The notes under the pieces: generated by a model
Told to the model about the DNA's origin: nothing
The model's input: only the letters and a program-made list of their open reading frames with translations
The model's database searches: none
Assembly: GCA_048013815.1 (NCBI GenBank)
Contig: CM106585.1
Location: 12,338,001-12,402,000, forward strand
DNA from: Setoptus koraiensis
Lineage: Eukaryota > Animalia > Arthropoda
DNA: 64,000 nucleotides
Direction: 5' to 3'
Translations under genes and position numbers: made by a program
Shown here: piece by piece, positions 1 through 64,000 of the stretch
Layout: each line of letters opens with the position of its first letter
Position numbering within the stretch: the first letter of the stretch is position 1

Positions 1-17
1 CCACGCGGACACTGGAC

Positions 18-39
18 TGTGTGTGTGTGTGTGTGTGTG
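18..39. repeat. (TG)n microsatellite, representative of many CA/TG tracts in the noncoding blocks
   Basis: Read directly; similar tracts at about 1369, 3849, 25313, 28729, 30861. Confidence 0.95.
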
Positions 40-1368
40 ACAGTGAGCTCAACAGTCGATGACTGGCCAGTTGTGCTTTCGACTATCCGTACAACTTGTA
101 GCTTTTAAGTGACGTGGCCGCAAATAGAGAGACAATAATAAATCAAGTATTGTATTGCACGATGATGCAATTGCCGGTGACAAACAGCAGCAGCAGCGGC
201 GTGCCGACGACGAGAATCTGTTTCCAATTTGTGCAAGGTTCGCTCTTGGGCATCGTCTTGGCGTTGGCTCGCAAAAGCAGTGGCGGCAGTTTGGGCAGCA
301 GATGTACCTGTTGTTTTGTCCACGATGACGAACAAGTGCGAGGCATGTTGCATTGAAAGATTGCAGAGAAAATAAGATGAAATAAAGTTGTTGTGTGCAT
401 GAGTCCCTCGATCGGCACTCACACACACATACACCGTGTATGATACCCGGCGTATGTATGGTACACCAAGTGGCGTCAAGTGGCAAGTCACAAGTGACAA
501 GTCAGAGTCGGTTGCAGAGTTGATTGATTTTGCGTAGTGGCGTTTAATTTGAAATTGATAACTACCCATGCGAGCACGGTAAAGCACCTTGCGAGTCGCC
601 AGGAGCCCCCGCTGATTGGTCAGCCGTGATTGTTGTTGTTAGCGGCAGAAGCAGCGTCGTTGCGTCATATACAAATGAAGCCACTTATAGGGAGCAGCAC
701 TACCGTTAGTGTTGAATCAACAGTGTTGATGTGTTTCCATTGTGCTCACGGACAAATTGCGAGCCGCTGGTAGCTGGGGGGCGCAGCAGCAACAACGACA
801 GCAGCGACGACAGCGACAACAACAACAACAACGACAGCGACAACAGCGACGACAACAGCAGCAGCCGCCCCACAACAATGGTTTACTGCTGCAAGTAGCG
901 ATGCATTGTGTGTGCGTGTGTGTGTGTGTGTACATGTGTGTGAGAGAACGATCCGACATGCGAGCGAGAGAGAGAGCCAGAGAGAGAAATAAAAAGAGAT
1001 TCACTAGCGAATTATCCGCCGTTGTAGGCTAGCTTGCCAGCGATAGCGACAGAGTGTAGGCCAGAGCTGCGGCTAGGCGTGCTCAGCTGTGCATCATCTG
1101 TGTGTGTGTGTTGTATCATCGCCGTTTGGAATTCATGTGAGTGTGTGTGTGTGTGTGTGCGTTTGTGTGTAACTGAGCCGTAATAATTTGATTCAATTTA
1201 ATCTGGAACTCCTGTAAATAAACGCCCGCCGTCGTATAAATGTCGGTATCAATGTGAGTGTGTGTGTGTGTCGAGCTCTATTGGCCGACCTGATTGCGCA
1301 ACAGAGAAAGAGCCGCATTCTTGCAAGCCGACAGAGCACAAGCGTGCTCTGTCGGCCTAGTGGCAACA

Positions 1369-1399
<31 letters not shown>

Positions 1400-1650
1400 C
1401 AACTCAATAGTCGTCAGCCGCTATTTAGCACCAGCGCTGGCTAGACGACGCTCGCAAGCGCATTGTCAGTCGACTATAGAGAGGTCTGTGGTGGTCGAGA
1501 CAGAGGGTGTAACAATCAAAATGCGAAACTTAGACTAAAATGTTCTAATTGACTTCTTGGATCGCACCATAGTGCGCTTGTACTCTATCGCTCGCTCTCG
1601 CCGTCTCAAAGCGCAATCTGTTACATAAGAGCCGATATTGTGTGCAGTGC

Positions 1651-1682
<32 letters not shown>

Positions 1683-2225
1683 TGTCGACGACGAGCGCTC
1701 TACTATGTCTGTCCGACAACTGGAGAAATGATCCCAAGACTGGCAAGACACACACTGGCGAGCGGCAATAAGGCGTCTTGCCAGTTGCATAGCACACTGA
1801 CTATTGACTGGCAAATTTGCCAGTGAACAGTCTAGTTACATGATACGAGAGAGAGAGAGAGAGACGAAACTATTGCACTAGGCCAACAACAAACTGTCTG
1901 CTAACAGTACATTGCCGATGGTGATGATGTGAGACGGTGGGCAAATTGAAACTAACTTTGCACCTGATATTGCCCCGACCACCGTAATGATGTTCGCCGC
2001 GATCATCGTGACGAGATTAGGCCAACCGAAGGGTCCGCTCTGGCGTGCACAATGCGCCCGACAGCCCGACAGCCAGACGCGGCCGCACACCCGGACAGCG
2101 GGCAAAAAATGTAATATAATTAGCCGAAACAATGAGTGTGTTCGAAATTGCAATAAACGCCGCCGTTCGGTCAGTCGCTCTCGTTAATCTCGCCTGTGGG
2201 CCGCCGATATCTTGTTGGTTGTCCT

Positions 2226-2297
2226 GTCGCTGGCCACACTATCGTCGCTGGCCACACTATTGTCGCTGGCCACAACACCGCCGGCCACGACATCGCT
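2226..2297. repeat. 18-bp minisatellite (GTCGCTGGCCACACTATY), two clean and two degenerate copies
   Basis: Read directly from sequence. Confidence 0.8.
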
Positions 2298-2930
2298 GGC
2301 AATATCGAGAACCTGTGACTTACAGGTGAGCGGTGCTCACAGGTAACAAGTCTGTTGTCATTGAGCATTCAATTCGGACATGCCCGCGTCGCCTGGCCAC
2401 CGCTGTTGGCGCCGCACGATGGAAGCCGCAATAAAACAGCGCAGCAACAGTGACAGCGCTCGCGACAGCAGCACAAACAGTTAACATTTGACGTCAGTCG
2501 GCCAACATGTGTGCCAAAGGTATTATTAATATTTCACAATTTCAACATGTGCCCGCTCGATCATTAACATGAATGACAAGAGTTCTTTTATAGTTCTTTG
2601 CCACTGCATATATGGCGCTGTTACGTGCGCTATGCCATCATGCCCACAACGGCGTGTGTGTCGTCTGATTATTATTAGTATAGTGCTTATGAGCACGCCA
2701 GCGAGGCGCTTCACAGTTTTAAACAATTGCCCATGTATCTCTGGCGATATTTGATATTTTGCGCTTGTACACACACCGCAGCGGCAGCAGCCCCACCTGT
2801 TTAAAATTCGGATCGCTCGCCAGCCCAAGACAATGGCCGTGTGAGAAAGCGAGACCGTGGGGACACACCAAACTTGAACGCAACTCCAGTGTTTTGTAGC
2901 GCAACGCCAAGCCCACACACACGCACACAC

Positions 2931-2990
2931 TATGAGTCTCATAGCATGAGTCTCATAGCATGAGTCTCATAGTATGAGTCTCATAGTATG
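2931..2990. repeat. 14-bp tandem repeat YATGAGTCTCATAG x4, each unit a near-perfect palindrome
   Basis: Units at 2931, 2945, 2959, 2973; ATGAG-T-CTCAT is self-complementary. Confidence 0.95.
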
Positions 2991-3249
2991 GGAGAGTGCG
3001 ACACTGGCACAGCGCGGGCAAGGTGAGCGCAGTCGGGATATTTCTTGTCCAACTTGATCGACAACTTCTTTTCGAATTTCGAACGCACAAAATTCGAATC
3101 GCATTTTTGTTTGTGTGCGTGCGTGTGCCAGCCACGGCAGCCTGTTTGTGTGTGTGTGTGCCACCGAGCGCATCCACATTCATGATACATCCGTGTACTT
3201 GCGAGCTGCCCTGCCACCGCTCTCCAGCAGCGAACCTTGCTTCTGTTGC

Positions 3250-3312
3250 GGCCAACACGGCCACTGTTACGGCCAACACGGCCACTGTTACGGCCGACAC
3301 GGCCACTGTTAC
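3250..3312. repeat. 21-bp tandem repeat GGCCAACACGGCCACTGTTAC x3 plus partial
   Basis: Units at 3250, 3271, 3292 (one substitution in the third). Confidence 0.93.
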
Positions 3313-3847
3313 GGCGGCCAACACTGCCGCGCCCATCTTCACCTATTGGTGGGTGCAATATTGTCGCCAGTGCGAGTCATTTGTACAATATTGACCAACC
3401 GCTGCCGCGTAACGAACGCCAACGTGCTCGTAACGTGTGTGTTTTTTCGGTTGCGGCAAATCAATTTCGCCGATCAATCGGCCCCACACGCTCGCCAACG
3501 CAACGCGCCCGCCGCCAGCACCAGCGAGCCCGATCGATTAACGAGTTTTTTTATAATTGACTGAGTGATGTGACACGGCGGGGGCCGCTTCCATTCGCTT
3601 CCCGTGCGCCGCCCGCCCGTCCAGACTCTTGACTCCAGACTCTGGAGTCCAGAGGCCATTTTAATTGATATATCAAGGGCTTGTGCTCCACACAAGCACA
3701 TGTTCGATTTGGGACCTGCACTTGCCGCGGTACATGTGCCGTGTTTACTGTGCACTTGTTCGTAGCCAGTGTGTGTGTGTGTGTTATGTAATAGGCTTAT
3801 GCCAACAACGTTGGCCAGCGTCGAGCCCGACGCACTGACACTGTGCA

Positions 3848-3880
<33 letters not shown>

Positions 3881-5064
3881 GCACCACCATATGCACAGCT
3901 TCGGTGGTGTGCGAAAAGCAAAACGCACCAACCAGCGACAATGTAACTGTGCTCGCCATCGCGCGCCAATGCACAGCTTTGTGCGCTCGCAATGGCTTTT
4001 CCTCTTTTTTATACACACACTCTTTTTTGTACACACACACACACATTTGTTATGAATGCGCTGTGGAAGGCACACATATACATGCGATTACGTGTGCAAT
4101 TTGACAACTTGATTGGTTTGCCCTGCTGGTGCCACACTGACGCAAGTCACCACCAAACAAGCAAACTCTCTTGCACACTGTGTGTAAGTTACACAGCCAA
4201 TGTGCAGAATGTACAAAAGCCCCGCTCCAAACAATCCAGCCAGTGCTGTTGTTGGCTGCTCCCACTGACTGCCACTATCCATAGCACACACGCACACACA
4301 AGCACACAGATGTACCTTGTCTGTCTGCCTTTCATTGCATGAAATGTTGTTGCGGAAGAAATCCGCGAGGGCGGCGCTGCTGTGCTTGCTTAAAGCTCGC
4401 TCAAACCAAGCCAGTTGGCAATTATACAATTGGATTATGTGCGCTAAAAAACCACTTGTGCTCTCATATGCTCTACATGTTGCGCTGAAGCGCGCAATCA
4501 TAAAAGAAGTAACATTTAAAGAAAACACTGCACACTTTGCAATGCATTCTAGAGCGCTGCAAGCGCACCTAGCGGATTTATTTCGCATTGATATTTCAAA
4601 CATTGTAAAGCGATCACACAGTACAACTGAACACAACACATTCGTTCCGAGGGATAACTCTCAGCAGCAGTAGCAGCAGCAGCAGCTCGACATTAACATT
4701 CACACGAACATACACACACACCAAATGATATAGAGAGTCGAGCAGACAAACAGACAAACAGACAGACAAAGATAGCCTATCTTTTAGATAGGGCAGCGTC
4801 GACATCAAGAAAAGAAAACATTTAGAGGCCAACATTGTGTTGTATTGTATTGTCCCAATACGCTCTAATATACCATGTAATATTACTATTATTATTATAT
4901 TATTATTTTGAAAAAACAAAAAAATATCACCACCATCAATATTATTACTATTATTATTGAATATACACCACCATAATTGCTATTCATCATCAATAGCATC
5001 ATCACCATTATTTACTTATTATATTTCCATGTTCGAATATATGCATATTGTTTAAGTGTATATT

Positions 5065-5162
5065 CGAACTAACGAACGAACTAACGAACGAACGAACGAA
5101 CTAACGAACGAACGAACGAACGAACTAACTAAAGAACTAACGAACGAACGAACGAACGAACT
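5065..5162. repeat. (AACG/AACT)n tetranucleotide microsatellite
   Basis: Read directly from sequence. Confidence 0.95.
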
Positions 5163-5442
5163 AGAGAATCAACCAATCAACAAACCGACTTACGAACAAC
5201 AGAAAGGATACAAATAGATAAATAGATAGATGCACACACTTACACACCTCATATTATTAAAAATCGAGACTCAATTTTCTATCATCATTAAATATATTGC
5301 ATATATATCAAAAATATATGAATATATCGGTATATAGTTAGCAACAAAACACACACACATACACACACACTATGTCGTGTATGTAAGTGTTACAATTCTC
5401 ATTGCACCATCAGATCATCCTGTTATATATATATATATATTG

Positions 5443-5520
5443 TATATTTATGTATACATAAAAACATACATATATATTTATATATATATATATATTTATG
5501 TATACATAAAAACATACATA
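5443..5520. repeat. 30-bp direct repeat x2 within a TA-rich tract, each copy containing the 16-bp palindrome TTTATGTATACATAAA
   Basis: Copies at 5443..5472 and 5491..5520. Confidence 0.9.
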
Positions 5521-5575
5521 AATATATATATATATTGTTATACATAGAGATAAATAGATAGATCTTCATCAATAT

Positions 5576-8500
5576 ATGGCTGTTAGCTCAACTGGACAAG
5601 CACCCTCATGGGCTGCAGCCGCAACCAAGTCAACCTCCTTGGCTCCCACTTTAGTTAGTAATGCATTCGAGTCATGCAATGGATTCTTCAATGGCTCCAA
5701 TAATTCTGCCGCCGTCAGCGCCATAGAATCATGGGCTACCTCAGCTGCTCAAAGCAATAATAAAACAGCACAGTCCATGGTGGGGTCATCATCATCAAAA
5801 TCATGGATTACATCTGACAATAATAGCAGTAATGGTGGCGGATCAATTCAAAATGGTAATAGCCGCATAACAACAGCTAAACAGCAGCAACAACGCAATG
5901 ACAATGGCGCTGGTTGTGTTGGTGGAAATTTTGATGATGGTACAGCTATTTGGGGCAGTCCAAGTGCTAAAAAGTCTGGCGTTGATTGGGATAGCTCAGG
6001 ACAACCGATAATGAAAGCTTCTCCCTTGATACACAATAATCATGATTTAGTCAGTCAAAATTTAGCCGATAATAATTTCAAAGAGGCCGATAATCGTTCA
6101 AGTCATGGTTTAAAGCAAATACTTTCATTTAATAATAGTAGTAATGATGATGCTGAAATTAGTCAGGAACAACAACAAAAACAACAAAATTCAACAATTA
6201 ATAATTTAAAGGGCATGCAATCTAATCAATTAGTCACAAACTCTTCAATAGACAATGGCACAGGTGCTTGGGGTTCGCTTTCAATGATGGAAAAAATTCC
6301 CTCTCCAACAAACAACATAGACAAAAGTCGTCTAGACTCTGATTCATCTCTACTAGTTAACAATACAAACTCTGGCTGGGGCGACGATCAACTATTATCA
6401 TCATCCAGACCAACAGTGCCAATCTCGCAACAAAATTCATTGTGGGACACATCATCCAAAAAAGTTGCTCATGCTGTTCAAAACAACTCTTCATTCTATT
6501 TCAATCATAATACTAATAATGCTTTTGGTGACAGCATAACTGACCAAAACTCTCTTACTATGCTGAACAATATTGGTAAATCAAATACCAAGAATAATAA
6601 TATAATCTATGCGAACAAAAATCTTGCTAAATTAGCAGATATTGGATTTAAAGATGTTGATATTCGAGCTGCATTGATTAACGCTGGAATTTTTCATCAA
6701 CCTCTTACCCAATCTACATTGCAGTTGTTGAACGAATTGTTTAACCAAGATAGTCTCCTAAGAGAGATGCAAAGTCAAGCCTCTCAGCATTTAAACAAGC
6801 CTGGAAATGACACATCACCCACTATCGCTATCATAAGCAAAATTCGTAAAAATATGCAAACAATTGTCAATCAGCTTATCACTCAGCATGTCATGTATAC
6901 AAAACAAGCTAACCCACAGAGTAACAAGCCTTTCATAAGTGGACTAAATCTTGGTATTCAAGGCTCATCAAGTCTTGGTGGGAATAGTAGCCAAATCCTG
7001 CCAGGCATGTCTTCATCTTGTGATAATTCTAGTACTAAAATAGTGCCCGATTCTCAAACAAATGCTACAGCCAAAGCTTTAGATGGTTTTAACAGTGGAC
7101 TTTCTGAACTCTCATCTTTATCCAAGAATAGTCTCAACATGAATTGTGCTAGTTCAACTTCTTCAAACTTGAGTAACGGATCTCGAATGAACTGCATTGT
7201 TCCTAACCAGGTGCCTAGTGGTTCATGGGTCGCTGCTGCAACAAAATCACCTCCTTCAAGTAACGGAAACTTCGAGTACGGTGGCAATATGGGGTCATGG
7301 TCTTCAGTGAAAAGTCAAAGCACAAATAAATCCAATGCTAAATGGGACTCAAATGATACAGTTAGACGAAACGAAAACGGCTTTGACGATGGCACAGCCA
7401 TATGGGGTAATCCTAGCGCTAACAAGTCTGGAATAGATTGGGCTGAGGCAAATTCAGCCGACAGCGCAAATAATGGCCGCCGAGCAGCCTCAAAAGATAC
7501 TAACACAGCGAATTTTTCGATACAGAATGCATCAACTTCCCATGGTTCTTCAAGTTGGGGTCAACCTTTCAGCACCAAGCCCTTGAATTTCGGTGCTGGT
7601 TGGGACGAAGAAAGTGCCTCAACCACTACTAATAACAGGGTGGCAAGTCCCCCAGATCCTATCTGGCCATCTTCTGATAAATCTCACATCAAGAACACAG
7701 ATTGGCCCATTAGTGATACTCATAAGGGTCTAGGTTCTGGTTGTCTTGATGACTCTAGTCTCCACTCACGGAAATCTTTATCTAAAAATTTAATCCAAGG
7801 TACTAAACAATTTCATATCTTAACTGAAATGGGCTTCGAAGAAGAAGAAGTCGAAACCGCTTTACGCTCAAGGAACATGAATCTAGAGAATGCTATAGGT
7901 TAGTGTTGATTTGTTTAATCTAACACTCAATTCCCTAGCCCCAGATTATCACCATCACTCAATATCTAATCGACTATTTATCTCCTATCCACAGAGGATC
8001 TAAGAAATGGAACCGACTGTGCAAATAATGGAAATGACAATGATTCTATCGTATCTACCAAGGTTAGTCATAAAGGATCTGTTCTATTTAATGCTAGTAT
8101 TAGTATTGATTTATGAAAGTCATCGATTACTGACAACTTTTTTGCTCATGTTTTTTTCGCCAGGCACCCGCCATAGGTAACTCATATCAGTCATCTAGTC
8201 GTATTGTGTCTCCATCTGCTAGTCCTGACAAGAATGCAAGTAATCAACAACTATCAAGTCGATCACCATATATGTCGCAAAATCAGTCAAATGTAAGTTC
8301 TATTTTATTCTACCACTTTATTCTCAAAACATTGACATATCTGAGTTGATTATCAGAAGTCTTATTATCTTTGAATCAGTTCGACACAAATGGCCAAGCT
8401 TCAAATAATACACTTGGAGGTCAAGCTTCGCAAAGAACTTCTGGTATGTCATCCAACGTTCCATCCACCGCACAATTGAAGCACATGGTTCAACAGATCC

Positions 8501-10441
8501 AGCTTGCTGTGCAGGCCGGACATCTCAATGCTCAGGTATGTTTCGATGATTGGTTGTAAATCGCCACATTAAAGCCTGATGATATATTTGAATTAACTTT
8601 TTCATGTCTGATTTGCTCCCATGGTTAGATATTAAATCAGCCACTCGCTCCAGTCACATTGCAGCTCTTATATCAATTGCTTCAGCAAATAAGAGCTCTT
8701 CATCAATTGCAGATTCATACCAACCAACAGTTTGGAAAAACCGGGTGTCATCCTCCTGCATCTATAAACGTTCAAATTACCAAAACCAAGCAAACCATAT
8801 TGAATCTGCAAAACCAGATAGCTGCTCAACAGGCTCTATTTTTGAAACAGAACCAACAAGCACAGCAACCAAATCAACCCAGCGGTATTGCTAGCATCGG
8901 TTTCTCAAACTCTCTCAAAGATAATGGAGAGCCCTTAGTATCTGTCAACGATACCTTCAGGGCTGATGCACAAGTGCCAACATCAAACTCACTTGATAGC
9001 TTTGGTATGAATGGAGATTTGAATCAGAACGACTCTTGGCGTTCCAGCCGAGTGCCATTCAATTTAGGCAAAAGTTCCATTAGCTCGGATAAGAACATGA
9101 CCTCATTAATGGGTGGCGATCTCACTGGTGAATTTGCTAGAGCACCTGGACCATCCGCACTAGCCTCATCAAAGGGAGAATTTACTCTGGCCCGGCCCTC
9201 TGCTTGGTCTAGTTTTGGCATGGATCCAGAATCAGTTTGGCCAAACACTTCTGGGATTTCATCCTCGAGGACATCTCAACGTAAGAAGAAATTCAATTTT
9301 TTCTTTATCATGACTGTTACACCTCGAATCTATTAATAACCTGATCTATTATTTCTTTCCTTAAACAGAACCTAATGTCACTTTCGATCTGGTGCCAGAA
9401 TTCGAGCCGGGTAAACCATGGCGAGGTAACATGTTGATGAAAAATGTTGAAAGCGACCCCACCATGACACCTAGCAGCCTTGCAAGGTCTATGACGCAGC
9501 AACAGCAAAAAGATGAGGCAGATGATTCTTCTAATCTATTTAGCTGCTGGCCAATCAGTTCTTCTTCAACCAAGACAAGCCCAACGGCTGCTGTGACAAC
9601 ATCTAAATCTCCTAACAATATCTCCGAACAATTTGGCGGCCTGTCACTACAGTCAAATCCATGGAAGTATTCATCTACCTCTCCTCCGTCTGTGAGTGGC
9701 AACCAATCCTCAACCAGTGTTGTTAGCAACTCTGACAATGATGTCAGTGGAAGCTGTGGTGATATGATTACAAGACAAAATAATTCAAGTGATGTCAACG
9801 CGTCAAATATCAAGCGCAATAGCCTATCCTCAATAACCTTGTCAACTTCAGCCTCAAATGACTCCTCACTAGCGAAACTCGTTCAAGGGAATAGCAATCG
9901 CCAACAATCTGCTTATAGCTGGGTCAATTTAGCTTCGCCTTCAATGAATAACATTGAACAAAAAAGAGGTATAGATCCACGACTAGGGAAGATCTCCGGT
10001 CGACCAGCGCCTCCACCTGGCCTACCTTCGGCAATCGGCTCTGTATTTGATCGCTCTGATGATCTTGATAATAGCTCAAACGAAGATAATGGCTCAAGTG
10101 TTTGGGCTACAAACGCCTCAGCCATAAACGGTTGGGAAAGTATACCAAAGCAGCAAGTTGGATCCCAATGGTTGTTATTACGTAATTTAACTCTTCAGTC
10201 TGATGGGAGTACTATCAAATCTTTATGCTCTCAAAATGGTCCAATGCAGTTATTCCACTTATATCTCAATCAAGGATTTGCTTTAGTTCGCTATTCAACT
10301 CGGGAAGAGGCTGACAAAGCGAGATCGTCATTGAACAATTGTATCATCAATGGCACGACCATAATCGCTGATACTCCGTCTGACCAGGAAGTTCAACACT
10401 ATTTGCAGTTGGGAACTAGTGGCCAACAAAACAACTGGTAA
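5576..10441 (+). CDS. TNRC6: GW182/TNRC6 (gawky) miRNA-silencing scaffold; join(5576..7898,7995..8062,8164..8292,8380..8535,8629..9280,9369..10441), 1466 aa
   Basis: GW/WG repeats with Ago-hook motifs (DDGTAIWG twice, DNGTGAWG), UBA (LTEMGFEEEEVETALRSRNMNLENAIEDL), M domain (ILNQPLAPVTLQLLYQLLQQI), PAM2 (VPEFEPGKPWRG), P-GL motif (PPPGL), C-terminal RRM (WLLLRNLTLQSDGSTIKSLCSQNGP...GFALVRY). All five introns are GT-AG and exon phases sum to a multiple of 3. Confidence 0.95.
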
Positions 10442-12544
10442 CATAACTTGTGATATTTCAGATATATCACCTACCAAGATATTCTTATCACCATAGCTAC
10501 AATTTTACAAATATCTCTTGAATATCAGACTCGACATGAATATAAATATATATATATATATATGATATTTGTCATGTCGTACTTTTCATCGACTACTTGA
10601 AAACATCCAACCACAATCACGATTACCTGTCCTTTCGACTTGAACTCCATAGCAGCTCGATGTGAGAGAAGCGCTCTACCTGAAGGATTTAACAGTTCTA
10701 AGTGATATCATTATTCTATATCGTCGACCGTCAAAATTGTTGATAAATGATACATTATGATTAGACGACTGCCATATCACGATGTGACGCATTATTATAT
10801 ATGGAAACAAAACAAAAAAAAAAGAAGAGGAAAAAATCTGTTATGTTTTTAACATCTCAAAACTGTGTAATAGCTTCCAGGCTGAGTACCGCCCATGCCT
10901 AGATGTTATTGAATTACCTGAACTTAAAACCAAGCCAAGGAATTAGTTTCTAGTAAGGGGAAATTTAACGAATATTGAGAAAACTAAGAGACAATCGAAC
11001 CACTATTTAGAGGTCTCAATGTGGACAAGATGTAATCATTAACTCGAAGCCTCTAAAATATATCGAGTTCGGGCGCATAAATTCATTTCTTATCAAGCTG
11101 AATATACTGATTTGCAGATCGATTCTTCCAATGTCAATGTTTTTCTATCTCCTTCCTTAAGCCACACTGATTCAATATGCTCGGCATTTCTCACTGAACA
11201 TGGCCCCCAAACAATCAATAAGCTACAGTGGGCTGAATCTCGTGGCGGAGAAAAAGTATCTTATGTTAGTTTTTTTTTTTGATCATCTAGATGAAAGACT
11301 TCTCTATCAACGACCATTATTCCAAGCAAAATAGACATACCAACAACATGCTAAGCAAAACTTCATCCTCATCTCTGTATGTGATCGCTAGCATACTGGT
11401 CCCAAAGTCATCTTATACTGTTGCACAAGTAAAAATCAAATACAGGATAATGCGAACACACAAACAACGAAAAAGGCAATGTCTTAGTATAATTTTGTTT
11501 TCTTGTTGACAGAACTAAAGCTCTTTGTATACAGTGGTGGGTAGGGGGGGGGGATGAATTTTCGGGTGTGTATCGAGAAGAGTGCATTGCTAGCAATGTC
11601 TTTACGGTCGGTTGTGTTTTGGCTCTTTGATACATTTTGGTGTTATTTTAGTTTTCTACTCGCTCCAAGAATCATGCCCACCACTTACTCATTACGAATA
11701 ATCCACAGGGCGATTGGTGCAATTTGTGTCCTCTTGGACCAACTGACAATCCTCTGGTTGTGAGCTAGAGAGGGAGAAACAGAGGGAGAGTTGAGCATGA
11801 ATTCAATAGTGTTACTGGAGCAGGCAAGCCGATGCAAAGCTCGTGACACACTCGCGTGAGCTCGTTCAAACGTAAATCGAAAACACTTCCTGAACGATGT
11901 TGTTGTTGTTGTTGTTGTTGTTGCTGCTGCTGTCTCAGACAACTTGTCTGGAGCGTTAAGGAAATTTCGAACGAGAATGAAGGCCATGAAGTGGAAAGAA
12001 GCGGCTTTTCTCATAGAGATGTTGTTGTGAGATGCGCAAATGCACAAAACATGTGTTATCTGTTTGCGCGAGCACCTGTAATGCTTCTCGACCATTGGCG
12101 ACTAATGGTTTGTTTGTTTGTTTGTACGTGTGCGTGCAAAGCGTTCAATTCTGTCCAAGACGTTGACTGGGCCGCCAATGGTGCCAAAGAGACAGATTGG
12201 CTTTGTTGTTGGCAGTTTCAGTATATCGTCATTGTTAGTTAGCTGGAATTTGGACTTCCACGGAATTTATTGTTAGATAGCGTTGGATGGAAATGCAAAC
12301 TTTGTGTGTATATCGGTAGCGCCACTGCACAAACAAACAAATATGTTGGATCTGTCATGACACTTGTCGGTTTATCGCGCATTCTTGAGGACAGATAAGA
12401 TAGCTAGCAAGATAAAAACATTGGCCGCTCGGATGTGGATTGCAGACAGAAGCAGGGATCAGTGAATTAGCAGCATTGTTGCATTATTATCGGTATTATC
12501 GGTATTATTGGTATAGCATTGTCAGGTATTGGTTTATTGTCAGG

Positions 12545-15033
12545 ATGCGTTACAAAAATTGCGACAAAAATTACATTTATGCACTGGCCTGTCTCATATT
12601 GCACGGACACGCATTTGTTTGCCGCGTATCAGGCTTTGTATTATCGGACATGCCGTTGACTGTGTCGGCACAAAGCCACGTTTGCCGCGACACAAACCGA
12701 ACACCCCAAATAGAATTCAATTCATTCGACATAGAACGACAAATTGTGGACCATGTGGAGGCGGACATCATCACCGTTTATTGGCACGATTTTGAGACGC
12801 GTTACATCAGCGAATACAAGGATATTTATCACAGCTATTATATGGTGCTGGACGAAATGAAAAATGGCATATTAACTGCACGGGAACACTTCGAGGAAAC
12901 CATTTGTTCCGAGACCAATGCGCCCTGTGCACGATACACGCTGACGCGAAAGGATTTAGATGCCGACTGCTATATCAGGATTGCCGAGTCTAACAATTGC
13001 AACATAGAACCCAAAAGCTCCGCCTGGGCACGTATTAAGATTCCGCCCCGCAAAACACTATTGCCTTCGCCGCATCTGTTGACGGCCGTGCTGCAATACG
13101 AGTCAACATACAATGTAACCTGGATAGACGTTGACAGAGATCGCGCCGCAAATGGCTACTATACGCTGTTTTGGTGCTCGGACCAGTCCTACTTACTAGA
13201 GGTTTGTATGTCTATCGAGGGCTCCATGAACATAACTGGCACTGGCATTAGCTCGCTGATACACAAATTTAAGCCCGGATCTCGCTCCTTACGTGTACTC
13301 AAGTTTGGCATTGCCTACAACGAGGGCCCGCGAACTTCGGGCATTTTATGGGCACATTGTACTATATGGGCTGGCGCTGATAGGGATTTCAAGCACACTG
13401 TCACCATAATGAACGCAACTGCAATCAAGGTGGCGTGGGAGTTCGAATGCTCCAGTCGACAGATCATGGTGACCCAATACCATTTTGTGTTTTTGTCTGA
13501 GCGACTGCCCATAGTTAGTGCATGCGAACATTCAGGCAACTCTTCCAGTGCAACTAAACAAATTGCGAAAACATTCAACTCGGCCTGGCCAGATGCTCTG
13601 CACCGAAGCGCAGTGTTTGAGACGAGCCCGTTTTCGAGATACAATTTGACAATGAGCATTGACTTCAACGGATACCAATACAACAAGTCAATTGTAATAT
13701 ACACGCCTCAATACGCGCCCTATGACTCGCCAACAAGTCTCGTCGCCTTAAACAACACTCACGACTCGGTTCAGCTGCAGTGGAGCCCACCAAAATTGGA
13801 GAATGGCCCCGATTATAATTACAGAATTGTGTATGCATCACATACGGATGGCGCCGAGGAGCAATGGACCAACGTTGTGTCCGATCCAACTGTTTGCACT
13901 CAGCATAACAATCTGACAAATCTGAAACCCTACACCAATTACACGATATTTGTCGAGGCATGTATGAACTCCACCATCAATGAGCTTGTGTGCTCGCCAA
14001 AATCAAACAATATTTCCCTTCGTACACCATCATTCAAGCCACCAAAGGTAAGTGAACAAAAACGCGTCAGATCTCTTGTGCCGGCTCGGTTGGCCTCAGT
14101 TAATCTAGAGATAAATTAAGCCATCTATAGAAAAATTATTAACCGTTTACCATACATGTGTCTTCCATACTTGTTGTTGCTTGTTAGATGGATAGACCCT
14201 ATATGTTGGAGATGAAGTCTTACTTTAGATATAAACGCAAAATTAAAATAGCCTGGAATTCGCTGATTGAATTCAACGGCGAAAAACACAGCTACAAGCT
14301 ATACTATAAAACTAATGATTCTTCGACATACCAACAGATAAAAACCGTTCATCACACATTGAATCACACCGAATTCGATGTAGATTGCCGAGAAACAAAA
14401 CAAGATACTCTTAGCTACAAGATTGCTGCATTCAATGGAGATTACACCGGCGATTTGAGCGAACCTGCTTTTGTTACATTGTGCGACGATAGTATAATCT
14501 ACGAGGTTGTTGTATATTGTTTGCAAACTGGAACTTTCATTGTGTTTATGTTGATATTGTCCATGTTATTGCACGCAAAACACAATGAATTAAAACGGAG
14601 ATACCGGGGCATCAGACCAATACTACCTGCCGCGCTTATCTTGCCCCGATTGGCTTACAAAGAGACCTCATTCTATGCCATTGAGAATGACCAGGAGATG
14701 AATGGCGAGTCAGGCGAAAAGCATGGTTATATTGTTATAGCGCAAACTACCGGCGAAGAAAAAGATAATAAGGAACCTCTTAGAGATGAGACCGAAAAGT
14801 GTTCGGCTAAACACAGTGATAAAACAAATGAAACACCCGCTAAAATCGACAACTGGACTCACCAAGAGCCTAGCTACATTCCATTGCATCTGATCAATAA
14901 TCGAACGATGGTAGAATCAAGCAGCAACGGAATCTCGAGTCACTCCACAAACGAAGAAGACGAGTTATGTTATGACACCAGATCTATAGAATCAATCAGT
15001 TTATTTGTTGACAATTTGATAAACAAACAATAA
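12545..15033 (+). CDS. dome: Domeless/gp130-like type I membrane receptor with FN3 repeats; join(12545..14047,14188..15033), 782 aa
   Basis: Hydrophobic leader after ATG 12545; Dome-like FN3 signatures (SFDI...ITVYW, YTLFWC, SGILWAHC, APYDSPTSL...VQLQWSPPKLENG); one TM helix (VVVYCLQTGTFIVFMLILSMLL) followed by a Box1-like IRPILP. Intron AAG|GTAAGT...TTAG|ATG is phase 0. Confidence 0.75.
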
Positions 15034-15323
15034 TTAAAAGCTACTGTATACAGGCCGCAGCAACAGACTCAATAGCGTCCCTGTAATACAGAACCTGTTG
15101 GTTCATTGAAACTTCCGAGTCGCTTCTATTGATACTATTTTACTTTTACTTTCTTATAAATGAAAATGTTACTCAATGAAACGTGTTTTACCTCTGCACT
15201 TGATTTCTAATCAAGCAGAAATCAGGTTGAAGTTGCTATTCCTCTCTCACTCATTTTCCATTCTTTACCAGACCATCGAGGAGTGATGGTCGCACCAGGT
15301 GCAGATCATCCATATAAGTGAGA

Positions 15324-16586
15324 TTATGTGGATTTTCGCTGAGGTAATCTCATGGGCCAATCTCGCAAAACTTGCTGCGCCCTATCAGATAAATGAATGA
15401 CGTATCGAGATTGTGTTGCGGTTGCATAAGTCGTATAGATATTGCGACACATAAAAGTCACCAAGTACATCGTTTTTATTTTTGGACCATATATTTTATC
15501 TGGGTTTTCGAACAAAATCCACTCCATATTACCGAAGAAATCCTGATGCTGGAGCGACTTGAGCCAAATGTCCGAAGATTCGTTGATAAAGTCATTACAT
15601 AGTTCACCTTTGAGCTTCTCATAACGAGATACAGCTTCGTCATCTGAACTGGGCGATGTTCCTTGGAGCCTTTTGTTGGAAAATGCTACCAGACTGTGCA
15701 ATAGTAGTTCTTGGGCATTGAAGTCACTTTCTTTCAGCTCGTTGGCGTACTCTTGTAATTCGTCCAAATCGATCGGAGCTGTTGGGGACATACCGAACGT
15801 TGCTTGCAATACATCCATCGATTTTCTCATCAGTGGGCTGTTTTTTTCAAACAAATTTATGCCTTCGGAAAGATTTTCTAGCACTTCCTTGAAACACTTT
15901 TGTCCTGTGGGCCTAACAACGTCCGACAAGAGTTTCACATAGCTATCCTCATCCGGACTACCGAATGATTCTCTGCTTCTAGCGTAGAAGGTCGAAACTT
16001 TCAACGATTGAGAACAGGTCATCTTTCCATCCTGTGACACATTTACAAAGGCATAAAGGAAAAACCTACGAAGAGACATAGCATCCTCGGGCCCTAGTGA
16101 CTCCAGTTTGGTGCCCCCGTAGATTCTTCTCAAGTTTTCATCTTTTATGAGAGCTTCAATTTTCTGACTTTCATCGCTGCCTGTTTTGTATTTCGATTTT
16201 AGTCCATGATCATCGTATAGGTACCCAAGACAGCTGTCCATAATAACCAAATCTAGCACTGTTGTCAATCTATAGTTATCAGAGACGAACTTGTTCAGAA
16301 AAACGATGCAATTATCGCTTGTTGGCTCATTGTGACGCACATCACCGTTCTCATACTTCAATCTGCCTCCTTTCTCTAATATCGGCTTCTTCAAATATAG
16401 TTCGTAGTATCGCTTGTACAAGTCTTCGCCAGCGCCAATAGGAAGTCTCTTTAAATGACCGATTGCCTGCTCCACGGGCTGCTGTCTCTTCACGAGGAAC
16501 TTGCCTAAACCCGCTGCGTCACAATAAACCAGAAACGTTAAGGCCACAAGCAATGAAGCTCTGGCCAAATGCATGTTTAGAATCAT
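15324..16586 (-). CDS. Secreted orphan protein, 420 aa, single exon
   Basis: Uninterrupted long ORF; ATG at 16586 (or 16574) followed by signal-peptide-like MILNMHLARASLLVALTFLVYCDA; six further Cys; no family recognised. Confidence 0.8.
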   Translation of the reverse strand: MILNMHLARASLLVALTFLVYCDAAGLGKFLVKRQQPVEQAIGHLKRLPIGAGEDLYKRYYELYLKKPILEKGGRLKYENGDVRHNEPTSDNCIVFLNKFVSDNYRLTTVLDLVIMDSCLGYLYDDHGLKSKYKTGSDESQKIEALIKDENLRRIYGGTKLESLGPEDAMSLRRFFLYAFVNVSQDGKMTCSQSLKVSTFYARSRESFGSPDEDSYVKLLSDVVRPTGQKCFKEVLENLSEGINLFEKNSPLMRKSMDVLQATFGMSPTAPIDLDELQEYANELKESDFNAQELLLHSLVAFSNKRLQGTSPSSDDEAVSRYEKLKGELCNDFINESSDIWLKSLQHQDFFGNMEWILFENPDKIYGPKIKTMYLVTFMCRNIYTTYATATQSRYVIHLSDRAQQVLRDWPMRLPQRKST

Positions 16587-17254
16587 GTCCACTATAGTCA
16601 CTTTAAAGATCAAAATATTTTAAATTTACTGCCGTCGATTTGACACGAAATTACACATCAGATGAGGAAACCAGTCGGTTGTGTCAATGAATCTAGAGTA
16701 TGTGCTCTCGTTTCAATTTTGTCGCTTCGCAGTCTCATTGAGCTTTCAATTCCAAGCGTCGTTTCTATTTTTAATCTACGCCAATGCTGTTTTGAGATAA
16801 CTATCATCTTTGTGCCTTCATATTCTCTCTCCAGGAATTAACTCTCGGTGCTTCGAACAAATAATTTCGTTCCTAAGCCCAAAATAGATCGCCCACTAGC
16901 TTGCACCACTATCACCACTAGCATTGTGATGCATTGATAATGAAAATTCAATTGCCCTTCTGGTCGACAACGAAAAACAAACAACGATCAAACCAGCAGC
17001 TAGACAACGCCTCGTGACAATGCAACGAACATGCAACAGTATTTATTGATTTTTGATTTATTTATCGCAGAATGATGCCGTTGTTTGCCTACACATATAC
17101 ATAGATTTGTTTATCTTTTAATGTTGGTATATTCAGGGTATATTCGGTGATCACAGAACTATTTACACAAAGACTATTGTTGACCAAACGATCTGATCTA
17201 TATACATATTCATGATGACAGGATCTATTTACATCAACATTGCTGTCGATCTCA

Positions 17255-20200
17255 TCATCGGTGACTTCTGTCACCGACCGTAATGGGAGTGCTGTTGCTT
17301 TTGTTGTTGTATTTAATCATTTGTTGCTTGTTTGTTGTGTCATTGCCCTGATTCGTTATTGACTGGCACGATGATGAATAATTTGTTGATTTATATGGAA
17401 TAGGTTGATAATGATGCATTGTTGGCACTTGTCCATACTGTTGTGGCTGTTGTTGTAGCTGCTGTTGCTGACTGACCACGTTAATTGTGGACGAACAATA
17501 TGTGTACTTGGCACCGGATTTGAGATTTGTGCCACGGTTTAAGTTGATGCGTTCGTTAAGTAGATTCTCGAACCAGTTTTGGCGACTCAGTAGATCTTAT
17601 GTTTGGCGGCAGCATTTGCGATATGTGAACATTATCCGGACAATTTTGGAATAAAGAGAAGTAGAGGGTATATTAGCACAATTGAGTCAATGTTGTATGA
17701 AAAGTAGTCCACAACATGGACTTGGGAAGAATTGATGGCTCACCTATTAGTTGCGATTGATAGCGCGCTTGGAACTCTTTGATTTTGTTGCGTTCAAAAC
17801 GAATGAACGACATTAGTTGTTCGTGGCGCGATTTAAATTGGTCCACCGACACGTTGTTGTTGTCCAATTGTTGCTGGTTTTGTTGCGACGACGAACATAT
17901 AATCATCGATTGGGGCCTGCTAATTTGATGGTCGCCACGACGATAATAGTCGCTACTGATAGCGTCAGAATCCAATTTACTTGATTGCACCTGAATGTGA
18001 CTAACCATCTGAGAGGAGGTGGAAGACGACAAGTTAGGATTAACGCTGCTGGACGATCTGGCCGGTTCGTGATTAATCATTATGCAACTAGATGTTCGCG
18101 CAATCGGTATTGCTTGCTGTTGCGAATTCAGCTGCTGCTGATATTGTTGAGTTCCGTTCAGCCTGACTAAAGTGGTTGAAAGGGGTCTCTTGTTTTTGTT
18201 TGTGTTGCTGCCGTTTGTCATTGTCTGGCTGGCCAAATCGGCCGTGGTGGGAGTAGGAACTATGAGAACTTGCGAGACAGTATGCTGCTTGCCGAGGTCC
18301 CCCATCAAATGTTGCTGCTGTAACCTGTGGCGCTGCCTTGGTGGCGGTCTAATGGGACATTCTTGACTATTCAGGTACTTGTTCATTTGTAGTTTTTGCG
18401 CCACATCGCAATGGCTGTATTTGTTGTTGGCATCTTGTTGCAATTGTTGAATGAATTGTTGCTGTTGCACGGATTTGTTGATGCTGTTGCTGGTGATAGT
18501 GCTGCCGCTGCAAATGCTGCTCGACGACGACGATGAATGTTGGTGCTGCAACGACATGTGACAATTTAGTTTGATGCGAACGAAATAGTCTTGCTTCTCT
18601 TCTAGGTCGTTCATTCTTTCTAGAATGTTCACCAACAATTTCTGGTATTCGCAAACCATCTCAAATGTCTTGTTGTGATGAGTTTTGATTTTCATCAATA
18701 ACGATTCGAGGAATTCCAAACAAGTGCTGGCTATAACAATTTTGTTGCTGTTTGCGTCAGCGCAATAATTTTGCTTTGGTAGATAATGTTGATAGCTGCT
18801 ATTGCAAGTGCTTGATTGCTGCAAATGTGTTTGATTGGGCATGCCCGGTTGCAAATGAGACGACGGGGCGGGATACGGCGCGGATGTTACGCAACCACGA
18901 GCCGAATAATGGTGCTGCTGGCCAGCTGGACATTGGAAGGCGGCTTGTTGTGCAACTTGTGTGTCGTAGTTAATTAGCGATGCACCGCTAATTAGTTGGC
19001 CACTGTTGTTGTTAGCGTAATGGTGCTTGGGGTTATTTGGGCCGCCACCACCAACTACCACAATTGAGGGCGACGCTAGTTGCCTCGACTGGTGGTGATA
19101 AGTCGACTGCTGTTGTTGCTGCTGCTGATTGAATTGCTGCTGCTGTTGCTCTATGATCATATTGACACGGTTTAGATTATCTTTGCTCAAATTGAGCTCA
19201 TTGACTAGATTATCGTTTAGGCTTTGCGTTTGTAACAATCTCAATTTGAGATTGTTGATTTCCATTTGTTGTTGCTTGACGAGTTGCAGCGTTGATTCTG
19301 GCTGTGGTTTAACAACTATGGTTGACATCATCGGATTATCATTGGCGCCATTGCTTGCCCTTGAATCACCTGTCTGCTGCTGCTGGTTGTTGTTGCTGTT
19401 GTTGGTGCTGTTGGTGCTGCTGCTGTTGCTGATGCTGTTGTTGGTGGTGGTGCTGGCGCCGCCGTTGTGGCAGGCGAGATCCGTGAATAATGGAAATTGC
19501 TGATGCTGGCCAGCACTGTCGGCCAGCAGATATGCGGGCACTCTGGCCCGTTCCAGATATTCCACTCCCTGCATAGCGCGTCTCTCCATACTCTGGCTGC
19601 GATTGGACGCCCGATCGTCTCGCTTGACCATTAGTCTGCACACCGGTTGCTCAACAGTTGATGAAGTTGCCTCGCTCGGGCAATTATTTGTCAATTTAAC
19701 ACCGCTGTCGACAGCTGCCTGCTGCTGCTGCTGACCATTGATCCTGATGCTGGTCACACCGATCGCTTGTTGTTGCAATTTAGCACCGTCGTTATCACAC
19801 TCCTTGACTCGCTGCACGGCCAGCTGCTGCTGCTGCTGCCTGTGGGCTGCAAATCGTCTTGGCGGAAGTTGGGGTCTGTCCCTTGGCACTGGCTCTGTGT
19901 CCGTGGTTTGCAGTGGCGAGCTTGCGCAGGTGAGACTGTTGGCAGCATGCGTTAATTGATCGTCTTGGCTGGCCACTGCTGCAACTGTTGCAGTTGTCGT
20001 TGTTGTTGTTGTCGGTGTTGCGGTGCTCGAATTGGCCGGTAGCGTCAGACTGACTTCGTTTTGAGTTTGTTGTTCGTTTGGTGCCATTTCAAATTTCGCT
20101 TTCGTCGCCACAAGCGCGTCGCCGCCAGCCTCGCTGACTGGATCTATTTGTGGCTCATTTTCACCTGTCGGCCCCAGTTTGGTGGCGGCAGCGGCGCTTG

Positions 20201-23200
20201 CGTCGTTGGCTGACGCTGCCAGAGAGTTGCCCGAATCGGATGCGGGCGCCAATCCGCTCGACGCTTGGCTGCTCGGGCTGGAGCAAGTGGTCGATTCCCG
20301 CGAGTTGAACGAGTCGGCGTCCGAGTAGCCGGACGAGCAAGCTGTGGACGAGCAAGCTGCCGTCGAGGCCGACGAAGCGCTTTCTCTTTTGGAGTGGTCG
20401 CCCAGCGGCATCTTTGCAGCATCGGCTTCGCTCTTTTCCGCTGGCTCCTGTTTCGATTTCTTGTTGTCTGTGTCATTGTCGTTGTCGTCGTCGTCGCTGT
20501 TGTCGCTGTCACTGGCACCACTGTTGTCGCTGTCGCTGCTTATGCACAACGACTTCATGGGCAGACTCTCGTGAAACAGATCGTTGTCGTCCGAGTGATA
20601 ATCCGACGACGAGGTCTGATGTGCACCCACGAGAGCCGGATTATTGGCTGAGCGATCGTCGCTGGGCGCCTGCGATCCAGCGGACCCTCCTTGCGCCGCC
20701 GGCTTCACGAAAATGGGGCCCGCCTTGCCTGCTGCAATCTGATCAGCGGCGCCCGAGCCGCTGCAATCGATGGCGCTGTCGTCGTCGCTGGATGTTGTGC
20801 TCCGACTGCCGGTGCATCTGTTGTCTGCCGAGCCACTTGTTGGCTGTTGTGTTGCGCCGGTGTTGCCGGCAACGTCTGCCGGATTGCCTGGCGAGCTGTC
20901 CTGGCGATCGCCATCGGGGCCGGTGTCGTCGACTGTTTTGCGCTCCTCAATAGGCGCCGCAACGATTGCTGCAACGCTGGGCCTGCTGTTGGTGCCCTTG
21001 CTCATCTGAAACTGCAATCGGTTATTCTGGAAGCGGAGCCGGCTCTCCAGTTGTTTTTGTTTGCTCAGCGCCGTCTGGACGAGCTTCAATTCTGACTCCA
21101 AATTGCGCACCTCTTTGCTCAGTTTCTGGCTCAGCAGTCTGGCGTCGTTTTCGGCCTCCTCGATCTCGTTCAATTGCTCATTCAGTTGCGCCTTCTCCTT
21201 GGCCAGACTCTGGTACCGCCGCTCCCAAACGGGACACACAGCACAGGCCGGCGCGGCGGGGGCCAGCGATGCTGGCTCCTCTTTGCGAGCCACAATTTGC
21301 TCGCTGGTGCCTCGCGTCAGCTTGGCGTAGCTGTCACAAGCGTCGTTGACCGATTGCGCAACGGATATGGTTGCCATCGACACTGATTCTGTCAGTTGCG
21401 AATGACTGGCCGGTTTGGGGCAGCTGACCGCATTTGCCACATCGCCGCCACCGATATCCGCACCGATTCCGGCCGGATTGTTGAGCATAGACAGACAGGA
21501 AATGGACGAAGATTTGACGGGCGACAGCAGGCTCTTGCGCGGGCCCACATTGCTGATGGCGGGCAACTGCTGCTGCCTGGGCTGCTGCGCCAGTTGCTGG
21601 CCCAGCGTCTTGGCCGGACAACGCTTAGAGGCCGCCACAAATTTGGGTATGGCCGATGTGGACCTGACCGACAAATTGTTGCACGAATTGAGAGAATTGA
21701 GGGCCGTGTGAGAGCCGCCAATTGTTTTGTCGGAGGCAAGCGACAGCCGGTGAGCGGCGGGCGACGTTCGCAGGCCCTGAAACGAGCACTGGCGCGTTAT
21801 TGGTCGGATTTGGGAGCACCCAATTGCGCCCGATTTACTTTGAGATGGTGCGCTTGGTGCCACGAGCGAGCTGTTGTGCCGACCGATGCCGACCGGCGCT
21901 TTCGGAGGCACCAGTGCAGCGCCAGCTTGTTCGGCCAGGCGGTTGGCGGGCGTTCTTTCCAGGTTCGACTTGGATCTGCTCATCAGGCTCAGGCTGTTGT
22001 TGTTGCGAGCGGAGCGCTGCTGCTGGAGAACGCCCCGCGTCAGGATGGATTTTGTTGGCGTGGCAACGGGGCCAGCTCTGTTCTGACTTGCCGGATGGTC
22101 TTGGCCTGTCTTTATTGGCACGACTACGCGCGCTAGCGACATTCTCGCTGCCTTGCCAGCCGGCGATCTCGCCTCTGGCTGCTTCGTTTGGGCGCGCTTG
22201 CATTGTCCATTGATGGCGTTGCCGTCTGCATCCATTGTATCAGCCTGTTTTTGGTTGTCTTCCGGTGGCTCGTCGGCTCGCTTGGCGTCCTTGTAATCGG
22301 TTGCGCCGGACGAGGCCGATGTAAACGACGAGCAGTATTGCGACGACGACGACGAGCGCGGCGACACAGAACGCGAAGACGATGACGGCGACAGCGCAGA
22401 GGGCGCCCCCGTGCTCGACACGCAGCCCTCGCCGGCCAGCTCGCCGTACTGCTCGTTTCCGGTGCCGCCGGAGTGCCTTTGCAGCGAGCAAGTCAGTGGC
22501 TTTAGTTTGCTGATCGCGCCCACATCATTGCGCTCCAATGAGCAGTCGCTACTGCCGCCGCTGCTAATTGATTGAACGCTGCTGTTGCTGCCGGCCTGGC
22601 CTGTTTGCATATTATCTAACATGTCGGCCTGACCTGATTCACTATCGTGTTCTCGATCTCGCCGGTATGCTGTCGCAATTGCTGCCGCTGCTGCACCGTT
22701 ATCAGTTTGTTTGTTTGATTGGCTTGTGTTGGCGGCCGCGCTGGCGATGCCAGTCGCTCGGGCCAGAATTGAATTTGCCTTGTCCAATTGAATCAGTTCA
22801 GTTTTGTTTGTTGTCATGTGGAGCTCGTTTTCATTGTTGTCACTTTGCGACTGTTGCATAATATTAGTGTGCTTGCCGTTATTGTTGCTGATACCTGGAG
22901 TGTTTGTGTTCGCTTGGAAAAATTGTTGCAGTTGTTGTTGCTGCTGTTGATCGTGTGTATGAACTTGAACATGTTCGACACGGTCACTTGTTCTCATGCT
23001 GTTGTTGCTCACATCGGCAAAGTCCATGGTTGCTGGCTTGCCGCCGCCGTCTAGTCGCTTTGCATCGTCGTGAATGATTGTCGAGTGATCATCGCCACAA
23101 GTTGCCGCACAAAACAGTTGGCTCACTTTCCTCGAGCTAACAACGTCGGCTCGAGCAATGGCATAATGCTGCTGATCAGAGGCATTGGTCAGTCGCAATT

Positions 23201-23927
23201 GGGTTGCAGCAACACCATTCTTGGCAACACGATCACCTGTCAGTGTAGCCTTTGTTTCAGCGGCTAGGTTGTCGCCAGCAACAAGTGCGCCGCCGATTGT
23301 CGTCGTTGTTGTATTGTCTGAAATGGATAATGTATTATTGGATGGCTGCTGTTGCTTGTTATTTTTGCTGTCATTGATGGCGCCATTGATGCTGCAACAA
23401 GCCGATGTTGTTGTTGTTGCATCAGAAGCGTCGCTGATTGAATCGTTATTGTAATGATCGTTTGCTGTCTTGTCGTGAACGGCGCCGTTCTTGTTCTTCG
23501 TCTTCTCATTCGGCTGACATGTTGCCTCCTCCTGCTCCTCGTCTTGATTGCGACAGCAATTCTTGTCCCGCGAAATGATTTTTGTCTTCATAATTCGAGT
23601 AGCGGCATCATTGACGCCGGTCGCCTCTGACGGCTCTTGCTGGTGTTGCAATTCGCGCTCATGATTTGCATAACTCTGTGAGTTGCGCTGTCTTGCCGAT
23701 CGACCGTTTTGCTGGCCGGCCGTTTGTTGCTGATGTTGTTGTTGCTGCTGTTGTTGCTGCTGTTGTGGCACGGCAACAGCGTCAGCATTTGATTTGTTGT
23801 TGTTGTCGCTGTTATTGTTGTTGTTGTTGTCCGTTAGCATCACCGTTGGAGCCGTTGTTGATGCTACCCCCTCGCCATTGGTAGCAACCACGATTGCGTC
23901 ATGATGAGAGGAAGATCCGTCGTCCAT
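17255..23927 (-). CDS. Large Q/N/S-rich low-complexity protein with several coiled coils; join(23927..17744,17595..17255), ~2174 aa
   Basis: 2084-codon ORF; good Kozak context (gccATGG); donor ATAG|GTGAGC at 17743 and acceptor ATAAG|AT at 17596 join in phase 1 and extend a heptad segment (QARYQSQLI-DLLSRQNWFENLLNER). The acceptor is weak. Confidence 0.8.
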
Positions 23928-23963
23928 GGCATCGCAGTGATTGTTTATGGGCCGCTGCTGCTG

Positions 23964-24310
23964 CTGTTGTTACGAACATCATTCGACACATTCGAAATAT
24001 TCAAAATATTTGAGAAATTCGAAGGGTTCGAGCGATTCGAAAGAAAGAGGGAGAGAGAGAGACGGAACAGAGGCGCAGATGAAGGACGAATTCTTGCATG
24101 GACATTAAGATTTGAGATAAGCGGTGCAAACGTGGCTGCGATTGCCGACGCCGGGCCACTATTGGGCAATTGGAATTATTAATCGAGTGACATCAGGTCA
24201 TGGTTTGAGCCGCATCATTGAGTGCTCGCCCTAATGAATAATAATGAACCTGATTCTCTGGCTTGCACACACAGCTCCCTGTTTGCATCTGTCCCACCTG
24301 TAGCACTCAC
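23964..24310 (-). other. Probable 5'UTR intron of the coiled-coil gene
   Basis: Donor CT|GTGAGT at 24310; long pyrimidine tract and an AG-free zone ending at AACAACAG| (23964). An in-frame stop in the upstream exon makes it non-coding. Confidence 0.5.
23981..24043. repeat. Degenerate 9-bp tandem array (consensus ATTCGAAAN) x7
   Basis: attcgacac attcgaaat attcaaaat atttgagaa attcgaagg gttcgagcg attcgaaag. Confidence 0.75.
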
Positions 24311-25309
24311 AGTCGAGTTATTTCAGCAGCAATGTGAGCAATCGTCGGGACACTGTCGGCCGCAGGACGCTGTTGTTTTGTTTTGCTGTTTGCGTTCGTT
24401 GCGTAACAGTTGCGGCGAACGCAAAAATTCTGGCGCGTTGCTCTTGCGCACAAACGCATGACAGGTGCGATATCTCTCTGGCGTGACCCAAATGTGTCAG
24501 TGGCGCGATATTGGCCTGCAATCGCAAATTCAATATAGCGAGCCAACCTGACTGGGCTCGTCGTTCAGTGGTGGCGAAGAATCGGTAGACTGGCGCATTG
24601 GTGGTCACCGGCGGGGGCGCGCCGGCCGGCTCATTTTTCGTCATTATTGCCTTTTTTGCATCACTTTTGACGCTTCAGAAAGCGAGACTGGCCAAGCGTG
24701 CAGTTTGCCGTGTCTATCGGAGCAGCCAGCCTGGACACCATTAGCGACCGGCCGGCGGCCGGCCGGCCAGCATGCTGGCCGCTGCGTACGGGCTTGGCAT
24801 CAGCCAGCAAGCGGCCAGCATGCGGCGGCCAACCTTGGTGTTGGCACTAAACCAATAAATAACCATTACGCAAGACAGAAAAAAGCTCCGCCAGACGTGT
24901 GGACGCGAATCACCGTTTAACCTTGACGCTGGCCGGCCGGCGCCGGTTTAGGCGTCCCATTTGCACCATCGCACACGAACGGCAGCGCCGATAGTCGGCA
25001 TGGCAACTTAATCAGCTTCTCGGATCTGTCCACTCTGGCATGCACGCTGGCGGCTCACATCCGAACCGGCAGCCAACAGCCAACAGCCTACAGCCAATGG
25101 ACAGGCCACTAAGGCCAACAGGTGAACGAGTAGCCCGAGGAGCCTCACCCCGAGCAAATCAACACAACAGACAGGTCGCGCACATTAACGATGCAACAGC
25201 CAGCTCAACGAATGATGAATGGGCATCCGTTTGCGCCCAAATGTGCACAAATGGATGCGTATAAATGGACGCTTGTGACCCCTACATCGCCAATCGCTCT
25301 ACCATTGGC

Positions 25310-25340
<31 letters not shown>

Positions 25341-28300
25341 CCATGAGCGATGCTAATGAGCACCCGCTAATGAGTTGCGCAACGACGCACTGGCCGCCGA
25401 TTGTCTGGCGATTGTCAATACAGTTCAATACGCCTGCATTGTGCCAACACATTATGGCCGATACATCTGATACTCGACACTGATACAAAGCGAGCCAGTC
25501 TGGCCCGATTGTGCGGATAAAATCGGCCGGCCGAAACAAGTGGAAGTGGATATAGCAGCAGCAGCGGCAGCATCGGCGCTGCACTTTTTCAAACTCACTG
25601 CCAGTTCAACAGGTTTCTTTATCTCTCTCGCCGGCTCGCTGGCTCGCTTGCTGGCTCTTTGTCTCCGGCTCGTCTGTCTGGCCGCTATCGCGTTGGCCCA
25701 AACGACCGAGGCGTCGCTTGGCCATTCACGGTTGCTGCTGGCCGCATCATACAGTACTCGTTGTAATGATGCTGCCGTTGCTGCAATCAACGTCTATTCA
25801 TGATGTATAGCCCCAAGCGAAATGAATTGCCAACGCACACTGGACCATCATTAGGCGGCTACGCTAAATGTTTGTTCACCTGATCCCCATTTATCTCCAT
25901 TAAGCATGATACGTTACGATAAGCTGTGTCTGACTCAAATAACTTATTCATTGGCACTGCATCTCCTTTTGGCCGTTGCAGCATCATTCTTTTTTCAGCC
26001 CAATCCATTCAATTCAATTCGATTCTCGGCCATTTGAGCCTCACCATCGGCTCAACACACCATTCGGTCCATTCGGTGATCGGGCGGACATCGAGCGACA
26101 TCGGTAGCGTGTCAAATGAATTTGACTTGGCTCCTTCTGTCTCGTTACGCAACTGTAACGATTCGCTGTCGTTGGCGTGCTCTGTTGGGCCGATATAACT
26201 GCTGCTGCTGAGACAACCGTTGTTCTAAGACAACGACGGCAAGCCCCGATACACACAATATGCGTTTATGCACACCAATCGGGTATATACCGGTACAATG
26301 GGCACACAATGACAGTGCAAGCGTGCAAGAAGCAGCGCAAATTTGATATTATTGGATTCGCGCCGCTCACACACCGAAATGCCCCCAGTGCCCGATGTAC
26401 TCGAGTCTAAATTCGTCTGTTGGCCGTCAATGAGCGACCGAGCCGCCAGCAACAGCGCACACTATAAACATTAAAAACACTTTATACATTATATTGTTGC
26501 AGTTGTTGCTGTTGTTTGGGCAAACAACAATTACTGTTGCGACGTTGCGCAATTTAAATTTGGCAGCGGCGTCAGTTTCGACAAACAATCTCAAATTAGC
26601 CTATCCCTCTCGCGCGCTGGCAAACACAATGAGCGGAGCTATCTGACGACCAAAAGTCACCAGCTGGCTAGTTAGTACGCTCACACACACACTCACTCGC
26701 GGATCCATTGGTCTTGATTAGGCTCATCAATCAATCAACCTTGATTGTATCATGTGCGCCCATTTTTATCTCGCGTTCATTTGCATCTGCTGTCTGGGGT
26801 GGCCAGCCGCTGGCTGACTGGCTGGCTGGCCATGGCTTTTTGGCGAGCGCGAGCGACCATGATATCTCACTCACTCGTTATTCCACTCACTTGTTATTCC
26901 GCTCACTCACTTAGCTGGCGTTCAACAATATTCAAAGGAATATTATTTTTATAATATGACGTAATGGTCTTGTTTTCGTCAACATTGTTTTCTAATGGTG
27001 TTCGTCATCGACAATAGTTCAACAATTGGCACGGCCAAGTCGCTGCCAGTCGTCGGGCAATGTCGAGTGGCGCGTGCATTCGCGCTGGCCGGCGCAGACA
27101 CACCCGCTGGTTATTTGGCGCTCGCGTCGCTCGGCCCAAGCCTCAATTGATTCCATCGGCACACTCCCATGAGTTAAAATGACGATAAACGACTACAAGG
27201 TGAACGTCGTCGTCGTCGTCGTCGTCGTCGTTTGTATCATTGTTGCGCAATCTAACTGTGAGCCACGAACCACACACACAAACACACACAGCCAAAAGGC
27301 AAGGGCAACAAAATGCAAAGATGATCGCTTAATTCAATCAGCGTTATAATCAGATATTGTCGAGGTTCCATTGCGATATCGGCCGGACATCTCAGATCGA
27401 TGACCCCGCAGCCGATCGGACCCACGGCAAGCGGGGGCCGCGCGTCAGGCGCAGATTGGCCCGTCGAGCGACTCGACTCAATCGGGCTGCCCAATGAGCA
27501 AACGGATGGATTGTGAAATCACTCACTTCTGGAATTATCCCTGCAAACAACACAAAGAGAGTGATGCAACGCACATTTGCAGTGATACGCATAGTAAGCA
27601 AACAAAAATAAAAATAGTACAATGGACAGTGGCGAAAATAGATTGTACACAGCAACTGTTGCTCTACTCCGGCGCTATATCACCAAGACCATGCAGCATT
27701 ATTTTGCGTTACAGTGAAATCTCAGGTGAAATTGTGTCTATTGAGCGCGAATCAGACAGCTCATGAGCAGCCAATATTCGGCGCATTCGAGATTGGCTTA
27801 AATTGGAAACACTTAACTGCGTGATAGCCGGCGATCAATCACACCGTGTGTGTGTGTGTCTGTGTGTCTGAGCAAACACAACAACAGCAGCAACAACAAC
27901 AGCAACAACAGCAACAAGTGCCTTTCTAATCATCATCGCTATTTGGCTAACTGGCCAGCTGACTGGCTGCGGTGGCGGCCGCATCATCAAGCAATGGAAA
28001 TGTATTTAGTCAAAAGTTAATAAGAGAACGAGAGAAAGTTGTTATTGCGTAACATGATACCATGGCTATCCATTTCTATCATTGGCTTCATTAGGCTGTT
28101 GCTGGCTAGCCAGCAGCTGTTGTTGCGCGCCAGTCGGCCGGCCGGCCGACTGGCTGGCTGGAAATTTGAATTGCAAAAGTTGCGTGACATTATGATAAGA
28201 CAGTCTGTCTGTCTTGTTTATTATGTACCATTGTACATAATGTTACGCAACTGGCTTGTCTGTTTGTTAGCTATTACAAGTGTTACGGCAGCTAATATCC

Positions 28301-30858
28301 CATGGCTCAATGGTCGAGCAATCTGGTTGCGAGCGTTTAATGTTTGCTGTTGTATCAATGAGAGCAAACAAACAAACCAAATGTAATATTATGTAACCAC
28401 TGACAAAAGCGGCATCACTTTCGTTTCTCCGTTTGCAGCAGCTGTCCAATCGCTCAATCGCTATCTGGAGCGTTGCCGTATCGTCTGTTTCTGTGACTGT
28501 CTATCTGTTTTATGCATCGGACAACCGCTAAAGGCTTACAACTCATTACTCATTCCAGCGCACAGGTATAGTAGGGCGCCACATGTTTGCAACATTTAAA
28601 CAACCACTACTGTTGCACACTGGCGGACAGCTATGCCAAAAGCGGGCTCATTCACAACTTTTGAATGAATGAATCACACCAGTCCGCTACACTCTGGCAA
28701 CAAAGAGCCCAAAGTCAGATTGATAACTCACACACACACACACACACACACACACATTCGAAGCAACAAACATTGCGCCATTGGGCCAATCTAATCGCTG
28801 ATGCGATCGTATGCGTTTTGTCGGATTTGACTCCCAGACCGGACCGAATCGGACCGGACAAGAGCAAACCAGAATTGAGCGGACACACTCTGTCGGACAG
28901 TGCGACCGACTGACAGTTTGCTTGCGGCTGCTACCTGTTGCCAGCTGACGGCGCTTCCACAACGCCTGGGTGGCTGGTCCAAATAACGGCAGTCAGCACG
29001 CGCTTCTCACTAACAAAGTAAGATGTTCTTGGGCAACTTCGACACTCGCAAGCGGTAGTCGATTTTTAAGTACATTCGCCCGGCTTGTTTGAGGTTTGGT
29101 GAGTGGTCGGCGGCCCGGCCAGCGTGAGCGCCCAATCAATTCATTGGTGGCCGAGGAATACTGGCGCTGCACTTGCCAAAAGAATCGCATCGTAAATCAA
29201 CATTGGCCGCTCACTGCAACCTGTGCCTGTGCCTAAAAATAGCCCCGGCTGCCAATCGACAAAAACGCCAGATTAAACGGTGAGAACGTTAATTGAAACG
29301 GCCTGCCAAACGCCGGCCCGGCCGTTGTTCAGTTTCGAAATTCGAATGCCGACTACTCGGCCGACAACACCTTTGCATTTTCCATTAAATGTCGCTGCGT
29401 GTTTGTGCCTGTCCGGTGGCACGAATGGCACAGCCGACGCACGGCAATAAAGATAATTCCCTCTGACGCTCTTTCTAACATTTGTTAGCTCATATTCATA
29501 TATTATTCATATATATCCGCACTGGTGAGCGCAAATGTTTAATGGCTCTCTCACACTACTAGCATTTTATTTTCACATGAGCCCAACACCGCTGGCCGCT
29601 GGCGACTCGCGAGAAAACATATGAGAATATTTTGTCCGGCAATTTGGCCGCACAACTTTTGTTGGCGGTGGTCCGTTGCAGCAGCGAGCGGGCGACACTC
29701 GGCCGTCACAAGCTGTCCGTCTCGTTGTGTTGTGCCCGAAGATGGACGATAAATTGTGTGCGGCCAGAACGAATGAGATTTACGACAACGACGACGACGA
29801 CGACGAACAGTGGTGTGTTTGCAGACGGAATTGGCACAAAAACAACACTATTACGCCACAATTGCCGCTCTTCTATCTATAACTTGAGCGGCTCAAGTTG
29901 AGCAAAACAACCTGTGGCCGCCATCAACCGTCATTTATCAGTGCAGACACCTGTCCATTGGTCTGAGACAATGGGCCTCGGTATGTGTCCTCAAGCGCAC
30001 GACGGCGCCAAACGAGCACACGCGATTCGAAGTATCAGCTTCCACCGGATAAAGTGCCGATCAATCGCAGTCAGGCGATGCAACCATCGGCGATTCTTCA
30101 CACTTATGCAAATTAGCCATTGGGCGAAACAACAAAATGCTCGGCACAACAGACGGAATGCGAGCGCAACAGCTGGCTCGTTTTATTCCGCCTTTACGAT
30201 TCGATGTGTATTACTTTTTGAACACTCGAAAATAATACACATGCCACTGCTGCTGTCCGGTGGTGTCGATCTTGCCAGTGTCCCTGGCAACGGGTCGCTC
30301 TTTTTGGAGTTCTCCGGCAGAGAGATACTCGCAATTACAAGCATTCCGTGTGCCCGATTTCGCACACTATTACATAATGCAAACACGATGATTGGCTTGT
30401 TAGTTTGATAGCGCCATTAGTTGGCCGAGAAAGCAGCAGCAATGTGAGAGATTGATGCCGGCCGCCGAATTGTCTCATTATTGTTGTGCGCCCGGCATCG
30501 TTTACATAATGATAATCCGTTGAAATTTGCTCGTCTGTATCATCAAATTGTAGCGCTTCACACTCGATTACACCGGTACTCTTTGTGTGTTCGCCAGGCC
30601 TCTATTTGCCATAAAGTTGCATGTTATCAACCATTACTATTATTAACTGTGCGATTAAATGGCAACGGTCTATTTAATATCAGGCGGCGAGAAGACTGTC
30701 TGCATTCGGTGCAGCTTTGTTTGCCCAAGCTGCTCAACAATTTATCATCTTGCGTGTCCATTCAATTGTGTGTCGGTCTGGTTCAATTTCAATTCAGATC
30801 CTCGCAGCTTCTGGCGTGCCATTGTGGCTGATGGTCAAGCGATAATGAGCCATTTGCT

Positions 30859-30890
<32 letters not shown>

Positions 30891-33858
30891 CTGAGAAGCC
30901 ACGCCACCAAGGAACGCAACCAATGAATTCCGTACGGAATCATTTCGGAAAGCGCCCATCATCACATCGGCGCAACCGTTTGGGGCCGGCTCGTGAGTCG
31001 CACATATCACCGCTCGATGGATGTGCCGACTATGAGAAGCTACGGCACACATTTTTCTCTTGCCACCAAGCCACACTGTTGGTTTTGTCTCGAAACGAGA
31101 GAATTGTGTCAATGTTTCTGGACCATCCGAGCCGCATGGCAAATATCTTTGCGATTCTATTGATTCGCGAACAATTGCTGCTGGAATCAGACAGAAGTTG
31201 GTGATGGCGTGCACGGCCATTCAGTGACGCCAGTGATTCGCTCAATTGATCGCTGCCAGCAACAAGTTCGCGGCATGCGCCGCTTCCAATTGAATTCAAA
31301 TCCAATCCGAGCCGCTTAATTTAGCCTGACTGTCGATCTGACCATTTTACGATCCGACGAGCTAATGACAGCGACCCATTAACGAAAATTGGCCACTTGG
31401 CTGCATGAGTACCGGCCACTGGACGCTGCGGCGGATATGTGTTATGCATTCATTCGGCCAGCGACACTGGATATTGATGGCAACGCTGACTGGATATTGG
31501 TGACGACGCTGGCAAAACAAACAAATGTCTTGCTGGTGAGTTACGGCGCGCACCATGGCCCTCTTGTCAAGCGAGCATCAGACTAATCGCGTTGTAACTT
31601 GTTGGCCATCAAATCAATGCCCCAGCAATGAGTGCAACAGTCAGTCCTTTGTGCAACCTGTCACTACACACTGTCTGCAGACAGACAACTAGGTCTTACG
31701 TAAGCTGCTGATCGGCCGCATGGTCGTCGCAGTCGTGTTTGCAATAGCCCGAAGCTGGTGAATGGACCGACGTGATCGATGGCCGCCAAATCTTTCTTTC
31801 TCCCTCTGACGCCAGTCGTTGTCTAAAGATCAACTGGTATGGGCTGCCCGAAATCAACATTGATGATGATGATGACATAATCAATTCGCTGGCAACACAC
31901 ACTCACATGCACAGGTCATCGCATTGGCTCGAATGGGCAGCTTCTTGTGGCAGTAACGGCGGCTAGCAGCGGCTAGTAGGAGTAATCGCTAGATTATGCC
32001 CGTCAGCACGGCGAAAGAGACTACGATGCAGCGCCACATAACGTAGCTATAGTTCTTCGGCCGACGATGACGACGATGATGATGATGATGATGTAACTAT
32101 AAAATATAAAACTATGCCCATTATAATCGGCAAGGCGCAACTAATCTTCGCCACTAAAACACTATTACTGTTACATAGCTCGGCCTGGCCATTCTGTTCT
32201 GTTGGCATTACGTCAGTGCAATGGCACAAGTCCAGTCAATATTGACTGGCCATTGGAGTTGACTTTGTTAATGGTAAACAGTTGTAGTAGTTATTAATGT
32301 TGTGCTGTTAAAAAGCTAAAATATTGATAGAAGAAACTCACTGGACACGTCGCAATATAATTTGTCTTCTTATCTGCTATGCGTCTCGGCTAGCTGCTTC
32401 GCTGACTGGCACCACTGGGGTCAAACTAAGCACACACACACATACACTAGTAATGTTGCTGGTGGTTTGTTGAGAGAGACAGCACAATAAAACTAGCACA
32501 TATTTGTCAATTACAGCATGGCATGAGCATCTTCATGCCGACTGGATGCTGTTGCCTGGCAACGAGCCCTCTTGTAGCTCATGGCTTACAGTAGTGAGCA
32601 TCCATCGCCAGCGCTCTCTCTCTCTCTCTCTTGTAGCCGGCAAGTGGCAACTCAGTCTTGCGAGAACGAATTAGGCCTTGACCAATATTTCATTTGTTGC
32701 TTGTTCATTTGTTGAAGTCTTAGGCCGACTGAATGGCCTTGCCACTGCTGCACAATATCGCACAAAGTGAGCAACTCAACGTTGCGCTCACAGAGAGTCT
32801 CTGACAGAGAAATCTTCTCTATTCGTCTTGCCGTGACGCCGTGTGTCAGCTGTAGGTGAGGTGTCGATACCAATGACACAACACACATTTAGCACCCAAA
32901 GCAGCTAACAATAACAACGACAACAACAGCAACAGGTGCAATGATAGAGCTCAAGGGAAAGGTAACTGCCACTCGCCACTCGGTTTATTGGTGGCATCGG
33001 CAAAGTTAACAACAACAGTTTACAGTTAACTCGCTCGACAGCTAACAGTTAACAGGTGACTAGTGGAGCGTTAAGCGAGCTACATTGAGCAAGCTGCATA
33101 GCAAGTTACGTAATAAGTGTAAGTGTGATCTAAAATAATAACAGCAACAGCGGCTATTGTTACTATTGTTGGCCAAACGGCACTAGAGAGCTTATATGAG
33201 CGCATATATAAGCGTTATCATTTGGAGCGCACATATTAATGCTATTGCTGGCTGGATAAGTGAACAGCCGGCAAAAAGTGGGCCAGATCAGGTGATCGGA
33301 CACACAATTAAGTGTGTTGCATGCTGACTGGCCGGTCGGTCGGCCGACTGGCCAGTCATACAGCCAGCCTGGCTGACAAACAAACATTCGCCACTACTGG
33401 CCACTATCACGAATATATTTATTTATGAAGCTGGCCGGCAAAAGTGAGCGTCCACTTTCGCATTCGGTCATTCTGATGCGCGATTCAGATAACAGCAACT
33501 CACATTCAGTTGAGCGCATTCTCGCCAGATTCTCTAGATCTAGATAATTATATATCACAATTATTGTTTGTTGTTGCTATTATTTGTTATTTGTTGTTAC
33601 TTGTTGTTTGTTATCACATGTTGAGAGACATAGACAGTGGCGCTCAGTTGCGTCACATTTAATGCGATGATGTCTCTATCAGAAGGAGATTGTGAGTGTG
33701 TGTGCTAGTTGGACAAACACTATCTACCACTTACTGTAGATTGCTGGACATAGATAAATTGCACACAGGCTTCCTAATATTTGAATAAATTCACATCCAC
33801 AACAGCAACAGCAATGGCAAGATTGCTACTATTGTATATATTGTGGCACAAATATCAC

Positions 33859-33930
33859 CGAGCATATCGGAGCATATCCGAGCAATTGTGGGCATATCTG
33901 GGCACACTCGGATATATCAGAGCATGTCGG
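33859..33930. repeat. Degenerate 10-bp tandem array (consensus NGAGCATATC) x7
   Basis: Read directly from sequence. Confidence 0.65.
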
Positions 33931-36900
33931 AGGCATGAGAAGGAAATGGTAAATAGACACACAGGCAGGCAGGCAAGCAAGCAATCAAACAAACAAGCAA
34001 ACAAAGAGGCAAATAGATATCGCTGGCTAGATTATCATCGCACTGCAACGGTGGTCTGCCTAGCTCAATCTCGCCTATCGGCCAATCTGATCTTTACTAT
34101 ACTAATCTGATACTAGCCACAAGACCGATGCTAAACTGGCCAGGTAGTCCAGTGGTGCCACACATGCACAGCTTGATGTAATCTATGGGCCCGCGGAAGA
34201 AGGGTCCGGCGATATCAACATAAATGATCACTCGTATCTAATTATCACGCTCGACGCTACTGCTGCCGTTGCTGCTGTTCTTGATGGCCGACAGCTGACA
34301 GATGCCATTTGGAGTTGCTGTCGAGCGAACGTAAATACTCGGAAAAGATATTTATTCGCCGAGAAGACTGACTGCCCACACACATCACATGTATAAAGTT
34401 GTGGCTTGCAATGAACATTGTCGTGACATTTTCATGCGACATACAGCACCATTTCCTACTTCTAATGTTACAAAACATGTTGCACACATCATACAAAGCT
34501 CAATGTCGGACATGATAGGAATATAACAGGCCAATGCTCAGGCCAATAATTAGCAGGGGCCAGCAACCTTGTCCACTGGACACAAGCTCCGATGAAGCTG
34601 CTCCTGCAAAGTCCACCAGTGACGCAAACGTGCCACTTGGTCTAAATGGCCGCTCTGACTGCCCAACACCAGCCATTAAAACTCGCTGCCTGTGATCTGC
34701 TCAAACAAGTGTTTTTGTAAACACAGAGTTTGATAATGAAAAATTTTCTACATTTGTCCGAGAGAATCTGACTGCCGAAAGCGAGCATGTTTGCAGACAA
34801 TCAACAGCCCGGGCACGATGAGGGTCAATGTCCCGGCAGTCGAACGAAATGAAAACCAAATGAGCACGGCCAAACAAACAAATGAGCACGATTGAATCGG
34901 TGAAATACCAAAGCCGCGAAGAATGTTTCCACTTTTGTCAAATCATGCCTCGTTATGCCGAACTAGCACTTGATATAGAAGCAATAGCAATGGCAACAAC
35001 AACAACAATAACAATAATAATAACAATAACGATAACGATAATATTAGTATTAGTATTAGCAGTGACTGGAACAGCACTAATCATAATAATGGCTGACCAA
35101 ACACGCTTGGCAAAAGGGCAGGTAATTAGATAGTTAGCTGAGATAATAATAATAGATAATAATAATAATAGATAGTTAATGAGGCTATTGAGGAAGTGGG
35201 CTCTCTGGCCAGATGATTGTGTTGCGCTGGCCCGAGCAGTTGAATTGTTGCCGGCGTTGCTAAATGAATTCTTTATTTTCATTTATGTAAGCTGGCGCAA
35301 CACAAATAAAATGCGATGCAGTCCTTAAATTACATAATAATAACACTAGCATTGGTGCAAATCGGCAGCGCCGAGCCGAGTTGAGCCGGCATGCGTTTGA
35401 TGCTTGCGCCACCAGCGGACCTTACTAACTTTTAATTGCTCGCCCGGAATAACGGCTCGCACAGTGAGTTTGTAAGTCAGTGAGACTAAACTAAACAGTC
35501 TAACCAACAACGAAAGTGGCCACTATCATCGCTTCATTCGACTGATCCAGCAACGCTAATAGATTTAGCCCCTGCAAAAACTATTAGGCTGGCTCTGTTA
35601 GAGACATTAGAAAATTAGAAATAACTTACTAAAATCAAATATCGGCCAGCCGAGCGACCAGGCAACTGGGAAATTGTTGATAAGAGCGCTGTGTGCCGGT
35701 GTGTCGGGTGAAACATGGCAACAGTTGTGGTGATTCATCATGGCAGCCAAACTGGCGTCCGTCAGTTAGCAAGTGAGCCAGCTAACGGACGTCATCGCAT
35801 CGGCTCAACAGCTTGCCAGATAGATGACGGATAGGCACGCATTGGCGCCGTTTGATTGGGCATCGCCAATTAGCATTGGCAACGGCACCTGAAACGGCTA
35901 GCTAAAGAGCGCCAACAACAATATATTAGCGATGATGAGTGTTTACTTTGTGTGCAAATTTCCTTTGCTTAGTTTTGCCTTTGAAACATCATTTCACCCA
36001 TTACGTCCGCTGTTTAACTCATCATCGTCATTCCTGATTGCATAATATAATAATGCGCCCGTAACAAAGGCATTGACATGAGCGATGCTATGCTCGTCGA
36101 CTAGCTCACAGGGAGAACGGGCCAAAGAAGCCACCTGGGCAGAGGCAAAGCTGCAACGATTCTGACAAGGCAGAGCGAGAAAGCGATAGACAGAGAATAA
36201 GTTTGGAGAGAAGACAAAAAAGCGCCAACTTCTCCCATCGATTTTAATTGCCGACGCCGTGAAGACGAGAGAAAATTCTTTCTCTCTCTCTCTCACTGCT
36301 TGCGCCCGATGCTCGGTTTGAATTTCGAATGCGAATTGCGTTTCGCCAAGGAGAAAAGATAGCTCTCTCAACAAAAAATGAAGCTTCTTTCGGCGAGCTT
36401 TCAATATGCCAATCGGCTCGATAACGCCGACACATGGTAATGAAGCGAGCCATGAATCATTAGATTAAAATATCTTCCTATTTCTATGTATGAAACGCAA
36501 ATGCCATTGTCAGATTCATGCTAGATGATGCAAGAGTCACCTAAATCATGCATTCTCGGATTGCATCAATTCATAATCTAAGCTGGACACAAAAGATTAT
36601 TCACGATTACATACAGGCATCGCATATATATATCTCCTTACATTAAGAAGTAAATCATCCGATGAATACTGATCGATGACCATCGGCCCATCGGAGACGT
36701 TTGCGCGTTGATGGCATGGCCAAACTGACCACCTCTCTAAGTTCTACGGAGAGTTACACAATTTTTGACGAGTGGAAAAGTGATGAATTTGACTTATTGC
36801 TATTATCTCATTGCAATCTAAAATTTGATTTATGTGGCCACCGCTTATTGTTGTTGTTGCTGCTGCCGTTGTTTATCATGTGATATTATTAGAATGGATT

Positions 36901-39123
36901 TGAGTTTATTTACGCACTTGCGCGGCGCGAATAAGGCATCGCCCAACCAGCTTCAGTTAGTCACGACGAGATTAGTATCATCGCTTGGATATTAAAAATA
37001 AATGGATGATGTTAGCAAGTAAAGATCAGGTGGCCTTGTTGATCGCTTCTCAGGATCAGATCGGATTCCAAGAAGCGGCTTCCATGAGCTTACAACTGCT
37101 CAACTAATAGACTGACCCTCTAGTTGTGATGTTGTTGCTGCGGATTTGTCTTGGGATAAGTGGAAATTTAAGAGGTGAAGGCTCAATCCTCCAGGTGTTT
37201 TCTCTCTCCTTTCGTCTTGAAACCCACTCGAAGCAGCTCGTGTGGCGACTGCTATCAAAACTAAACGTTGAAACGAACGTACAAAGAATCCAAACTCAAA
37301 AGCTTATTTGGTCTCTCTTGGTGTTTCTAAGGCCATTAATAATAAAAATTGATGGTCAAGTGGTGATCATCATCACACCGACCACTTGTTGGGCTGCAAG
37401 CCTTATGTTCGAACAAGTTGATTTTTGTCTTATCTCAGTTTTGACAAGTGTGAATGACTCTCGAGCGACACGAGATATTCCATTCATCGATAGGCAATAT
37501 ATTGTAGTGGACTTTCGTTCATTTGGCTGACGAACGCGGCCATCAAGATTGATTGGCTTCTCGATCTCACCTTGATTATATTAATATTATAAACAAGAAG
37601 AGCGAGCAACAAAATACTATAGAGTAACAAATGAGAAGTTCAACGTTGCACGATCCAACTGTTATTCAATTATCGCCACTTGGTGCTCATTGATTAATTA
37701 AAAATGCCATAAAGAGCAAGCAACTTTCTATATACTCGCACGATACAATGCATTAGAAAGTCATTGGTCATCTCTTGGTGGAGTCGCTGCAAATTATAAT
37801 AGAAAACGAGTGGATAACTAAATGAGAAACTGGATGTAAAATAGCGAGGGGCAATCAACACCCTCACATAAACTTCATGCGAATGTTACCGTAATGTATT
37901 TGTAATCAACTACCAGCTGGCGAGTCTATTCCTCAGATGAAAGAGAGAAAGGCATGGGATAAAGCGAAAGCAAATAGCGAGAAGGCTCACAATCAATCAC
38001 TCTTTTCTCTTTCTGGCCATTCTACGGTTCCGTTATTTCTAATGCCTATCTATACCACAATAGATAAGCTAAAGGTTCTCTCTTCCAAGGTTTCTCGTAT
38101 TCCAGGTTGTCCTAACTAGCGATAGACTTGTACTAGTGATAGTGATAGTGAAACAATTAAGTTTGACCAAACGTCAAAATAAATTATTACCGACACTACC
38201 AACAAACAAACCCATCCAACAACCGACAAAATAACTGCTTTTGTCATAATACATACCAGCTAGTATCTATTCAGTTGCTTGAAAGTCAAATGAAGTCGAG
38301 CCCAGTCATGTTTGCTTGAATGGCTTGGTCAGTGACTTAATACAGGTAGTTTGGCAAGGCAGCCAGATAGAAACCTATTATACTACTATGATGATGACGA
38401 TGATGATCTCATCTGAGCTAACATAGACATAAACATAAACATAAATATAGATATAAATACAACAACAACAACGACAGCAGGAACAGACGTGCATGACGTG
38501 ACAACTAATTGAGGTGATAATTGAAAGTAAAAATGGTAATCTGAGATTTCAACTCTAGTCATCTTCCTATGTCTGTTTTGACAGCAATTGTTGCGTAGTA
38601 GTGCTGACAACTAGATGACGACACGAAGACAAACAACTGGAGGAAACGAAGTCTGATTTGCATAATCAGCGACACACAAAGTTAATTAAGATATTGCGCT
38701 ACTGCTCATTTGTTTGCTCGCAAACTTGTTGACCGGTCGAGACAGTTATTATTCTCTCTACTCCTCTCTTTAATTTGCTGCAATGCTATATAACAAATAA
38801 AGGAGGCGCAGGAAAACACACATTTTATCTTGGTCATGAGCCATGGAGCTATGAAGCCGTGAAGCCATGAGTCATGAGTAATTGTTCGACCGAGTAAATT
38901 ATTGGATTCTCAATTAAGCAAACAAACAACTTCTCAAGCACACGCGAAATTATTACTTGCACTTATCACTTGTCTTAGATCTGTGAGATAGCATCAGACA
39001 ATACACGACTCTAGTCCCTTACTCTCGTTCTCTAGTTAACTACTGAATTCTCTCAAGTTCGTAAGCGAGCACAATTCTACTCGGAACTAATATCAACAAA
39101 TAACGAGTATTGGTGTTTGATCA

Positions 39124-40160
39124 TCAAATTTGACTTACCCTGGTGTCCATTGATTGATTCATTTCTGTTGCTTCGGATTCGTTGCTTGCGCCACCATCTA
39201 AGCAAGTTGTTGGATCTAATGAATAAAACAATTCTTGTTGTTGCTCACAAGTGACCGCATCATCTTGCCCTATTGACAAAGAGAAGCGCCGCTGTATAAT
39301 AGATGAAGTTGGCCTTGTTTTAATTTGTTGCCTGGTCGATGGTGTTGCACTTGTTGCTAGTGGCTGGTTGTTGTGTCTAGTTTTTTGCGTTGTCTTTGAT
39401 AATAAGGCATTGTTGTTATCACTAGTGTTGTTGCAATGGGCCCTTGCTACCACTTTATCAGCAGTTTGATCTGTAGTTGCTGTTGCTCTTGTTTTTGCTG
39501 CCGCTGCTGTTGCCACTGATGACGGTGCAGCGTTGCGGTCACTCGATTCTTGGCTCTCCAAAGCTTCGAATTGTGATTCGTATTTTTTGAATTCTTCCAA
39601 CAGTTCGACATCGTTGCTACCAATGGACTGGCATTTGACCTCGTGCAGTCTGTTCACAATTGATTCAAACTTCTGAACATACAAAAAAAAACAGACCGCA
39701 AAAATGATCGAGCGGCATGGGGAAAGAAAGCTCGATTAAACAGAGGGCCAAACAAGAGAGTGAAAGATTCAAATCCGATTAGCCAGTTACATAATTGAGA
39801 CAATGATCGCCCACTAGATCGATCTAGATTCCAAAACTCTCGGACAGGCAAAAATCATTAGAGTTTGCTAGTTCAGGTGGGCGATCATTGTTGACCACCC
39901 CTAATTGAATTACCATGTGTGAGTGTTTGTTGTTTGCAATATCCTCTCAAATGTAATTGTGCAACTGTACTCACCTTGAGAGCGCTCTCCTCATCGTGGG
40001 CCACACTCTTGAGCCATTCGCTCAATAAATTTGTAACGATTTTGTCCTCTTTTATGTCTATCGTATCTGCCGTAGCTGGTGTCTTGTTTATAAGTTCACT
40101 GTGTTGCTCTTGTTGTTGTTCATTCTTTTTGGTATTGCTTGATTGGGCGATACTAGCCAT
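39124..40160 (-). CDS. Hypothetical protein with N-terminal helical/coiled-coil region; exons 40160..39975 and 39672..39139, last exon uncertain
   Basis: Donor AAG|GTGAGT (39974), acceptor TTTTTTTTGTATGTTCAG|AAG (39673), phase 0, joining ...HDEESALK/KFESIVNRLHEVK...; strong donor AGG|GTAAGT at 39138. Candidate next acceptors at 39087 or 38981. Confidence 0.65.
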
Positions 40161-40952
40161 TGCTTCTGCTTGCCAACGTTGCTATAGTCAACCGAAGTGC
40201 CATCTGCTTAGGAGAATTTTCTAGGAATTTGCTCACAATTGTTCACAATTAACCATTATTTAACTATTAATGTATCTTGATAAACGATTGATAGTTTGAC
40301 GCCGCTTCCTTCTGATGGCAACTGAATCAAAAACGCTAATGGTGGCTATTAGCTACTGTCGAGATCCACTTGAGTCTCTTCGGTCATCGTCGATATGATT
40401 GTTATTATTCGAGTTCCTCTACCTATTGTATACCGCTACTGTTTGAACGATTTGTAGGTGATTGACAGCCACTGGTCGTTGCTAGGCGCGTTCCTTTCGA
40501 GTTACGAACCTGCAATGAGACACACTTCTACTACTACCACTACTACTGTTGCAAATTCCGCCAGCATTCACTCAGGTTTCATTCACACTTTCTCGAAGCT
40601 AAACTTAGACCTTTGCTCATTGAGTTTCAGAGTCCGCAACTTGAAGTCAACAGATCGAATGCGCTAAACGCGGGCGGAGTTTCGTCCCTGACTAGAGCTA
40701 TATTCAGATGCAAACTTGACTTGTTATGAGCGACGCATGTGTGTGTGTTGCTATTTAGTTCAATTTTTGAGCAAGACCCCTCCCTTTGTTGCTCCCATCA
40801 GCTTAGTCCACTTGCAAGCTAGACAGCCAGTTAGGTCGATATTACAAGAGTGATTGTTCTGTTTGTTAGACCAACACATACTAGCACATAGTGGTTGAGC
40901 TAGTCATAGGAAGGGGCCGAGGATTGCAGTGAGGGGGACACCGGATTTCTCA

Positions 40953-40965
40953 ATGGCGCCATCTT
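40953..40965. promoter_or_regulatory. Possible YY1/Pho site (palindrome ATGGCGCCAT overlapping CGCCATCTT), about 0.8 kb upstream of the 40160 gene
   Basis: Match to the known CGCCATNTT consensus; single motif, no functional evidence. Confidence 0.3.
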
Positions 40966-41626
40966 GTGGCTTGGTGGGGAATTTATTATGGTTTGCATTA
41001 GCACTGACAGGACAATTTTACATTGTTGTGCATATTGTGATTGATTGAAGTATCAGGCTGAACGCCGTTCGTTTAACATGTAACATTTAGCGATTCTCCT
41101 GAACAAAACAATTGCCCATTCGTTGTGACAAGTGATAGAGATTACATATATATCTAAATATATATGTAATATGTTTGTGTGTATAGATATTCATACATAT
41201 GTACATGGTGTTTGTATTAAGCGATATCATTTAAATGATTTGTGCGCTTGTATTATGTTGGTTCTTTTCCTAATCTACAGTGGTGACGTAATGAAGGAAG
41301 GGAATAAGATGATTAGAGGGCGGCGTTTTATCAAATACACACAAACACACACACACTCACATACATAATAATTATATATATTAACTATATATTTGTATAC
41401 CGGCAGTAGTACATAGGGAGATTGCTAGGTCAGGCTGACAGTATCTGCAGCTATGTGTAGACTGATGATGGCCACTACAATGGCTTGCCATGTAGTAAGG
41501 CGGCCACAATTTTTGCACTGCAATCGGGTGCCGTCAACTAGAATCTCAGTCCATATAACATTAGTGGATAATAACAGTTAATGAGTGTGTTGTTGTTTGT
41601 GTGATGACCATAACTAATGTAATGTA

Positions 41627-42379
41627 TCATGATATATTGTATAGATGATTGGCTAGTCTGAGATTGTTCTGTTGGACACGTTTGTTGTGGCGTTTCTCGT
41701 GGCACACTGTCTTGTAAACGACAAACATAATGAATGCCACAAATAATATGGCCAACGAGGTTGCTATTCTAACACCAATGAGAATATCATAATCTGAATA
41801 GTATTCGCGCATTTGTTGCTGCTGCAAGCAATTGTTTGTTATCATGGCCACATTGGATAGCTGTTGTTCCATTTGGCTGTTCAATTGATGTTCGTCGCCA
41901 ATGGTGTCCAATTGTCGCTCCGCTATGCTACGGCCATCGGCATTTGTCACATCAGTGACGTTAGTTATTACAGTTTCGTTTAAATAATTGCCAATCAGGT
42001 CGCTGTTGGCCTCTAATAGATGCGTCAGTTCGCCTAATTGAGCAGATTGAGCGAATCCGGCTTGCACTGTCGCCGGATTGTGTTGGGTCCTTGTGGGGTA
42101 TTCCTGTGTTGGGGCGACTGCATTTAGGGCGGAATCATCACCATCATAGTTGTTGTTGTTGTTGTTATCATTTGGATCACCGTCGTCGTTGTGTTGGAGT
42201 GTCGTCTGATCTGTCCTACTGCTGTTGTTGTCATTGCTATTGTTGGCGAGCGTGCTATTGCAGGGGTCTACGTTGTAACGATTTGGAACTATCAACCTGA
42301 TATCGTGCTCTCGTTGGTTCTGCAGCGCCGTCTGATTGTTCACAATATAACTGAGCAGCAATTGCAGGTAAGAGGCCAT
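41627..42379 (-). CDS. Single-pass (type III-like) membrane protein, 250 aa
   Basis: ATG-initiated ORF; N-terminal region with many N-x-S/T sequons; one TM (IGVRIATSLAILFVAFIMFVVY) followed by a basic stretch (KTVCHEKRHNKR). Confidence 0.75.
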   Translation of the reverse strand: MASYLQLLLSYIVNNQTALQNQREHDIRLIVPNRYNVDPCNSTLANNSNDNNSSRTDQTTLQHNDDGDPNDNNNNNNYDGDDSALNAVAPTQEYPTRTQHNPATVQAGFAQSAQLGELTHLLEANSDLIGNYLNETVITNVTDVTNADGRSIAERQLDTIGDEHQLNSQMEQQLSNVAMITNNCLQQQQMREYYSDYDILIGVRIATSLAILFVAFIMFVVYKTVCHEKRHNKRVQQNNLRLANHLYNIS

Positions 42380-43297
42380 GATTTGCGGTAACGCGGTTCG
42401 AGTCGTTTCGGTTGAGCTATCAAAATAGGCGAGTGACTATTGTTTTCTTCTTATATACTCTTCTCATATACTCTTGTTATATACTCTTCTTATATGCTCT
42501 TGTACAGGGATGCTGGCTTGTTAGTCCCGGCCGGCGCGGACGGCCACTCTAGCGACACTGGCGTCAATATGGCGGCTCCAATCAATTCTGTTTGCTGCTG
42601 CTGCTGCTGTGTGGACAATCATGGCTACGATACTGGCTAACCAATTGCAATTAAGACAGCAAGCACTAACTGGCAATAATTAGCGATAACTGGCGATAAT
42701 TAGCAATTATTGCGCCCCGTCCGCCGCTGGCTGGTCTGTACTGTGGAATGCAAGCGTGGATGCCTCTATTCTATTCACTGTTCTATGCTATTTAGTTCTA
42801 TCTTGTTGTTGTTGTTGTTGTTCTATTCTATTTCCTATATTTTGTTCTATCCTCTATTATATTATATTCTATTTTTCCATTCTGTTCTATTCTATTCAAT
42901 TCTATTCTAGAACTACACACAAAACCCCCACTCTACCCCTCGCCAGCTACCACTATACTGTGTGTATACGGTGTGCAATAGCCTGTCCGCCGGATAGTGT
43001 GCGCCCAGTATGTAGCAAGATTCGATTTTGTTTTTGCCAACTTGACCGTTTTTGTGTTATTGTGTAAATATACCCCCCTGTTCCTCTCTCTCCCTCTCAC
43101 CCTCTCTCTGTCGCACACTCACACAGTGTGCAAAAGATTCTATTTGTCCTGTAACTTACAGACTGCCAGCCTTCGCCCCTTTCACTCGCCTGCCCCCCGC
43201 TACTGGGCGCGCGCCCCTCTCGCTGCTTGCCTGCCCCCTGTCACCCCCAACATTCGCCTTTTTTATATACATTCTCTTTCTCCCTTTTTCACTCACT

Positions 43298-43364
43298 CAC
43301 ACACACACACACACACACACGCACACACACACACACGCACACACACACACACGCACACACACAC
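43298..43364. repeat. Compound (CA)n microsatellite
   Basis: Read directly from sequence. Confidence 0.95.
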
Positions 43365-45236
43365 CGTGCTGAACGACTCACTTATGGAATGCAAGTCGCC
43401 TTGTCGGTATACGTGGCGAGAGCGCGTGGTGCGCGCTTGCCGCACTGCTTGTGCGACCCAAGCACGCAGTGTGCACCGTACAAAGTGTGTGTGTGTGTGC
43501 GATCCGCCACCGACCGCGGCCTGCGTGTGTCAGCGTGTGTTTACGTGTGCGCCAAGTCAAGCGCATAACAACTGTGCCGCTAACGAGAGCGAATGTCCGC
43601 CCTCTTTCCTCCCCTCTCACCCAGCACCGAAATGATACTCTAGTTGTGCCAGTCGAACGAACTACGCAAGTTATGAAACTGATGAGCCACAAATGGCACA
43701 ATGGCAAACGGGTGGCACACTGCGCAAACTTAAAACCGCCAAATCATTAGAGCTCTAACACATGCGCTGGCTGGCCATTGTTTGCGGCCCACTAACAAGG
43801 GGCCCCACACACATGTCAAGCTGGCCACAGTAACAGGGCGCGCACTTTCTGGGCTCTTATTTAATTAATCTCAAGTCGGTTACTGCGAACAAACCCCGTC
43901 TGTGAGTTTGTATCAGGCTCAATTTCGGCTAGCTAAAAAGCGGGCCCCAAAGAGCCCAACCGCAAATGCGGCGATCAGGGAGACGCCACATTACAGTGTA
44001 TCGCACGAAAGCTGCTGCGTTGGCCGCAAGTGTTGACTGCTGCCCACTGGAGCATGCACGAGCAACATAGCTTGAAATTACAGCCTGCCCCCACCCCCAT
44101 TCTCTTACAGTTCCGCTTCTTTAAAATCACAGTTGGCACATTCTTGTGTGTGCTTTATGGTGCAACGGAATCGAATCAAGTTGTGGTTTTGCGTCACACA
44201 CACAAATTGTGCCGCCATTGTTACATGTGCAGTGAGCTCGCTCCCAATGCGCCTGTCTATGCCATTCGAGTGAGCCGAACTAAGCCAAAGTTCCTCTGTT
44301 CGGCGATCGGAGCGCGAGTGGTGCACTCTTTGAAAGCGCGCAAAGTATCATGTGCTCGGACCCCTTTCGATCCGAGATGATTCATTGTTCCTCACAGGAA
44401 CATGTATTGATTGTTCGTTTTGCAAATATTGGCGCTATCCGGTGAACCATGGGAAAATTTGTCGCATTTGAGCCGCACCGCACCAAGAGAGCAGTCAATT
44501 TATCATTCGGTCAGTGAGCTAGATACAGCCAGCGGCGACCAGTCCCAATCAAGCAAAACTGACGTTGAGAGTCTCGCCGCAATGAAGAATTATTATCTTG
44601 CCCACTTGATATGCTGGCCTCGAACATTCCGCTCAAAACCACCGGTCGCTCGTACGATATATCATGATGACATAATTTGGCACTAATGTCACCATGGCTC
44701 AGCAGGCCGATTGCCGATACCAACATGTATCTCGATGAGAGCACTTGTCAGTAACTAGCGAGCGGAATCGTCAGATTGCAAAATGTTGACGCGAATTCTC
44801 CGCGGGATGCCATTTACAAAACGGCTCGACCTAACTCAAGCATCTGACTCCGTTGCAATTAGACATTTGGAACGCACGCCCATTTCTATTTAACCGATAA
44901 CTGCGGCTCACAACCTGAACAAAAAAACATCATGAAATGTTTTCTTCCAAGCCATTGACACTTGATTATATTGAGCTGAATCACTTAGATGAAGGTGAAT
45001 AATTTGGGACGATTGGTCAATAACAGACTATTGCATCCAGGCATGTCGAGAGCAAATTCTTCTTTGCCGACATCGTTCGACGATTGCTGTTCACTAATTA
45101 ATGTTCATGGCAGCGGCCATTAACTAAGAATCGTTGGTTTGGTTGATGAAGATTGCTCATTTTTGTATTTATTGTGCAATTCATGTGAAGCTACACGATA
45201 TCTTAACTCTGATTATCACTATTCATCATTACATAA

Positions 45237-46346
45237 TTACTGGTATTTTAAATGGCCATAAATTTTTGCTACACGTTCGGCGTTTTTCTTTCTATTGGCA
45301 TCAAACTTTTCGAATCTCTCTTTGTATTTTCTTGAGAAATATGGTAGCATCGGAGAAATAGTTAGTAGATAATTCATGATGAAGCCGAACTTGAATGACT
45401 TGTACCTTTGAGCCAGTGTCAAAGGTTTAGGTTGGTCATCGCCAGAAATCGATAGTTCGGGCCTCCACCAGTGATCAAGAATGTTAAAATCAAAGTCTTG
45501 CACTAATTCTTGCATAGCAAAACAAACACCTTCTGACATAGCAACACCAATCGGGTGTCTCTTGTTTCCAATCAGTGATTTAACTCTATCAAAGATAAGA
45601 ATTAGAAATTCTCGTTGCTTGTTGATGTCATCATATGTACACAAATTGTATGTATCCTCCACGCCCAATAAGTAGGCCAATATACGCCAATAGTAACTCA
45701 TGTCTAGTAAATCTTGATCACTGGCAGTGTGTGCTCCACACTTTTCTGGGTATAATAGGATGGGGCCAATAAACGAAAATTGAGTCATTGCCATATCAAA
45801 CTGATTGACTCTAAGCTGGCCAGACCCAACGTTTGAGTTGACCAATCGATCAGTGCTTGTGTTACTATTGTCACAAGTTACCTGTTCAGCGTTTTTTGCT
45901 TGTGTTTCATTATCGCTGTTCATCAATTTGAATATCCTTTCATGCATTCCTCGCACTAATCTGATATTTTTGGCACCCGCATCAGATGGGTCGAAGATGT
46001 TTTTACTCTCATACCAACTTTTAATGTATTTCGCAGTATCCGCATAACGATATAATAGATCGGGAACAGTCCGAGATTTGCCTGTCCTCAACAGTGCGTC
46101 CAATATTTCAGGTGTTTGCATTGTAATAAGTAATCCTGTGAATGAGGATAGTGACATACTTGGGTAGTAGACGTCACTCACCAGAACTTGAGCCCTCTCG
46201 TAGCGCTCCTGATCAAACCAAGGAGGTTTCACATTGATATCGATATTGGCCGATGTGGCTGGCTCTTTTTTAGATGCATCTAGCAATAACTTGTATTTCT
46301 CCTTTGGTGTTAACGTCTCCCTCCATTTGTCATTTAATTTATCCAT
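45237..46346 (-). CDS. ER-bound oxygenase mpaB / DUF2236 family protein, 369 aa, intronless
   Basis: Family motifs PPWFDQERYERAQ, TGKS...YRYADT, VRGMH (putative heme His), NQFDMAMTQFSFIG, YWRILAYLLGVEDTYNLC. Confidence 0.85.
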   Translation of the reverse strand: MDKLNDKWRETLTPKEKYKLLLDASKKEPATSANIDINVKPPWFDQERYERAQVLVSDVYYPSMSLSSFTGLLITMQTPEILDALLRTGKSRTVPDLLYRYADTAKYIKSWYESKNIFDPSDAGAKNIRLVRGMHERIFKLMNSDNETQAKNAEQVTCDNSNTSTDRLVNSNVGSGQLRVNQFDMAMTQFSFIGPILLYPEKCGAHTASDQDLLDMSYYWRILAYLLGVEDTYNLCTYDDINKQREFLILIFDRVKSLIGNKRHPIGVAMSEGVCFAMQELVQDFDFNILDHWWRPELSISGDDQPKPLTLAQRYKSFKFGFIMNYLLTISPMLPYFSRKYKERFEKFDANRKKNAERVAKIYGHLKYQ

Positions 46347-47056
46347 CTTGTTGAATTTGAGTTAGATTTACTCAGAACAGAATAGACTGCAGAGTTCCAA
46401 TATGAGCTCCAAATCACGACCCTTTGGGTGGAAATAAATTATTCGAAATACAAGTCAACAAGGGTTGGACTGTGAATCTGACTCGACAGGATGGATCACA
46501 CAACAGAAGCGATCTTGTATTGGAACCACAGGGCAACCTGTACACTCTTGAACACATACTTGTTATATCAGCTGAATGTAGAAAAGCCGATATCTCAGAT
46601 ATCCTCATATCTGTGTAAGTAGCGGTAAACAAGTAAAATTCTGTTGAACTAACTTCTGTTGAGTGCCGGCAATATAAGTTTCTGTTAGGATGAATGGACT
46701 GCGCTTAAGCAACAAGTTTGTCTCTAACAAGATTGCGATAGATTGATACTGATTTTCACAGTGTATAATCGTAAGCCGGTCGAGTTGCCAGATGCGTTTC
46801 GCATCAAGTTGCCCAGCTAGAACAGAGAAGCAGATATTGGAACGACGGCCACAAACATTAGTAGACAGATTAAATTTTGACATTTTTACGATATTGTTTA
46901 TAGATTATTGTTAATCTTTTGTTTATGAATCATTGTCGTATAATAATACTAACATTGAAGTGCTTTGGCCGAGCGCTCATCTTGATGGTTTGTGAAGCGT
47001 CGGTTTTTGATTTTCAAGCAGTTTTGAACAATCTAGACAGGCGTTGAATAATGACT

Positions 47057-49141
47057 TTATTGTTCAACATCAACTAAGGTCTTAATCAAATTACAGCAAT
47101 CCAGTAAACAAGTGTAATAGGGCTCGCCCAGGATTGTTTCTATCTTCAGCTTTTCCAAACGTAAACATTTAGTCAAGTTAAAAACAAGTACACAGTTCAT
47201 ATACTGTTCCAACTTGAGCATGCTGAGTGGACTGTCAAGTAAAGTGTTCAAGCATTCGTAAGATACTATTGATGATTGTAATTGGCTTATGAAGTGCATT
47301 ATTCTGCGATATATCTGTTCCATTGGACTCTGCGAAGTTTTAAATCTGACAGCTAATGGACCGATTTGATCACAAATTTTTTTCGAGGAGCCCTCATCTA
47401 GTGTCTGTTTTAGCTTTTCATCTTTGTTCACAAAACCGTAATAGATGAATGTCATAAAGATTGCCTCCACAAATTGTGGCTTTGGCTTGAGACACGTTTC
47501 AACGCCGGTATATCTCACTAACATCATTATTAGGCCAGCCTGTCTAGACAGTTCCGGTGACATTATCTGACGGAATGAGTCAATCAATAGGTTTAGTTCA
47601 TCCAGGGACGAGTGAAATGTCTCCAGGAGCAATGATTTTTTCAAACCTTGATCCATACCAATCAATGCATAGATATTCAGATGTTCTAGAGAGCCAAATT
47701 TATCCAATTTGAGACAAGGGTAAATTATCTTTTTGTCATACACTCCATTAATTCTATCCCAAATTTCCAGAGTATCCTGTTTACTTTGTTGCATTTTGGC
47801 AATTGTTGTGGCATTGGGTGCAGGAATTCGAGATCTCAACAGGGTTAAGCATACGCTAATCGATCTATATTTGACAATATTGGAAGAGGGCATAATGAAA
47901 TCGTCAATTATGGCGTAGTTGAAATATGGATTATGGAAAGACATGTCCAGAATCACGGGGCTCAAAGTGTCCTGTTCTGTGAGTCGTTTGAGATATTGCG
48001 CCGGAGTTTCTGTTGTTGCCGGTTGATTGGGTTCATTGCTAATTGGTGGGTACACTTCGTTTAGTTCAGCGATAAAATTGTCCGAATGCTCAATGTTGTA
48101 GTTGCGCAAAAGTATATTTAGTACACTGCGAATTTTGGGCTTGTCCGAGTTACTTGTGCAATAGACCAGTTGCTCGATAGCCTCATTTGGAGTTTTACCG
48201 CTCAACCAGTGCAATATCCTGACTATCTTGCGATGAGCGAAAGTATTGGCAACAAGTGGACCCCTGTACTGCTCAGTGGCTACTTTATCGCATAGCTTGT
48301 CAAAAGTGAAAGCTTCCACGTAGTCGTTGCCCAATAATATACTGAGCAGAGGCATGGTGACGGATAACATTCCGGGAAAGTGTCGCATAAATTTACGTTG
48401 CGTTAATAAGTAGCACTGTATACAACAATTGCTGCGCTCTTTGTGCCTCTTGGTTTGTCCATCATCGTTATAACTGTCCTTAACTTTTGCATCATTAAAT
48501 TGATTGGCTCGCTGGCGAACTGTTAGGAATTCAAACATGTCAATCATAATGTATCCGTTTGGTATATCGAATACTAAGAAATCACTATCGTTTGTGAGAA
48601 CGGGACAGGCGAGCTCGTTGGCCAATCGGGCAATGTGGGCGTCGGCCTCGTACGGTGTCTGGATGCGTTGTATGGCCATCTCAATGGCTATACATTTAAA
48701 CACGTGATTGATGGTCTGTGGCAAGATGGAGTTGCCGCCACCGGAATAGTTGGGGCCGTTGCCTCTATCACATTCTTGGTATTCTTGTAAATTCTTCACA
48801 CTATTGAATCTGTCCAGGCCACGCTTGTACACTGTGTTTGTCTTGAGCAATATCTTGTCCTGTGTGGATTGTTTGCCGATAACAGAGCCATCAAAAACTA
48901 ATATTGGTCTAATGTTACATTTCTTAAGATTCTCAAAGAACGTTCTCACCAGATTGCCGTAGGCCACGAGATTTCCGCCATACAGATCATTCTTGTCGTG
49001 CTCAGATTGTTTACTGAGCAATGTAAACAGCATGCACAATAGATTGTTGGCATCGATAACGAGATCCGTATCGCTTAAATCTATTCTAGTCAAGAGATCG
49101 GGATTGTTCTTGAGGAATGTTTGCAGGCCTCTGACCCCCAT
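47057..49141 (-). CDS. ASTE1: Asteroid / ASTE1, XPG-FEN1 PIN-fold nuclease family, 694 aa, intronless
   Basis: N-terminus MGVRGLQTFL, LVIDANN, PILVFDG, PYEADAHIARLA, PVLTNDSDFLVFD, LLGNDY; acidic catalytic positions appear retained. Confidence 0.9.
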   Translation of the reverse strand: MGVRGLQTFLKNNPDLLTRIDLSDTDLVIDANNLLCMLFTLLSKQSEHDKNDLYGGNLVAYGNLVRTFFENLKKCNIRPILVFDGSVIGKQSTQDKILLKTNTVYKRGLDRFNSVKNLQEYQECDRGNGPNYSGGGNSILPQTINHVFKCIAIEMAIQRIQTPYEADAHIARLANELACPVLTNDSDFLVFDIPNGYIMIDMFEFLTVRQRANQFNDAKVKDSYNDDGQTKRHKERSNCCIQCYLLTQRKFMRHFPGMLSVTMPLLSILLGNDYVEAFTFDKLCDKVATEQYRGPLVANTFAHRKIVRILHWLSGKTPNEAIEQLVYCTSNSDKPKIRSVLNILLRNYNIEHSDNFIAELNEVYPPISNEPNQPATTETPAQYLKRLTEQDTLSPVILDMSFHNPYFNYAIIDDFIMPSSNIVKYRSISVCLTLLRSRIPAPNATTIAKMQQSKQDTLEIWDRINGVYDKKIIYPCLKLDKFGSLEHLNIYALIGMDQGLKKSLLLETFHSSLDELNLLIDSFRQIMSPELSRQAGLIMMLVRYTGVETCLKPKPQFVEAIFMTFIYYGFVNKDEKLKQTLDEGSSKKICDQIGPLAVRFKTSQSPMEQIYRRIMHFISQLQSSIVSYECLNTLLDSPLSMLKLEQYMNCVLVFNLTKCLRLEKLKIETILGEPYYTCLLDCCNLIKTLVDVEQ

Positions 49142-49578
49142 CACGCAAGACGCTTGTTGGTGTGTATCGGTCTCCTAAATATCAGGTTTCCTAAATGGAC
49201 GGCATGCAAACAACGGGCTAACGGTTTGGGTGGTAGGCAATGTCCGCTGGGAAAACAATTAACATGATGTGGACGAGAGGGGCGAATTGTGGAAAATAAG
49301 TAGATCACAGCCGCTAAATATAGAAATGAATTGTCAGACATTTGTGGCTTGTGGTCTCACGTGCTCATGCGATTGCGAAAAGTGGTGCGCGTGGACGCAT
49401 GAGATTGCAGCGAGAGGTAACGCACTAATTCATGGTGCACTCTGAACGCACAACAGCCAAACAGATGATCGGCACAGATGATGAAATGTGATCTGTGCCG
49501 ATATTCGCTAGTTGTGCAGCTCGTGACTCAACTCGATCGGATGTGTGCCGAAAGACGCGCCCCAATTTTGCAAGCAGC

Positions 49579-49663
49579 AGCGCCGGATAATTTTTGCTAG
49601 TAGCGCCGGATAATTTTTGCAAGTAGCGCCGGATAATTTTTGCAAGTAGTCGGGCCGGATAAT
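49579..49663. repeat. 23-bp tandem repeat AGCGCCGGATAATTTTTGCAAGT x3 plus partial copies
   Basis: Units at 49579, 49602, 49625; partial GCCGGATAAT at 49654 and AATTTTGCAAG at 49564. Confidence 0.95.
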
Positions 49664-52600
49664 AGGAACTCCCCCGCAGCCGGAGGGGAGCTGTGTTCGG
49701 CGGCGGCGGGGGCGGCGGCGCCGAACGAGGAGGGGAGCGCGCGACAACTCGTGACGCAATTCACTGATTGCAATTGTTGAGCGTGTCGAGATGGCGAGCG
49801 AGTCGCAAATGAGCGATTAAAGTGTCTGAATAGAAATATGAAAAGTTATCAGCGGATAAGTGAAACGAGAGACGAGCTTGCAAACTCAAGACGGGTCATT
49901 TTCATGGTATCTTGTTGGCTTGTTGTGGGCGCGCTCAAAGAGAAGCCCTATGACATTGAAAGAGAGCAGCAACTAATTGGACGGGAGCTAGCGCACATGA
50001 CAAGACGATATTGGCAAGACGATCGCCCCCCGCCCGTTCACCTAGTCGCCTAGCTTCGCCGCAATCAGTGCAGCAATCCTGTTGTGCTGCAGTATCCAAA
50101 TTGCAATAATTGTCATGCGGCAGCGAGCACCGCTGCTAAATACCTAACTCGTCGCAAATAACTATAGCTAGACGAATATATGTGTATCGGCTGATTGCAG
50201 CAGCCGACCGAGCGGCGCTGTCGATGGGTTAGTCGTCAATAACGAAGACGAAATGGAATAACGCGACGTTACAAGTATGTGCGATATGACTTGTGGGCGT
50301 ACGAAGAGCGAAACGAATTTTATCTAGGCGTCTCTCGCTGTTGTCTCATGCCGGCTGCCATTGCTAACTGACTCGCTTATTTATATGACTATTACATATA
50401 TTTGCAAATATGAGCGAGTGCTCGAAATGTTGCTGAAGTTTATGGTTTATTTCATTTAATGATTTGGCACCCGTCCGTGTCTGATTGGCTGGCTGCTCAA
50501 CAAGCAGCCCGCTAAAAGTGAACAACACACATTCCTGCCATTGGAGCGTCGTTACAATTGTAAGAAGAAAAAAACGTTACGATTGAGATGCTCACACCGA
50601 CTAGCTTGCCAAAATATTGTGCCACACAACATTTGGCAAAATGTGAAGCATGCTAATGAATGCAGCAGCAGCAACAATCAATCTGCGCCACCCACCGCTG
50701 ATGTATAATCGTTGTGGTCGCGTAATGGCGCTGATAATTGAATGATTGGTGAACTATGCCCATTGATGTGAGTGCCGTTCAATGGGGCCGCACAGTCATT
50801 GCAACCCAAGTTATGTGAGCCAACACACAATTTAATATGTGGATTTGATCGGTGCTCGCCGTGGCCCGCACAATTCATATCAGGCCCAGTGCAGCGCATT
50901 GGGGCCGTCTTGAGTGGCGAGCTATTGGTTGGCAGACGAAATGAGCTCGGTCCGGATTCAATTTAAAATGTGGCGCGGTATCATCGGTAACAGATGCCGT
51001 TGTTTTGGACGCATATATTGCATAATAAGTTGTTAGTTGTCGCTGTGCTGTTGTCGGCGAACATTCGTTATGAGTGCCAAAGACGGTGACTTTGCATACT
51101 GCAACCCGGCAATATGACAACATGCCAACCGATGATTGTTGCTCGTGATAAGTGATGATGCTGCTAAATGATATCGCGCACACACACACACACATAGGTC
51201 AGATAATCAATGCTGGTCACGGCTAGCCGGCATACTGAGCACAGGGGGCCCCTCTGACAGCGATAGAGAGAGAGAGAGAGAGAGAGAGGGACGGCGAAAA
51301 CAGCAACAACAAAATAAACAAGTCAAGTGGACAACAGCGACCGCCGGCTTGATTGTCGGCGCGGGCGCGGTGCTGCAGTGATAATACAGTAATATAGTGA
51401 TAATAAGGCAGTAATGATACCATCACACAGCGAGCCCCACTGTAGCGAAATAAAGAGATCGGCTGGCTGTTTACTTGAAAACATATTTACATCCGAGCTT
51501 GTCTGTTTTTTGTGCGCAGCGCTCAATACAGCACAATACAGGGCGACTCTCGCGAGCCGCCGAGCTGGCTGGCGAGACCTTTTGAGACCCGTTGAGACGG
51601 CAGATGACGAACAACAACAACAACAACAACAGTCTCGACTCAATTCAATTTAATTCAATTCAATTCGGCATTCGCCCGGCCATCATACTAATACCGACAG
51701 AATAATGTCGGCGTGTGTTGGTGCCGGCGCTGCTGTTGTTGTTGTTATTGGTGCCGCCGCCGCTGTCGTTGTTGATGGCGCCGCTGTTGTTGTTGCCGCT
51801 GTTGTTGTTGGCGCTGTTGTCGTTGGTGCTGCTGTTGTGCAGTCACGTCCATCAAGATATTCAAGATGCGGCACTATTTGACGATATGCGACAGAGACTG
51901 TCGCAATAGTCAAATAGTATAGGCAATATCATGAGCAGCCCACTGGCATAGTGACACGACTGGATCGACGACGCTCCAGTTGCGCCCTGGCAAGCGAGCG
52001 GCGCTCCAGTTTCAGTTGAGCCCAGTCGTTGTCTTGTTGTGATGAACTCGATGATAGCGCACAGGCATCTTGAGCTCACAATCGGTAGCGCACACACACA
52101 TAGTTTACATCGGCGCCGCCGTGATTTACACACATAATTATATAATAATGGCGAATGCTCGCTAACTGTCTCGCACGGTCGATGGCTCGCTGTTTGCGGG
52201 TTTGCGCGCTCTCCCTATCGCTCGCTAGCTCGCTCTCTCTGTCTCTGTCTCATATGAATAATAGTAGTTATTTTAAAGAGCAGCCCAAGCGAGAGACACG
52301 CTTGCCGAATGGGGATAAAGCGACGACGTTGTCGCAAATAGCGCGCCAGCAACAGACGAACAGGCGAAACGGCAAAATAAATTCCGGTTACGGCCCAGGC
52401 GGCGCATATGGCGCCGCCGGGCCGGCTGGCAATAAACGAACGGGTGCGAGAAATAAAGTATGTAACTAACTTTTTCTAGAACGGCAACTCGCTACTCGAG
52501 CAACTGCTAGCTAGCGAGTGAGCTCGCGAACGCCGATATGCGACGCCGCTATATGCAGCGCACGGCCGCTATTGCGTATATGTGCAATGTTGTGTATCAC

Positions 52601-53925
52601 ATACAACGCACACACACACATGCGGCAAATGTAGTCAATTTTCAATAGACTAATACACAATATAATGTATAATAGGCGTCGGTGATGTAATTGTGGCAAT
52701 CAACGGCGACGCGCATTAAAATAAATATATATGTATGTTCGTGTGTCAAGCGATATAAATAATAAAAAACTTTCACTTCTGATCAGCGACTACGAGCAGC
52801 CCGACAGAGCGAGAGACAGAGAGACAGAGGCAAAGGAGAGAGGGGCATCAATCAACGACGACTCAGAGCGCGACAAGAGAATTGAATGACGACCACGACG
52901 ACTCGCACTGCGACGATGAATGATCGCAACAAATAAAGTAACGTTTGTATCGATCCTCTTTCATGCCATCTCTCTGCATGTCTGTGTAGGTGTGCGTGTG
53001 TGTGTCGTCATCTCCGTTACTCTCGCACTAGTCACATAACCAGTTGGCTGTCAAGTCATTGTGTCCAGTTTTTGTGTCATTGTCCGACCAGCAAGCGCTA
53101 GCAAACGCAAAAAAAGTTGTAACCATTATTATTACGTAAGTTGCGCGCACACACACACACACGCGCAAACCCACACGTAACGGCGCTAGGTGCTGTCAGT
53201 AGCAACAACAACAACAACAACAACAACAACATTGGGTAATAGTTGGCGGTAACTAGTATCCAGTATCCAGTTTCGACAACTACGCACAAATTGTGCTGCT
53301 CATCGCATTGTGTTCAAATCGACAGTATAACAACATTGCAATAGTTACAATTTACACTGCTAAATTATATCTATCTCGTTCACGTGGCTTGTTGTGTCGA
53401 TAATAGTGGTACATGTGCCCAGCGACAAATAGCCTAGACAAAAATTAATAATCAGTGTGCTCGAGCGATGGCCAGCGCAAGATAACAACAAAACAGAGTT
53501 TGAATGTGTTGTTGTGTGTACAAAAGTACAAAACAGCAATTTATTTTAGGAGGTGCCGCTCGTTATTATAGCTATATTCGCTTATAGTTAGTGTGTTATA
53601 TGTTATATAACCCCCAAGTAAAAGATAACAAGTGTGAATGTTATTGTTGTCAAGTGAACCGTTATGTAATTGCAGCCAGCGAGAGAGTGCCGCAGTGTGC
53701 GCCAACCAAGTGGACCACAACTTATCAGCGAGCGTCAAGCACGTCTCACATTTACCCAGAAGCTGACTGAAAGCAACAAATAAATTAATTGCAATTATCA
53801 CTATCGCACACCAGACAATAACAATCACAACATACAATTATTCAATTAACAACTTTACACTCAATAGCCAGACAATATCAATCAGACAACAATCAATCAA
53901 TAGCAGTTATATAACAGCAATCAGC

Positions 53926-55459
53926 ATGGCCGAGTACGGTCTCTCCGACGAGCAAATATCCGAATTTGCTGAGGCATTCAAATTGTTCGACAAGGACCTA
54001 GACGGAAGGATTACATCGTCTGAGTTGGGCATAGTTATGAGGTCGTTGGGCCAGAGGCCCACAGAGCAAGAGCTGAAGAACATGGTGACCATTGTTGATC
54101 AGGACGGAAACGGAACAATAGAGTTTAACGAATTTTTGTGTAAGTAAAACTCATTATTGACGAATTGGTTGGTTGGTTATCATTAATTGGCAATCCGTTC
54201 ACTGGTTTGCCTGTTTATTTACTCGCTTATTAATCGATTGATTCATCAATTAATTTCCACCGACATGAAATGGAACAACACTGCTATAGGCCTCATGTCA
54301 AGAAAGGCCAAAGAGACTGACAGGGAGGAAGAACTTAGAGAAGCCTTCAGAGTGTTTGATAGAAACGGCGATGGTTACATAAGTGCGCCAGAGCTCAGAT
54401 TGGTTATGACAAATTTAGGTGAGAAACTAACGGACGAAGAGGTCGAGGATATGATTAAAGAGGCCGACTTAGATGGAGATGGTGTAGTGAGCTACGATGG
54501 TGAGTACAATAGTAGTTTATTCTTCTCTCTATACCATACTGTATCAACTTGTTTACGATAACAATACAATTGATTTAGTAAGATGGTGCCAATCCTTCAA
54601 AACGTTTCTCGTAGCGTTTCTCGAAGTTGTTGCCTTCGAGCTTATTCAAATCAGGAGGCCATTTATCATTGATGCAATGCCCCTATAAGCTGCTGCCTGT
54701 AAGTGGTATTGCGATTATTACGCAAACCACAAACACAGATCGCCCACATGATTGATAATTGGTTGGTTATATAATATCACAAATTCAAGGTGCAACATTC
54801 TCTCTCATATCGATTGCATTGCCTCTATTGCTCGCATTGTTCCCCATGCTATTTGTTACATTATGTAACCATTCAAAACATATGGAGCATTACATGAGCT
54901 GCACTTTATTCAATCTGTTCAATGGATTGCAGTGGTGCGATTGCAACGTGATTGATGATTATGCAGCATTTTGGGAGGTGGGTTATTGTATGGAACTGAA
55001 ATAGCGTTGCAAACGAGCTCGATACTGCAAATTATTTAAATCACTGCCACTGGGTTATCCAATGCGGTTATTTAATATCTGCAATGATGATGATGATGAT
55101 AAGATAAACAATTCGGTGTTTAGGCATGCATACCATTTAATAATGGACAACGCGGACTGTAAGACGTGCGGGGGCGGCAGCCATCCTCGGGCGCTTGTTT
55201 GTTGCTGGTCTCCATTTGGGGCGGCAGCCTAGATTGTCGCAACTTTCAATTATGTTATGTAATCTATATATTAATTCGTGACACTCTGTTACACTGGCTG
55301 CAATGAGCTGTTATTTGATGCTTACAAATAACTAATTATCTCATAAAAAAGCACTTTGCTACTGCAAACATAGTCTCACTCATGGTACATAATTCATCTT
55401 CTCTATCACATATATTGATGTAAATAGAATTCGTTGCCGTCCTCATGACGCCCAAATGA
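53926..55459 (+). CDS. Calmodulin-like EF-hand protein (divergent paralog, not canonical CaM); join(53926..54139,54290..54499,55428..55459), 151 aa
   Basis: Four canonical EF loops ([48 protein letters not shown]), [13 protein letters not shown]; two phase-1 GT-AG introns; last exon [10 protein letters not shown]. Many substitutions relative to invariant animal CaM. Confidence 0.92.
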
Positions 55460-56613
55460 GATGATGATTCACCAGACCCGTTTAGTAGCCAGATAAGATT
55501 TTATTATTATGTCATTACAAATACTATCACGCGCGTTATTGGACAAAGATAATGGCGACAACAGCAACAGCAACAAAAGAACAATTAAGAAACATAAAGT
55601 TCAGATAAGACTCAATCATGACCATGCAATCTAATGCACATATATATCCATACATGATGGAAAAATAGAAACAAAGAATGAGCATCAATGTCACCATGAC
55701 AAACACCAAGTATATTGATTGTATATGATTATGATTAAATATCTAAGAAAATTATAATTACTTAGTTAAAACACACCCAGGCGAACTAATGAACATTTGG
55801 AGAGTACCAACCACACTTGATGACAATTTTCTATGAATGTTCTATAAATGAAAAACAAAAACTACAATGATAATTGTCGATGATCAAACTAAATGCGGCC
55901 AGTTAAATGTTATCACATGTCAAGGTTACGACATAAACAAAGTTACCACTCTTATTATCCCTTGATACCAAGGATTATTGATTCATGGATGACAGATAAT
56001 AGAAATTCTATAGACTAATGTATATTAATAATAATTGATACTTTATGTATGTCTGTTGAGACCAATGTAAATAAATATTTGGAGCTTTTGGTTAATTGTT
56101 TGTTAATAATAATTTCAATTAAAGACAAGTCAGAACAATGTTATACACAAAGATGTTTTTTGCTGCTGTTGTCGTGACGCATGCAGTTGGATTTTGGAAT
56201 ATATACCGTTTTGATATCTCCGTTATCTTGATAACAATTGCATGGATACATGATGCCCGATTGATCTGTGCCGCCTATTATCTGTTGTCTATAGTATAGA
56301 CTAAAAATTGTCGCAACATGTGACTCATGATAATCACTGGCCTCTCTAGCCCAACTACAGCAAAGATTGTTGTCTAATCGATCTAATTCATGCCAATTGA
56401 TTGAATCGATATGTACGCTTGGCATGTACTTGTAACTGAATAGCTACAATTGTGCTTCTGTTTTGATAGAGATGTCTCACCAATTCAGCCAATCACAGCC
56501 ACTGTTACTCTACACAAATTCTACCTCAACAAAACAAAAATAGTTTGGGTGACCTGTGTGTTCCACTTGCCAGCTAGACTGGTCACATTTGGCATTGAAA
56601 ACAGTTTAAAGAT

Positions 56614-58791
56614 ATGATCATCACTATTAAAGGTGTTCGTTTTATGGTGGCCATTCTGGCTGCCTTTGCTTCATTTTTCTCCTACGTATGTCGGTTCAAC
56701 CTGAGGTAAGTGTGAGCCCATCTCTCACCTTTATAGTACTATCGACGATTGTTCGGCATATTTAGTAAAATACCCATATACATGTTAGTTTGGCCATAAT
56801 TGCCATGGTCAAGCCACAGAGCAACGCCACCAGATCGGATATGGTAAAATCAATCACCTCAATAGTTGATATCACACCGGAAGAACAAATGTTGGCCTGG
56901 TTGCCTCCGCACAAGTATTATCCGAAAGTTGCACCATCTAAAATAGTGTTGAATTCATTGATGCAGGACAATATCACCATTAGAGTGGACGCAAACACTA
57001 ACCTAATTAACCCAACTATTACCGAAAACGACGCTACAAACACACAGGGTAACAATGAAGAGCAACAAGATGATTCTACCTCAATACCCATTTCACCTCA
57101 TCATGCGGAACCAGTTTTACTCGATTGGACCGCTAAAAATCAAGATTCCATTTTGGGTGCCTTCTTTTATGGTTATGTAATAGCACAGATACCCGCAACC
57201 AGATGCGCTGAAATTTGGGGCGCCAAATGGCTTTTTATTGCGGCTGGCCTGGGCTCGGGACTAGTGACATTGTTATTTCCTTGGGTGGCACAAAACACAC
57301 CAGTCGCCAGTGTATTTATGGCTCGATTTATTATGGGCGTCCTACAGAGCGGGGTATTTCCTGCCTCTTACGTTCTTTTGAGTGATTGGCTGCCGCCAAT
57401 TGAACGATCAAAATGGTTACCAATACCATCGGCAGCCAGTCGCGTTGGTATGATCGTTATAAGCCTGCTGTATAGCACTATCATCACCCATTACAATTGG
57501 CAAACAGTGTTCTATTTCAGTGCTTTAGCGACTTTGATCTGGACTCTAATCTGGTTTATCGTTGGCTCAAGCAGACCCAAGGATAACTTGTTTATAGGCC
57601 GAGAAGAATTATTGTACATAGAGACCAATTTGAAGGCGAGAACAGAACTCAAAGAGCCCAACTCGCAATTGGGCCCCAATGAGAAAGTTTTCAAGAAACC
57701 AATTGATTGGTTGAAATTAATAAAATCACGCAGTATCTGGATAATGACACTGGTAATGTTTGCATCCGAATGGAGCAATATGCTCTTGTTCCTGTTGATG
57801 CCACGTTTCTTCGCCGGCCCTTTGAAAATGGACTTGGGAGAGGTAACTTGCCAGTTTCGTTAAAAACATGACTGTAATATCAGTCAATTTTATCTTTCAC
57901 TAATCACTTTCACTAATCATAACCTACCTATCAATCTGGTATTTATTTAGAGTGGTTCCTGGAGCTCCATGATAGTCCTGGTATACTGTTTCAATTTGCC
58001 CCTCACTGGTTATCTATCCTCAAAAATGGTAGAGCATAAGTTTATGAATCTATCGACACTTCACATAAGGAAATTGTTTGAATTTTTCGGTTAGTGACGC
58101 TATCAATTTGAAGACTTATCAAGATGCACATGCACTCTCCAATAACCAATTGCTTTCTTCTCGTTCCGACAACAATTATGCAGCTCAACTAACTCAGGCC
58201 TTGGGATCATTCATGCTGGTCTTCGTTACCGGCAAGGCACCCATATTGATCGCCTTGTTTACTATCATACTTGGACGCAGCTCTATTGGCGGAGGTCAAT
58301 GTCAATTACCGAGCGACCTCAGTAAAGGTAAGCAGTGTTCTGGCTATTTTTAAATTAAACTGAATCAATGCCGTTCATCATAAATGTATTCCTTTTGTTT
58401 TGTTCATTTCAATCTTTCTAAAGATCATTCAGGTACAATCTTTGCTTTCGGTAACACTATTTCCAATATAGCTTGTTTTGCTGGGCCCGCTTTGTTTACT
58501 TACATAGTCATGGAAGACTATGCTGAAAACTTTGGCGCTTGGATAAACTTATGGTTAATAAGCACTGCCATATTTCTGGTGTGTGGCATACTTTTTACTT
58601 TGTTCGGTGATAATGAATGCCAGGATTTCAGTAAAGTAACAAGCGAGACCAGTTCGTCCCGTATAGCTCTGGACAAAAACAATGAATTTTCATTGAAAGC
58701 AACAACTTCAAATCCTTACATTACGTCCACTGGTCAGACCAAAGTTTCGAATGATCAAAAGATTGATATTCCCTCAGGCAATAAATTTTAA
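56614..58791 (+). CDS. SLC17 (sialin/VGLUT/Na-phosphate-type) MFS anion transporter; join(56614..56705,56789..57842,57951..58089,58184..58327,58424..58791), 598 aa
   Basis: RFNLSLAIIAMV, DWTAKNQDSILGAFFYGY, WLPPIERS, DWLKLIKSRSIW, DLSKDHSGTIFAFGNT; four GT-AG introns with consistent phases. Subfamily not assignable by eye. Confidence 0.92.
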
Positions 58792-59324
58792 AATTTCAAA
58801 ACTCTAACTGTATAATCTAAAGAATAAAGAATTCAATTATCGTTTTTATGTAATTAGTAGAATTTATCGACAACAAACAGTCTGCAGGAAATGCTCATAA
58901 GAGTGTCCGACGAATCATTACGAACATCTCTCGCTAATCGAAACTCACTCATAATCATTCACCGCTGTCTGAGATAAGTTGGTGCAATTTCATAGATTTT
59001 TGAGATAATCAATATTGGTTGAGTTCATTAGTCTTTATTGATCAAACATTGTCATGAAGGACATCAAGATCCTAAGATATTTATTAGTTATTTTGAAATT
59101 TGTTAGCTATAAAATAAATAGTCGATAGAGATCTTTCAGATTAACACCTATATTACGATCTTGTCATCAGTAATGTAAAAATCTTATTATGAAATACCTT
59201 CATATATATGGTGTGTTTGTGTATATATACATATATATAGTAACAAGAGAGGAATTGATCTAACAAAACTAATCATAAGGCTAGATTAAGAATCTATTTC
59301 TTACAATAAACAATACATCTATCA

Positions 59325-60542
59325 CTACTTTGATGTGGTACGGTTTCGAAGCAACCTAGCTATACACCTGTTGCCACTAGATAGCCTAGACACAAATTTT
59401 TCCATGTTATTCGCTCTGTCTCTATCATTTCTAGCCTCAATGAATTGCTGTAACCTTAATTGTGAAGGCAGATTGAGGCGTCCGCTGGAGATCGCATTAG
59501 AAACAATAGATTTGCGATCGAAAGAACGCTTCCTAAAAATTTTACTTTGCCTCGTCCTACCATCAGTATCTTTTTGAAAATGTGAATGAATGGAACCCGT
59601 ACAAGACGATATAGATTCAGTTGGCTCTAAACTAAGTGTTGGTGCATTACATAAAACTATTTGTGACTCTAAATGCAATCGATCTTGGAATGTCCAAACA
59701 GTATCACAATCTTGGCTTTCCATTAAGTTGATCATATCATTGAACATTGATAGATTTGTTGGCTTGAGCAGGATGAAGTTGCTTGTATGAGATGACTGTT
59801 GAACTTTGTCCTTTGAATTAATATTATTATTGTTATTATTAATATTATTGGTAGTATTGATATATTCATAGCTATCATATGAAATATTCGTAATATTAAA
59901 GTGAATTGATTCATTTGTTTGACGAGTGTTAAGGTGATCTCGGTAATCAACTTGACCATTAGTCTGTTGGGGTTTATCAATATCGGAAGCACTACGGAAA
60001 TCACGTATTTCAATAATTAAACAGCCACTGTGCCATATTCTGTATTGACATAAAGATTGCGACCTATCAATCAATTGTATGAGAAGAGGAGGTAGCTCTT
60101 CGTTATCAATAAATTCTAGAAGACTTGTTTCCTCGTAAGATAATTTGGCAGTTTCGAAGACAATATTGCTATCATTTTTGTTGTTGGGCATCCGATCAAA
60201 CCTTGAGCTATCTCCATTATTATTAGTATTGTTATTACTATTAATATTACTATTGTTGCTGCTGTTATTGTTGGTATTAGTGTTATTGATTACATTGTTG
60301 TTGTGTATACCTTTGGAGATTGGCTTCTGGGTTGTGTAGTGAGAATTGTTGGAAGCACCGTTAATCCTGACGGCTATAGTATATCCCAGATCATGTGTAT
60401 ATAGGTTTAAAACAAGGTGGTTGAGCTTCTCTCTGCGAACTAGCTCAGCCAATAAATTGGACCTACATGTATGCGGTATAGATTCACCAGGATCATCTTT
60501 GTGGGATAATAAACGTTTTATCAATGGATACGTGTCCGACAT
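59325..60542 (-). CDS. SUPT20H: Spt20 (SAGA complex subunit), 405 aa, apparently intronless
   Basis: NLLAELVRREKLNHLVLNLY...GY, LSYEETSLLEFIDNEELPPLLIQLI, HSGCLIIEIRDFR, ILLKPT, WTFQDRLHLESQIVL match the Spt20 domain. The N-terminus could have an upstream exon. Confidence 0.88.
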   Translation of the reverse strand: MSDTYPLIKRLLSHKDDPGESIPHTCRSNLLAELVRREKLNHLVLNLYTHDLGYTIAVRINGASNNSHYTTQKPISKGIHNNNVINNTNTNNNSSNNSNINSNNNTNNNGDSSRFDRMPNNKNDSNIVFETAKLSYEETSLLEFIDNEELPPLLIQLIDRSQSLCQYRIWHSGCLIIEIRDFRSASDIDKPQQTNGQVDYRDHLNTRQTNESIHFNITNISYDSYEYINTTNNINNNNNNINSKDKVQQSSHTSNFILLKPTNLSMFNDMINLMESQDCDTVWTFQDRLHLESQIVLCNAPTLSLEPTESISSCTGSIHSHFQKDTDGRTRQSKIFRKRSFDRKSIVSNAISSGRLNLPSQLRLQQFIEARNDRDRANNMEKFVSRLSSGNRCIARLLRNRTTSK

Positions 60543-61359
60543 TTCATCTGCTAGTGTGTGTGGCTAATGAATGGGTCTATTAATAATGTGATAATAATAG
60601 AAAGATAGATAGGGCCCAGAAAAAATTATGTAAGCGAAACATATCTTCAATTTATATATACTTCATCATTGATTCCTTAAGGTCAATCTTGTATACTGAA
60701 TGAAGGGGCGCGAGTTTTAATTTTTTTTTTCTTTTGCCTATTACAATAATTGTGCACCAGAGGCCTCTCACTGATTCGATCCCACTGGAGCCTGCTCCAT
60801 TCCCCATGTGTGGCGACTTGGTCACTAGTTTTAGGTGCACCATGTCGCGCGTGGACATGTGTGTGAGTAAGTGTGTGAGTGTGTGTGTGTGTGCAACATC
60901 CTCTGCATTTAATGCTGGCACTACAATTGGCTGGCCTATGCGCTCACCACTCACTGCAACGTGCTCATTGTGCACTTTTCCCTAAGCAATGCACCTGATT
61001 AGGTGAAATTCCACAAGAGCGGCGCTGTTTTGCTTTCTCTTCATGGAATGTGAGCAAGTGGCGCTGAGTCATGTAGTGTTAAAATTGTGTGCCAGCGATG
61101 CCCCTAGCGTTCTAACTCCATTTCTCCTTGTGGAATTCTCTTCGTTACCAACAGTGCAAAATCGTCAATTCATTCGCCAAACAATCAACCAAACAAGCAG
61201 AGCTCCATTGTGCTTCCTGATGGTGTGGCCAGCGCCTCTTGCGAACGCATTTATAACCAGGTGCCGGGCTCTTGTAAAAATCTCACAGTACGTTCGGTGA
61301 TCAGTTGCTACAGCATTTAATAATTACCTCTACCACGACTAATATATTATTAATAATAG

Positions 61360-62475
<1,116 letters not shown>

Positions 62476-62503
62476 GGCACTATTAGGAATAAGTGAGAGA
62501 AAT

Positions 62504-62509
62504 AATAAA
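62504..62509 (+). promoter_or_regulatory. AATAAA polyadenylation signal for PRMT1
   Basis: 28 nt after the PRMT1 stop codon, in the 79-bp gap before the SDHC stop. Confidence 0.6.
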
Positions 62510-62554
62510 AACATATCTTATAAATAATTCAATACATCAATATGAACTTCCTAA

Positions 62555-63079
62555 TTAACCCCTTATAAATAAAATGACTGTTCCAACCGCAGTAAGGGCA
62601 ACTACAACATAACCACTGATGTAAAGGTGCTTCAATTTAAAACCGTAGCCAGTATCCCAAAAGAGATGCCGAACTCCATTCAGCGTGTGATAAATAAGAC
62701 TAGCTCCAATGATTGTCTTTGAACCTAGTATAATCATACCAGGTACATTGTTTTGTATGAGGCTAACCACTTCAGGAAAGCTAATTGATGTACAGAATAG
62801 AGCTCCTATTCCTGCTCCATATAAAACGGCACTAGTTCCTACGCCGGTGATTCTATGCATAATAGAGAGGGTAGATGTTAATTGGGGCTTATAAACTGAC
62901 AGGTGAGGCGACATAGGTCTATTGAGATCCTTATTCTTCGTCCAGAACTCCTTGTCTCTGATTTCTTGAGTTTTGACTGGGTTCATGGTAAAGCTAGCTG
63001 TTGCCCTTGAGCTCATGACATGGGTTACGGTTTGTCTGCTATACATCTGAGCAAACCGGGTCAATATTAATGATGACAT
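62555..63079 (-). CDS. SDHC: Succinate dehydrogenase cytochrome b560 subunit, 174 aa, intronless
   Basis: Mitochondrial-type leader, RPMSPHLSVYKPQLTSTLSIMHRITG, HTLNGVRHLFWD, three TM helices. Confidence 0.96.
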   Translation of the reverse strand: MSSLILTRFAQMYSRQTVTHVMSSRATASFTMNPVKTQEIRDKEFWTKNKDLNRPMSPHLSVYKPQLTSTLSIMHRITGVGTSAVLYGAGIGALFCTSISFPEVVSLIQNNVPGMIILGSKTIIGASLIYHTLNGVRHLFWDTGYGFKLKHLYISGYVVVALTAVGTVILFIRG

Positions 63080-63897
63080 GTTTGTTTAATGTTAACAATG
63101 AATATCTCAGTCTTTAGTTCGTATGATAAAAGATCGGTACAGGTAGATGTAATTAAGAGATTTTTGTGGTCGAATTAAATAACTATTTCAAGTGCATGTA
63201 GTCGTCCAAGATTTTAGAGTCAACACTAAATCCATCGGTAGAGACGCGCCAGATTCAAAGGTTTTAGCGCCTCTTAGGGAAATCTCCATCTAGACATGAC
63301 TATTATTTACAGCTATTTGTTCGCATAAGCAATCAACTAATCAAGTACTGATGATGAATTTGCACCGAGCTCAAGATTGGAGGTCGATTCTACTGTGTCT
63401 TAAGGGATGTTACATCTAGTTGACACATTCATAAGTCGCATCTTCTCTTTCTAGAATTCTGGTATCCCTTCTTCTTTCACTTTTGTCAATCGCTTGCTGG
63501 CGATCGCATGTAGGTAGTACATTTTGTTCTCTCTGATTGTTCTGATGAAACATAGATAACCCTGCTTTCACCTTAATTCATTCATCTTGATCAGATACCA
63601 TTACCGTTGCGGGTTATTGCAACAGTTTCCACGATTTTGAGTCGCCATTCCATGAGTACTAGAACACTGGTATACACAACAACAACGAAAATTTGGGAAC
63701 AAGTACTGCTAAAATATATCATTCGGAGATCAATCATATGAGCCGTCTAGACTGTCTAGAAGTACACCGAGCATGAGTGGCTTGGGTATTCCGATGTGAA
63801 TCCCTCTTCATAAATTGAAATTCACCCGTTTGATTTGAGATACTTTTGCTTGGAATCAAGTTGTGTCCTAGTTATACGAATATTAAGCTCTATTCAT

Positions 63898-63901
<4 letters not shown>

Positions 63902-63951
<50 letters not shown>
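63902..63951. repeat. (TA)n microsatellite
   Basis: Read directly from sequence. Confidence 0.97.
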
Positions 63952-63954
<3 letters not shown>

Positions 63955-64000
63955 GCCATCCAACTGCTAGATCAACATGCTACAGTGGTGTGAGGCATTA

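Follow-up and report, generated by a model that had tools for sequence, protein, structure and literature searches.

A GW182 gene of Setoptus koraiensis carries a second, degenerate front half in frame ahead of the canonical one

In the window, by which we mean the whole 64,000-nucleotide stretch of DNA analysed, the GW182/TNRC6 (Gawky-type) gene at 5576-10441 of the + strand carries its front half twice in a single reading frame. Canonical arthropod GW182 proteins have one N-GW/UBA/Q-rich set (PMC4615383), whereas here a diverged, part-deleted set of about 450 aa (copy A) and an 87-aa linker stand ahead of it in the same frame, with the second set (copy B) starting at Met538. Copy A is transcribed and is conserved by purifying selection in at least two species. 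GW182 proteins connect Argonaute-microRNA complexes with deadenylation, and the number of Argonautes held per GW182 molecule is thought to shape the cooperativity of neighbouring target sites as well as silencing condensates. The in-frame second front half is what is new; the type of system itself is known, and we do not claim a changed function for the gene. Taken as a whole, an old in-frame 5' duplication with retention of a degenerate copy A that adds Argonaute docking is the likely explanation; we are highly confident of its structural and evolutionary part alone, and give Argonaute docking by copy A roughly even chances.

The gene lies in a compact arthropod genome, probably that of a mite, and comprises six exons (Table 1). 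The 4401-nt CDS encodes a spliced product of 1466 aa and is uninterrupted across the RNA-supported joints, and all five GT..AG junctions are visible in RNA contigs from two runs (X9 and X5). The frame of exon 1 is open over 775 aa (5576-7903), and the first joint (7896>7993, GT..AG) was seen in both runs; the donor may lie 2 nt further right. Within exon 1, no internal joint was found in the RNA contigs, and DNA identity to the corresponding locus of a second species (L001) is 87-99% per 100 nt, compared to 71-74% in introns. The initial annotation had placed the entire duplicated module in one open reading frame, which is accurate for copy A and the start of copy B; the M domain of copy B, however, is encoded by exons 4 and 5, after three introns.

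From Met538 onward, the product follows the order of arthropod GW182/Gawky proteins (Drosophila GW182; P0009, P0003): W motifs with a DDGT..WG block, UBA, Q-rich M domain (PF12938), PAM2-like motif, W motifs and RRM. The part of the M domain in exon 5 matched positions 141-240 of the Pfam M_domain profile (E 6.3e-14). Exon 6, joined at 9280>9369 in an X5 contig that extends to 10700, matched Pfam RRM_1 (E 8.1e-7, 29.3 bits against a cutoff of 20.7), and its PAM2-like motif (aa 1115-1145) is closely similar to the LV.EFEPGKPW stretch found in P0009, P0003 and P0011. The Pfam TNRC6-PABC_bdg profile gave no match on exon 6 at E<=1, and on P0011 it reached only E 0.0015. Pfam Ago_hook (PF10427) had no match in copy A, copy B, P0009, P0003, P0005, P0006 or P0002 (E<=1 or E<=10). 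This model appears to be vertebrate-centred (24-96% of members in Atlas clusters), so its absence counts against the label "Ago hook" and not against GW182 membership.

Table 1. Exons and constituent parts of the GW182 gene in window coordinates.
Feature	Position	Strand	Description
Exon 1	5576..7896	+	From ATG 5576; copy A, linker and N-terminal part of copy B
Exon 2	7993..8060	+	GT..AG joints in X9, X5; same exon in L001
Exon 3	8162..8292	+	GT..AG joints in X9, X5; conserved in L001
Exon 4	8380..8533	+	Copy B M domain, first half; Pfam M_domain profile 85-131, E 2.4e-7; joints in X5
Exon 5	8627..9280	+	Copy B M domain, second half (to ~8877), then W-containing middle region; joints in X5
Exon 6	9369..10441	+	PAM2-like motif 9383-9475, W motifs, RRM 10163-10411, stop codon
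Copy A N-terminal module	5606..5992	+	aa 11-139; W12, W53, W77, W126, W138; SWAAAATKS and FDDGTAIWG blocks
Copy A central W motifs	6248..6460	+	aa 225-295; W232, W268, W290; order as W661, W676, W697 of copy B
Copy A UBA remnant	6575..6676	+	aa 334-367; pre-UBA motif and UBA helices 1-2; without helix 3
Copy A M-domain second half	6674..6910	+	aa 367-445; intronless across the site of copy B's exon 4/5 junction
Linker	6926..7186	+	aa 451-537 (87 aa), Ser/Asn-rich; between copies A and B
Copy B N-terminal module	7187..7444	+	aa 538-623, from Met538; W551, W575, W590, W610, W622
Copy B central W motifs	7538..7711	+	aa 655-712; W661, W676, W697, W710
Copy B UBA domain	7781..8014	+	aa 736-781; spans exon 1/2 junction (intron 7897-7992)

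When copy A (aa 1-537) was compared to spliced copy B (aa 538-1110) by BLASTP, three colinear HSPs were obtained: A11-138 with B550-622 (E 6e-10), A312-367 with B714-763 (E 0.16) and A363-443 with B884-965 (E 3.7e-6). Global alignment of the two copies scored 314 against 107 +/- 13 for 300 shuffles (z = 15); residue identity in this alignment, as in the first HSP, was 34%. Along with the M_domain match found in each copy, these data show that the two colinear copies noticed in the initial annotation are real, and the positions it gave for Met538 (7187), the FDDGTAIWG blocks (5930 and 7382) and the UBA-like segments (6623 and 7811) are correct. As was also noted there, differences between the DDGT blocks are largely synonymous (9 synonymous and 4 non-synonymous; pS 0.70, pN 0.08), and in the SW block pS is 0.68 and pN 0.05. 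The saturation of synonymous sites between A and B shows that the duplication is old.

The two copies have not kept their parts equally. Copy A's N-terminal module could be aligned with 10 other GW182 modules, and that of copy B matches all other GW182 hits (E 8e-15 against L002) with a dN/dS of 0.055. The central W stretch of copy A is colinear with that of copy B, with a similarity that is not significant by itself, and aa 141-340 are the most constrained part of copy A between species (dN/dS 0.07 against L001). Overall, copy A contains 8 tryptophans in aa 12-290, mostly flanked by G, S, D or N, and copy B contains 9 in aa 551-710. The nearest Atlas clusters of copy A alone are arthropod UBA/M_domain proteins and Gawky.

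Two complete Ago_hook/UBA/M_domain sets had been expected from HMM scans, but of these profiles only M_domain was matched in both copies, UBA was matched just in copy B, and Ago_hook was matched in neither. The UBA of copy B (E 1.6e-9, 37.8 bits against a cutoff of 22.4, aa 748-774) is the sole Pfam UBA match in the protein; the corresponding segment of copy A had none and was left unaligned by hhalign. The helix pair proposed for copy A nevertheless survives as helices 1-2 with the pre-UBA motif, by virtue of its BLASTP similarity to P0009 (residues 606-637, 44% identity, E 1.3e-4) and P0003 (E 0.002), and not by its match to copy B, which is not significant. In an AF2 model, aa 343-357 and 361-369 formed short helices, with low confidence both there and for the modelled aa 301-460 as a whole (mean pLDDT 54). 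A canonical three-helix UBA fold is impossible for this remnant. The M domain attributed to copy A is present above the Pfam cutoff (aa 361-451, E 4.7e-7, 30.3 bits against 25.6; hhalign E 2.6e-5), but as its second half alone (profile positions 120-210 of 243), fused to half a UBA by a deletion of about 120 aa. Copy A lacks UBA helix 3 and the content of copy B's exons 2-4, and has no intron at the conserved HLNAQ/ILNQPL site.

The same six exons and layout, with an intact product of 1480 aa, are present in L001, which is an independent assembly of a second species at a dS of 0.24. All indels relative to L001 are in frame, the DNA identity of copy A is exon-like and not intron-like, and its dN/dS is 0.19 (Fisher p 1.8e-15), compared to 0.17 for the whole gene. 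RNA contigs lie over copy A at 5969-6161, 6381-6607 and 6583-6944 (X5) and at 6663-6919 (X8). The view that this is an in-frame partial duplication and not an assembly artefact is upheld by the saturated synonymous sites, the L001 layout, the dN/dS of copy A and the RNA contigs. Among 1.84e9 representative proteins and 5.8e9 clusters, only the orthologue P0001 covers copy A. In each of five other GW182 loci (L002-L006), a check of the whole contig found a single DDGT block and a single M motif; in L003 and L004, 0.7-1.3 kb of intergenic space lies upstream. With a single module in every other GW182 hit, the double layout is not routine.

We propose an in-frame tandem duplication of the 5' half of a GW182 gene, reaching from the start codon past the N-terminal W motifs and the UBA to within the Q-rich M domain. 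The upstream copy would then have evolved fast and shed some 120 residues, namely UBA helix 3, the exon 2-4 equivalents and the M domain's first half, before settling, intronless, under purifying selection as an N-terminal extension of the canonical protein. Translation presumably begins at Met1.

How such an extension might work is suggested by published studies of other GW182 proteins. N-terminal GW repeats bind tryptophan pockets in the AGO PIWI domain (PMC11612316), several AGO-binding regions occur per GW182 (PMC5314787), and the AGO-binding peptide of TNRC6B has five tryptophans in 85 aa (PMC6614814). In Drosophila, N-GW, UBA and Q-rich regions together suffice for P-body targeting (PMC2685099). 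The 8 conserved tryptophans of copy A, in small-residue, disordered contexts, could join the 9 of copy B as docking points for the Argonaute PIWI pockets; judged from this inventory and the published work, copy A may give about twice the usual number of Argonaute-docking tryptophans. The helical M-domain half of copy A could form a second Q-rich self-association surface, and as the protein has only one silencing domain (PAM2-like motif, W motifs, RRM), more Argonautes could be held per end that recruits CCR4-NOT and PABP. Copy A may thereby affect valency or condensates. A front half present twice before a single silencing domain, and kept by selection in at least two species, is a natural test of the valency idea.

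An unlikely alternative with regard to gene output is that the locus makes two products, with an internal promoter in or near the linker (~6950-7080) producing a short canonical GW182 from Met538, the ancestral start, and the long Met1 form being minor or conditional. Met1 and Met538 are placed alike, each 10-12 residues ahead of the SW.AAATKS motif. The linker has a dS of 0.05 against L001 where the remainder of the gene has 0.24 (binomial p 6e-5), which could mean constraint at the DNA level; low dS is, however, not specific to the linker, as it is also seen in exons 2-4 (0.12) and the RRM (0.11). RNA folding of the linker was not unusual (z = -0.46). Transcript coverage bears on both sides. 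No RNA contig spans 6945-7076 or covers 5194-5968 of this thinly covered gene, so that one transcript running from 5576 and on through copy B is not seen directly, and an X5 contig begins at 7077 with a depth of 7.3, compared to 3.3 for the contig ending at 6944; an internal start could supply much of the mRNA. Comparable gaps and depth swings nevertheless occur elsewhere in the gene (e.g., 6162-6380), no pile-up of molecule ends or loose ends was reported for the RNA contigs, and the dN/dS of copy A is taken as a sign that the long frame is translated and selected. Two products would be compatible with a real duplication and would change how the gene works.

A more elaborate version, which we consider improbable, has two GW182 forms: the canonical one, starting at Met538 under the control of an internal promoter within the unusually conserved linker, and a long form in which the fast-evolved copy A has been retuned to a different Argonaute/PIWI-clade partner or to higher AGO valency and condensates. 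If true, a single silencing domain would be coupled to two small-RNA pathways. Rewired RNAi has been reported in relatives of the lineage, the dust mites (PMC5805368).

Fusion of once-separate tandem paralogues, by which a whole-gene duplication was followed by loss of the 3' half and stop codon of the upstream gene and read-through into the downstream gene, also seems unlikely. Copy A begins with its own Met and N-terminal motif, its summed bit scores put it about equally far from copy B, L002, P0006 and P0003, and its pre-UBA motif is nearer to canonical arthropod GW182s than to copy B. Paralogues may exist in the lineage, as a second GW182-like gene (L002) is present in run SRR33593474 with the same GC3. 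In the tree, the stem branch of copy A has a length of 1.65 changes per site; copy A is not sister to copy B and joins the fast-evolving P0005 group instead, but this grouping was flagged as long-branch attraction and an A+B clade was not rejected (AU test, p 0.077). The tree therefore fits both internal duplication of copy B's direct ancestor and fusion with an older paralogue. No remnant of PAM2 or RRM was found between the copies; the linker aligned weakly and colinearly with the region that follows the M domain in L002 (E 0.12) and may contain a further remnant of the duplicated unit. Paralogue fusion predicts the same end state and function as internal duplication.

It is less probable still that copy A derives from a reverse-transcribed mRNA of the gene, possibly exon-skipped, inserted at the gene's own 5' end. 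An mRNA origin would account for the missing introns of copy A, including the HLNAQ/ILNQPL site at which both copy B and L002 have one, and most of what copy A is missing corresponds to copy B's exons 2-4. The deletion ends, however, are off the exon boundaries: UBA helix 3, encoded in exon 1, is gone, and the last ~5 residues of exon 4 are kept. At such an age, a poly(A) trace or target-site duplication is neither expected nor visible, and DNA duplication followed by intron loss accounts for the same facts. That copy A is non-functional (an assembly duplication, a decaying pseudo-exon or a chance-open long 5' leader) could be suggested by its truncated UBA and M domains, but is extremely improbable given 537 open codons in DNA of ~38% G+C in two species with in-frame indels alone, the strength of selection on copy A and its presence in independent assemblies and RNA contigs; assembly duplication is excluded by the sharing of only about one third of residues between A and B and by their saturated synonymous sites.

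The doubled front half sets this gene apart from other GW182 expansions. In a survey of 448 GW182 genes, domain layout was in general conserved, and gene number had changed only via whole-gene duplication (PMC4615383). Vertebrate TNRC6A/B/C are similar as scaffolds that combine a multivalent, tryptophan-based domain for AGO binding with a silencing domain at the C terminus, but their multiplicity arises from whole-gene duplication (PMC4615383) and scattered motifs, and not from an internal repeat of the front half. GW182 duplications in mosquitoes and fish (PMC4615383) are likewise lineage-specific and local; those are separate paralogous genes, whereas here there is an in-frame fusion with one silencing domain. 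The UBA-less GW182s (P0005, P0006, P0010; L002/P0011 type) likewise possess an M domain and an N-terminal module with five tryptophans, which are 30-75% identical to those of copy B, but they have one module and no detected UBA; the gene described here has kept UBA and RRM and added copy A. Comparing copies A and B also illustrates the evolution of a disordered domain built from motifs once it has been duplicated: nearly everything has changed apart from the tryptophans and two short motif blocks.

Genes in this eukaryotic window are compact, their introns measuring about 90 nt, and the GW182/TNRC6 gene opens with a single ORF of 775 aa at 5576-7903 (+). Contigs from four public runs were aligned to window 4800-10700 for splice mapping; run X9 is labelled 'RNA?', and X5, whose kind is not stated, was taken to be RNA-derived because its contigs are spliced. 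Together, the X5 and X9 contigs gave five GT..AG joints and hence six exons, two of which were absent from the prediction and were found through these joints. The joined exons form a CDS of 4401 nt with one stop, at its end, encoding 1466 aa. The initial annotation had proposed that this gene carries a duplicated Ago-hook/UBA/M-domain module, and its coordinates were all correct. We refer to aa 1-~450 as copy A, to aa 451-537 as the linker and to the canonical part from Met538 as copy B.

Coordinates and supporting values for the GW182 gene, its two copies and related loci (window positions unless a contig or aa is named)
Feature	Position	Strand	Evidence or value
Exon 1	5576-7896	+	RNA-contig joints
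Exon 2	7993-8060	+	RNA-contig joints
Exon 3	8162-8292	+	RNA-contig joints
Exon 4	8380-8533	+	RNA-contig joints
Exon 5	8627-9280	+	RNA-contig joints
Exon 6	9369-10441	+	RNA-contig joints
M_domain (PF12938), copy A	aa 361-451 of 775-aa ORF	+	Pfam
UBA, copy B	aa 748-774 of 775-aa ORF	+	Pfam
M_domain, copy B	pieces 8371-8556 and 8659-9333	+	Pfam
RRM_1	within 9392-10438	+	Pfam
HSP 1	A11-138 ~ B550-622		BLASTP E 6e-10
HSP 2	A312-367 ~ B714-763		BLASTP E 0.16
HSP 3	A363-443 ~ B884-965		BLASTP E 3.7e-6
Whole gene, window vs L001			dS 0.275, dN/dS 0.17, Fisher p 1.0e-61
Copy A, window vs L001	aa 1-450		dS 0.237, dN/dS 0.19, Fisher p 1.8e-15
Copy B part of exon 1, window vs L001			dS 0.347, dN/dS 0.16, Fisher p 4.5e-13
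X5 RNA-derived contigs on copy A	5969-6161, 6381-6607, 6583-6944
X8 contig on copy A	6663-6919
P0005 gene	L003:8001-10505
P0010 gene	L004:5216-6706
P0006 gene	L008:71-2011

The proposed in-frame partial duplication was borne out when aa 1-537 (A) and aa 538-1110 (B) were compared by BLASTP: three HSPs fall in identical order in both copies, and the global A/B alignment scored 314 compared to 107 +/- 13 in 300 shuffles of B (z = 15). Five tryptophans characterize the module that forms the first block; all five are kept in the alignment of A, B and the GW182s of other species, with long insertions separating them in copy A. Pfam Ago_hook, for which two matches had been predicted, matched neither copy nor any arthropod relative scanned, and we therefore call this block the 'conserved five-tryptophan N-terminal module' rather than 'Ago hook'; it clearly belongs to the conserved N-terminal W-motif region. 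Copy A contains 8 tryptophans (aa 12-290), copy B 9 (aa 551-710) and the single C-terminal effector part 11, with none in aa 291-550. A PDB sequence search gave nothing relevant (best E 0.27, an unrelated plant protein).

The third block corresponds to the second half of the M domain, and hhalign aligned it to a canonical arthropod GW182 profile at E 2.6e-5. Pfam matches the M domain in both copies, as the initial annotation had anticipated, but the count comes to one and a half rather than two. The same is true of the UBA, which Pfam matches in copy B and of which copy A has half. The middle block, comprising the pre-UBA motif and UBA helices 1-2, is not significant against B. The copy A segment does match the canonical arthropod proteins P0009 (44% over 34 aa, E 1.3e-4) and P0003 (E 0.002), and its homology, which follows from these matches, was recovered solely by BLASTP against canonical GW182s; neither Pfam UBA nor hhalign matched it, and helix 3 is missing. 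Judged by sequence, this remnant is homologous but does not amount to a UBA domain.

Saturated synonymous sites (pS 0.68-0.79 over the three blocks compared) separate A from B while motif residues are kept: the SW block has a pN of 0.05 and the DDGT block one of 0.08, and in the latter 9 synonymous and 4 non-synonymous differences were counted. It follows that the copies are old and have been kept by selection, which excludes an assembly duplication; the initial annotation had likewise argued for selection and against such a duplication. P0001, a 779-aa protein with 89% identity at full coverage, was the single close relative returned by a protein search; it is encoded on L001, an 11-kb Logan contig from a second species. 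When mapped to L001, the window's six exons gave an intact 1480-aa protein of identical layout. Nei-Gojobori dN/dS between window and L001, with a Fisher test of dN = dS, was low in copy A as in the whole gene; every indel is in frame, and DNA identity per 100 nt is 87-97% in copy A, like the other exons, compared to 71-74% in introns. These data indicate that copy A is coding sequence kept by purifying selection, and a pseudo-exon reading was rejected. Downstream of GW182, the window (12440-14119 (+)) and L001 (7894-10572) both continue with a gene for an fn3-domain protein, so the loci are syntenic on that side. In X1, a run labelled with another organism, contigs align to exon 6 at 95-99% and carry a 3-nt insertion, in frame, after 9494 (matches at 9494 and 9517-9604), which points to expression of the gene in a third, slightly diverged lineage or strain; exon 1, and with it copy A, lies outside the coverage of these contigs.

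The double layout is not routine, and in the present sequence data it is found in this species and one relative, a conclusion drawn from a database search, contig scans and a published survey. Exon 1 served as query in an exhaustive HMMER search (E<=1e-3) of 1.84 billion representative proteins and gave 11 matches, among which P0001 alone spans copy A; in nine others the match lies in the part of exon 1 that belongs to copy B, and P0011 is hit via its M domain. Apart from P0001, no matched protein contains more than one DDGT..WG block or more than one M motif. Six-frame scans found one of each in every related contig from L002 to L006 and two of each in the window and L001. On L003 and L004 the next upstream gene is only 0.7-1.3 kb off, leaving no space for a second copy. 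In a survey of 448 GW182 genes, architecture was generally conserved and duplications were whole-gene only (PMC4615383).

The run that contains L001 (SRR33593474) also contains a second GW182-like gene, on Logan contig L002 (769-3960). Its first exon of 604 aa has a long unrelated W-containing N-terminus with one SW...DDGT module at the end, followed downstream by M-domain exons nearly identical to copy B and a PAM2 exon; no UBA was found in this gene. It is either a paralogue in L001's genome or from a second organism in the run, and the equal GC3 of L002 and L001 (0.32) proves nothing on a common genome. In a fast-evolving GW182 group from other samples (P0005, P0010, P0006), the five-tryptophan module occurs together with the M domain, with no detectable UBA. 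The source samples of P0005, P0006, P0010 and P0011 all differ. GW182 genes in L003-L006 adjoin an NXF-type gene (NTF2/TAP_C), a neighborhood that the window does not show.

In both copies a Met stands 10-12 residues ahead of the SW.AAATKS motif, so the start codon was inside the duplicated unit. Either a duplication within B's direct ancestor or a fusion with an older tandem paralogue may have given rise to copy A. In a tree of concatenated N and M modules, copy A sits with the fast-evolving P0005 group at the end of a very long stem of 1.65 changes per site, and this grouping was flagged as possible long-branch attraction; an A+B clade was not rejected by the AU test (p 0.077), and this phylogeny gave no date for the duplication. 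By summed BLAST scores, B, L002, P0006 and P0003 are about equally far from A. About 120 residues of B have no counterpart in copy A, namely those of UBA helix 3, of exons 2-3 and of most of exon 4, and copy A's UBA remnant passes directly into LINAGIFHQPL, aligned with B's HLNAQ and ILNQPL, which the exon 4/5 intron separates. This intron is common to B and L002 and absent at that conserved site in copy A, which fits intron loss; it also fits an RNA-mediated copy, although the deletion boundaries in copy A differ from exon boundaries.

Argonaute PIWI pockets take up tryptophans from the disordered GW182 N-terminus (PMC11612316), and GW182s have several independent AGO-binding regions (PMC5314787). 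In Drosophila, an N-GW, UBA and Q-rich fragment is enough for P-body targeting and AGO1 recruitment there (PMC2685099). In a protein language model, copy A alone clusters nearest arthropod UBA/M_domain proteins and Gawky, and thus resembles a GW182 front half. An AF2 model of aa 301-460 from a two-row alignment gave no confident fold (mean pLDDT 54); at this low confidence two short helices precede a long helical pair, which lies in the M-domain half. We infer that, through copy A, a single silencing domain would gain more Argonaute docking sites together with a second Q-rich helical surface, which may raise valency.

Copy A contigs have a depth comparable to the remainder of the gene, and no splice joint inside exon 1 was seen among the aligned run contigs. 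Coverage is thin and broken, with 5194-5968 and 6945-7076 uncovered. These data are read most simply as one transcript that runs from 5576 through copy B; Met538 may instead be served by an internal start, and the contig starting at 7077 has a depth of 7.3 compared to 3.3 for the one ending at 6944. The linker (6926-7186) has a dS of 0.05 against L001, compared to 0.24 in the remaining gene (binomial p 6e-5), and 7001-7100 is 99% identical to L001; dS is lowish also in exons 2-4 and the RRM (0.11-0.12). This could reflect DNA-level constraint, such as an internal promoter, or else chance. RNA folding of the linker was unremarkable (z-score -0.46), and Rfam gave zero matches in the whole 64-kb window. 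As an extension of copy A the linker has no match to B, and its weak colinear match to the L002 post-M region (E 0.12) is a suggestion that it may hold a further stretch of copy A.

Elsewhere in the window, 17673-23927 (-) is a single 2084-aa ORF with no Pfam match at E<=0.001, and further unassigned ORFs, of 369-559 aa, lie at 14188-16613 and 45237-46346. Just 5' of the gene the composition changes sharply, from a G+C of 0.49-0.55 over 1-4500 to 0.32-0.39 over 4500-7000, and 5050-5560 is full of a short tandem repeat (TNERTNE in one frame) and a TA-rich microsatellite.
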